Shown here in pieces: positions 1 to 64,000 of a DNA stretch of 64,000 nt; within the stretch, counting starts at the first letter, position 1; each line of letters starts with the position of its first letter. Both the position numbers and the translations under genes were made by a program. The notes beneath the pieces are model-generated. The model was given only the letters and a program-made list of their open reading frames with translations, was not told where the DNA came from and did not search any database. This stretch comes from Marsupella aquatica (lineage: Eukaryota; Plantae; Marchantiophyta): assembly GCA_973895155.1 (NCBI GenBank), contig OZ316893.1:14972645-15036644 (forward strand), written 5' to 3'.

Positions 1-596
1 CGTCTCTCGCTGTTGTCGTTACTGGATCGATCACTGGAGTCAGCGCAGCGAAGAAGAAGCTCTGCGTTGATTGTTGCACTCCTCTCAGCTTACCTTCCCT
101 CCTCGGTTGGCAGTTCAAGGCTTTGTATGGCCCCGTAAACAAAACTCTGCATGCACGATGAAGACCTGAGTGTGCACGATGAAGACCGTCCTGAGCAACG
201 AGAGTACGAGACCTGAGCAGCATCCGCCATTATTGTGTCTCGCCCCGCAAAGGCGCAAAGGCGCAAATTGATGAGCGCAGCCATTGATCAAAAAGCATTG
301 TGCAGGTCTGCAGGTCTGCAGGACTTCGTGTTTCATGAGCATAATGAAACTATGAAAGTGCGTGTTTGGTACTCCTGAAATGATGATGGTAAGTAAAGAT
401 CTGAGTGCAGCATTTCGCTCATAGCACGACAGTCTCTCTATAAGTGCACACTAGCACTAAGAAGCATTCTGTGTGCACTTAACATGACTTTGCACTACGT
501 GAAAAATGCAAACAGCATAAGATGTAGCATTTTATCAATAAACGAGCCCTATACCCGAGCTTTGCACGGTGCAATGAGGGCTGGCCCACAGGGCAG

Positions 597-712
597 GGGG
601 GCTGAGAGGCAAGAGAGGCAAGTGGTAATCGAATCAAATGGATAGAGGCTGGCACACAGGGCCGGGGGCTGAGAGGCAAGAGAGGGCAAGTGGTAATCGA
701 ATCAAATGGATA
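597..712. repeat. Two-copy direct repeat (~47-bp core)
   Basis: GGGGCTGAGAGGCAAGAGAG(G)GCAAGTGGTAATCGAATCAAATGGATA occurs at ~597 and ~665. Confidence 0.8.
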
Positions 713-1682
713 CAAAAATCCTCTAAAATATCTAACGGCCAGATTTGATTCCCGCCAATTCTCTATTTCATAACGGGATCACTTATTATAGTTGTAGATG
801 CACATTGGGCACTTAATGTGACTTTGCACCAGGTGATAAGTGCAGAAATGTGGAATTGTGCATTTGTTGATAAGATGTGGCTCTTATCAATAATGCACAA
901 TGGGCCCTCTGTGAGTGAACACTGTTGTGAGTCCCAACCTAAATTGTACATCCCTGCCATGGACGTGATCCCCTATCCCATGTGTGCAGTGTTCACTCTA
1001 TGTAAAAGTACCATGAGTTTGTCATAAGTGTAAGTCCATGGAATTGTGGGGTTACTGTTAAGTGTTTAATGCACCCTAAACGTTTGCACTTACATTGTTA
1101 TCTTTTAGTGAAAAGGTTTTGGCCTCTTTGTACTCACAGAAAGTGCAAATGGCTGGAAAAAGGGAAGAATGGGATGCTTTACATTTATCCAGATGTTGCA
1201 CTTATGGAGTGTGCATTTATACACACACGACTGTAAAGTATGCTAATGATCAAGCGTCATTGAGGCAGTTGGGCCTGGGATCAATAGGGCTGTAGCTTAA
1301 GCATGTTTGTGTAAGGTGTAGTAAAAATGCTCCAAATATTACAGTATGACATGTGATCTCAATTCTGCCTTTTTCTCCCTCATCCTCATTTCTTACCGTA
1401 GACTATTATTGGTAAGTTGCTAGATCTTTTAATTATTTTGCGGACCCCTGTTATATGCATGTTTTTTAATGCTTTTAAACCAGAACTGCCCATACATAAG
1501 GGGGAAGTGTCCAACACTTCTCCCTTTTCTACATACCACTCTTTTCTTTCCTAAGATGCTAGTCTGCTCCATGATTTGGGGAGAACTTTACTCTTAATAG
1601 TGAAATTTGGGCCATACTGGTAACCCATAGCTCTTGAAAGGGCAGCTATGGTTCAAGGGAGATATTCCGCGTTTGATTTCAT

Positions 1683-1895
1683 TTAAACCACACCTGCCCC
1701 TATAAACGGCTACAGGTAACCTGTAGCTCTCATTCTAAGGAGTAGAAGTTCAGAAATGTGCTTTGAACTCCACAAAAGGTGCTGACTGCAAAACCTATTT
1801 TTGGCAAGTACTCCACAAAACGTACTAGTGTTCCACCTTGTATGGTGAGTAGTGAGACATGGAATGAGGCTTTTATAATGACAGGTGTGGTTTAA
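1683..1895. mobile_element. Putative MITE (~210 bp) with short terminal inverted repeats
   Basis: TTAA-ACCACACCTG at 1683-1696 and CAGGTGTGGT-TTAA at 1882-1895. A related partial copy lies at 3811-3898. Confidence 0.55.
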
Positions 1896-3810
1896 GGTGA
1901 AGGGAGAAAGAGTTGAATGCATTCTGGGTTTTGTGACAGCCTCTACAGCTACGTTTGCCAATTTTGCTTGAACCATTGCAAATGCCATTCCTTCCTCCAA
2001 GGAGTCTGCAGCTCCCTTGCCGCGTCCTTGACAGATTTGGAATCACAAGCTTGCAAAGCTCTCACTTTGACTGATCCAATGTGGGGTCTGTTGTGCTCCT
2101 GGTTAGTCCCTCACCAATACGAAATACTTTAGGGAGTACATGAATTTTATCATGTGACCAAGGTTGGGGTAGGGTGCCACTTTGACACTGGAAAGGCCCT
2201 CAAGCTGGTTTGAACAATTTGAAGTGCCTACTTGGAACCACACGTTCCAATTCCCCTCTTGTGACTGAGGCAGCCTACCTCCACTTGAGAATGCCTTTCT
2301 GTTGATCTACTGATTCACATTCCATTCCAGGGATTAAGATTACAATCCTATCCATCCATCCATAAATCCAAATTTCAAATCAATCAGCACCGCACAGGTA
2401 TTGCATTCTTATACTCAGGGGTCTCATTTTTGCACAAATGACACATCAAGTAAGGCAAACCATATGGTAGTTTGATTAGTCCTAGAAAAACTTAATTATT
2501 TTGTGAAAGGTCATTACGATCTTTAAATCCAAATTTGACACATTAAAAGGTAGGATTTAAAAACTAAACCTGGGATTATTCCAATAATCTTTCAAATTAC
2601 TAAGGGTAAACAAATTAGATTTTTTTTCTTAAGTTTATGGGTGCACAAGACCTCAAAACATTGTAGGTGCTATGGGGGCTTCATATGGTAAGGCCCCCAA
2701 GTTCCTCTAGACTTCTCGAAAGGATATTCTATTTTTACAGTTGTACATAGGGCCCATTTTGGAAGTGTCGGTCGATCAAGTCCTAGCAGTAATTCATGTA
2801 AGGTGTAAATACGAGATTCCACAAATTTTACATCGGCTCAAAATACTCATGCAACAAAATTACTAAATGCATCAGGGCATAACGGTGATAACTGTCCACC
2901 ATAAAGCTCATTGGAATTGAATTGGAAAGAGCAAGCCCGGTAAAGAGCCCTCTTCATCACGACTCAGTCTATCCGTCACACCTCTACTCAAAGCCCAACG
3001 CTGGCTCCCAGTCCCCCATTTCACCCAATCCAATCCACGCTGATGCAACTCAATCCAATATGCTTCAGTCCAATGTACTCTAATCCAATGCGGTTCGGGA
3101 TCAATAGAAAGTCAATACATAACATTATGAACTGGAACTGCGATTATGCACATGAGAGCAGCACAGGAACTCCAATTACCTCTGCTTTGATTCCAGAATG
3201 CTTAGTGCAAGAGTCATGATGTCTCTCTGATCGTCTGTGGCCTTCAGCTTCGAAGCAATTCCTCTTCTTTGACATAAACCTTAAGACAGTTTGCTGGAAT
3301 TGCTTTCCTCTGGACTAGTGCTCCCAATGTTCCTTCCTTTCGCCAATGACAACAGAAGGTGATTATATTCAGGAGCTCGACGGTTGACATAGATGATTCA
3401 TATAACACACTGATATATAAGTGTGTACATTGTATCTTAATCAAATTTCGAAAATTTATGTAGTTAAGAAAGTAAAAAAATGGTCACAACTGGTTATTTT
3501 AATCCATTTGGTTTTTCAGGGTGTGATTTTTCAATTCTGTGAATCTGGTACGTTTCCTGGGTCTACCCGTTTTTGCTGGCCTAGTGGTGCAAGAAATTTT
3601 GCGACCTACTTCTCAAGGGGCTCCATGAATATCTTAACTATTAATAATGTTTTCTCTTTGTATTTGATGAATACATTATACTACAGAATCTTAGCAGCAT
3701 GTGGTATGAGCATTTTATGACACAAGGAGCTGGTGGATGTGTTATGAGGGCTCCTGGTGAGACCGAAAGATAATAGTGGCCCTCTCAGATATAATGTTGA
3801 AGTTTGTTAA

Positions 3811-3898
3811 TTAAACCACACCTACCTCTATAAAAGCCTCATTTCATGTCTCACTACTCACCATAAAAGGTGGAACACTAACAAGTTTTGTGGAGTAC
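3811..3898. repeat. Partial inverted copy of the 1683-1895 element
   Basis: Near reverse complement of 1808-1895, including the TTAAACCACACC end. Confidence 0.75.
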
Positions 3899-4503
3899 GG
3901 TTGAAGCTTTGATTAGTAGTCGATCAAGATTCTTGTCGGATACCAGATTATCCAGTCTCTCGTATCCTCAGGTCTCGTCATTTAATTCCTACATCTGACA
4001 GTTTAGAGATTCTTCGCCAAATCGTTGTCTCCATTGATGCAATGGCTTTGAGCTGCCCGAGTCTCTTGGCTTGCTACACGAGCTGCCATGTATGTTTATG
4101 AAGTCATGCTTTTTTCCAGTGCTGGATGTAACAACGCTGGATAGACCGCGGCGTCGGTCATGGAAATGTCAAGTTCCGGCATTCGAAGATGAGGAAAAAA
4201 CACCTGCCAATTCTGCCAATGAAAACTTCAGCCGCTGATGTTATTGCTGGCCAACAGCAGCACCAGTCATGTTTATGTCATTGCTCCCTTCCTTATCGGT
4301 TGCTATGTCAGGGGCTGCTTTCGGGCGATAGTTGCAAGAACTGGATTCTGCAGAGACGGTCCCATCTTCCCAAAGGTGACGGCTTACAATCTAGAATATG
4401 GAGGTTGCGATAGAATCAGAAAAGAGTTAATAAGAGTCGGATATCACTCTCGAATAAACCTTCCCCTCCAGGATTTCGGAGTACTTGCACTGCAAATCTG
4501 AAG

Positions 4504-4710
4504 CCTTAACGAGTACTTTCAGATGGCAGTTAGGCCGGGGTTTGCTAAGAACTCTCATATGCAAGAAACACTAGTTCAAGCAGCACCTAACCGTCCAGAG
4601 CTTGGCCCTTAACGAGTACTTTCAGATGGCAGTTAGGCCGGGGTTTGCTAAGAACTCTCATATGCAAGAAATACTAGTTCAACCAGTACCTAACCGTCCA
4701 GAGCTTGGCC
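4504..4710. repeat. 103-bp tandem duplication
   Basis: CCTTAACGAGTACTTTCAGATGG... starts at 4504 and again at 4607. The units are nearly identical and include RecA intron-11-like sequence. Confidence 0.9.
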
Positions 4711-6030
4711 CATCTACATGCGCTTAGAACATAACTACCTGGTTTCCCCAAAGCTGTAACATCATCTCTTTTGAACAAGCACTCCAAGCTGGTCGGCAAA
4801 ACCTAAGATTCATCCCTGCGTGACCACAGATTATGCTTTAGGTGAAATCTTCAATTATGGTGAGACATCATGTTTGGAGAAGGTCCGAGGCTTTTTGAAC
4901 ATGCCAACAAGGACGTCGCGGCAATATAACAAAACAAAACAGTGATTGGAATTTCTAAGCCTTAGCAAAATAGTACCTTGCTTTGGACTACTCTGACTCG
5001 AGCTCGAATACTAATGTCGTGCTCCCGTTGGGCTGCCAGCATCCAATTAATCATTGTGATTTCGAGATCGACCAGTTATTGGGATTGGGTGAAGCTTAAA
5101 TAACGAGCAGCAGGAAGATGTCATTCTCTTACTTGGTGAGCAAGAGGTTTTGAATGAAGTTTACATAATCTTAAAATCTCATAAGGGCAAAGCTTGCAAT
5201 TCACCTGTTCGAATGGCTCGATCAGGACAAGTTCGCATCCAAGCTTAAACTTCATCTTAGCATCCCTCGGAAGCAGATTGACGACTAACATCTCAAATAT
5301 GGGAACGTTATCTCAGGGTTGCTAAACATTATCCCTCACCTGCAACAACCAAAAGAAATGCATCCCATTCAGAAATGAACGATGGAAACAGAGCTAAACT
5401 TTTGATGAAAGAGAAGACACAGATGGAAGGGAGAATTCAGACAGCTTACCTTTATCCTGGCCGGTCTGATTAATGAAAATGATTGTACTAGCAGCTCTTG
5501 AGGCAGTAGCAGGTATTTTCCGTGGTGCTTGGCTGGTAAGACGAGCCTGTAGGCCAATCTGCTGCATCCCTAGTTCTGCCTGCCAATATCCACTTGTCCA
5601 TTCGTATCCAGCACCTAGTTCTCGTCGGGCATCATTTTGGCACGTCAAATAGAAGTCTGCAGGGTAAATGCTTCAGCACAGACAGTAGGCACGCAAGACT
5701 GCCAAGAAATATCGGCACACAAAAGCTCGGAGAATACCTCAATTTCAGCACGCGGAGTCAGTTGAAAGTACATGCACGGCAACAATATACTTCATTGAAC
5801 AGTTCTCGCTTGTGAAAGGAATGCAGCACTCACAAATGCGACATAGAAGGACATTAGTAAAGTACTTGCAAGCGGTATCTCCCCATTGCCTGGTTGACAA
5901 ACAATCAAACTCTTCACATCAACACCAAATGCTCGAGAGTAGTCCATCCTCCAGCTGTGCGTTGCCACTTGTTTCTGTTTGCAAAAAACATCAAAGGTCA
6001 ATGTCTTGCAATAAAATGGTGAACAGCTGA
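4545..6030 (-). pseudogene. Partial, intron-containing RecA pseudogene (inverted duplicate of exons 5-11 of the gene at 27350-31473)
   Basis: Minus strand encodes [42 protein letters not shown] and IRARVRVVQSK. Flanking intron sequence matches introns of the intact copy. It has frameshifts, a deletion of most of exon 6, and exon 10 appears absent. Confidence 0.9.
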
Positions 6031-8081
6031 TAAACAAAAACCCAGAGGGACTGCCTTGGTTTCGAAGCCTACACCACAATAAATTGTATATTGTACACGC
6101 ATACTGTGATCCGAAGCAAAATCGTAACCTGGACGGTGTAATAGAAGTCCTCAAATAAGCATCAACGGATCGAGCGAGTTCACCAGTTACGGCCATCAGA
6201 TGAGAAGAGGTACTCACGAAAGCACACGGAACCTGTGTTCAGGGAAGGTCGAGGTTTTCAGTCTAGACCTTAACTTCGCACGTGTACAAGCTCTTTCAGG
6301 AATCACGTACATAAACCAAAATGGATTTCAAATTTAGGATTGGATAGCTCTTACGGCTCTCACCGTTGTGAATCTACTAGTCAACAAACCACTGTAGCGT
6401 TTGATAAGGAAGATTTGCACTTCATCTGACAAAGTTAACGCACGCCCGGTGCGTCTGGCGTTATAAGGTACAATTACGATACCGTATCGACTATCGACCT
6501 TCTGGTTGGTTAGCCGGGGAACTTTCAATATCTGGCCAGGCATATGTACCGTGCAAAATCCGAGTTCATCAACTGCAAGCATTGCTCTTGAATTCAAGCG
6601 GAACTAAAAGGCTGTTCAGCTTGACAGAACCTTAATCTGACATGCAGGCTACTAGTCCCGTATCCTAAAATTGCATGCGTACATGCTGAATAGGTGTAGA
6701 AACCTTGGAAACGAAAGCTAGTCCTGAAGTGTCGCTTGTTAAAATACATTCAAACTAGATGCGTCTCTTGAGGACGTGTATGACCAATCGACTACTTCTC
6801 TGCAGGGCCTGTCAACAACTTCATTCCCGCTCTCCCTAAGAATATGGCACGTTCGAGATTCAACTCCGACGTCACAACTTGTACGTGTGAAATGGGCAAA
6901 ATAAGACGCCAAGACATTCACAGCCCATCCCTAGAAGATCGCATAACTGGACGTCTGTCCCTCGATCAATCCGACTCGATCACCGATGGAAACTGACGAT
7001 GGTCAGGAGCGAGTCCTTTTAGTGATCCGAAAAAATGTTCTCATCACACACATTTGGATAATTATCAGCGTATCGACTGTATAAAACTTCCGAATGCGTG
7101 CGATGTCTCGCTGCTTAGAGATCTCACCAGACATTCTGATATAAACGAACCTCGCTTTATGCTACCCTATGGAATTCATTACAAACTTGACGACTAAATT
7201 ATATGTGTGACTTCCCAGCGCAATACTCTGTCTCGATCTAGGTGAAGCGTGCACCCCAGGCCATATTGATGAGAGCCTTACAATCATTGGAGCGATTGAA
7301 CTTCTAATATTTTCATCCTTCCGCGGACGTACACGCGCAGGAGTTCGTAAAGCAATGGGATCCTCACCAAACCGGTCGACGGCATGTTTATCATCTCTGT
7401 GACCAAACACTAGCTGGGACGACAGAACCGATTGATCTGACGAGAAATGAAGCAAAATTTTCGATCCAAGACTTTCAAAGTTGAAGAATCTCTACAAAGC
7501 ACCGATCGCAGACACAATAGAGACAATTTGGGTTATGTGAAAGGAATCATTAGTGATAATTAAATATGTACAACTTGATGGTTGAACTGGAACATCGGTC
7601 GTTAAATTCATGATTCAATGCAACGACTCGCCATATGATGCAAGGCAGCTGGCACTGTAGCCTGACCAGTATAAATTGAGAATCTAGCCAGCAAGAGGTT
7701 CTTGTCCAAAACTCCAAGATATTACCACCATGAGTGTCATTCAGACACTACGACCGAGCCCAATCCTGCGATATGATCCTTTAGGACAGCAGCAACACTT
7801 AAAGCGGGATTTGACCGCAAACTGCGACCCTGGGACACATCTGCTAGTTGCAAACTAGTTACAGGGAGGTATTATTTCGACAGATGTTGATGGTCATGCA
7901 TCCTTTGTAGATGAAGTGGAACTGACGAGAGCTTAAGCCGATCAAAGCCGTAAACCTGTAAATTGCATGATCGCAGAACCTTTGCGGTCGATCGAAAAGA
8001 CAATCTCGCTCCTAAGAATTCAAACTGCTCTCAATGGAACGTTGTCTTGTCGACCAACCGGATACTAAATTTCGTGAAGGA

Positions 8082-9134
8082 TCATGCCAGGAAGCTACTA
8101 GAATTGTCAAACATTTGTTGAATGCCACCTCGTAGAGAAGATTGAACTAAGAACCTACATAGGTTGTTGGGATAATTTAGAAGACTACTTTGGAAAGTAA
8201 AATCAGATGAGCTGGTGGTAACGTGAGGGGGCAACGCCATCGGAATTCCACGGAGGGGCCCAGGCGTGACCAATCCAGCAAGGGTGTCGACCATGTCGCT
8301 GAATCTGTTGGTCAACATCACATTACTTCTTTCATCAAACGGTAATGGGACAGCACTTGTGGATGACCTTTGAGGAGTAGGCGATAGCTTCTCTCTGTAT
8401 CCGCTCAAACTTTGGAAAGGATTGACCGTGATTGATTCAGAAGTCAACACTATCTTCTTCTTCTGCTGCTGGTTCCTGCTGCTTTTCATAATACTATTTG
8501 AAATGCCATCACTACTATCGGCATCGATGGAATTCAGTTCCTGCGATTGATGGCCGTGGAAGTGAGGACTGCTGACTTCTGCAAATGGCAATATTGGCGA
8601 ACAACAACTTTGATCTGAGCTGCTGCCGCTGAAGTCGATGTACGATGGCTGCCTTCGTACATGCGGCTTTACATCTTCATCCTGTTGGTAGAAATCTAGT
8701 ATAGAAGGCGGTGACAAGTGTGAATCGGGTGACTTAGGAATGCAGTACTCCACACGGCTGGAGGATGCAAAAATTTTCGTGGCATTGGAGTATTGTGACA
8801 GAATCTGCTGAGCTCTCGGCAGCGAAGAAGTGATGGACTTGGCAGATCTTTTAGATTTGTTGCCGGACCTCGACCGTTTCGTATTGCCTGTAAGTCTCTG
8901 CACCAGCTCCCGGAAATTCGCTACATCGGTCTTGATAATTTTTGGCGCAAAAATGTGAATGACCCGAATCATGCCACTGCTAGCTGACGATGATGAGACT
9001 TGCGACAAGTCCTTCTCTCCGTTGCTTTTGCAGCCAGATTTTCCGATCATATATGACTCTTGGCGAATACTCAACATCTTCTTACTTGCAGGCCCACCTT
9101 CCTTGCAGTCAAGATTGCTGTAATGGCAGTCCAT
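8082..9134 (-). CDS. VQ-motif-containing protein (350 aa, single exon)
   Basis: IRVIHIFAPKIIKTDVANFRELVQRLTG matches the plant FxxxVQxLTG motif. The rest is Ser-rich and low complexity. Intronless, as is typical of VQ genes. Confidence 0.9.
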   Translation of the reverse strand: MDCHYSNLDCKEGGPASKKMLSIRQESYMIGKSGCKSNGEKDLSQVSSSSASSGMIRVIHIFAPKIIKTDVANFRELVQRLTGNTKRSRSGNKSKRSAKSITSSLPRAQQILSQYSNATKIFASSSRVEYCIPKSPDSHLSPPSILDFYQQDEDVKPHVRRQPSYIDFSGSSSDQSCCSPILPFAEVSSPHFHGHQSQELNSIDADSSDGISNSIMKSSRNQQQKKKIVLTSESITVNPFQSLSGYREKLSPTPQRSSTSAVPLPFDERSNVMLTNRFSDMVDTLAGLVTPGPLRGIPMALPPHVTTSSSDFTFQSSLLNYPNNLCRFLVQSSLRGGIQQMFDNSSSFLA

Positions 9135-12100
9135 CCCTTCAGTTTGCCTTAATGCTTCGACGATAATTCTGTTGATGGTTCAGTTCCGTGCTATGAGAGC
9201 CACCGTACTCATTCATTGACTCTCTTTCTTAGATTGATACCGTCAACCTGAGGAGCTTCTTTTCCTGATGACAATATCGCTCCGAATGAGTCCCCACTCC
9301 CTTCTCTGGAGTTAAGAACTTGTAATGTTATCTGTCCGTCCACCTCTACTTTTTGTCGTAGATCTTCAGCAGCAACCTCTCGCCGAGTGGCTGCCCAGTT
9401 CTCGGCCATGAGACATTTTTCCTCCCCTAGAATTGAGTCGTAGTTTCCTTCGTCGTCAGGGGCAAGGCGCTTCTTGCAGTCGTTCAGCGTCTCTCAACCA
9501 GCCAGTGCGTTGTTCACCAGCGAATCACACTTCACCAATCCGTACTTCCCGAACTATTCTTACTCCAAGTCCAATCTAAACATCCTGGAGAGATTTCCTC
9601 TCGATACAAGGGCAGGTCAAGTTCTAGCACAACCCCGAGCTCAACCGAACGATGTTTACCATATGAGAGAGCGCTACGGTAGCGATAGTATAGCTCTAGC
9701 ACAAACTTACCCCCTAGACTCTGTGGCACGTCCTCGGTTCTAATAACCTTCAAAACAATCATGAACAACTCGCAGACGAGCATCCAGAGTATGCTTCAAA
9801 CTAGGCGACAGGTCAGAGTACTACTGAACGCAGACAGGGATCTAAAGCTATGATCTACAATGATAGTGTGGATATATGTAGCCCGGGAGGAAGCAGCAAA
9901 CGAGGATTCGATGGAAGTGTACCTTGAACATGCAGGAGGGAGGGACCAGCCTGCTCAGCGGAGGCAATCTCGGAGAGAAAGACGGAGAGCACTGCGCGCG
10001 TATGTCTATCTTTTTGTTTGTTCATTGGGCGTTGCAATGCAACTACGTACCGTAGTACTGTACCCAACTACCATAGCCGCTTCAGGACAGGACCGGATGC
10101 CTGCCGTAAGTATCATCGTCATGATTCCATAAGCACCACGAGATCGAACAAATGATGTCAAAAGTTTTTCCAAAGCTTTCTGTAATTCTGTTCTTCTGCA
10201 CGAGCCTGACCAGCACGGGACTCGACTACTACACTACATACAGTAGGCGGGAGACGTACGAAGCGGTCGCGCCAGAAGTTACAGTACCTACAATCTCCCC
10301 TGCGAGAAAAAATAAAATCAAGCTCGTCTCAGAGATTTCCGATTTTCGTATCGACGCGCTGACCTCGGGACGAACTCTCTCGGCTCGGCTGTCCTAAGTT
10401 ACGTATTTTTGCAGCTACTTACTATACTTCTTGTGTTTCTGCGACCTGAGCATGATCGATGGCGTGTGGTACACTACACGGTCATGTTCCGATGCTACCA
10501 CCACTTCCGTCTCTCGAGCAAAGCCCCTCTGACTTATCGCAATCAGCTCCAGATTGCAGTCCGAAACAATCGTACTTCTGTCTGCATCGATGTCAATCCT
10601 GTCCCACAATTGGGAAACTTCTCCAGAGCTTGCTGTCGTTCTTGATGATGAAATCAATCTCTCTCTGCACTTCACTGATGAATCTCCCCCCTCAGCCCCC
10701 TGGCTACTGGATCGGTACAGAGCTTCCATTTATGAGGCAATCCGCGCAAAATTAATGCTCATCAAACTGGTTACTGGTCGATGAACTTGATGTGGCCTCC
10801 AAGCTCTTAGAGCATCCCAACAAATGATTAGATTGCAACAAGACAGGGTACACTTGGAAAGTGCACACAGGTTGAACCTCTTTTCCACACGACTCAATCT
10901 CTTTTTATATCATCCAATAATAACTCAAATAATATCATCAAAGTAAAGCTGATTGTCAGATTGTCGTTTTACATCACTCGGGTAACCTGATTAATATCAA
11001 AATAGATCTGATTGTTCGTTGACATGAGTGAGTGCTGTTCCTTTTATGTAGCTGGTTTACTTTTCAAGGCACATTTCCCCAACCTGATTGCTAGCTAGAT
11101 CATCAAATGTGATAATGATGAAAAAGCCTCTTTTCCACACCAGGTTGAACCTCTGTCCCACACCACTGATTCGTGTTTTTTAATATCATATATCCAATAA
11201 CTTGAGTATTATCACAATTAAAGGTAAACACATTGTGAAGAGTCCAGAATTTGTACACAGATCTGCAGTTACTTGTCTCTATTGTAGTTGAGGTTTCTCT
11301 GGTTGCCCAGCTGGTTGCTAGTACAAATTAAGCACAAGGGTGGAAGACTATTTTTCTTTTGACAACAGTCAGCCATGAGATTATCCAGGCCATGGCTAGA
11401 TGCAACAAGTGTAGTCCACAAACACACTAGTGACAACCACTACATTTATATTGACATACCTGTTTGCTACTTCATAGGCCTCGTTGCAGTTGGGTTGCCT
11501 TCCGCCAGCCTTCTTCGAGAGAGATCATTTGCGTATTCCTTGAGTTCCTTACCACACACTTCATTGAAAGGTCTGTGGAACACGCCTACTTTAGTTGGTA
11601 ATACACAAGATGATTTATATTGTAAGTTTGTATAGGTTCAAATCCTATTTATGCACACTGGTGGAAAACTATTTTGCTTTTGACTATAGTCATGAGATTA
11701 TCATGGCTAGATGCAACAAGAGTAGTACATTGACCAAATGTAGTCAAGGGTTCCCTTACAGTCTCCCCTGCCTAAATGCACCGTCCATAAATGCCAAAAT
11801 AATGTGGTTCACTGTGACTTGGCCGATTGTTCTTCCTTTGTTTTATCTGACCATTTTCCTTTCTACAAGTGTTTAGAGGTCTCCACAATATGACAAACAC
11901 ATCAGTGAAAATTCTCTACAGGAGTGCATATACACTTATCAATATTAAGAGTCCAAGGGCACAAGAGAATCATGCACCATTTGAAGTGCAATAAGATCAT
12001 CAATGTCGCATTTATCAGAGAGTGCAAACCACCTGGATGCCCAAGCACTTATGTATGAGTGCAAGACCATTGACTAGCTGTGCCACTACTGCACAAATGT

Positions 12101-14677
12101 TCTCGATATCTCCTTCGTCCTCCCGCATGGCATTGCAGCCCCCTTCCAATAGAGTTAGTGAGGCCACAGTCGTAATCTCTTATGCTACTTGCTGAAATTT
12201 CCAAAGTTGGACTAGCAAAACAAGATAGCTCACTAATTTCCAAAGCTGGACTCATCAAGAAAGAGATGAGCAGAAGCAGGCAGTTCTCAATGCTAAGAAA
12301 TTAGTTATCGATAACACACTGGAGCTCAATTATGTAATAGGGAGAGCTCGACAGAAGAGATACCGCGTTTAAGTGCGGATCTTTGTTTCAGACCGGGTGC
12401 TTTGTATGATCACAAGAACGAAGACCTGAATCAGAACATTGCGAATTCTAGTGCACCATAATTCATCATCAGTACAAGGTGAAGAGCTCTTTAATTTTCT
12501 TTTTGCCTTGAAACATCCAAAAGGAAAGAATTTTACTTCAAACGACTACTGTAAAGGTTACATCCTCGTCGGCTCCTCATGAGGTGTTGGGATCTGACGA
12601 GGTGTAAAATGCGTGGCTGACTTACAGGGTCCATGGGGGTTATCAAGTCCAACGTTACAGTCTATCAGGGCTTCCTTTTCAAGATGACATTCGCCACCCT
12701 GGCGAATTAATAAACTTTAAATTTTACCCCCACTGCCCCTCTATCAGTGCAATCCAACTACAGTGCGGAGCCGTATCTAACTGCATGCACTAGTGCTGGT
12801 ACTTGGTACTACGGTACTGTATTTAGTACGTAGCCTCCTCAGTCAATCAATCATTACAATACCTTACTTTCCGTGCGTTTCCTTGCCATGCAGGCATGCA
12901 CTCATGCAGCGTAACCTTCTGCACTATCATCATTCTCCCGTCTTTAGGTGCCGTGTCACCTCTTATGGCTGTTATTATTGGCGAATAAGGATTCCATTGA
13001 TTAAAGGACACACTACAATTGTCTAGGGGGATTTTACTTATTTATTTTAAAATACTGTAGACCATGATGGCAAGTACTATCTGGAATATATATATCACGC
13101 TACAGAAGAACAAGAGACGCACAAACAGGGCACACAGGCAAAAGACCCAATTAAGGGGAGGCCAGCAAGAAACCGACAAAGAAAAAAGCCCACTCCTGGG
13201 ATCCTATCTATCTGCAAACTAGCCTCATTAGGGGTTCCTTGAACTCAAATAGAGTCGAAGGAGACAGAAAATCTGGCAGGAAAAAAGTATTCTCTATCAT
13301 TTTCTGTTCTTCTTTGCCCCCAGCCATATGTGCACTCTCACTTTCAATTATGCGGGTGTAGAGGCTTTTGATCAGGCTTTATTGATTAGATTACAGACTA
13401 GGGAAGACAGTTGCACTGTCCAACCACTTTTGATCTTATGGATAACCATTAGATCTAATCAGGACCGGGGCATTTCAACTTGCCCTTTGTATCATTGGGC
13501 ATTTCAACTTGCCCTTTGTATCATTGGTCAGCCAAGGATTTGCCGTAAAAATGGCCAGTGAGGTTCCAGCCCTTTCGCCTTTCAACTAACAAGTGAGTTT
13601 GATTCTCTTAAATTGGTGACGAGCTTCAAATCAGTTTTATCCAAGTGCAAGTGTTTTTTAGCAGAAGTGATGTTGACCTATGTGACACGGGTAACGTGTC
13701 ACTTAACGGAACCCAGGTCGTAGATTAGGCCTTATACAGGCATTAGGACCGTAGCCATAGCGTAGAATAGCACGTGTAGCCATCTGTTGCCATTATGAAT
13801 AGATTAGGAGTAGGTTAAAATGACCGAATAATTACGAGTTCAGGAAGAGGATTATTACGCACGACCGAGGTACGGTGGCGGCCGCGGAGTAAAAATCAGT
13901 TAGAGGAATCACGCTTGGACCGAGGCGCCGACTTCAGCTCGTTATCAATGACCAAACGGCCTGGCCTTCTCACGCTCGGGCTCATCCTGGCACCTCCATA
14001 AGAGAGGAGCCGATGGTGCTGCGGGCCATTTGCTCATGTCTACCTTTTTTTTGAATTCGCGGACGTTGCCACCCACTCGCCCTTCTGATCGAATCAAGTC
14101 GACCTTTACAAGGAGATTATCGAGGGAGAAGAGCGGAATGTGGCGAGATTTAGTCAGGACGAGCGAGGCCTCCACGAGAAAGAAGACCAGCCGGGTGGGA
14201 ACGCGGACTCAACGAACCGGACTACGAGGTTAGTATGACCCTCACAGCCTTGGGATTTTGGACCTTGTTTGGCGAGGTAGGTGCTAAGTTCTCCGAGACT
14301 TACTGGTACTCTTGTCCCGAGAAAGCCGCTTACGAACGAAGATACGCGAAGCTGGTGACCAAGGTAGCACTGGTTAATTGCGAAAGGACAGCCATCACTA
14401 GGGATTCCAGCTACAACGAGCTGCGAGACTTTATACCAAACTATATCTCAGCGAGGAAGGGCTTAGATCGGTAGCAGAGGCGATTCTTGAGGTCCCAGCG
14501 AAGTTCTTTAAGCTGAAGGGCAGCCAGCGGCTTACTCAAGCGGAGTTCAACAAGATTCCAGGGTACCTAGACCAGCAGATCGCAGTCGAAAAGCGCCAAG
14601 AAGACATCAGCAAACAACGGGAAGCGGCGCGTAATCTTACGTTCCTCGGGGAAAGCTCCAACGCCTTCAACTGGGAT

Positions 14678-16528
14678 ATGGCTACCCCGATGACCACCGG
14701 CGTACCGCCGAACCGGTCCCAAGTCCGTCCAGTAATCAACACAAAGTGTTCTTTGGGTTCCGAGCGAGCTAGTCCGCAACTCAAACAGCGTCCTTGTAAG
14801 CGGCCAAGGACTACGACGGCCCCCGAATCAACAACGCGGACCAACGCCGCGACTGCACCTACCCCGGTAAACCCCTCGACCAACCAGACCCGATGGCCCC
14901 CGGATAACCTGAAGTCCAACTTATTACAGGTAATCCGCGTCCCCGAAGTAGTCTGGATCACGATCAAGAAACTCGAACATGTAGACTATCTAAAGGAGCA
15001 TCAGTTGGAGCAGTTCGCTCACTTGCTTTGGAGGCCGTGCGCTGCCGGGCCGAAGGAGATTTGTGAGTTCATCTCCAATTTCGACACTGACGCATCGACC
15101 ACCAAGGTTTCGGGGCAGGCCTTATCACTCACGGAGCATCGGTTAACGCAAATCTTCTGCCTACCAACCGGGCAAGTGCCGGTGGAAATCCGAATTTGAG
15201 ATAAGGAGTATACGCCGCGACACTTCAAACCCGAGGGTAAGACGGACAACGGATACAAGCAGGGGGCATGCACCAACTTAACCTGTATGGAGCGGCTTAA
15301 TTTCATACGGACTACCCTACACATGATTGAGCCACGATCCGAGATTTCCCTCTGCACGATCGTGCAAGTGGAACAGTACAAACGACGAAACTGGACCCAA
15401 TTCTTCTACCGAAGATTCTCGGGGGAGCTGAAGCGGGCTCAGGGTGGTATGGCTATTGGGGGGAAGACTTACTTGGGAAGTCATATCGCCATTATCCTCG
15501 CCTGGTACAAGGCACGGCGGGAGGCCAGAGGAAAGAATATGGCCACCTCAGCCCCGGCTAATGTCACCCCCGCCCCGGAGGAGGCAACCCCGAGCATGCG
15601 GACTACCGTCCCTCGGGCAAACCCCGAGCCGGAAGCCCCGACTAATACTCCGCCACCTCCTCCTGTGGAAATTCCGCCGCCCCCTTCCGTTGAGCCTCCA
15701 CTACTCGCAGTACAACCACCCCCAATCCCTCCACCACCTAAAGATATCTTCCCCTCCCCAGCGCTGACTACAAAGGAGATCGTTGCTCCACCTGAGGAGC
15801 CACCGGTACCCGAGAGGATGGAGGACTACCAAGTAGCCCCGGGGACCATGGCCTACGACCTGGTCCAGAAGTTTAGCCAGACTATGTCTGGGGAGCTGGC
15901 AACATACATCGGACAACAAGTCTCGGCGTACTTTCAACCAGCCTTCTTCATGTTAGAGCACCAACCACGGATCGTAAGCCGCTTGGAAGAAGAACTCATG
16001 GCGAAGGGGAATGAGATCGGGCGCCTCCAGATGCTGGTAGAGCACCTCGAGGAGGAGGCAACAACCCACCGCGAGGAGTTAGTCCGCACCGTCAAACAGC
16101 GGGACGGACTAACCCAGGAGTTAAGCGGAGCGCAGGCCGAACTCAAGAAGCTGGACGACACCGTGCTTCAATTACGCTCAGAATCTTCGGCTCGGGTTAC
16201 CAGCCTGACCGACCTCAACAAACAATTCCTGCAGGCAGCACAGCAGGTGGCTAGTCTCTCCGCCGAACGAGATAAATTGCTAGCGCAGGACCAGATCCAT
16301 CGCGACTCCATCGACCAGCTCAATCTGGAGGTAGCGCGGCTCCAGACCGAGGCCGATGAAGCTGCAAATGAGGCGGAGGAGGCGGTATGGGACAACAAGG
16401 CCTTGCAGGACCGCATTACCCTGCTCGTCCTCCAACGGGGAAAGCCTGGGCCCACCTCTGATCAAGGCGGCTCGAGGTCTCGTCCTGACAAGGGGACCAG
16501 TCCTGGTCCAACCACTGCACACACGTAA
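14678..16528 (+). pseudogene. Retrotransposon accessory ORF (plant-transposon/mobile-domain-like, Pro-rich linker, coiled coil) with one in-frame stop
   Basis: ORFs 14678-15199 and 15287-16528 share a frame joined across one TGA at 15197-15199, and the frame stays open upstream to ~14401. EICEFISNF...KVSGQALSLTEHRLTQIFCLP resembles extra ORFs of plant LTR elements (from memory). Heptad-rich C-terminus. Confidence 0.65.
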
Positions 16529-16786
16529 GGGGTGGTTAGCAAAGGGTGGAAGCAGGCGCCGCGCGAGGCAGTTAAGACAGCAGCATCTTTTGGTTAGGCG
16601 TAACGACAGAATGACTGTCATTAGGCGCCGATTAGCGGCAGTAAGAAGAATTAGGGCCGGATCAGTTAGGATCAGCCAACGTAGGATGGAGTCCATCAAC
16701 GGACTAGAGTTTGTCAGTAGGCTTGGCCACTGCCATCCCGGTCGGCACCTTGTCATCGACGGTCAACCAGTCAGGGCGGCGCGCCC

Positions 16787-16832
16787 AGTAGTCAGTAGGT
16801 AGTTAGTCAGTAGGTAGTTAGTCAGTAGGTAG
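16787..16832. repeat. 15-bp tandem repeat (TAGTCAGTAGGTAGT)x3 inside the TG...CA element
   Basis: Directly visible. Confidence 0.85.
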
Positions 16833-18683
16833 TATCCCGGAAGGCAGTATCCTCCGGCTCTCCTCCGCGATTGTAGTATTTAGGCTTCCCCTTCCGCTAT
16901 GGAAGGGGGAGAAGGCTTAGTTATCTCAGCAGAAGAAAGGTGAGGCACGAGGAGTCCTGGCCTGAGCAGGGTCAGAGCGCACCAAGGAGTGAGAGCCAGA
17001 GTCGAGCTTGCTGGGCAAGTGCGAGGCAGGGCCTCGTAGAGACTGGGCATCAACTGCCGTTGGGCCTGCTGACCCCCTTTGAAGTCGAGTCAACCATGTA
17101 AACTGATGCTTCGTTGAGTAAATGTAGTCTTTTCCCCCTAATGTTTCCACAAGTAACTGGTGTTGTGTGTATGCTTTGTCTGGATAAAGGCGCCATTTTA
17201 AGGGATGTACCGGGTGCGGACTAATGGTAGGGATTGCCACTCATTGTATGTCACAAGGTCCTGTCGTGTCGATGGCTTGAAAGGCCCCAAGCCGGGAGTT
17301 AGTCCGAGTCACTAACTGAGGGAACATTCCAGCGGTGGAAAACAAATATACTTATGACTAGTACGAATTACGCAGGTGTTATACCAGTAAGTATATCGAC
17401 TTAGCCCGACTTAGGGCTAATAGAGGTCACTACACACCTCCTTGCCCGAACCCTCACCCTTACTGGTGGTCGAGGTCGCACCATGGCACTAAACTGGATT
17501 TAAGGCCCAGGTTAGCGGCGCGACAACCTAAATAGTTCTTGAGGATTAGCCCAGTTTGTTATTGCCCAAAGTGTCACAACAGAAAATGTTGTGATTACAT
17601 TGAATCCTTTTTGTCCAATGATGCAAAAGTTGGCCTTGAAGTTGGAAGGTGCAAACACGCAAAGTGAGGGCAATTACGTTGGGAGGAAGAAACAGGCTCC
17701 TGACCCTTTGGTTACTGTCTTTCTTTTCCTTTTTCTTTTCCCTCGATATGTTTGATCCCTGAGTGGTTGTTGGCCTTTTGATTGTGTTTGATCTGGCAAA
17801 TTCTATATCTGAGAGCGGCAAATGTCAAGTGTTTCAGATAAAGAACATGTTAGGAATATCTTTATTTGAAATTCCAAAATTAGTTTCTGACTGTGAGATC
17901 TCCCTAGATTTAAGGAGGGCCATATTAGATTCTGGCTAATGGGACCTCTGACTAGGTGAGAAACTGGCAATTGGCCGGGACTTCAAAAAAAACTGGCAAA
18001 CTTCCCCTGAAAGTGCAGACTTCTTGCAGAGGTGGAAACTAGCAAAACTTTGCCACTAAAAAAATGCTGGTCCTGACCCCCTGTTTATAATCCCCTTCCA
18101 CCGTCCCCAATTTTCTTCCCAACTATATTCTTCTCCATCCCTCTTTCCTGCCTTTCCTTCCCCCGAGCACGACACCCAACCCACTTCCCAGTTCCCTTAC
18201 CCTCATGCCCCGCCCCCCTCACACTCTCCTCCTCCCCTCTCGCCCCCGGGCAACATACCACTCTTTGCCTCCCAATCCTCTCGCGACTCTTTGCAACACA
18301 CGGGCCTTGAACGTATGTGACCCACTCTCTTATGACGATCCGTGGTGTACGAAAAACAATGCATAAATCCACCGGCTGATACGTATTCCCGCTCAATCCT
18401 CTTCTGGAAGTGAATTACCAAGCCCCTCTCCCCCGCCCCCCGAGACCGGTTTTAGACGTATGAAATGGACCCAAGCAAACGTTATTAGAATTCTCTCTAT
18501 TGGAAAGATATGTTCGAACTTTCGATCCTGAGTCGTCACCTACCGACCATGCGCACTTGCTGTACTTTTCCATCAAGTCAGAGAGTGTAGCTCCGCTCCC
18601 AGCGTCTGCAATAAACTCCACTAAGATATATTCTGGCCACATTTCTTCTGAATGTGAGAGAAGGAATATCATAGGGGCTTCAC

Positions 18684-21600
18684 CTTCCGCCATGCACCTG
18701 CTATGCAGGACGCATCTACATTAGGAGGTCGGGTGCTCCGGAGGCTCGATAGAATCTACGCTTCCAAGGGGGTTGTTAAAGATGCTTTTGACATTTCTTC
18801 CACCATCATCCCCGGAATCCCCCTATCTGACCATGCTCCGGTCCTGGCCAGGATTACCCCACTAGTGCCTCTTAAGCGCTACTCCCAGCATCGTATGAAC
18901 GTCATTCACCAGACTTGAAGCGATTATCAGGAATGCATTTCCCGCATGTGGAAACGGGAGGAGGAATTGTGCAACAGGCGAGGGCTCACGGCCTCCAAGA
19001 CACTAATCCGATGCCTTGCAAAAACACGCAAATTTGACAGGAGTTGAGGGAAAAGGAAGGCCTTGGAAAGACGCCTGAGGGAGGTAACACTTCGTGCCTC
19101 GCTTACTCACGCACAACTACAACTTGAACGGGAACCACAGGACACTGCGCATCAAGCTACACTGCAGGCGGCTGAGGCGTTGCTTCATGAATTCAAAGCA
19201 GAGAAGGTCCAATGGATGGATTACATCCTTCAGTCTCGGTGGATTGGAGAGGGAGACAAATGCTCCAGACTCTTCTTCAGAACATTTAAAGGAATGGCCA
19301 TGAAAAATGAGATCACTCAATTGTTTACCAAGGAGAATCGTTTAATCAGCGACTGGGAGGGGATGGCGGCCACAACAACCAATTTTTTCAAAGAAATATT
19401 GGGCCAATCGGAGGGGGCACAGTGGGAGACGATTTTGCGGGTCTTGGAGCTTCAACACAAACGCATCACCATGGAGGAGCAGGATTCACTAAATGAGCCA
19501 TTAACGTTGGATGAGCTTAGCAGGGCAGCAGTTTCTTTGGCAAGCCATAAATGCCCCGGTCCGGATGGGGTCCCTGTGGAATTTTTTGTGGCGCAATGGA
19601 ACACGGTGGGACGCTCCCTTCTCAGTGCGCTTAATCAAGGTCTGGCCGAGGGGTACTTTTCCTTTGAATACACTCGAGGTTTCATTGTCCTTCTCCGCAA
19701 GAAAGATGACCAGCGCTACTTAACCAACAAACGACCCATTACCCTGCTAAATGTGGTTCACAAGATCGGGGCGAAAGCTTTCCAACTGAGATTGATCCCA
19801 GTCCTGCAGAGATTCATTTCGCCCCAACAATTTGCTTTTCTACCAGGTCGAAACATACACCACTCTTTGATGCTGCTCAATGAAATGTTACATCACGCTA
19901 AAACATCCGGATTGGATTACATTCTGATGAAATTGGATGTCGCCAAGGCGTTTGACAAACTTGAATGGCCCTTTTTGATGTCCATAATGGAGAAAGCTAG
20001 TTTTGATGGACTGCTTATGGACTTCCTGAGAGCCACTCATGCATCGGCATCCTCTGCTATACTCCTCAACTGCCTTATGGCGGCACCCTTTGGTCTTGCC
20101 AGATCGGTTAGACAAGGCTGCCCTCTGTCTCCTCTTCTATTCCTTATCGCTATCGATGCTCTCAGCTGGATGATCAATTGGGCAGTAGACAGGGGCACTA
20201 TCCAAGGCGTCAACATCCAAACCGTAGCAGTACATAATGTACACAATCTTTACGCAGACGACCTCGCCATGCTGATCAGAGCTTACATGGAAAATGTGGA
20301 AAGCTGCAAGCGACTCCTTCAACTTTTCGGGGTGGCATCTGGGCTGGTGTGTGTATGGGAGAAAACAAAGGCAGCGTTCATTTCTCCTCGCAGAATACCC
20401 ATTGAATTTAGGAGACTCCCTTGGCAGTGGGAAGACGATGCCACAGCCACGAAGCTATTAGGCATTCCGATTGCTCAGAACATCTCTGAAGTCCAAATGG
20501 TCTCCTCCCTGACCGAAAAGCTTGAATCCAGATTAGACAGGGTCTGGAAGAGCTCGGGGTCGCTCATCACCCGGGTCACAGTGGCAAATCACCTCGTCAT
20601 GAGCACCTTGTGGTTTATGTTGACTATTTGGGCTGGCCAACATAGTACCCTGGTTGCACTTCAACGAAAGATCACAACATTCGTATGGGCAGGGCAGAAT
20701 ACTAGAGCTCGATCGAGGGTCGATTTCACCACGATCACAAGGCCAAAAGGCCAAGGGGGCCTTGGACTCATTTCAGTTGCAGCACAATTCAGAGCACTGG
20801 CCGGGAACTTCATTATTTGGGCACTGTCCGGAGCAGATCACCCCCTACGTCGAATTCTCCAGCATGAGATCAAGCAGCTTTCTAAGCGGAAATGGGGAGT
20901 GGAAGATTATACCTGGGTCTTTTCGCAGTGCCACACTCTTCCACTGAATGGGTCCAAAGTGTGGACCAATGTATGCACAGGGTGGAACGTCATCAAGAAA
21001 AATCTGAGAGCTACATCTCCTGCGCATCTGGAAGGATGGAGTGACCTTCCCCTTTGGCAACCGCACATTAACCACATCCACGCAAATCAAGCCAAATGTC
21101 GGAGCAATCCACAGAGGAAAATCAGGAGGGCTGGCTTTGTTGTCATGAGAGACGTCTTGGATGGGAGGGGGCAATTCATCAACTGGGAGGATGGACCTAA
21201 CGCTATGCTTCCCCCAAATTGCTCCTCTGCGTATCGTAAGTTAATTGCTAACCTTCGTACTGTGCCTGAGCTACACAGGAATCCTGGGGAACTTGTCCCT
21301 CTCTTCATGGAGGCCCGATTGCCATGTGGGACTCTTTACATCTGGGAATACCAGGTACCCAGACACCGCATTACGTCCCAATGGCAGTGGTTCAATGACA
21401 TTGCTCACCCCAGACGTACCTTTAGGGTGGTCAATGACACTCTTCGCAAATTGGATACCATTGCTCCTCCGACAGATGTCATCTTGCACCGGGTGTTGAC
21501 CAGGAACGGCAACCGAGCTTCCAACCACATGCACCGCGTTGGAAGGCCCCATGGATTGTTGGCACCTCTGTTGCAGCACGAATGGAAGGATGGACTCTCC

Positions 21601-22655
21601 TTTCTGGAAACTAACACCGCCCACTTACGTGAAATTCAGGCGCCACTCAATGGAACACTCCACAAAGCGATTCACAAATGGGCCATCAGATTGAATTGGC
21701 AGCCCCACCCACGGACGCTCTGGGCTGATACATGGCTACCTTTCCGAGCTGCTAGCGAGAATTGCTACTTGTGGCAACTGATTTACAGGATACCTGCAAC
21801 ATAGCACTGGAGGTTCCCGAGACTACCATCAACCAATCCGGCCACCTGGTGCACCCGGTGTGGCACTAACCAACAGGAAGATATCGTTCATTGCATTTGG
21901 AGCTGCAATCAGTTGCAAATAGTCTGGAGGTGGGTTCATTTTGTGCTACAGCTATGTGCTTGTTCTAGGGGAAATCTTATTCACCTACAGCCAGTCCACA
22001 TTTTTGTTGGGGAGCCCCTACCGGAGCATTGGGACGTCCCCATGAAGCTGTGGCATACCTTAAGGGCCATTATCTGCTGGAACTTGTGGAAGGACAGAAG
22101 TACCCACTTCATTGAACACACCCGACCCCACCCACAAGGAGTTATCAGAAAATCTTGGCATCGACTTGGAATCTACCTACGTCGTGATTGGGGCCGGATT
22201 AAGGTTCGTATCCAGGTTGGAAAGATCACTTCAAGGGAGGCGCACAACGAGATGACGTTTCACTATGGCACCTGGGCTGGCCTTTGGGAACTCCATGAGG
22301 AATCCCTTCAAGTCCCACCTGTACCTCCACGACCACCATGAGTCACTTTGGTTGTTCAGGTTAGGAAGTTGCACTACAGACTGATTGTTTGGAGCTCTGC
22401 TCCCGCATGGATCCACTGGCAGGAACCCCGCCGGAACCTGGTCACTGGCCGGTCTTTAGGAGTATGCTGCTCCGACTGTAGTTTCTAAATTACTTGTTTA
22501 GTTGCCCCTTATGGGCTCAGCTTTCTCCCTGGTCCCGGCCCCACCGGTTTCTGCATGCTGACCTCCGGTCCCTTGGGTTGGTGCCCTTTGTGGGCCCCCC
22601 CTTTTTGTATGTTGGCTATTTGAATGGAATTCATTTGGTTCTTTCGAGGTAAAAA
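18684..22655 (+). mobile_element. 5'-truncated L1-type LINE retrotransposon (copy 1)
   Basis: 19-bp TSD AATATCATAGGGGCTTCAC at 18665-18683 and 22656-22674, short poly(A) tail. Contains an endonuclease tail (RLDRIY...SDH), RT motifs (PGPDG, RPITLLN, KLDVAKAFD, VRQGCPLSP, LYADD) and a CCHC knuckle (CTRC...HCIWSC). Confidence 0.95.
18703..22341 (+). pseudogene. LINE ORF2 remnant (endonuclease tail, RT, zinc knuckle) with three in-frame stops
   Basis: Single reading frame interrupted by stops at 18916, 19045 and 21802. Ends QVPPVPPRPP*. Confidence 0.9.
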
Positions 22656-25310
22656 AATATCATAGGGGCTTCACAACCGTAGAAGCCAGGAATTCCTGAC
22701 ACAGAATACAACTGCGAGCACCCTAGCAGAAATTAAACTTAACTGACGCCTGGTAGTTTTGGCCAACGAGTACCATAAATAAAAGGAAGTTATGAGTAGT
22801 CGGCTCTGAATGCATCAGCAGTGAGGCGGTCAGAAAATAAAGAAGCTCTATGTAAAGTCTTCAACTATCACTCCGCCCATAGCTTCACGGTACTGTAAGT
22901 TTCTTGGAGAACTTGATGAGAAAGATACGGTATCCACGTGGATCATACGCAGGACACCAATAAATCTCTACTCCAGTAACTCGGATTGGAACTTTATAAC
23001 GTACGGAGAAATTGCATTGTCTCAATTTGCCTCACGGAATAGGACGACTGATTGATGAACGAGAAATTTCGATTTGTCGGCGTTCGACAAGAAAGTAAAG
23101 ACGGAAGTAACTATAGTTCATGAGAATCAAGATCAATCGTCAAATTGAATACAAGAGACTATGCGTACCGTAGTTCTCATCACAAATTGCTTGTACATGC
23201 AATGACGTAAAACTCCTATCCTAACCGTTGTTGGTGCCTTCGAGTTCGAAGGAACTCTGGAAGGCGTTAGCCTCGTGAAACATTTACAAATTCAACTCTT
23301 GTCAGATACTCAGATCTGGTTCAGAAAATAACTGGGCGAGTTGAGTTGAGTAGAAATTTTCTGGATGCGGTACAGTACAAAAAGAGTTATATGGTATATT
23401 ACAAATGAAGAAGTATTGACGTTTCGATCGTATCGATGATATGTAGTTTTGTTTTGTGTTCTTGAGCGATCCGAAATCAGTAGAGTTTACTGCATCAAAC
23501 TGACACGAAAAAACACTGTTGCTATTCTTGATTCACGCATCAAACTGACACGAAAAAACAGTGTTGCACGAGAATTTCACTTAGAAAAAATTGCAACTTT
23601 TCCAATGATCCTTAAAGATCACTATATATAGGTACTCATTTGCTTGTGAGAAATCATCCAATCTGTCTACTGTATTGAGACTCGAATGTACAATGAGATC
23701 TCGCCAAACTGCAGCTAGCTATGAACCACAACAAGTTTGCACACTGAAAACCGTGAGCATTTAAACAGACTAGCGACATTCTCTGGGAACAATGAGTTAG
23801 CATACTCGAGGACATTGATGCAACTTTAGCATTGGAATGGCTGAACCAGATAGCTAGTACTCGTCGTCACGACGAGGCGGCATTATGGTTGCTTCCAGGC
23901 CGTTGTGAACGCTCCAGCCTCACAGCATTCATGTCGTTTTGCCCTAGGTTGCTGCCTGCATCATTCCATTACCCATGGGCTGCAATTCTTTTGTGGACTA
24001 CTCGAATGCAGTCAATTGAGCAAATTTGACTGCGGGGTTGACTGGGCCAAGTACAGTTGTCAATATTGGACCACGAACTAGACGATTGTTCCAAGCACAG
24101 CCTCGGAATTGGAAGCAACTTTGCTGAAGCTTCTTACCGAAATCTCCTTTCCATCCATAGTTGAGGAAAGGTTTTTCATGCGCATGAATTTTTGAGCATC
24201 AATTAAAGTTGTCAAAGTGTGTAACTCCTTTGAGTCCCAAAGTAAGCTACTCAATAACAGTTAGTGGTTATTGACGCAAACGTAGCTACCGTGACTGACT
24301 GCAAGCTATCAATGTCTACTGGTCTTACAACAAGTATTGTTCCATCTGGATTCTTGTCTAACCTACCGCCATCGCCGACTAAATGTCATTGAAAAGTCCG
24401 TGAACCGGACCCGGGCTAGTCTGGTTGCATAGTCCTAGATCACACTTTTGCCATTGTAGTGGATTTGATATCAAAATCATGAATCCAAAACAAACTTTCC
24501 ACAATTTGCCAATCCAGTGGTTCACTCTCGAGAATGTTGCCTTTTGCCAATCCTGGCCTACACTTTAAATTGACAGTTAATTGATAGTAATCTCTTTTTT
24601 TCTCTTGGCGAAAGTATTTCTTGGACTGGTCGATTTCTTACAATCCCCCTGCCACATTTAGTTCCCAGAAAAATTGAGCTTCAATGTGCTTCCCACCCTG
24701 CTGTCCTCTGCCTCCTCGACACAAAACCCAATTTGCTGCTAAACATATGATTGTCGCATTGAAGCCTCTCACTCACCCTTTAGTATATGGCAATTCGTGA
24801 AGGGATGACTGCAAGTCCTTCTTGACTGACCCTCCATTCCATCCTTCGAATTGCAGGCTACTAACTCCGATCTTACATCCCTGTCCCTCCTCCTTCAAAG
24901 ACCTCTGTACAAAAAAACTTATTCGCGGCACCAGCAATTATTGAAGATGCCCGAGCAAAGCTGAAGATTCCCCCAGCATCAATCACAGAACCAGCAATCC
25001 CCAGTGGGGATGTTGCTGAACTGCTTATCGGAGGTGTGATTGATAAGGACATAATGCCCGGAAGTCCACAGACACCAAATCCCCAGTCTTGTTGTCATCA
25101 CAAATTCTGTCTTGAGCCTCCACTGGATAGAGCTCTCCGGTGGCCACCGAGTTCCACAACAAAATCCAGTGGCATAAGATTTGGCCGTCACGGCCCGGAT
25201 TTCCAGCAGCTCCCATTGCAACTGGAGCATGCTCCTGAGAGGACCCTTATCCAAAGTTGTTCTTATGTAAAAGTTTCTTTTATTCAATAGCCTCTAGAGT
25301 GCCTCTAGAG

Positions 25311-25460
25311 TGACTAATGGTAATGGCATAAGACTAATACATATCAATGGCAAAAAGGTATGGACTATGAATTTGGCACTAGTCTGCGTCCTTTTTGTGT
25401 CAGTAATTTGTAGCTACGAAGTTAAGGTCCATCAAATTCTAAGCTTTGAGAGAACATAAT
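25311..25460 (+). repeat. Dispersed repeat, also at ~32746-32895
   Basis: Shared blocks TGACTAATGGTAATGGC, ATGGCAAAAAG, TTTTTGTGTC, GGTCCATCAAATT, AGCTTTGAGA. Confidence 0.7.
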
Positions 25461-27349
25461 GATTTGGCATAGTGGGGACGTAGCCCTATCGTGGCATAGC
25501 TTCCGAGCTCATCAACAAGCTAAAGTGGAAGGTTTGGGACCCAAACTTGTGGAATGAGAATTGATCCTGCTTCTGTAATTTCAAAGTTGAGGTAGAGTGG
25601 TTGGTCATCATAACCTATGCATGTGTTCATTCCAGGTTCAAGCAAGCCAAGGCTAGAGAGATCAGAATTTGGCTAGTAGACCCTGGTTGGTGACAAACTG
25701 GTTACTCTACCCAAAAAAATTCAGTGGAATTGGTAAAGAAATGGGGTAATGTTTTTGAGAAGGAGACATCCAGATTTTGGCTCATTTTTGGCACCAAAAA
25801 GCAGTATATCGGCTCCTCCAATACGCAACTCCGAATCTTAGATCATACGCCACCGACTCTGATAGGCTCCCGCCGCATCGCAGAGTTTGGTCACTGGCCC
25901 AGCGATTAGCTCCGATGGTACACTCTTGTAGGATTATGTTATCAAGCTTAATTAAAGCTTAGGCCACAACGGGAAACTCAAATACTCCGTCGCTGTCTAC
26001 TTTAGTACAGTCCTCTGAAGTTTAATGAACTAAACCCAAATACTTGAGAGGATTAGGGTTCAGCTTTAAAGTTAATTAATAAGAAGCATCTGATCAGTAT
26101 CGCAGTGAAGGAGGGAGAAGGGTTTAGGAATTCAGAGAAGGAGGAGAGAAGAAGGAACGCTAGACGACGACAGAGAGCCAACTTAAGGTCGAATTTCTCG
26201 ATGAGAAGGGTTGAGAAAGGCGCGTGGTCGAAGTCGGATAGGTTAGCCTCAATTTCCGTCCTGTGAATTTTCATGATACTCTCTGATTGCTTATGTCTCC
26301 TTCGTTTTTAGATGTTCGTGGTGATAAGAATTGAGCTACGTCTTACCCTTTCTGGCAATCTATGCAGGTAGGATCTCTGCTGCTTGACTTTGCTGGTGAA
26401 TGCATTGGATGTGTTGTCAAAGAGCGTTGTCCGGTTTTTGAAAGGATTGGATGCTCTCCGGGTCGAGTTTGGAATTTGAGCGAGAGGGATCGAAAGCCGA
26501 TCTGACTGGCATTGCGAAAATTGGAGTCTGCGCGACTCGAATTGGGTAAGAAAGAAAAGGGTTTAGTTAAGGATTCATATTGATGGATGTTCCGTACCTT
26601 GTTCTTTCTCTCGCAAAGCTTGGGGAGCTGAATTGGAAGAATCCGTTGGTGGCTAATCTGGTCCGAGACGGAAAGGGTAGCTACCGCTGTATAATCTTGG
26701 CTTCAATTATGACCAGTAGATCAGCTTCAACGTTCAAAATAGTTGTTCTCTGTAGTGCGAGTTCTACGGACTCCTAAGGATCGAGATGTAGATTCTTCAA
26801 TCCCTCCGTCTAGACCGTGTTAGTGAAGAAGGAAAAGACAGAAATTTGCTAGAAGGATTTGAATTTTGTCTTGCCGAGTGTAGTGATTTTTGCTGTCCAG
26901 TCTCTCATCCCCTCCTTGTGCCTTTGAGGGGAAACTGCAAAATCTTGTCTGAAATGTCCTAAAATATAACAGTCACAACCATAAAGTGTATCACGTGAAA
27001 GTCTGACTTTATTTGGGTAATTTCGAAAGGAATTTCCCGCCAACCTTGTTGAAAAACGGTATGGTCAAGATGATGTAGAAAGCAAATTCGAGGTTTGAAT
27101 TGATATCGGTTAGCCAGGAGATTCTTTTACTGATAGAGAAAAATCAGCTCAAACGTTATTGCTGCTTTGTTTTTAGATTGTGGAAATTTGTGTCCAATCT
27201 GGATTAAATGTGTCCATCTTGTAGCCCGTTCTGACTGCCGGGGCAATGAGTCGGGGCAATGAAGAGGTGTTTTGCGTGTTTATCAGAAGCAAACGTCAGG
27301 CTGCTGCGGCGTTGACAAGACAATTGGATTATATACCGGAGAGACAACG

Positions 27350-30300
27350 ATGATGGCTACTCTGCAGACTCCTAACCTTTTAAGAGCTTGCGCTGCAAGG
27401 TCTCTTTTGAGACACGTTTCTCACGGAAATTCTCTGAAACATTTTGCCATTGGAAATGGCACGACCGCTTGTAAACAAATTAAAGAATTTTCATTGGCTG
27501 CAAAAGCGAAGGCGAAACGGGAAACAGCAGCAGATTTTGGCTCGGACGATGGACCAAGTCATGCAAGTGACAGAGTGAGTTATTCATTTCTTAGTCTTCC
27601 TTCCTGTCCTTCTGTAGGTGTAGTTGATACGGTTTCAAAGTTCAAGCGCCGACATCCTCAAAGGTCTGCAATTGACAGAGGTGGAAAGGGTTTTGAAGAG
27701 CCTATATTCTTCTTCGTCCGACGTCAACTTGTTCAGCGTGGTAGATCTTTCGTGTTATTTTTGTGTCTTTGTACCTTTTTAACTTCAATATTTGTAATGG
27801 AAGGATCATATCGATGAAGCCTAATCTCGGTAAAATCAAGAATTTTTACGTGTGAGCACTCTGAATTTGAAACAGCAAAAGGCATTAGAAGCAGCTATGA
27901 GCGACATCAATAACTCTTTCGGGAAGGGAAGTGTGACAAGGCTTGGCAGCGCAGGCGGAGCCACTGTGTAAGCTTTCCCAATAAGTCTGATAGAGATCTG
28001 GAACAAATTTCTTTCCAGAGCTTGCAGGCTTGTGTCTCAATGTGCAGAGATAACTGGATACCATTACTAGAAGCACTCCTGAGCCTCAGTAGTTTTATGC
28101 ACATAATTGTCAATTAGGAATCTGGACTTGCATCCCTGGAGTAGCTCCGCTGAGCCCTTGAATAGAAAGTTGTGTTGGAAATATTTGAGGACTCTCCTTT
28201 CAGGTCACTCTGAACTCTTATTTCGCCATTCTTCCCTGGTCCTTCACTCACTTTTCCTTGTGCGTCACAGAGCAACTTTTCCAAGTGGATGCCTTACATT
28301 GGACTATGCGCTCGGTGGGGGTCTACCAAAAGGGCGCATCGTCGAGGTTTGTCCTAATTCGCTTTCCCTGGTTGGAAGGATGCTATGGTCAGCTCGTGGA
28401 ACTGTGGGCCAGGACGGTCTTGATGTGAGATGAGTATCATGTTTCTGAGACCTCTAGGGTGGCTTGCCTTAGAAGAAATAACATGCCTTAGAAGAAATAA
28501 TATTATTGGATGGAGAGTAAGCAGATGTGCTGGTATGAGGAGAAAGGACTACGAAGTTGCATGGAGACTGAGAAGCTCTTCCTTGTTGGGTCTTCCTTGA
28601 AGTTGTCCCGTATAACCTATGAATGTCGTACTGTGTTGCAGATCTACGGACCTGAGAGTAGTGGTAAGACAACATTAGCTCTTCATGCTATCGCCTCCAT
28701 TCAGGTAGGGTCCTTTTCAGGATGGTCAGTGCCTTCGTCGAGACTGCTGTTGGTGGAATGGTCCAGGTGTTCTGTTAAGCCAATCCAGATGGTTAGATTT
28801 TCCCAAGGGAATGTGAAGGACGACATGTATCATGCACTCATGTTCTTTGTTAGATCTAGTAGTTTGGACTCCTCTACGTAGCAAGGCGTAGATGAACTGT
28901 GGTGTAAGCCTCTCACCAATGAAGTCCCGCTGTGTTTTTATTATTGGCTTTTCACCGTTATTTTGTTGGTTTTTGTAACTCATTGACCTTTGCTGTTTTC
29001 TGCAAACAGAAACAAGGCGGCAATGCATTGCTGGTGGATGCCGAGCATGCCTTCGATCCAGATTACTCTCGAGCATTGGGTGTTGATGTGGAGAATCTGA
29101 TTGTTTGTCAACCAGACAATGGGGAGATGGCGCTAGAAAGTACCTTACTATTGTCCTTCTATGTTGCATTTGTGAGTGTTGCATTCTTTTCAAAAACGAG
29201 AACTGTTCAATGCTGTCTGTCGTTGCTGTGCTGAGCTGTGCTGTGCTCGCAGGTCAATGATTCCAAAAAGGTCGCTTACTGCTCTTGACGTTAGGACTAT
29301 TCTCAGCAAACTTATAACAGAATCATTTTGTGCAGCTGCTGACCGCATGTGTAGGTCAGGAGCTGTGGATCTTATTTGCATTGATTCTGTTTCTGCTTTG
29401 ACCCCGCGAGCTGAAATTGAGGTATTCTCCGAGGTGTCTTTGCCGACGTTTCTTTTCAAAATTGTGTGACTACTGTCTGTGCTAAAGAAGTTACCCTCTT
29501 TTCTATTTGACGTAGTCCCAAAGAACTAGGTGCCGGATGAGAAATGACAAGTGGATATTGGCAGGGAGAAATAGGGATGCAGCAGATTGGCCTACAGGCT
29601 CGTCTTATGAGCCAAGCATTACGGAAAATGTCTGCTAATGCCTCAAGAGCTTCGTGTTCTCTCATTTTCATTAATCAGATCAGGATGAAGGTAAGCTCTC
29701 TGAATCCTTCCTTCTTTCTTCTCTCTCATAAAATTTAGCGTTGTTGCCATCGTTCCTGCCTTAATGGGATGAATTTCTTTCGGTTGTTGCAGATAGGAAT
29801 AATGTTTGGCAACCCTGAGATAACGAGTGGAGGGCTTGCCCTGAAATTCTTTGCCTCCTTAAGACTGGAGATTCGTTCAACTGGAAAGATCAAATCTGTG
29901 AGTTCCTATGAACGTTCCCATTTTTGAAAAGTAGTCGGTCATCTGCTTCTGAGGGATGTTAAGATGAAGTTTAAGCTTAGTTAAGGAGTTGTCCTGAACG
30001 ACAGTTCGAACAGGTGACTGGCAAGCCTTGCCCTTGTGAAAGTTTAAGATTACGCAAACTTCATTCATAACCTCTTCATCGCCAACTCAACGAGTGGTGG
30101 ACAATCATCCTGCTGCTTTAAGCTTCAGCGAGTCCCAATAACTGGCAAATTCAGACGTTGGTCTATTTTGAAATTACACTGATTAGTTGCATCCTGGCAG
30201 CCCAAAGGAGAGGACGACATTGGTATTCGAGCTCGAGTCAAAGTAGTGAAAAGCAAGGTACTGTTTGGCGACGTCTGCTCAGGCTTATAGCTTCCAATCA

Positions 30301-31473
30301 CCATTTTTCTTGGCTGCGGTGTCCTTAGTGGCATGATAGAAAGCCGCTGACCTAGCTTCAAGTGCGCCTTTGTCTTGGTCTCTATTCTGCTGAATCTTGC
30401 TCCTGCAAATATTCCGGGCAAAATATTTCCGCTGACCTCGGAAGGAGGACTTTCGAAACCTTTTTTTTTTTCTGCACAGTGGTATGGGTGTTGTTACCTG
30501 TGAGCTCTGACATCCGAAAACCTGTTGCATAACATAATCGTATTTGGACCATTAAGCCTCAGAGAGCCTAAAGCTGGATCGTTTCCAAAGAGAGATTATT
30601 GAGTATGTTGTCCGGCTGCATACAGGTCTCCAGGCCATACAAGCAAGCTGAGTTTGACATCCTGTTTGGAGAGGGGATTAGTACCCTTGTAAGTAAAACT
30701 TGCGTGTCCCTGTTTTTGCTTTTAAGCCAAATAAATAGTTTCGTGATTTCTGGGTTTGACGGATTTCACCTAAAGCATAATCTATGTTCGTGCAGGGATG
30801 TATTCTAGATTGTGCTGAACAGCTTGGAGTGATTGTTAAAAAGGGATCGTGGTACAGCTTCGGGGAAGCCAGGTATGTTCCAAGTGCATCTGGATTGGGC
30901 CAAGCTCTGGACAGTTCCTGCTGGTTGAACTACAGTTTCTTGTATGTGAGAATTCTCAGAAATGGATGTCACTAGCATATCTTTAGCCTTCGCATTGGTC
31001 TAAAGAGCCATTTTGGGAAGCATCTCTGTATGATCTACGATAACGTGCGATTTATCGTTTCTGCAGGTTAGGTCAGGGTAGAGAGAAAGTCGTACAGTTT
31101 TTTCGAGAAAACCAAGATGTCTGCAACAGCGTTGAGCAGGTCTGATTGCATCTTCCTTACTTTGAACAACTACTAATGTGGTTACGACTGTGTACCTGTT
31201 ATCGCTGCAATTTCCTTGAATCTAGGTGGATTCCAGCTTTCAGATTTTGGATCAGATGTGAAGTAGTCATGCTTCGTGAAGGCGCGTCGCAATTGTCCAA
31301 GGCATCATTTATAACAATTTTAGCTTCTTTGTCTACAGCTTGTGCGGACCAAAATTGCAGAGGAAATGAGCTCTAGAAGGGATCATTTGTCAGCGCATTC
31401 CTGGGCCCCAGTTGATGTTGAGGAGTCTTTTGATGTAGAAGACAAAGAAGAGGAAGCTCTTGTAGAGCTCTGA
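27350..31473 (+). CDS. RECA: Plastid-type RecA recombinase, 13 exons: 27350-27574, 27876-27967, 28271-28346, 28642-28704, 29010-29139, 29336-29421, 29565-29690, 29793-29897, 30201-30257, 30626-30688, 30796-30872, 31067-31139, 31339-31473
   Basis: All introns are GT-AG and the frame is continuous. Motifs: [24 protein letters not shown], Walker [50 protein letters not shown]. The N-terminal extension looks like a transit peptide. Confidence 0.95.
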
Positions 31474-32745
31474 TAGCAAGAAGTTTCTCTGGGCAAGAGT
31501 AGTTTTGTAAATCCAATTGTACAAAAAACGTGCTCCTCCTGTCAAACTTATGAAGGCATTGCCAGTGGCTGTTGTCGAAGTTTAGGTTCGAGTCTCTCTG
31601 GAAATTTATATATGTGTTAATGGAAAATATGGAGAATTTTTTGAAAAGGTTGAGATAGTTAGCTCTTGCCCAGTTGCATGTGCCCCTGATGCGTAAGGGG
31701 TTGCTAACCACTTGTTACTTATTCTGCAATACCACATACACCGGAACCCTTTCATCTGTGTGTATACGTTCCTCGTGCTTTCCCTTTCTGGCCACCGTTG
31801 TTTCAGCCCAATTTTCCCTGCATGCCGGTAGGTCATCCCTGTGCCTACCCTTTTCTAGTCAGACAGACGTGAATTTTCTTTCCAAGACTCGTATGCACCG
31901 CAATCAGGGGTGATGATCTGGTAGTGATTTGGGTATTGATCCTTTTCGCATGTCTTAGTCAATAGTGCATTTCACAACTTCTCGTACCAACAATGGAGAG
32001 CCTATGGAAAAGGTATTGGACCAGAAAATTGCAGCATGAAAAAGTGCTATCCAAGTTTTGAGAATTTGCAAAATGAGCCAATAGTGCATTTCACCACTTC
32101 TAGTACCTGAATAGAAAACATGTGAAGCAATCAAGAAGCGTACAGCAGAAGTGCTAGCCCAAACAAATGTTGTCCTAGTTTGTAAAATTCTGAAATGGAT
32201 CATGTGAGGCGGACTTTCAAACAATTACTCAATTCAGACATTATATTATACTAAATAAAAACTTTCAGGACACTGTCAAAAGTGTAAAGTGAACAAGCTT
32301 GCTAGTGAGACCAATTATGGTAAGCTAAAACTCATCAAAGTAGGACAGATAAGTTCCTAGTTTTGCAGGTTTGAGAGTGAAAGTGTTGATGTAGGGCATT
32401 TGTTTTTGCTTTGAAAGTCTAAAGCATACTCATCCAACAAGGATAGACTTCATGCTCCAGAGCATGCAATTCTGTAGGGTAGCCACTTGGTGGACAATAC
32501 CCAAGGATCCTATAGTGACCCAGACCAGGAGGGAGAGAGTGTTAAACTAGGGCCCTAAAGCTGACCAGTATTGAAAAGAGAGGGTTACAGTAGGGCCCTA
32601 AAGCTTACCAGTATTGAAAAGTAACCAATTGGGCATCACAAAGCTGAGATTCACGAGGATGGTATTCAGCCATAAAGGAATGGTCATAAGTTTTTCATTT
32701 TTCTGTAAAGGTTTTTCGGTTGTTTTTTCTTCAGCAGCCTCTACA

Positions 32746-32895
32746 CTGACTAATGGTAATGGCTTAACCAATCCTTATGGCAAAAAGTTTAGGAGAATGA
32801 ATTTAGTGGGCAATAACTTTTTGTGTCCTTAACCCATAACTAGGAAGTTATGGTCAAGTTATGGTCCATCAAATTATCAGCTTTGAGACGCCAAA
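32746..32895 (+). repeat. Dispersed repeat, second copy of 25311-25460
   Basis: Same conserved blocks, same orientation. Confidence 0.7.
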
Positions 32896-32947
32896 ACACT
32901 CTCACACCTACACCCCCACACCCCACCCACACACACATACCCTCCAC

Positions 32948-33020
32948 CTGCAAGGGGGATTGACCCTGGGACCTCTCAGTTCTAGGCTAATCCCCTGGCC
33001 AACTGACCTAAGCCAATTGC
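32948..33020 (-). mobile_element. tRNA-derived (SINE-head-like) degenerate sequence
   Basis: Minus strand reads GGCTTAGGTCAGTTGG (A-box-like) ... GAGGTCCCAGGGTCAATCCCC (B-box/T-arm-like) at tRNA spacing, followed by a GT-rich tract. No intact cloverleaf. Confidence 0.55.
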
Positions 33021-35824
33021 TTGCTTAGGACATTTAGTCCCAACTAGCTGTAGGACATTTAGTGGGTGGGGGAGGGGCTCCATAAGGCTTTTGTGATTAG
33101 TGAAGGTTCAAGGTGAGGCTCAGTTAGGCCTGAAGCAATAGCGCCAAAGCAAGCTAGGTGACATTGTGGAAAAGGATCATGTGAGGCATTGCAACAAATA
33201 TTAAGTGTTCAAACCTTTGAATTTTGGCTGGACTACTAGGCTGGATGTTAAGACATTGGGAGGAAATGGCCCAAACCCTTGGCTTGACCCTGCCACCTGT
33301 CAAGGGCAGCTATTTTAGCTATTTTGGGAAATAGTTAGAGTTGCTATTGTCATTTGTCACCAGAGGAGATATCGGTGAAGATTTAGGATCCAAATTTCTT
33401 ACATGAAAATCCTACCATCATATTTCTCTAAAAACTTAGAGAACCATACAATCTTGGTTGAAATAACCCATTGGAAGTAGTGCAGCTAATCTCTCCAGTG
33501 TGTTGTTTGCGAATTTTATCTGCGCCAAAACATTTTTTGAAGGTGGAATTCAGCGCCAAAGATTCCCCATTCTCTGTCGTATATGATCAGGAGATGCACT
33601 TGGACAGAAAAGGTTTGAGTAGTGGGCCCCTGCTAGGCTATTTTATTATCTGGCAGACAATGCTCAGCTTGTTTTTGCACTGATTCATGCTCAGCTCATT
33701 GTAGCCAAGAACCTGTGCTTGGTTACTTATAGTAGCCAACTCATGTTTGGCACATGTGAGATGAGGACTCAGCTATTTGCCGTATGGGCAAACTAATCAG
33801 CGTTAGATGAGTGAAATAGATGAGAGAGAGTAAAGCTATTATTAACCCAAGACATGCTTAGATGGGTATAAGCACTAGCAATGCTCCAATGAAGGAGACT
33901 ATACCGTGGATATTCCAAGACAGCTACAGGAGATAAATATGGGAAAATTAGATATGATTGGATTAAAGAAAGTCTAAGGGTGTGAGCTACAATCCTTTGC
34001 CACTATATAAGACACTCTTATCTTTCATTGGACCTAACCTGAACTGAAATGTTTTTCTTGGAAGGCTTGAAACTATAAGGCACTATTATATAAGTAGTGA
34101 TCTTGTGAAACTCAAGACTTTCTAAAGACTTCAATTGGAATGAGAGACAACATGCAGGTGGAGACTGTCTTCTCATGTACTGATCTCACAAAACTCAAAA
34201 CCAGAAATTTGTGGTCATTGCTGACCCTACTAGTTGGCCCGCTATAGGGACTAGTGTTGCAACGGCTGGCCATGTACCAGGCTGTGCTGCAGCAAGGGTT
34301 ACTCAACGTAAAGGAGGAGGCTTATGGTGTGCATTAACATGGGGACCTTTTATACACGTTTGTTGTGGAGGTCTTTGGGGTGCAGCTACACCCGAGCTTT
34401 GACCGTTTCATTATGTGAAGCAGAGGCCATACCCCGGGTGCATGATTGTTTGTTATCACCACCATTCTATAGACAACGGGTTAGGTGTCTGTTGTGCTTG
34501 AGCAATCAGAGACATTCACTATTCTTTGTATGGGTGATGCGGTTGGTTTTAGGGCCTCTAGACAGATTCCCTTGCTTGACCCTCCTATGCAGATCACACC
34601 TAGAGCTCTACCAGGCTCTTCAATGCCAATAGGTAGGTTAGGGGGGCTTTACAAGAACTCTGGGCAGCAGTTCCGTTTTTTCTACATTAGCCATTCAAAT
34701 GTGGGAAATTAATGGCCACACTTCACTTTACATGAGCTTGGGGGCACAATCAGGCAAACTTATTACCAATCCTAGTCATCTACAACTGGGCCCCTTGTGG
34801 GTCCATTTATTTTTGCTGATGTGTACATTTTTTGGTCAAAAACTTAGACCGCCTCTTGAGGTGGTCTAAAAGAATGGAGCACATGGCTTCTATTCAGGGT
34901 ATTGCACTTGTTATCTCCGGGCCTGACACATTTTGGCACAGGGATCTTACCTTTAGAATATGGAACTTGCCCTAACTTTGCTGTGGAGAGATATTGAACG
35001 GGCTCCACCAGACACTGAATGGCCCCATCCATCTTGTAGAGCCCTCCTTAGGTTTTTTTTGTCCCTGGGTCCTTATGGCTTCTTGGCCCTTTGGTTGTCC
35101 CCCCTTGATTGGGTAGTTTGGGTGTGCAATCATGTGTCCTGGTTGGGCAAGCTTTTGTTTTTTGCAGTTTGAAATAATCATATGAACCATGGGATCAGAA
35201 ACCAAAGCCCAGGTGGACCTCCAGTTTGGGTTTAGGGTTTAAGGTTTTGGCCCAGATGGACTGGCAAAGCTTGGATGGACTTGCTCATAACATTTAAACT
35301 GACTCAGATAACACTGTTTACACTTTTGATTGAACGTGACCTATAAACGGTGTCCTACCTTGACAACATGATGACCTTGAACCTGAAAGACTTCAAGACG
35401 TCATGCCGTTTACTCAGGATCACTGTGACGTCTTGACCACTTTCTCCCCCAAGGTAGTCAAAGTTGTCAACTGCGATCTGCGACTGGTTCCTTTTTCTTT
35501 TTGGTGTAAAAGCAATGATCCCTTTTACGTAGTCCATGGGGACGGGCAGGGACAATTGTCTCATTCCATCCGGGCTTTTGTTTTGTGGGATCATGTTTAG
35601 GTTTTTTGTTTTTTCCTAGTTTGAAATATATGAAATGTCAATGCATCATAGTGGCCAAGGGCAAAAATGCCGGACTGGGAAACATGATCCCGAAGGCAAA
35701 GCAACCCAATGATAGGGAGGAAAAGAGGGGAAGGGCCCCAAGAAAAACAGCCAAGGGGTCCTCAACCCAAAAGCCTACCAAAGAACAAAGACAAAAAAAT
35801 TAACCTACACAGGAGCTAACACCC

Positions 35825-36390
35825 TAGTGAGGCAGAGAACTGAAAAGCCTGGTACATGAAAAGCCTAGTAGAGCTCCACAATAAATCAAGCTGAACCTGT
35901 GGGGAGGCCCTAAACTGGGAGGCCCTAAACCCAACTCTTTGAGCCCTAGAAGGAGGGTGAAAGCTTGGGCCAGCTGAAAGCTAACTGAAAAGCCTGGGTG
36001 ATGAAAAGCCTGGTAGAGGTCCACAATAAATCTAATAGGAGGGTCACTAAGCTGGGGAGGCCCTAAAACCAACCCTCTCAGCCGTAGAAGGAGGGTGAAA
36101 GCTTGGGCCAGCTAAAAACCAAACCAACTCTGTGAGCCTAGAGGAGGGTGAAAGCTTGGGCCAGCGGAAAGCCAAACCAACTCTATGAGCCTAGAGGAGG
36201 GTGAAAACTGGCCCTCTTTGAGCAGTAGAAAGAGGGTGAAAGCTTGGGCGAGCTGAAAGCCAAAGTGATGTGGTGCCCTAGAAGGAGGGTGAAGACTGGC
36301 CTCTCCGAGCCCTAGAGGAGGGTGAAAACTGGCCCTCTTTGACCCGTAGAAAGAGGGTGAAAGCTTGGGCGAGCTGAAAGCCAAAGTGGT
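35825..36390. repeat. Degenerate minisatellite array
   Basis: About eight recurrences of (C)TAGA(A)GGAGGGTGAAAGCTTGGGCCAGCTGAAAGC and variants. Confidence 0.85.
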
Positions 36391-36423
36391 GCACATACAA
36401 AGAGCTCTCGATACTCAAGAAAC

Positions 36424-36910
36424 AGATCGTCCTGGAGGGCGTCAATTGGAAAGACCATCACTCTGCAGGTGAAGAGCTCCGAACTGGCTTGGACACTGTC
36501 GATAGGATACGGGCCAAGATTCAGGAGAAAGAGGGACCGAGTTGCAACAGAGCAACAGCGATTGAGTTTCGCTGGTAAACAATTACAACTCGCGTGCACT
36601 CTCGCGGATCACGACATGACCACAGAAGTCGATGGTGCATTTGGTATTGAGGCTTCGAGGCAGGATGCATATATTCGTGTAAGACTCTCACCGGGAAGGT
36701 GATCATAATTGAATCGGAGCGTTCTGTCACCGTCCTTGTCCTCGAGAGGAGAGTTCGAGCCAAGATGGAGTTCCCATGCCTTTCCAAATATTTGCGTACG
36801 CCAGCAAGCAACTACAAGAGGAGCGCACTCTTGCTGATTACAAAGTCCGGCTGATTACAAATCCAGAAGGACTCGACCTTACAACTGTGGTACAGGCTCG
36901 GAGGGGGTCA
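36424..36910 (+). pseudogene. Decayed polyubiquitin-like sequence (two ubiquitin units)
   Basis: Across frameshifts it reads GKTITLQVKSS, DTVDRIRAKIQEKEG, EQQRLSFAGKQL...TLAD, LRLRGR-MHIFV, KTLTGK, KQLQEERTLADY. Confidence 0.8.
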
Positions 36911-37768
36911 CGGTCCACGAATGACTGCGGAAGGTCAAGTGGAGGCTCTGTCTCCAATACTATGGAATCAGAGTGCCAACTCGTTTTTGTATCGTTGTTT
37001 GTTGGTGGCAAGGCAATCAGTTAAGTTGTGTTCAATGTCAATACATCTTGTCCATTTACTATCCCCAATAAATTATTGTTGCTGCATCCGGTGCCGATTC
37101 CGAGTCTTTTCATGCGTACGGGTTCGGAATGAAATCCGAAGTTGGACTCTGTATTCGAGCGACAAACTTGAATCTGCCGATCAATAAACATAACCAGGAT
37201 GTATCATGTAATGTTCTTGGGGAAGGACCCCATTATTGAATTCAGATTGATAAATTTGCGCAACAGCGCAAGATCTGTGCACAATGGGAGTGCCCTGCAG
37301 CAGATCTCAATTCAACTCACTACTCGAACTCACTTTACCACTTCATCGTGTAGCAAGGAGAACTAAACAAACTGCTCTAAGCTATGAAGAATTGGAGCTT
37401 TGAAGATCATAGTCCCTATTTGGAACAATGAAATCTCAATGCATGTCAATCATAATGAGAGGGTTTTCTCTTGGGCTACCCCAGATTATTGCTACCAGGG
37501 CTGGTATGGTGGCGGGCACTCATTGAAGTTGATCACCAGCGCCGTAGGTGGTATCCAACAAGGTACTCTCCACGTTATGCTGATCGATCGCCCAACACCT
37601 CGTGAAATTATCATCCTAGCTAGATGTGAATAACAACACCTCGTGAAATTATCATCCTAGCTAAATTTGAATAAATAGATCTACTCGTTACCTGGAATCG
37701 TACTAAGAATATGCATATTTTCTAGTACGTCATTGCATCATGTTTGCGTCGGTCTTTTGGCCAAGCTC

Positions 37769-39895
37769 TTACTTGGGCCAGTTAACGGAGCACTCCTTTG
37801 GCTGGCTCTTCCACCGATTTGCGTCTGTGCAGTAATCGTAGATGAGCCATTTGGTCTTGATCCAGCTCAGGTCCTTCCACTGCTTGGTGGTCAAGGTTCG
37901 GTTTGCCTTGTTGCCATAAGGCTGGGTGTACAGCTTATGGTAGCATATGTGTTTCTCGGCAGGCGTGCCCTTCGACACAGGGCAGGCTTCAATGTCGAAG
38001 TCTGTGTACTTGGCACTGAAAGGGGCCAATTTCCAGTCAATCTTATCACGACCTCCGCGAGTGGCCCAAGAACCTCCATCCCAGATACTCGAGTAACTGT
38101 ACATCTCTTGGTAGTCCAAATAAGGAACTCCTAGGTGTACAGCATTGTGAAAGACCCGGATTGCTTTATCGTCCACGAAGAACCTGCAAGTTCCATGTAG
38201 AAGCGAGGCACGGCATGGGTTAGCTGGTACTGTCCGTAAATTTGTGTTTTAACTCCACACATCATTCTACGAAAACTGTATGATTGAGAATCATTTCGCG
38301 AGAGCTGAGTTAGTCATACTCTCTCATAGTTTCAAGCCACTTAGCTTATCAGATTCTAGCACTGTTGGACTGGCCAGAAATCACGGGTTGCTGAGTTCAA
38401 TGACTTGTAGCTAGGAACGGGGAACGATGCGATCTGCCCTTGGTTTATCCCCTGAAATTCGCTGCTGATATGGCCGGACGGTGACTTTCGGCTTTGGGAC
38501 CAACAGATCCTATATTTTTTCCCTCTTAGTTTCTAAACAGTTGGCACTAGTGGTACTGATGGAATTGAAGTGAGACTGACTGCACGGCACGGAGTGGTCT
38601 AAGAAAAACGAATGTAAGCAAAGAGTACGATTAGGGTGATTCATTGAAAGCCACAACTCAATTTCCATTTATCAGATCTCACAATTGAAGAGTGATCGAC
38701 ATTCTACTAGACGCAGAGGGAAAAAAATGAAGGTAACTTACAAAATGAGGTCCTGGTTCCACAGGATGCCGTAGTTGTGGTATGAAGCTGAGGGATCGAA
38801 CCAGAGGGTTATTCTCTGTTCCCTGTTTCCCACACCTTCGACGAAGACATTCGTTTGTAAAATATAGGGCTGACCAGAGACGTTTCCCAAGAACTCGAAG
38901 TCTAGCTCGCAATGCCTTGCAAAGGTGGAAGAAAGCTGCAAATTATAGATAAAACAAGAATCGTGAGCCGCCAAGCGTAGCCTTCAGATTGATCAGGCAA
39001 CCATTGTAGAGCTTAGGATCGATCAATTCGACGTCAGGTCTAGCACCTTGCGTTAGCTAAGCTGTCGAATGAATGGAACTTATTCGTTTGTTTGCTACTT
39101 TCAAGCACTTACATAATAGGCAGTGACAATTCCTGCCGAGTTATTAGGCACGAGCTTGAGCTTCATGGCAATGTAGCCAAACAGATAGCCGGATTTCGAT
39201 TCAAATCCAGATCCTGTAAAAGAGGCGAATTCATGAGCATTTGTCCACAGAATGACTCTAGATACAATGTTGAGATCCTCATTGCATTTCCTTAGAGACT
39301 ACTCTATCTTGAGCCCTGCATGAATCCAAGCCCGTGTCAAGCCCTTTCCTCAACATTGTATCTAGACCATTAAGCCAATACAACTCATAAAAAATCTGTT
39401 GAATCATATGAGCTCCGAAGTCTGGAATCAAGAAATAACGGTAATCTCAGAGGGAAAGAACTGTGTCCCTTGAGATTCCTATAATAGATTTAAAGACAGT
39501 GCGCTATAGTGAGATAAATGCTATTTCAGGGTCCAGTCCGGAAGAACAGAGGTAAAGGGAGAGCATGCTCGATCAGGAAAGTGCGGACGATGCAGCTAGA
39601 TGTGAAAATCAGACAAGACATTTGACGCGAAGTTTACAGAATATCTAACCCTCCAACGAGATGTGACTCTCAGGCATGGAAGTAGAAAAACAGGAGACCG
39701 CCCAGAGTGAGTGTACGAACCGCTGGAGTTAGTCAGATGGAGCGCCGATTCATACTCCCCAATCTTTCTCGCGTTAAACTGGCCGAAATTAAACTTGAAG
39801 AGGTCATCGAACTTCTGAAATGCCGCTACTGAGATGACCACCGAACTCAAAGAAAGTATCACCAGGAGGCACGATGCTATCTTCATCGGCTTCAT
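37769..39895 (-). CDS. XTH: Xyloglucan endotransglucosylase/hydrolase (GH16), 4 exons: 39895-39721, 39213-39113, 38935-38742, 38183-37769
   Basis: Signal peptide, catalytic ELDFE followed by an NVS glycosylation sequon, [32 protein letters not shown]-terminal IYDYCTD...PKEC. Internal exons of 101 and 194 nt are typical of XTH genes. Confidence 0.95.
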
Positions 39896-42864
39896 CTTGC
39901 TCGACCAACGCAACCGAAGTCGAGCTCCTGCCTAGAACAACTCTACAACTCTGCCGGCTTGAGCAGCCGATTCTCAATGTGTATGATCTTTGTAATTCAT
40001 CCAGAGATCTATGTATTGCTTGTATGATTGCGAGTCTGAGCAGTAGCTGACCCTCAGTTCTATGCGACGCGATCGATTCATACGTGTGGATTGTGACTCA
40101 ATTCTTCGTTCCTTCTTTTTTCTCTCACGAGGAGAGATATAGAGAAAGAAGAATGAATTGTTTGAGGAGATTGAGAGCATATATACCGCCGATGACTTTG
40201 ACTGGACGGAGAAAATCGGGATGGTGCAGATGAGTCGGGCCGCGAGGTAAGCCAGTGAGAGCTCCTCGTGTTCGGGAGTGGCGTCATTCTTGGAACCACG
40301 ATCTGAGCACGTCGGCGCTACAGAACGCCTGAAGTAGCGTATAGTATCGTGGCCCCTCCTTTTTCTCCTTGTTTGCTGCTGGTGTGGTTAAATTTTCTCC
40401 TACGTACCTGAGCTGTGTCCGGCCTTCAGGTTGAAGCGTTAATCTAACCGAAATTGTGATTTAGCCTGTTGTCTTCCACGGCAGCGTTGATCTAGCCTCT
40501 TTTCATGCAAAGGACTGTGAGCTTAAATTTGACCAGGTCTAAGCCGTTCCGGAAAAGTACAGATCTAACTTGTTATGTGACCCGCGGTCAAAGCATCCAT
40601 AAATTTCTGTACATGCTCACGAGTTTGTTTCAACCCCACCGACTGTCTTTCATGGAAGCTTTGATCCAACCTGAATTTCTACCACCCCAAGTTTCTATCG
40701 AAAAACAATTTGTGGTTTTTTCCGAGAGCGCTGGCGCTACTGATGAGTTCTTTATGTGCGAGTCGCAATCTACAGTTGCTGACTGTACTTTTGTTTTGAG
40801 TGAATCGTCAATTTTTCCTCAAGGCTTGTGGACAGGCCATGCAAGATGCAGAGGCGAACGATTCATCGCCAGTCGTGGAAAAACCGAGCCTCAACGTGTT
40901 TTGAAGAAACATCGAAACAGAAGTCTGAGGATAATTCAAGCGCAGCAGTATACACGGTTCAAAGTCATCTATCTGCAGGTTGCGCGGTCATCTATCTGCA
41001 GCTTGCAAGGAAGGAATCAATACGAATTCCAATTACGGGAAGGACGCGATTTCAGACAATGTACAGTGTATTGGCTGTAATTCTTGATGAAACTCGGTCA
41101 AAGCAACCGAGTCCAGTCTGTACTCCGATTATCTTGCTCGCAAGAGTTGTGGAATACGTGACTCCATTTGGAAAACCTTTCTTCGGACTTACTCATAGAG
41201 AAAGCTAAAAATATCAACCTAGAAAAGCCATCATGGCATGGTGATCGATGGACCAAGTTGCACCATGTCGATTTGAACCGCTATGATCCAAAAGTTGAAT
41301 GGGAAATATGGACTCGACCTGGATTACAAAGCTGTCAGTTAACATGTCAAGACCGATCCGTAGCCTGGGGGGATGCAATTCAGTACTAAAAGACATCTCC
41401 ACATCAGTCGACTCCGATCCGGAGCCCGGGGGGACGCAGTATGATATGGAAAGACATCCCAAATCACCGAGTCCGATCCCTACACTGGGGAGATGCAACT
41501 CGACCGAAATTCCACTGCGATCTGAAGTGGAAACAGACAGGAGCGACCTACAGTAGTGGTGAAAAGCAATACTTAGCGCATAAAGCAGACATGCGTGCAT
41601 CCATCGTGTGCGTAGGAGACGGCAGTCCAGGAGTCTCATGAACTCTGTTCATCAGATCCAGCTCGCATTTAAATTGGTTCACTCTGTCGTTTGTGTGTGC
41701 CGATGGATATTACAGTTGGCCCTTCCTTACGACTATTCCCACCCTCCTCATTCCGAATCCGTACTCGTTTCGAAGGTCTGGCTGCAGAAAAGCATCCTCC
41801 CCAGTTGTTGTGACACTTGGCTAGTGACCAGGACTTTATCAACTTCGCTTGATGGCCAAGGATGGAAGCTACGGAGGTCTTGCTGCAGAAAAAGCATGCT
41901 CCCCCTGTCGTTCGTGAGACTTTAGCTGTATGCAGAAAAGAGGTCTGTATCGCCTTCCCTCGATACCCAGGGGATGGGAGATCGAAATCAATCTGGATTG
42001 TGACTCTGTTGCATTGGGGTTCAACGTGGAAAACTCCGAATAGAAGTCTGTCTTGGTTAGAATGTAGTATCGATGTTACATTCTGTGAACCGACCAGTCT
42101 AATCGAAAACGAGGGATTGTCCAAGTTCACATGCAGACACTGATATTTGTAAGTGCCTCTCTACTGACGTTTGTTAAAGAGACTGGTTTTCGAGGATTGG
42201 CCAATTTCAATGAGTCCGAATCTGCTTTATTCAGCGAACTAAGCTCCGTTCGGATCACGCTGGGTAGACAGTTTGACGAAACAGCTTGAAGTCCGTAGTC
42301 TAATGCATACTTTGATCAGAATTCAATTCTGACTGAGCTTGCAAGTATCGTTGGCTCATTGAAACAAGTTGCGAGTCCCGAATTTCAATTGATAACAGTT
42401 AACATATCTCATTCTCGGGTAAGCACTGCATTGCACGATCGTCTAACTGTAGAGAGTCAATCTTAAAATTCGGGGGAAACGGGTGAGCTCTCCTCGAGAG
42501 TAGGCAGTGTTATAAGGGAAACATGAAGGTCCCGTACGCTGCCTCGTGTTAGTAAAAGCAGTGGACTGGCTACGGTGAAAATCTCTAGTGAGGTTTATTA
42601 GCTTGGTAAATTATTACAGGTTTTAATTATTACAGGTTGTTACGCTGCGCTGCCCTATCCTGTGCTTTACTGCTCTCCATCCATGGCCGTTCTCGGTTGA
42701 AGAAGCATCGAGACGATCAACCCAGATGTCTAGAGAAAAAGGAGGCATACTCCATACTACGATTACTGCTTGTATATTACCCGGTAGCTACTTGCTCGAC
42801 TACTGTCAATCCATATTCAGATGCTACATGTTTTGCAGCACAGGAGCTCTCCTTAGGGGCACTC

Positions 42865-44208
42865 TTAGTTAGTGTCATCCACGCCTCGCGGGTAGTAGAT
42901 GTGCCGTGCGTTGATCTCCTGAACGGGGCGCACATTTGGCGTATGCTGCAGGAACATCACAAACCAAACGTACGTCATATCATTTCGATTGCACCAATTT
43001 CAAAACACATATTCTCTGCAGTTGTATGCGACATCGTTAATAGTTAGACCATGGTCTGGAGGAGTGGATTCGATTTGACTTACCAACAATGCCGCAGAAA
43101 CTGCCTGAATTTGTTCCTTGGAAGCTGTGAGCGGAGCTTTCAGCAGGCTCCATACGACGCTGGGTCGTTGAGTGCATGGAGGAGTTGTCAAAGAACCCAA
43201 GTAACGATAGTATCGGCTCCAGTCCAAGTCTGTCCCATTAACTCCATCGGAAGTGACAATCCCAAGGCTGATAGTTTCCCCCAAGCTCTCTTCACTGAAG
43301 CCAGAGGTGAACTACGGAATCATCAAAAGCAAAGGCATGTATTAGCATGATAAGAAATATGTATGACGGACCAATTTCAGAATTCACTTAATGTTTGGAA
43401 GCTAAAGTAGAAATAGCCAGATTTGCCTTCTAACCCATTGCCTCCACACCAGAAATTCGGACAGGGTAGCACGGACCAACCTGACTTAGCCATTCATTGT
43501 GCTCTCCCTCCCTGAAAACCAAGGAGTTGATTGCAACTCCTTGCTCTGGGTGAGTGTGGTAAAATTGAATCTCCAGAGGAAACCTGCGTATAGTACAATA
43601 AAATGCTTAAGAGGTACAAGTTCCAATACCTTTCACATACTCGGGTAAAAAATGCTATTCTATATGCAGAACGAATACATTGCCGAACAACTGACCTTTC
43701 GCCAAAGTAAGTGTGCTCACTAGGAGAGTGGAACACAAGTTTCTCCAGAACATAGTCGTAGTCATGACAGTTGTAAATGCCTCCAGCCCATTCGACCTAC
43801 ACATACATGAAATCAAGTTTCAAAGAATTGGCAGAGCGGCCGTGTTCCAACTAACCGAAAGAACGTATTCTCGGAAGGATAGATTACATCTTTTCGTTCA
43901 ATCAGGGTTAACTCTTCAATTTGATAACAGGTTCCATAACTACCAACCAGAAGCCAAGTATCTGTCTCTTCTTGTGAAAAACAAGTGAATGCTCACCTCA
44001 AGGGTCTTGCCGTCTCCACGGACTGTAGCGTGGGCAGAGTGGTAGTAAATCTTGGCAGGGACATCCACGGTTCCATCTAGCTTGATGTGTTCCTCGTCGA
44101 TGTCTACGGGGCTCTGGTTGGCTCCCTCGCTGCATTTGTTCCATTCTCTAGACAACTCTCCCCAGTGAGCAGGCCCATTGGGCCCTTCACTATAATCCCA
44201 TTCGATAT
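42865..44208 (-). CDS. Alpha-carbonic-anhydrase-like protein, probably non-catalytic (5 core exons; N-terminal exon(s) uncertain, candidate signal-peptide exon 44861-44793)
   Basis: WDY...GPAHWG, C..GANQSPVDI, FHSPSEHT, YYRYLGSLTTPPC, NVRPVQ. GT-AG introns, with no stops in the core exons. I could not resolve the phase joining the candidate first exon (MSLSQSYIGLFVAFLGSCVLCSA). Confidence 0.85.
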
Positions 44209-44446
44209 CTGGACCAACACAAGACCCCCCCAAAAATCAATGATTTGCGGAACCACTATGGCGTCAAACTCGAACCGAGTTTTGATGGTGAGTACCCTCT
44301 GCAAAGTCTGAAGATATGAAATTTACTGTGAATGTACCTGGTTTGGTCAGCACGGATTGTAAACCAGATGAAAATTCCCCCTGCATGATCAGACACAAAG
44401 CATGAGTTACTCTGTTTTATACCCCCACAAATGCTCTCATGTCAGA

Positions 44447-44580
44447 TTTCTGCTCAATCTCCTTCTCTGTTTGTTTTCGAGTGAAAAGAAAGTAACAATA
44501 CAATGACCTGTTTAGTCTCTGGTCGATCTCCTTCGCTGTTTGTTTTCGAGTGCCAAGAAAGTAATATACAATGAACCGAT
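44447..44580. repeat. ~63-bp tandem duplication
   Basis: ATCTCCTTC.CTGTTTGTTTTCGAGTG..AAGAAAGTAA.ATACAATGA occurs twice. Confidence 0.8.
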
Positions 44581-47500
44581 TAGTCGGCCACATAGTGGGT
44601 CCTTTCATATTACACCTAGACTGATTTGACGGCACTGTAGGAAGTGGAGTGATTCGTATCCTACTTCAGATAGCTAGTTATCGCAGAGGATGCTCCGAGA
44701 AGATTTCCTCCTAATAATCTGCAGAACTTCTTGTTTAAAAACGAAGCAGGAAATTTGCATAGCTCCATGTGTACGAGGTAGAGTGCTCATACCGCTGAAC
44801 AGAGGACGCACGATCCCAAGAAGGCAACGAACAAACCGATATAGCTTTGGGAAAGCGACATGTCTCCCACTGTTGGGTGTCAACTGCAAGACAAACTGTT
44901 CATCAGTGTCTCACTCAGCAAAGGTGTTCCATCACACTTCAGTCTTCGGCATTTGAAGGTGTCCAAGACTTGAAGTACAAGGCACAGAAAATTAATGGGT
45001 AGTTTACGGGACGAGCCAGGAAGGATGCAAATGGTACTGATGGTGGAAACAGAGCCGCAGAGCTTAATAGTCAGCAGTGTATCGGATTTTGCTAGACTTC
45101 AGAGAAAAAGAATGCGGCAGCTCTTGAGCTTACTACGCCAGACTAAGAGCAAAGACGACTCGTAAGATACACAAGTGGCTCTTCTTCCACTATTCCTGCC
45201 AATTGCAGCCTTCCTGGCTCATTGCAGTGTGACTGAAGCTCACTGAAGCTGAGCTGAGTACTCATGATACTGGACAGTCATTGTAAACTTGGCTTATCAC
45301 GTCGAAGCAGAAATACTCCACACTACTTTGTGGGCTCGACGAATTTTTCAAGGATTCACAGAGACACAGGAACGAACTGATTGTGACTCTCCTGCTCCAT
45401 CACTACCAGTTCCGTCATCCTCATTATCGTCCATCAAACACAAAGCTACTCTTGGACAACTCTTCATGAGACTGAACTTCACGAGATAATTCTATTCGTG
45501 ATCAACACCTGTAAATGCAGCCGGCGTAGGACCCGAGAACAGCACGGACGATTGTAGCTCAAACACCAACAACTCCAACGAACATATCAGAGTCGAACCC
45601 TTTGTCCGCTCCGCTCAGCTCCACTTCCCTTACCCCGAAAGCAAAGACTCGTTGCTCAGCTGATACTCTTGCTACTAATACTACACCTAACCAACCCCCT
45701 TTCCTCTCGTGCAGCTAAGATCTTCTTCGTCCACCTAGGAAAGTACCGAAGCGCAGTATTATTGTACCACCATGAATGAAGAGCGGATGGGCAGTGGCAT
45801 GGCAGACTCGTGAACAGAGAGAGGATCAGAGGAGGGCACTACTGATTCCGGTACTGAAGAAGCACATTGTACATTCCTTTCCTAGTCTCCTTCCCTTCAA
45901 GGCGACATTGTACAGTACTCCACAGTCGTAAGTCAGTGCAATCATTACAATCGGGGAGGGTGACATCGCTCTGGAGAGACTGGAGAGACTGTGATGAAAG
46001 CAGTCAGGATGCAGCAGTTTGAATTTTTGGACTCCATTTCGCATGCCGAAAATCGCGGCGACTCAATCATCGGGAAAATTTCCCTTCGCGGCCCAACGTC
46101 ACTGACTTTTCAAGTAACGTACCCTGACAGGGCGGGTGGGTGGAACGGCGTGTGTGTGTCTGTCAGACTCGCCTCTTATCCGTTGATCGCCTGCTCTAAT
46201 TCTCTAAACGCCCAGCATGCAAATCATTGTCATGGGCTCATGGCTGTAGACGATTTCTGACCCTCACCACGGCATCATCGTGGCCGTTCAACGTGCTGTC
46301 GATCGGGAAACGGCTCTCCCATCGCCCTTGGATTGCCTATCGCGGGGACCGGAATCTGACACGTCCTTCAGAATTTCCCGCCCTTGTCCTTTCGAAGTGG
46401 CCCGGTGCGGAGGCAGTCGGAGCGTGAAGGCGAATATTTCTGGCAGAATTCACTCTGGCCATCAAGTTTTGTCACTTGATGGAAAAACAATATTAAAATT
46501 CGGTGGGTTTCCCTTTGTCTTCTCATACACTACTCTTATTACTTTCCTGAGTCTTTTTTGTCTTTGGCACTTTTTTGTTCTCACCTCTATTGAGGTTCAA
46601 AGAACGGGTAATAGGAACTAGAGTGGTGTGAAGGGCCGGTGATGCCAAAATATTTGCTGAAAGACAGAATAAGGCACCCACTCCACCTGAATGTCCCATA
46701 TTCTTGGCTAAAGTCTTTCTAGATGTAACCAGAGAAGATCTTATGAAAAGGTCTTGTGGGTCCCTTTTTAATGCAAATGACTTAAAATAAAAATGGACCA
46801 AGGGGCCAGAAGAAGAGACCTTCAATAGAGTTGATCTAAAATCTAGGACAAAGGAGTGCTCCACATAAGAAAAACTAGGCCCCACTACATTCCATGTAGG
46901 ATTGGTAACAAGTTTGGTTGAAAGTGCCCCCAACTTTATGTGAAGTGAATAGCAGCAGTTTCTCCCAATGAATGGATGGCTCTGATCAGATCTTGGAGAC
47001 CAAAAAAAAAATGAAAACTGCACCCAAGGTCTTATAAAGCCACCCTAAAGTAGAGTGTTCCCTGAGCCAGGTGTTAGTTGGGAGTTGGGAGAGTAAACAC
47101 TGAGAGTGTGTCTCCTTGAAGTAAAGGGAGGACTTGACAAGTGAGTCTCAATATGGGGTATCTTAGTGTCATACATGTTAACACAATAAATAATTAATTA
47201 TTACATGTTTACACCCACTAACCAAATATTGTGGGGTCTTTGTAAGGCTTCCAAATAACTTGCCTGGGAGGTAACAACACATCAAAAAAACAACATCCTA
47301 TTGTGCTATTTGGCAAGTGCCCATAATTTGTAAACCCACTTGTTCTTTTAGCAACACCTAATGTATCTATCTATAGGTCTGCTGCCTTTTGGATGTGCCT
47401 TGAGTTTGTTGAAATGAATACTATTCTCCTGAATAATGAAAACAGGACAATAGTATTCTGGCCTTCAGTTTGTTGAAATAAAAAATAAGGAAAAGTTTAA

Positions 47501-49599
47501 ATTTGTGTATGTATTGTGCGAATATGGATGGCATTACAGTAAGTAATAACATTTTTGGTGGAGTGATCCTGCCTGACACTTTCTCTGTTTTACCTCTGAA
47601 ATGTTAGATTGCAAGATCTCTAGTAGTGAATACCAGCGCCTCAACAGATGCTTCCTCATTAGAGTACATTCATGCCACACTACAGTAGATGTGTTATACA
47701 TCATCACACTGTGCCACTGAGAGCATTCTTATTTTTTAGTTGTTCTTCTTTGGGTTTTGTGTTTGCCCTCTTCTTTTGAATTTCCTGTTTGTACCCCGGG
47801 GTCCTCACTTCTTTTCTTCCTGCCCACATGAAGAAGTTAGGGGCTTTTAATTAAATTGTGCAGAAAACTTTTAAAATTGTGATGAAGAAATATAGGGGTG
47901 TTTTAATCCAATTTTGAGAATTATAAGAACGTACTATAGGGGTTAACAAGTAGTAAAAATGAAACATGGTTTTGATCCACAAATTAGAACCACCCTTCTT
48001 CTAGGTGTGTAACTGTGTTCAGTCTTTTGTGACCAACCCCCTTGGTCACAGGCCTGGTACTAGTTTTATCCTCCTTCAAGGTGTGCCTTGAAGTTGTTGG
48101 GTTCCTAGGTCCCTTCCACATTTGAAGGGGATTCATTCGAGTAATGCCTTTCACTAGTCAGTAATGTATGCTTTCATAACAAAAATGAACTAAAAAATTG
48201 TAAACCCATCCTTAGTTCAGGGAATCAAATGGCCTTGACTTCTAACATTTCCAGGAGTCAAGGCTTGCACTTTGAACACACTGCCTAACTACTACAATGT
48301 GAACTTGATAAGTGAAATCTGGTGATAGATGCAAGTTATTTGTGATTAAATTGTTAACTCTTAAATGGGAGACAGCAAACACAAAACCCAGATGGACACA
48401 ATCCAAATTAAGTTGAGATTTTGATTGTCTAACACACTTCTTATTTGTGACCTGCAAGGAGGTGTCTTACGGGGACCAGGAGGGTTTGGGTTGGTCCTTC
48501 CTGTATTCTGTCCATGAGGCCGATTTTCCTTCCTGCGACAAAGGCTTGAGTCCTTACAATGCTTTGGTGTAAACAAACAGGAATTCCTTGACAATGTTCC
48601 CCCACTCTATGTAAACAATTTACATGTCTTATGAATTACGTTCAAAGGGATCTACAGTCAAAAGGTTTTCCACCACCTGTTAATGAACCTCTGCACCCAA
48701 TGTTGTAAATGCCACACTCAGCTCAAAAGTATTCCACCAATGGTTGTGACTCCTGAGCAAGGTGCAACCCTACATCCATATATCAGATCGTTTAAATTGT
48801 GGCACTGGTAATGATTGGCCAAGCAAGGGTCTCTTCGACAGATAAGTACCCATCTTTGCAGCTGAGAAAGGCCGGGGCATTTGAGGTTGTGGTCCATGTT
48901 TGGTTGCAGCCAATAGGGCGTCTCAACCCTATAGCTTTGCGGGCTCCATCTGGCCACCCGGATGCCTTGGGTCGCTTCACAAAAATGAACATTGGGACCC
49001 AAAATCGGGCACTCCAAAAATGGAGGTTGAACCTTGACTCGAACCTAAGTTAACTCAGTCTGTGACGGACAGAGTGTAAGTCCGGATCATAAAAAAAACC
49101 GGTAAGAAATTTGCAGGAGAGAACTTGGTGGAACAACCACCTGATTTGGACGACCCGGGTCACGGAACTACCGGGTGTCCATCGGGAATGCACGAGTTTA
49201 TCTTTGAGATGCCCTAATGTTGCATCTCTTTTGCAGCCACTGTATTGATAATTATCCATCCAGAATTCACAATTTTACAGCCAATGTTCCCAGGAATTTA
49301 CAGTCCTTCACTTCTCACATTTTGCAGCTCACAATGCATCCGGATTTTTGCAGCCAAACATTCAAAGATTACGCAGCAAAAAGATTACAGATCTTGCAGC
49401 TGGTGTATCTGGTTGATGCGAGGAAGCTTGGGATCAAAACATATACATGGCAACATTCAGAATGTGGTAACAGTAGAGGACTAGGGCATATGCATCCAGT
49501 CGGGCTGCTTCTTATAGCCAACTCTCCAGGACCAGCGCGATGTTCAAGCATTCTCGTCAACATGTCCGTCGGGTGAAGGAAGGAAAAACTGACAAAGAC

Positions 49600-52500
49600 A
49601 CGATGGATTGGAGAAGGTGATAAATGCTCCAAGCTTTTCTTCCGTAGCTTAAAAGGATTGGCCAGAACTAAGGAAATCAATGAATTGCTCACACCGGATG
49701 ATCGGGTGATCAGTGGGTGGGAAGATCTGGCCACCACGGCTACTAACTTCTTCCAAGAAATTCTTGGTCAAACTGCCGGCTCTCACTGGGAGCAGGTGGC
49801 AAATGTTCTAGCACATCAGACCAAATGCATTACTTTGGCAGACCAGAACTTATTGAACGCCCCCCTCACGGTGGCTGAACTTGGGAATGCGGCTACTACT
49901 CTTGCCAATCACAAGTGTCCTAGCCCCGATGGGGTCCCTGTAGAATTTTTCACTGCCAATTGGACGATGGTGGGTCCTTCACTTCATAGAGCATTGCTAC
50001 AGGGTATGGAAGATGGGAATTTCTCACCTGATATCACCCGTGGCTTGATTGTCCTTCTACCAAAGAAGGATGACAAGCGATCTTTATCCAATAAGCGCCC
50101 CATAACCCTCTTGAACGTGGCCCACAAGATTGTAGCCAAGGCTTTGCAGATGCGTCTCACTCCGGTCCTACAAAGGTACATTTCGCCTCAACAATTCACC
50201 TTTCTTCCAGGACGGAACATCCATCATTCCCTAATGCTTCTCAATGAGACGTTGCACCATGCGGAGGCCTTTGGGATGGAATACATTTTGATGAAATTGG
50301 ACGTCATCAAGGCCTTTGACAAGCTGGAATGGCACTTTCTCATGGCTCTTATGGAGAAGGCTGGTTTCGGTGGGCTTCTCACGCAATTTATGGTGGCAAC
50401 ACATGCTTCGGCGTCTTCAGCGGTACTAATCAATGGGAAAATGGCTTCACCATTCTGCCTGCCACGATCTGTGAGGCAAGGATGCCCCCTTTCACCACTA
50501 CTCTTCCTCATTGCAATTGACTCGCTTAGTGCCATGCTTTCCTGGGAGGTCGATAGGGGTCTGATACGAGGAGTCGATATCCAACACCTGGGGGTGCACA
50601 ACGTGCACACTGTTAGTCTATTTGCTGATGATATTGCATTGATTATCCGGGCTGTGATGCAATTCGTCGACCGCTGTAAGCAGGTCCTGGACCTCTTTGG
50701 CTTAGCCTCCGACCTATTCTATGCCTGGGAGAAAACCAAGGCTGCCTTCATCTCCCCAAACAGGGTCCCACTTGAATTCAGACGTCTACCTTGGACGTGG
50801 GAGGATGATCATAACGCCATGAAACTTCTGGGGATCCCTCTCGCCCAACATATTTCGGAAAAGCAAATGGTCCAAACCCTATCAGAGAAGCTTGAATCCA
50901 ATCTGGATCGAGTCCGTAAGACCTATGGCTCTCTTGTCGCTCGGGTAGCTGTGGCTAATCACCTTGTTCTGAGCACCCTTTGGTTCTCACTTACTGTTTG
51001 GGCCGGCCAGCGCTCCACCCTGGATAGCTTACAAAAGAAAATCATTGCCTTTGTGTGGGCAGGACAGAATCTTAAGGCTAGATCCTGGGTGGACCTTGCA
51101 ACTATCACCAAGCCCAAGAAGCATGGAGGCTTGGGGTTGATCTCTTTGGCTGCGCAATTCCGGGCCTTGGCAGGAAACTTCATTATCTGGGCGTTGGCTA
51201 AAGGGGAGCACCCCTTAAGGAAGATTCTTCAATATGAAATCAGGCGTCTTTCAATACAGAAGTGGGGAGCGGATGATTTCACATGGGCCTTCACACCATG
51301 CCACACTCTACCACGTGATGGCTCTCGGGTTTGGGTCAACATTTGCACAGCCTGGAATGTCCTGAAGAAACACTTACGTCCCGCACCCCCGGGGCATTTG
51401 GAAGGCTGGAGCGACCTCCCCCTCTGGGGCCCGCACCTCAACCACATCAACTCCACGTTGGCGAAATGTCATAGTAACCTTCAACGTAAAATCCAGAGGG
51501 CCGGCTTCCAGTTTATGCGGGATGTCTTAGATGCCAGGGGCAATTTTATCAGGTGGGAGGACGGTCCCCGTGACAGGCTGCCTGGCAACTGTGCTTGGGC
51601 TTATCAAAGGATGATTGACAATCTTAAGTCTGTTCCCGAGCTGCACAGCGATCCCAATGAAGTTATCCCGATCTATGTGGAGGTAGCGCTACCTAATGGG
51701 ATTCAGTACATCTGGGAATATTTGACCCAGCGCAGATTCATAACGTCCCAATGGCATTTCTCCCAGGACACCTCCTCCCCTAAGAGGACTTTCAAGGTCA
51801 CTAATGGCTTCCTGTGCAAGAACGACAATTTTGCTCCTCCAACACAAACACTCTTGCACCGGGTACTTGTTCGAATACAGGGCACTGGAAATCGTCTGTG
51901 CGTTGGAAGACCTACAGGCACCCTTGCCCCCCTGCTGCAATACGAGTGGAAGGATGGTCTTCCACTCCTGGACACTTCCACAGCCCACCTATGCGAATTA
52001 CAAGGGCGGCACCCGGACATCCTACATAAGGCAGTACACAAGTGGGCACTCAGACTAGATTGGACCCCCAATTCTCAAACACTGTGGACATGCACCTGGC
52101 TCTCTTTCCGCGCGGCAAGAGAGAATTGCTTCCTCTGGCAATTGATTTACCGGATTCCAGCCACGCAACACTGGCGATTCCCCAAGTCACCAATGACTGA
52201 TCTGGCTATCTGGTGTACTAGATGTGAACAAAATCAACAAGAAGACATTGTTCACTGCATCTGGGAGTGCAGTAAGTCACAAGTAGTTTGGTCATGGCTC
52301 CAATTCATTTTGAGACACTGCGCCTTCACTCAAGGGAACCGAATACAGCTACTCCCCGCTCACATCTTCGTCGGGGCCCCACTACCGGATGAATGGGATG
52401 TACCTGATAAACTCAGGCACATCACCAGAGCTATCCTCTGCTGGCACATCTAGAAGGAGCGGTGTGTGCATTTCATCGAACACACCAGGCCCAATCCACA

Positions 52501-53023
52501 AGGGGTTATCCAGAAAGTATGGTATCGACTCGGCATTTACCTCAGACGTGATTGGGCCCAGCACAAAACCAAGATTCGCACGGGGAAGTCCACCTTCAGC
52601 GAGGCCCACCACGCAATGTCTCGGGATTATGGCACATGGAATGGACTGTGGCTCCTCCATGATGATATCCTCCAAGTCCAACCGGTCCCCCCACGTCCCC
52701 CTTGAGCAATACGTCACTGCAGGTTTTGAAGCTGCACTACTGCTAGACTGATAGAGTGTTCCCACCTTATCATGGATCCACTGCAAGGGACCCCACTGGC
52801 CCTTTGCACTGGCCGTTCTTTGGGAGTGTGCTGCTCCCATTGTAGTTTCCAAATCCCTTGTTTGGTTGCCTTGTAGGAGGCTCAGTTTCTTCCCTGGTTC
52901 TGGCTTCACCGGCCCCGGCACCTCGACCTCATGGTCCCCTTGGGGGTGCCCTTTTTTGGGCCCCCCATTTTGTATTCTGGCCTTATGAATGGAATTCATT
53001 TGGTTTTTTCGAGGCAAAAAAAA
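49600..53023 (+). mobile_element. 5'-truncated L1-type LINE retrotransposon (copy 2, diverged relative of copy 1)
   Basis: 16-bp TSD AAAAACTGACAAAGAC at 49584-49599 and 53024-53039, poly(A) tail. RT with LFADD and a CCHC knuckle. One premature stop at 52451. Ends QVQPVPPRPP* at 52705. Confidence 0.95.
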
Positions 53024-54074
53024 AAAAACTGACAAAGACGGAAAAAAAACCGATGGAGTCTAACCTGACGTAATGCCTGCACCGTTAGCTTCCGTTAATG
53101 AGAGATGGTAACGGGGATGGTAATCCATTTTGGGTGTCATTAATGATTGATCGTACACTAACACTCTACTGAGTCCATCTGGGCCGTCCCAACAAACCTC
53201 TGTGTCCATCCGGGCTTCTGTTTCTAAATCGCAACTCCCTTATTACTGCAATATATAATCTTCAACAAATAAGAGAATGTTTTCTGGTAAGACAAATTGA
53301 TAAGTGCATTAGCAATATTGGGTCATAATTGCATTAGCAATTATCCCCATTAAGTTTAATGAAGCTAACTTAATATAGTGCAATATTGCTAATGAGCCTC
53401 AATGCCCATTTTTTGAATATTAATGAAATGATGACAAAACCCATAGTGCATGTCATCATTTGAACATACATAGTATAACATCATCCTTTCCATGCACTTA
53501 AATTGGGTGGGCCCTCGAGTGATAGTCTAGAGGCTTCACTCTAGAAGTCTAGACCCCAACTATAGCTTCTCGTTGTGCTTTATAAGTAAGACTGCAATGA
53601 CCTGTAAGCATTTTGAATTGCCCTTGAATGTATTGTACTTATTGAAGGTGCAGTGTATTGACTTAGTGTCAAGAAACCTGATAAGTGCAAAGTCCTCATT
53701 AGGTTGCACTTATTAATTTGTGCAATCTGGTTAATTTACTCCAATCTTTGCCATTGTAGATTAGTGCAAGAAGATGGCTCTATCCAAGCCCTTGCACTTA
53801 CCCTGGTCTCACTGCACAACGAAGTGTTCTGGCCACCTCACCATTATTTTCTTAGGTGGCCAAAAGTTTGCTAGATTGCACTTTAGTGGGGAGCACTAAC
53901 CCCTATCCAGTTTTAATGCCTAGCCACAGCCCCATTCTGAGGGTTATCCTTAAATTTAGGGACATCTAATGGTCATGCATGATCTTACAAGAGTAGAAAG
54001 GGAATCTTCTGACTATCTTCTCCTTTGCCCAAGGGGACATTAGCCACAGTCAGTGGCTAGAGGGGTGGCTAGAG

Positions 54075-54740
54075 GGAAATAAAGCTTCAAAACCCTGCAC
54101 CCAGCACTAGAGGTTAAGCCACATTCCCCAAAGAGTATAATAGAAATAAACCCTCAAAACCCTGCACCCAGCACCAGAGGTTTAGCCACGCTTACCAAAG
54201 AGTATAAAAGAAATAAACCTTCTAAAAACCCTGCACCCAGCACTAGAGGTTTAGGGCCAGGTTCCATGGGCCAGGGGCAGGGAGTATGAGCACTCCCTCT
54301 GACACCCCCTGGGGCCCAAAGACATCATATGCCAAGGTGTTTATAGTATTTTAAATGTATGAGTTTTGATTTAGGAGCCAATGAGAATAACTAATGAGAA
54401 TGCCCTGTAGTGTTCCTACACAGGAGCACAGGGGTACCCTTGAAGTTTAACAGGGAGTATGATTTTAGGAGTGTGAGGGAAAATCATACTCCCTACTACA
54501 ATATTTGTACACCCTTCAGTCCCGGGAAAAGCTGCAATCTTGTTGGCTTAAAAATCAGGACTCCTGCCCCATGGAACCCAGCCCTTAGCCACGTTCCTCA
54601 AAGACCGTAAACGACATAACAGCATAAAAGACATAAACCGCTTTAGTCAGTCTCCTCAAAGGGCATAAAAGATATAAACCTTCAAAACCTTGCACGCAGC
54701 ACTACAGGTTGAGCCACACCCCGCCAAAGAGTATATGAAC
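54075..54740. repeat. ~67-bp minisatellite interrupted by a MITE
   Basis: AAATAAAC..TCAAAACCCTGCACCCAGCACTAGAGGTT(T)AGCCAC occurs three times before 54254 and again after 54587. Confidence 0.8.
54254..54584. mobile_element. Tourist/PIF-Harbinger-type MITE (331 bp)
   Basis: TIRs GGGCCAGGTTCCATGGG / CCCATGGAACCCAGCCC (15/17 match), TTA TSD at 54251-54253 and 54585-54587. Removing it restores the repeat unit GGTTTAGCCACG. Confidence 0.85.
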
Positions 54741-55332
54741 AATTTGTCCTAGGTTGTTTGCGGGGGCCTTAATTTGGAGGGAAATGTCGAAACTGGGAGA
54801 GATAATTATTCCTCAGTTGTGACTGCAAATTCTTCCGAACATCCCGGGAGAGGTTTTCATGAGTCGAGAAACAGAAGGAATTCAATTCCTCGTGTAGTGT
54901 ATTGTTGTTACCACACATTGGCCGCACGACATTTTTCATCCCGAACGAGGAATCTTTCTTTGAGGAGGCGAATTTGCGGGGATTCTACGAAGATCCGGTA
55001 TTGGAAGGCGTGAGTTGCAAGTCGAATAGCATCGAGTAGCATCGAAGCGAAGAGGCGAGTAACAAATTGGACGGGTGTGTTGGCGAGAAGCAGAAGCGCT
55101 GGCGAGAACTTGAGCAGAGCCGCTGCTGCTTGGCAGATTCTGGAGGATACGGTAGTGAAATTGAGGACCGTAGTGCAATAAACGATGAAGCGTAAGGTTG
55201 AGCGCTAAAGAATTTGAGGAGCAATGCACGGAAATTGGAGTGGCAGGATCGAGGAAAGGTTGATTGGGTTGTGGCCCGAGCTTGATTAAAAGAATGGGTG
55301 GTGGAGATCATCGACCCGAGAAATGAGTAGGT

Positions 55333-55347
55333 TAGGGTTTAGGGTTT
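55333..55347 (-). promoter_or_regulatory. Tandem telo-boxes (AAACCCTA) upstream of SSRP1
   Basis: TAGGGTTTAGGGTTT lies ~130 nt before the ATG. Telo-boxes are known in plant housekeeping and proliferation gene promoters and leaders. Confidence 0.55.
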
Positions 55348-55469
55348 TCCAGAGAACAGGAAACTGAGGTCAAACCCCTATCGGAGCACATTGTGAAGCA
55401 GGAAACACCTAAGGTTTGAACTTTACCCTAAGTTTCATCGCGCAGCTTGGTCGCTTGCAAGGATTAGCA

Positions 55470-58400
55470 ATGGCGACCGATGGTGGAGCGCTGCACCAAT
55501 TCGGCAACATTTTACTGGGAGGCCGTGGTGGCATGGTAAACATCCGTTCTCATTTTTCTATTATCCTTCCAGATAGTTAATGACCTAGCTGAGGTTTTTG
55601 TTCTGGCCGTCGTGGTAGCGAGTTCAGATTGTACAAGCTGGTCTCCGGCCTCCGGTTCTTGTTCTTGTTAATTTGTTAATGCGTGCATACTGTCGGGCAG
55701 AACCCAGGGCAGCTCAAAATACATGCAGGTGGATTCGTATGGAAGAAAACAGGAGGTGGCAAAGTCGTGGACGTGTCCAAGGCAGACGTTTCTGCATTGA
55801 GTTGGACACGACTTCCGAGAGGATACCAGCTGGGGGTCAAGATGAGAGCTGGCTCGAATGTCAAATTCAGTGGTTTCCGTGAACAGGTGTGTACAGGACT
55901 GTCCACAAATGGTATCGGTTCTCTCGCTATTCCATAACGTTATGGTTTGCCGTTTCATTTCAGCCAGTTCAGCTTTATCACGCTGAAAGCAGCTGTCACA
56001 GCTCTTGCTTGAGCCTCTATCTTCACGGCCTCTCCTACTTCTAATGAAAAGTGTTGTTGCCGAAGATGGTTTGTCAATATATCTGCTTGTGATTTATTTA
56101 CAGGACGTTTCCAGCTTGAACCCTTTCTTGGAGGCAAATTTGGGAATCACACCCGAAGAAAAGCCACTTGCAATAAGTGGCCGCAACTGGGGGGATGCCG
56201 AATTGGATGGTACGTAGATGAGAATCAGTTGTGCTCAACAGGGTTTTGGATTTGTCCTTGGTTGGCTTGGGATTTAATTTTTTCTCAATGGAGCGCAATA
56301 CTTCAGAGAACTGGTTAGCTTTGGACCCACCTCGTTTGGTATGTTGACTTCCATACTGCAGGAAACTAAAAACAGGAAGTGTCATTTTGTAGGCAACATG
56401 GTGTCCTTCGTTGTGGGCGGGAAGCAGGCCTTCGAGGTGTCCATAGCTGATGTGAGCCAGACCCAAATGATGGGGAAAAATGACGTAGTTCTGGAGTTTC
56501 ATGTAGATGATACGACTGGAGCTAATGAGGTATTTCTTCTGCTTACCAGTTGCGTTGTAGTTTTACTTTCTTGCTATGTCACACTCAGTCCACTCTCATT
56601 TTTGAGGTGTCCTTCATTACAACTCGCGAAGTGTCTCTGGTAAGTATAGATGTGCCCCCAGTAGCTACCTATTAGACACTCTCACATTTCTTACATCTTT
56701 TTGTGTTGCAAAACGATTATTGGCTCAACTTAACACTATTCTGCTACGGATCCAATCAATTTATAGTTGGCATTCCGTAATACTTATGTGGAAAACTGGT
56801 GTAGTTCTCATTTCCATGAGTTTGATGTAGTCCAAAGATGGGGTTGTGCTGCAGGAGTTTTGCGTTGACATTTGATTGTACTGTTTTGAATTTGTTTCTG
56901 TAGAAAGATACTCTAATGGAGCTCAGCTTTCATGTTCCGAGTACAAACGGCACGTATATTGGAGACGAAGAGCGTCCATCAGCTCAAGTATGGAAGTTTA
57001 CTCTGAAACTTTCCGAAACTAAACATGTTGCATGTAAGCAGCCTTGGGCATGGGTAAATAATGTGGGTGAGTCTAGGGAAAGAGCCTTCAACCTTCGGGC
57101 AGCAAAACGTTCGTGAGAGTGGAAGGTTTAAAGGAATGCATGAGGGTATCATATAGTGTATGTGCGGCTTATGCATCATATTGAACGCTGGAGAAGTTGA
57201 CGTGTTGAGAAACTTCGAGTCAGCTTTTGCATGGTTTTGGATGCCGGAGTAATTGCATATGTGACATGCCTTTGGCTCATGCATGGTTTGGACTATGTGA
57301 GGGGGTCCAGGTGTTTTTTGAGAAGATAAAAGGGTTCGCTGATCTTTCATCAACAGGCACAGATGCCATTGCATTGTTTGAAGAGATAGGTGTACTCACT
57401 CCGAGGTAAGACATCTGCATTCAGGGTTCGTATTAATTGTATTTCCAGCTTTTCATGTCAGGTCTTCCGTGAGAAGATCTTGTCGATGGCGGACGTTGGG
57501 CCATCTGGGGCAGAAGCAATTGCTATGTTCGTTGAAGTTGGTATCCTCACACCCAGGTATTTATGATGTGAATGTATATCTCATCTAGTGTGAAAGTAGA
57601 CTATCGATGAGATATCTGGGTGGTGAGGTGTCCGTGGAGAATCTCAAGTGTTATGTGAAATACTTGGGATATGTACCAGACGGCATGAACTCTGACATGT
57701 GCATTTTTAATTATGTGGTTTGGTGCAGAGGGAGGTATAATGTTGAACTTCACTTGTCATTTCTGCGACTTCAAGGACAAGCAAATGATTTCAAGATCCA
57801 GTATAACAGTGTTGTCCGTCTCTTTATCCTTCCTAAGGTAGACTTCTTTGGTTTTTTGTACCTTTCAGTTTTCACGCACAGCTCAGCCAATATTGTTGGA
57901 ACAGAGGAGTCTGGGTCCCTGTAGACATATTATTTATACCTTCCTGCAAATTTCAATGAGCACCGCGGAAGATGCTCACATTATCCTGACCTGTAGGAAT
58001 GATGTGCATTTCTTCTAATTGAGGTCAACTAGCTCTTGAACCTCCACTGTCACTGAAAGATGGGAGACAAAAATAGCCCCTTTCCCAACACTCTTTTACT
58101 TTTTAAGGAGATATTTGACTAATCATGGTATTTAAGTATTACCAGAATGTGGTGATTTGAATGGTGTAAAAACATTTCATAATTCAATGATCTATGCAAC
58201 TTGTGACGCTTAGTTTTCTCTTCTGGTTTTTATAGACGATTGATTTCAGTCTGACAAAACATATGCAGTTGTCGTCTTTCAATTCGGGATAACATAGTTA
58301 TGCAACATTGCTGTTTCCCTGGCAGTCAAATCAGCCTCACACTTTTGTGGTCATCACACTGGACCCACCTATCCGCAAAGGCCAGACTTTTTACCCGCAT

Positions 58401-61400
58401 ATTGTTCTTCAGGTGAAATGATGCCTGAATACTCTGATTTTGTCTTACATTTCAGCTGTGCTAAGTCTACATATATTTCTATTCACAGATTATCCCTTCT
58501 ACTTCTTGCATAGGTTCATGAACTTCATTCAATATTTGGGTAAATTACACCCTGTACATTATTTCGAGTAACTTTTGTTTTTCTTGCTCTATTGGCTTTG
58601 ATTGGCAGTTTCCTTCAGAAGAGATAACTGAGTGCAGTCTTTCGATTCAAGAAGACCTGCTGACTACTAAGTACAAAGATCGGCTCCAGCCCCACTACAA
58701 GGTATAGTGAAGTTAAAAGGGCTTTTGTTGAAATGTACGCTGCTAGGCTGAAACTTGACCTTACGCGGACGAGTCGTGGTCTGGCTTGCAGGATCTTTCT
58801 CATGATGTCTTTACACAAATTCTCAAAGGACTATCTGGTGCCAAGGTCACAAGACCCGGAAAGTTTCGAAGTAGTCAAGATGGCTATTCGGTACGGGCCT
58901 CATTAAAGGCCGAGGAAGGGACTCTCTATCCCCTAGAAAAGAGCTTCTTTTTCTTGCCAAAGCCCCCAACTCTTATTCTGCACGACGAGGTACATTTCCT
59001 TTCAAATTCGTTTCCTTTGCTCTCTGTACATATCATCTGCTTAGAATGCTAATGTACTAAACGACAGTAGCGTTCGTAGCCACACAGTCCTCCAAGTCTC
59101 GCAAGACTCTGTTTGGATGTCCCCCCCGGACTAAGGGTCGCTCCCAGGTTAGTTGGTAAGAATCGCTTCCTATCAAAACTGCAAATTATATGCAGCGAGC
59201 TGCCAACTTTAACACCAGTGAGTCTGTCGACCTCTTTAAGTGAGACTAATTCAACTTTGTCATGCCCTTGCAGATTGAGTTTGTTGAATTTGAAAGACAT
59301 GGTACCGCTGGACCCAGTAGTATTTCTTCACATTATTTTGACCTTCTGATTCGCCTGAAGAGTGAGCAAGAACATCAATTCCGCAACATACAGCGGAATG
59401 AATATCATAACTTGTTTGATTTTATAAGGTTTGGTGCACTATTGTCTTTTACCTTCTTTGTTCAATATGCTTCTGTTGATGTTGGGAATATTGGTAATAA
59501 GAAATAGAAGTGAGCTGTTGATATTATTTGTACGATCCACCCTACTGATTAGAGTTGACGGGAATTATTACGGGATCTTGGTTCGCTTTTGAGTAGTACT
59601 ACTCCATGTAAATGGAACCGCTGTTTATATCTGTTTGAGTTCTTCTAAGCAGATGCATAGATTGAAATGCTTCTGATTGTAAGAAGAAGATTTAATAAAG
59701 AATAGTAGATTGTGTTACAATTTCCGTATCATGGATTAAATCGATCCTGCGAATCATATTTTTAACCGGAGGTATGACTAATAAGCATTGGAACGTGACT
59801 TTGATTTCAACCGATTGGTAGAACAAGTAAGCCAGGATGAATGTGGAACGTGGTTTTGTTTTCGACGAATTGGTAGATCGAGTAAGCCATGATGAAGTTT
59901 CTATCATGTCTTGTACAGGTAAAAAATATTTGTAAAAGTAGTTTGACGTACCCACCTAGGTTTTTTCTCACAAGGGTGGTGATGTGTGATTCTTATCCAG
60001 TTCCAAAGGGTTGAAGATCTTGAATCTTGGTGATAATGCACAAGGTGCAAGTGGAGTAGCTGCTGCCTTGGAAGCCTCAGATGACGAAGGTGTGGATCCA
60101 CATCTGAATCGCATACGTATTGCCAGGGGAGCTGGTGACGGAGGCGGAGATGACAGTGACGAAGAGGTACGTGTCTGCATGGAACTCGTCTAAAGAGGCA
60201 ACACTGCCTTCATTTTATGAGACGGGCACTTTTCTTGGATGGAATATTGTCAACCATGCATCCTTTAGTTCCAGTTGTAAGAGTGAGCTTCCTAATTGTC
60301 CGACCCAGCTCACATCCTTGCCTCTCTAGCGGTGACGAGGCCTCAGTCCCATTTTTTCCCATTTGTTTATAATTGAATCTACTTTCCAGTTTCTGTGAAA
60401 GTTTGTTAGACACCTTTTGCAAAATCACGGATTTCATCGGTATCATTTATAATCATTTTAAGCTTTCCTCGTTAGAGACATACTAGCTAATATCAACAAT
60501 TGATCCTGTTGCAGGACGAGGACTTCGTTGCAGAGAAAGATGATGCCGGTTCCCCCACGGACGATTCTGAAGCAGAAGAACCAGATGCCAGTGATGATGA
60601 TGGTGGTGGAGGTAGTGAAGAAGACGAGGATGAAGAGGAAGAAGAAGAGGTAACCTGTGACGCTGTATCTATATGGTCATGTTCGGAGCAGAGCATTCCT
60701 TCTAGAGGCCATGTGTGTTTAGCGATGGTCGGTGTGAAACAGAAATGGCTGGGCGGGGGTTGGGATTCGAAAACCTGCTTAACTGTGATCTTTCTCGAAG
60801 GTCTGACTCGAAGATGGCTTGTCTTCAAAACTCTTTGTGGCAGGATGAAAGACCAAAGAAGAGAAAGAGAGAACCTGTTGCTGCAAAGCCGAGAAAGACG
60901 AAAGCAAAAGACGATGCTGATGGAGGAAAGAAGTCCAAGAGGAAGAAAAAGGATCCGAATGCGCCTAAAAGGGGTCTATCAGGATTCATGTACTTTTCTC
61001 AGTCTGAAAGAGAGGTATGTCTAGGGTGACAACACAACTCATTGTGTCCAGGTTTTGTTTCGAAGCAATGATGTCTCTGTTGAAGAGGCATTTGAGAAAG
61101 TTTTATAGTGCATATGCACTTACTAAGCGCATGCAGATGTTGATTTCTAGATCTTTCCATGGCATACATGTCCTTCGCCACATGATAGAAGCTGAAGTTG
61201 TTGGCGATTGTTTGCAGAATCTGAAGAAAAGCCAACCGGGATTATCTTTTACTGAGACTGGAAAGGTTCTTGGAGACAAGTGGAAGAAAATGTCAGGTAG
61301 ACTCAAACAGAGACTGAACTGTAGGTTATCAGATCTTGATCTGGGTCTACGCATGGTCTATAACCCTATTGGGTGTAATGGCTCTTCATTTACTCAAGTG

Positions 61401-61603
61401 ACCTGCAGGAAAACCTTGCTCCAAGCCTTGTTGTTCTTGTCCTCGCAAGTAGCTTATCTTATGGGTTATCGTTTTCAGGTGAGGAGAAAGCGCCCTTTGA
61501 AGCCAAGGCAGCAGCAGACAAAGAAAGGTATAAACGAGATATGGTCGAATTCAATCGTGGGGGGGCTGCACAAGTAGAGGACGATGGATCCGATGACGAC
61601 TGA
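55470..61603 (+). CDS. SSRP1: FACT complex subunit SSRP1 (PH/SSrecog/Rtt106 domains, acidic region, HMG box). Exons: 55470-55535, 55701-55886, 56104-56209, 56393-56529, 56904-56987, [57311-57405 OR 57462-57556], 57729-57837, 58326-58412, 58609-58701, 58792-58989, 59274-59428, 60001-60166, 60515-60649, 60844-61014, 61218-61296, 61479-61603
   Basis: [59 protein letters not shown], acidic tract, [22 protein letters not shown] box. GT-AG introns. Confidence 0.95.
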
Positions 61604-62779
61604 TCCACCAGTATACAGCCTTGTTAGGTTGTTTTAGGAGGAGAAACAAGCATTTACGGTGGCAGGTCAGATTGTTTGGTCTGTTGGAGCCTCAAGAAAC
61701 CAACGACCCTGGAGTATGTTTTGTTGCGCTGAGTAGTGGTCATGAGTGGAGATCAGTAGAGTGCTCAAGTTTTACACTGATCGTGAGATTGGACCACGAA
61801 GAGCGTTCACACGAACAGAAGGGCCTATTAGTCGGTTATGGAGGTGGTTTGTCAGAAAACACTTCTCACATGATGTACTGAATTAGAGTCAGTTCTTCAG
61901 ACCAGGTTAGACAGCATACAGGTATAGAGCAGGTGTTCTGGTAGCTACTATCGGACAAAAATATTACTTAAATGGCAGGTTGAGTAGACCTTTCTCGTCA
62001 AGTTTCCACCTTCTTTGTAGGCTGAGGTGGTTGTACAGCAGCAATTTTGAAATGGTTTGAACTTCCAGTGGGTTGTTTTTAGGACTCGAGGTATCCTACT
62101 CATTCCTGGACGGAAGTGAGTAATGCCTGTGATGGTTGGACTGTTATGGCTGCCGTGGTTTTCATGGTATTCCTGTGTCTAAATCAGGACTCTAGGTGCT
62201 AATCCCTTCATAGCTTTTTACTTGCTCCTACTATACGTCCTAGTGGCACACCGTATAACCAACACTTCATTATAAAAGACTCTAGAAGTCTCGGTGATCA
62301 AAGTGATAGGCTAATGTCATCAAGCTTGATACTGGTGGTTGTTCAAAGCAAGGCAACTAGTGGGCATTTTTGTTCATTGCGGAGGTGCACATTGAACTCT
62401 TTAGAGACTAGCAGTCAAACGAGGAGCAAACACCCCGAATCAGACAATTCTTAGATTTGGTAGAACGTAATGGAAGGAAAAACATAATTCACGTGATAAG
62501 CAGATAGCAAAGGATCATTTTCAGGATCCCACTATAGTGGCCACGCTCGTTGCCTAATACAATCTGAGTTCAAGATTTAAGGTTCAATCGTGTAATGTAA
62601 TCTTATTTATAGAGCGGGAAGCTAAAGTTGAGATCTAGAAGCAGCTAGACCGAGACTCTAGGGCCCTACCAAAATTTATGTTCATGGAAAAATTTATGTG
62701 CATGGAAACAATTAGTTCAATTATCCTTTGGTTATGTAAGTTTATTTTATTGAACTATTTAGAGTCATGAAAATTTGTA

Positions 62780-63395
62780 CATTCAAATAAATAGATGAGA
62801 GTACAAAGATTAAATGAAAGAATCTAAATGAATTAATTTTGAGGATAGACAATTCCATTCAAATAAATAGATGAGAGTACAAAGATTAAATGAAAGAATC
62901 TAAATGAATTAATTTTGAGGATAGACAATTCCATTGAAGGCAACAAATATGACTACATTCATGATAATAGGAAGAGTAAATCTCCATGCAAAAAGTTTCT
63001 CTTAATATTTGTGTGTATACAATATATAGTAAATCTCCATGCAAAAAATTTCTCTTAATATCTTTGTGTGTATACAACATATGTAACATTAAGCAAAATA
63101 TTATCTTGTACATAGTAGTTACAAGGTATTAGAGTCCCCTGTATTACTCTACCCATGGTAATTATTCCTCTGCCCATAGTAGTTAATTTTGAGTATATTT
63201 AACTCAATTTCATTGAAGACAAATATGAGTACATTCATGCTAATATGGAGTCTCCATGCAAAAAGTTTCTCTTAATATCTTTGTGTGTATACAATAACTC
63301 TAACATGACATATAGTTTAGGTAAAATATTACTTTGTACATAATAATTACAAGGTATGAGAGTCCTCTGTATTTCTCTACCCATATTAGTTATGG
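62780..63395. repeat. AT-rich tandem duplications (76-bp pair at 62780-62935 and longer imperfect duplicates)
   Basis: CATTCAAATAAATAGATGAGAG... at 62780 and 62856. TCTCCATGCAAAAA.TTTCTCTTAATAT occurs three times. Confidence 0.8.
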
Positions 63396-63399
63396 TATT

Positions 63400-64000
63400 T
63401 AAAAAAACACACAGGGAAAGCCCATCTCAACCCAATCTTTGCATTCACAGTGCCTTGATTTCACATCTAGGGCCCATTGTCCTTGGGAATCACACATCAA
63501 TGCAGTCGTGGCTGATGATGGACGCTCATCCACCCCCCCGGCTTTTGTGTATAATGTATTCAACATCCATGTTGCATGTTGAGTCAACCTATTCTCACCT
63601 GCAGGCCAAGCTATAATATATGCACATATGCATAAATTAATTTCATTGCTCACAAGTCTGCGGTCATGCAAGAATAAAATGTAAGTATTGAAAAGTTAAA
63701 AATCTTACTTGCTGCATCGATTGCTCTGTTGTAATGCTTGGTCATTGTGTAGTCCCACAGTTCCTTGCAGATTAGCAATGCAGGCAACTTGCGAATAGGT
63801 TTAATTACTCCATTCAAAATCTCCACTACATTTGAGGTAGTATGACCCCACCTACATACCAACATGAAGAATCATCAAAAACCCATAACCCTGAACATGG
63901 TACAGTTTATAGGAAGCTGGAAATTGTGTTGGTGCTTTACCTTGGTACTGGAAAGGCATGACGTGAGTATAGCTTTGGGTCAATGGCTTGAATATATCTA
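63400..64000 (-). mobile_element. MULE (Mutator-like) transposase remnant running off the window end
   Basis: RWGHTTSNVVEILNGVIKPIRKLP resembles the MuDR-type TxNxxExxN...R.LP segment. ALDVKSRHCECKDWVEMGFPC is a truncated SWIM finger. Confidence 0.75.

What the first reader, a model, noticed from the sequence alone, without database searches (positions are those of the whole stretch)
57311..57556. Tandem duplicated, probably mutually exclusive exons in SSRP1 (two FACT isoforms from one gene)
Seen: two paralogous exons. A (57311-57405) encodes [33 protein letters not shown] (57462-57556) encodes [32 protein letters not shown]. Both are exactly 95 nt, stop-free, phase 0-to-2 and AG/GT-bounded, and either joins ...ERPSAQ to GRYNVE in frame. 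Including both or neither shifts the frame. The spacer is only 56 nt, and B's candidate branch point (TATTAAT, ~57431-57437) is ~30 nt from A's donor. Established: tandem duplication with such short donor-to-branch spacing enforces mutually exclusive splicing sterically, and this mode is rare in plants. Inference: many shared residues use different codons (TTT/TTC, ATA/ATC, ACT/ACA, CCG/CCC) with no indels, suggesting an old duplication with both copies under selection. A has a weak polypyrimidine tract, so it may be the regulated minor form. The swap changes the linker and start of the SSRP1 middle domain, so two FACT variants could exist (e.g. tissue- or stage-specific).
Basis: partly seen in the sequence, partly recalled or inferred. 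Interest (0 to 1): 0.88.

Follow-up and report, generated by a model that had tools for sequence, protein, structure and literature searches.

The report
Ancient either-or exons in liverwort SSRP1
The gene for the chromatin chaperone SSRP1 in what is likely a leafy liverwort carries two intact side-by-side copies of one exon, each joined to the upstream exon in a relative's likely-RNA contigs, so one gene likely makes two versions of the FACT complex's hinge, a pair likely kept since the Devonian.

Summary
Confirmed and extended. A (57311-57405) and B (57462-57556) are homologous 95-nt exons of an SSRP1 gene. Either gives 663 aa; both, neither or a retained spacer give early stops. The gene is closest to Calypogeia fissa, whose two annotated SSRP1 proteins carry A (31/31) and B (31/31). 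All 4 Marchantia/Riccia proteins held that cover the segment are A-type; mosses and vascular plants are B-like, and 60 of 60 testable non-liverwort loci have one copy. So B is ancestral, A derived, and the pair likely predates the Devonian liverwort split. In one likely-RNA run of a relative, exon 5 joins A and B, B joins exon 8, and no A-to-B joint appears. The A-to-exon-8 joint is only inferred from contig breakpoints. A 56-nt spacer with a predicted branch point 31 nt from A's donor likely blocks A-B splicing; retaining it gives an immediate stop. The swap changes the last helix of PH2 (the SPT16-binding domain) and the hinge to the middle domain. Not shown: both productive isoforms from one gene copy, regulation, functional difference, or whether Marchantia keeps B. 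No report found in the searches run. New member of a known kind.

The parts
55470..61603 (+). SSRP1 gene, coding span; 16 exons per isoform plus one alternative; 663 aa with A or with B
   Evidence: model; joints seen in run X1 up to 59272; Pfam POB3_N and Rttp106-like_middle on window exons
56904..56987 (+). exon 5, common upstream exon (donor phase 0)
   Evidence: joints 56987>57311 and 56987>57462 in X1
57223..57310 (+). 3' part of intron 5, alignable in the relative where the rest of the intron is not; candidate control region for exon A
57311..57405 (+). exon A (derived copy), residues 194-225
   Evidence: 31/31 with C. fissa P0125, 23-24/31 with Marchantia and Riccia; joint 56987>57311 and a contig over 57311-57406 in X1
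57406..57461 (+). 56-nt spacer; opens with an in-frame stop if retained
   Evidence: retained in an X1 contig of depth 15.2
57433..57437 (+). predicted branch site for B (branch A at 57436, 31 nt from A's donor, 26 nt from B's acceptor)
   Evidence: motif scan; no difference listed at 57431-57445 in X1; not mapped
57447..57448 (+). second acceptor AG 13 nt upstream of B, joined to exon 4 in X1; out of frame (172 aa)
   Evidence: joint 56527>57447 with cut +2, depth 18.1, side 28; loose end equal to the end of exon 4
57462..57556 (+). exon B (ancestral-type copy), residues 194-225
   Evidence: 31/31 with C. fissa P0003, 26-27/31 with most moss proteins held; joints in and out in X1
57729..57837 (+). 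exon 8, common downstream exon (acceptor phase 2)
   Evidence: joint 57553>57727 in X1, side 69

Best explanation
A and B are intact tandem copies of one SSRP1 exon that are likely spliced either-or, so that one liverwort gene likely makes two 663-aa SSRP1 proteins differing at 14 residues in the last PH2 helix and the hinge to the middle domain. Shown: anatomy and frames; A- and B-type proteins in public liverwort gene models; exon5>A, exon5>B and B>exon8 joints in contigs of a relative; a single exon in the non-liverwort loci held. Inferred: the single ancestral exon duplicated in a liverwort ancestor before the Marchantiopsida-Jungermanniopsida split; A diverged in a burst and was then held by selection. 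Exclusivity likely has two layers. U1 at A's donor and U2 at B's branch site, 31 nt apart, cannot work on the same intron, so A is not spliced to B. Leaks (retained spacer, A+B, skip of both, exon 4 to 57449) all end in early stops and would be removed by nonsense-mediated decay. The two proteins likely keep one fold and tune how the SPT16-binding PH2 domain sits against the DNA-binding middle domain; untested.
For: Frames. Window A and B each 31/31 with C. fissa proteins while residues 1-440 outside the segment are 397/408 identical. Six window-A residues occur in 0 of 63 distinct non-A plant segments, and Marchantia/Riccia carry the same or a like residue at most of them; A-type clade 100/99 on a 0.65 stem. 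Synonymous sites between A and B saturated (pS 0.76, pN 0.28). No second copy in 60 of 60 testable loci. X1: joints 56987>57311 and 56987>57462, both GT..AG; B>exon 8; no A>B joint among the 4 joints listed. The A contig ends at 57406 and the exon-8 contig of the diverged gene copy starts at 57727, the two breakpoints an A>exon-8 contig would give; 12 pieces explain all depth bins to within 0.5. In that copy A differs at 1/96 and B at 2/95 nt against 59/483 in constitutive exons (Fisher 3e-4 and 1.6e-3). Donor-branch distance 31 nt is under the 50-nt criterion of PMC5740500.
Against: No contig with the A>exon-8 joint was laid. X1 is one run, of another species, RNA by guess, laid at 80% likeness; the two exon-5 joints have sides of 28 and 30 letters, under the tool's 31-letter bar. 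In X1 one gene copy shows only exon5>B and the other only exon5>A, so no single copy is seen making both. About half of A's depth continues into the retained spacer (15.2 of 29.5). The C. fissa and Marchantiales sequences are gene models whose RNA support and DNA I could not see. The AU test does not reject window A+B as a clade (p 0.074, 31 columns). A is less conserved against Marchantia than the rest of the folded region (24/31 vs 377/407, p 0.010). In the nearer X1 copy B is not significantly more conserved than other exons (2/95 vs 31/699, p 0.41).
Confidence: 0.78

Rival explanations
1. In leafy liverworts exon A works mainly as a dosage switch: choosing A leads to spacer retention and an immediate stop (225 aa, PH1-PH2 only), lowering SSRP1 output; the full A protein is incidental.
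Against: A has no stop or gap and keeps 24/31 residues across two liverwort classes; full-length A-type proteins are the annotated forms in 3 Marchantiales species and one C. fissa copy; contig breakpoints fit an A>exon-8 path.
Confidence: 0.09
2. No regulated switch: each lineage or gene copy has fixed one exon (Marchantiales A; one copy A and one copy B where the gene is doubled), and the pair is a slow exon replacement caught midway.
For: 4 of 4 Marchantiales proteins are A-type; the two C. fissa models, on different scaffolds, are one A and one B; in X1 each copy shows one exon-5 joint; genome duplication is reported in Calypogeia (PMC7257191).
Against: The window locus has both exons intact, each 31/31 with C. 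fissa; an unused exon would not survive from the Devonian in a single gene. The X1 copy that joins exon 5 to A still keeps B at 2/95 differences. Contigs drop minor paths, so one joint per copy shows no absence.
Confidence: 0.11
3. A is a dead or recent duplicate, or an assembly artefact.
For: AU test does not reject a window A+B clade (p 0.074).
Against: Whole stretch in one DNA contig of X2 (possibly the window's source) and in a contig of organism C with no listed change in A; saturated synonymous sites; A-type proteins in 4 liverwort species; exon5>A joint.
Confidence: 0.02

Closest known systems
Homologous mutually exclusive exons from tandem duplication, as defined by Hatje and Kollmar (PMC5740500, PMC3923563; passages read)
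   Same: Neighbouring exons of equal length, same frame, compatible splice sites, homologous, same structural region; length not divisible by three; donor-to-branch distance under 50 nt (57 of the human clusters, 9%, per PMC5740500).
   Different: A bryophyte case in a core histone chaperone; 'SSRP1' does not occur in the main text of the human atlas. Kassiopeia predicted 99 internal candidates in Arabidopsis, none annotated as such in 2014.
Plant enoyl-CoA hydratase/isomerase exon 3/exon 4 pair (PMC2277414; passages read)
   Same: Conserved exclusive exon pair in plants, conserved bases at degenerate codon positions, and one paralog (At4g13360) that fixed one exon and lost the other.
   Different: Exons of unequal length (65 and 53 nt), angiosperms, no duplication stated in the passages seen; the present pair is equal-length, homologous and likely older.
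Arabidopsis FLM/MAF1 exclusive exons (PMC3266260; passages read)
   Same: Two alternative internal exons change an interaction region of a nuclear protein.
   Different: There the second exon is a recent cryptic exon (19 vs 15 aa) limited to MAF1-3, not an ancient duplicate.
SSRP1/Pob3 subunit of FACT (PMC8639466, PMC6028955; passages read; PDB 9EH2, 6UPK, 7NKY)
   Same: Domain order PH1-PH2-PH3/4-acidic-HMG; the exon aligns to human residues 180-211 across the PH2 (101-195) / PH3 (from 196) border.
   Different: No exon-swap isoforms of SSRP1 were found in the searches run; six window-A residues are absent from the 63 other distinct plant segments held.
MpCLU exon 22 (bioRxiv 10.64898/2026.03.13.711532; abstract and outline read)
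   Same: A single-copy liverwort gene whose splice forms stand in for paralogs.
   Different: Cassette skipping, not a duplicated exclusive pair; function tested there, not here.

Membership tests
homologous mutually exclusive exons (Hatje/Kollmar criteria) | similar length, same reading frame, compatible splice sites | tested here: met
   95/95 nt, phase 0 to 2, AG/GT
homologous mutually exclusive exons (Hatje/Kollmar criteria) | sequence homology, same region of the protein | tested here: met
   17/31 aa, BLOSUM 89 vs next 32 of 127,810 windows; both fill residues 194-225 in P0125 and P0003
homologous mutually exclusive exons (Hatje/Kollmar criteria) | junction from B that bridges A (exon 5 > B) | tested here: met
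   56987>57462, GT..AG, depth 94.5, side 30, one contig of one likely-RNA run of a relative
homologous mutually exclusive exons (Hatje/Kollmar criteria) | junction from A that bridges B (A > exon 8) | tested here: inconclusive
homologous mutually exclusive exons (Hatje/Kollmar criteria) | no A-B joining, unless it shifts the frame | tested here: met
   A+B shifts the frame (327 aa); no A>B joint among 4 joints listed, though contigs cannot show absence
steric-interference subclass | donor to branch point under 50 nt | tested here: met
   31 nt to the predicted branch A; the whole spacer is 56 nt; branch point predicted, not mapped
RNA docking-site/selector subclass (Dscam type) | competing RNA pairings | tested here: inconclusive
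   57200-57600 folds no better than shuffles (z +1.09); only short imperfect inverted repeats; no multi-species DNA for covariation
poison exon (AS-NMD) | inclusion of the exon itself brings a premature stop | tested here: not met
   A alone gives 663 aa; only spacer retention or A+B stops early
poison exon (AS-NMD) | unproductive forms rise when NMD is blocked | not testable with these tools
   needs upf mutant or inhibitor RNA-seq
SSRP1/Pob3 | POB3_N, SSrecog, PH1_SSRP1-like, Rttp106-like middle and HMG box in order | tested here: met
   all above cut-off in P0003, P0125, P0002; 2 of 5 single window exons pass on their own; best PDB and fold hits are SSRP1/Pob3

The most novel reading that the evidence does not exclude
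Liverworts have run two FACT complexes from one SSRP1 gene since the Devonian by swapping the PH2 helix and hinge, with a regulated switch; Marchantiales then fixed the derived exon (so the model plant's FACT differs from that of other land plants at this hinge), and where the gene was doubled the two copies split the isoforms between them.
Probability: 0.25. Interest if true: 0.82.

Novelty: new member of a known kind. Interest (0 to 1): 0.62.

Why it matters
FACT is an essential histone chaperone usually treated as one fixed heterodimer. A natural, long-kept swap of 14 residues at the PH2-PH3 joint is a ready-made test of what that joint does for SPT16 binding, SSRP1 self-association (which needs PH2 and PH3 per PMC6028955) and nucleosome handling. 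Duplicated exclusive exons are seldom documented in plants (169 of 19,045 events were called MXE in Riccia fluitans, PMC13642808), and this one looks very old. Annotations show one exon per locus, so the pair is easy to miss; Marchantia offers genetics to swap A for B.

Tried and rejected
No whole genome is held for this window, so copy number of SSRP1 in this organism is open. No run on record as RNA was listed for the stretch; that blank says nothing on expression. A protein search with exon A plus upstream intronic codons found nothing at E<=10 among 7 candidates (weak). A region search with P0125 184-233 gave 21 proteins and no further liverwort cluster. The metagenome scan gave no liverwort locus among 80. 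The profile search of 1.84 billion representatives never ran, so further A-type fragments were not sought. PDB and Pfam searches with the 31-aa exons alone gave only chance armadillo hits or nothing. The AlphaFold model is low-confidence overall (pLDDT 59, residues 199-211 under 50) and was used for secondary structure only. RNA structure as the exclusion device: no support. I first took the joint 56527>57447 for a misalignment; its loose end matches the end of exon 4 and abuts an AG, so I keep it as a likely real unproductive splice. Gene conversion between the two X1 copies could also explain the low divergence of A and B; not excluded. The Riccia fluitans supplement gave only the SSRP1 expression row; its file was cut before any MXE table. 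Blasia supplement: nothing on SSRP1. Catsnap text: nothing relevant. Earlier findings of the scan: none in 3 look-ups. No complex was folded: no SPT16 sequence was at hand and one job cannot compare A with B.

Full report
OBSERVATION. A 17-exon model gives 663 aa with A or B, 327 aa with both, 196 with neither and 225 with the spacer retained, because the spacer opens with a stop in A's frame. Among 127,810 31-codon windows, A is the only real match to B (89 vs next 32).

WHAT THE GENE IS. A search with a downstream exon gave 544 proteins at E<=0.001 of 576 candidates, 120 listed, led among full-length single-match hits by Marchantia paleacea and Calypogeia fissa. Over residues 1-440 without the segment, the window protein is 397/408 identical to C. 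fissa, 377/407 to Marchantia and about 82% to mosses. The organism is therefore likely a leafy liverwort near Calypogeia (inference). C. fissa is Jungermanniopsida; Marchantia and Riccia are Marchantiopsida. Pfam, PDB and fold searches give SSRP1/Pob3.

BOTH EXONS IN RELATIVES. C. fissa has two annotated SSRP1 proteins on different scaffolds. They differ at 16 residues, 14 of them in this segment: one is 31/31 with window A, the other 31/31 with window B. M. paleacea, M. polymorpha (two models) and Riccia sorocarpa are A-type (23-24/31 to A, 15/31 to B). Of 174 proteins held, 156 show the segment without gaps and 5 are A-type, all liverwort. Window A's residues at 196, 200, 202, 205, 206 and 208 occur in 0 of 63 distinct non-A segments (whose printed numbers are one too high). 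In an 18-row tree of the 31 columns, window A groups with Marchantia and Riccia (100/99) on a long stem, while B sits among mosses and vascular plants. The AU test does not reject a window A+B clade (p 0.074), so the tree alone is not decisive. Synonymous sites between A and B are saturated (pS 0.76, pN 0.28).

OUTSIDE LIVERWORTS. The metagenome scan matched 407 stretches; 84 were relatives and 80 were kept, none liverwort. I dropped 20 (spliced, or lacking a flanking exon). In the other 60, one of them partly spliced, the exon is single: the best second-copy score is 13 against 89. Four have the segment of Sphagnum proteins, two are fern-like, the rest angiosperm-like; these labels are inferred from the peptide. 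Nine grass-like loci with a shorter exon score poorly in this ungapped test, but their introns (82-102 nt) leave no room for a copy. Hornworts and Haplomitriopsida were not sampled. A shared derived A in both liverwort classes, beside an ancestral-type B, implies that both exons were present before the classes split, 'likely in the Devonian' (PMC9516144, passage). Whether Marchantiales still hold B I could not see.

SPLICING EVIDENCE. Five runs were listed, none on record as RNA; I laid 4 of them. X2, X4 and X5 cover introns as DNA; X2 may be the window's source. In organism C a contig over 57117-58199 shows no listed change in A. X1 (organism A, RNA by guess) covers exons and shows GT..AG joints at the modelled introns. 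On 56930-57800, 12 contigs were laid and 4 joints listed: 56987>57311 (14.8, side 28), 56987>57462 (94.5, side 30), B>exon 8 (98.2, side 69) and a gap inside a retained, diverged intron 5 (6.8). The sides of the first two are under the tool's 31-letter bar and likeness was set to 80. Seven contigs were printed; I placed the other five from the joints and loose ends, fitting two depths, and all bins close to within 0.5. Reading (inference): X1 holds two gene copies. The nearer runs exon5>B>exon8. The other, about 12% diverged, runs exon 5 to A (or through the retained intron); A (29.5) then continues into the retained spacer (15.2). The A contig ends at 57406 and this copy's exon-8 contig begins at 57727. 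These are the breakpoints expected if a roughly 57-letter A>exon-8 contig exists but was too short and diverged to be laid. An A>B splice would break one base later and was not listed. The k-mer overlap logic and the loss of minor paths in assembly are recalled knowledge, so neither the A>exon-8 joint nor one-exon-per-copy is shown. A further joint links exon 4 to an AG at 57447-57448 (18.1) and is out of frame (172 aa).

RNA-LEVEL CONSTRAINT. In the diverged copy, A differs from the window at 1/96 nt and B at 2/95, against 59/483 in four constitutive pieces (Fisher 3e-4, 1.6e-3). In the nearer copy B is not significant (2/95 vs 31/699, p 0.41). About 90 nt of intron before A align in X1 where the rest of the intron does not. 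This fits splicing control elements; gene conversion between copies is an untested alternative. No stable RNA structure stands out (z +1.09, 89 of 100 shuffles fold as well).

MECHANISM. The spacer is the shortest of 16 intervening sequences and its one branch-like motif lies 31 nt from A's donor. PMC5740500 (passages) counts under 50 nt as potential steric interference, and PMC2277414 (passage) notes that plant introns under 70 nt tend to be retained, which matches the retained-spacer contig. So A and B likely cannot be spliced together, and every leak ends in an early stop that NMD would likely remove (recalled rule, untested). What chooses A or B is unknown. A's acceptor is pyrimidine-poor (40%, tied lowest of 16) and lacks a YTRAY motif, as do 5 other introns; its donor matches the consensus at 7 of 9, tied best.

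WHAT THE SWAP CHANGES. The exon aligns to human SSRP1 180-211, across the PH2/PH3 border at 195/196 (PMC8639466, passages). A low-confidence model puts a helix at 192-202 and a strand at 214-221. Eight differences fall in the helix and hinge, six in the start of PH3. At 196 and 200, one turn apart, B has R and L and A has F and K; yeast Pob3 aligns Y and K there. PH2 binds SPT16, and PH2 with PH3 supports SSRP1 homodimers (PMC6028955, passages). I infer one fold with a tuned interface or hinge; no binding difference was tested.

KNOWN OR NOT. It meets the published criteria for homologous mutually exclusive exons except one junction, which is inferred. Searches for 'mutually exclusive exons'+'SSRP1' (8 papers), a five-term bryophyte search (97 papers, 30 listed), 'SSRP1'+'Marchantia' (5) and five gene or isoform phrases (0) showed no report of it; these were seen as listings only, as were. 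Most subscription journals are not searched, and the splice-event tables of PMC13642808 lay beyond the held part of its supplement and could list the event. Other papers seen: PMC3923563 (passages), PMC3266260 (passages), PMC2277414 (passages), PMC7257191 (passages), PMC10952736 (passage), bioRxiv 10.64898/2026.03.13.711532 (abstract and outline), PMC13182070 (supplement search).

VERDICT. Real, old and apparently unreported: a new member of a known kind, in an unexpected gene and lineage. Best reading 0.78; interest 0.62.

Noticed in passing
window 19048-22338 and 49577-52702 (+): Two related long reading frames with a reverse transcriptase domain (Pfam RVT_1), 65% identical over 864 aa; likely non-LTR retrotransposon copies.
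   Followed up: partly
window about 4700-6030 (+) and 28700-30930 (-): An inverted, diverged duplicate stretch about 23 kb apart, seen as many cross-matches in all frames.
   Followed up: no
window 8085-9179 (-): 365-codon open frame with a VQ motif, likely a VQ-protein gene.
   Followed up: partly
window 14402-16525 (+): Two adjacent long open frames (265 and 442 codons) with no Pfam family above cut-off.
   Followed up: no
window about 35800-36600, 54000-54700, 62750-63430: Clusters of short degenerate tandem repeats.
   Followed up: no
P0001 (Adiantum nelumboides, 811 aa): SSRP1 model scoring 218 bits against one 66-aa exon, suggesting an internal duplication of the middle domain or a merged model.
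   Followed up: no
L004-L011, L013, L014, L071, L078-L080: Angiosperm-like SSRP1 copies with a strongly diverged version of this same exon, so the segment also varies between paralogs elsewhere.
   Followed up: no
window 1-64000: No tRNA gene and no Rfam family at the gathering threshold.
   Followed up: yes
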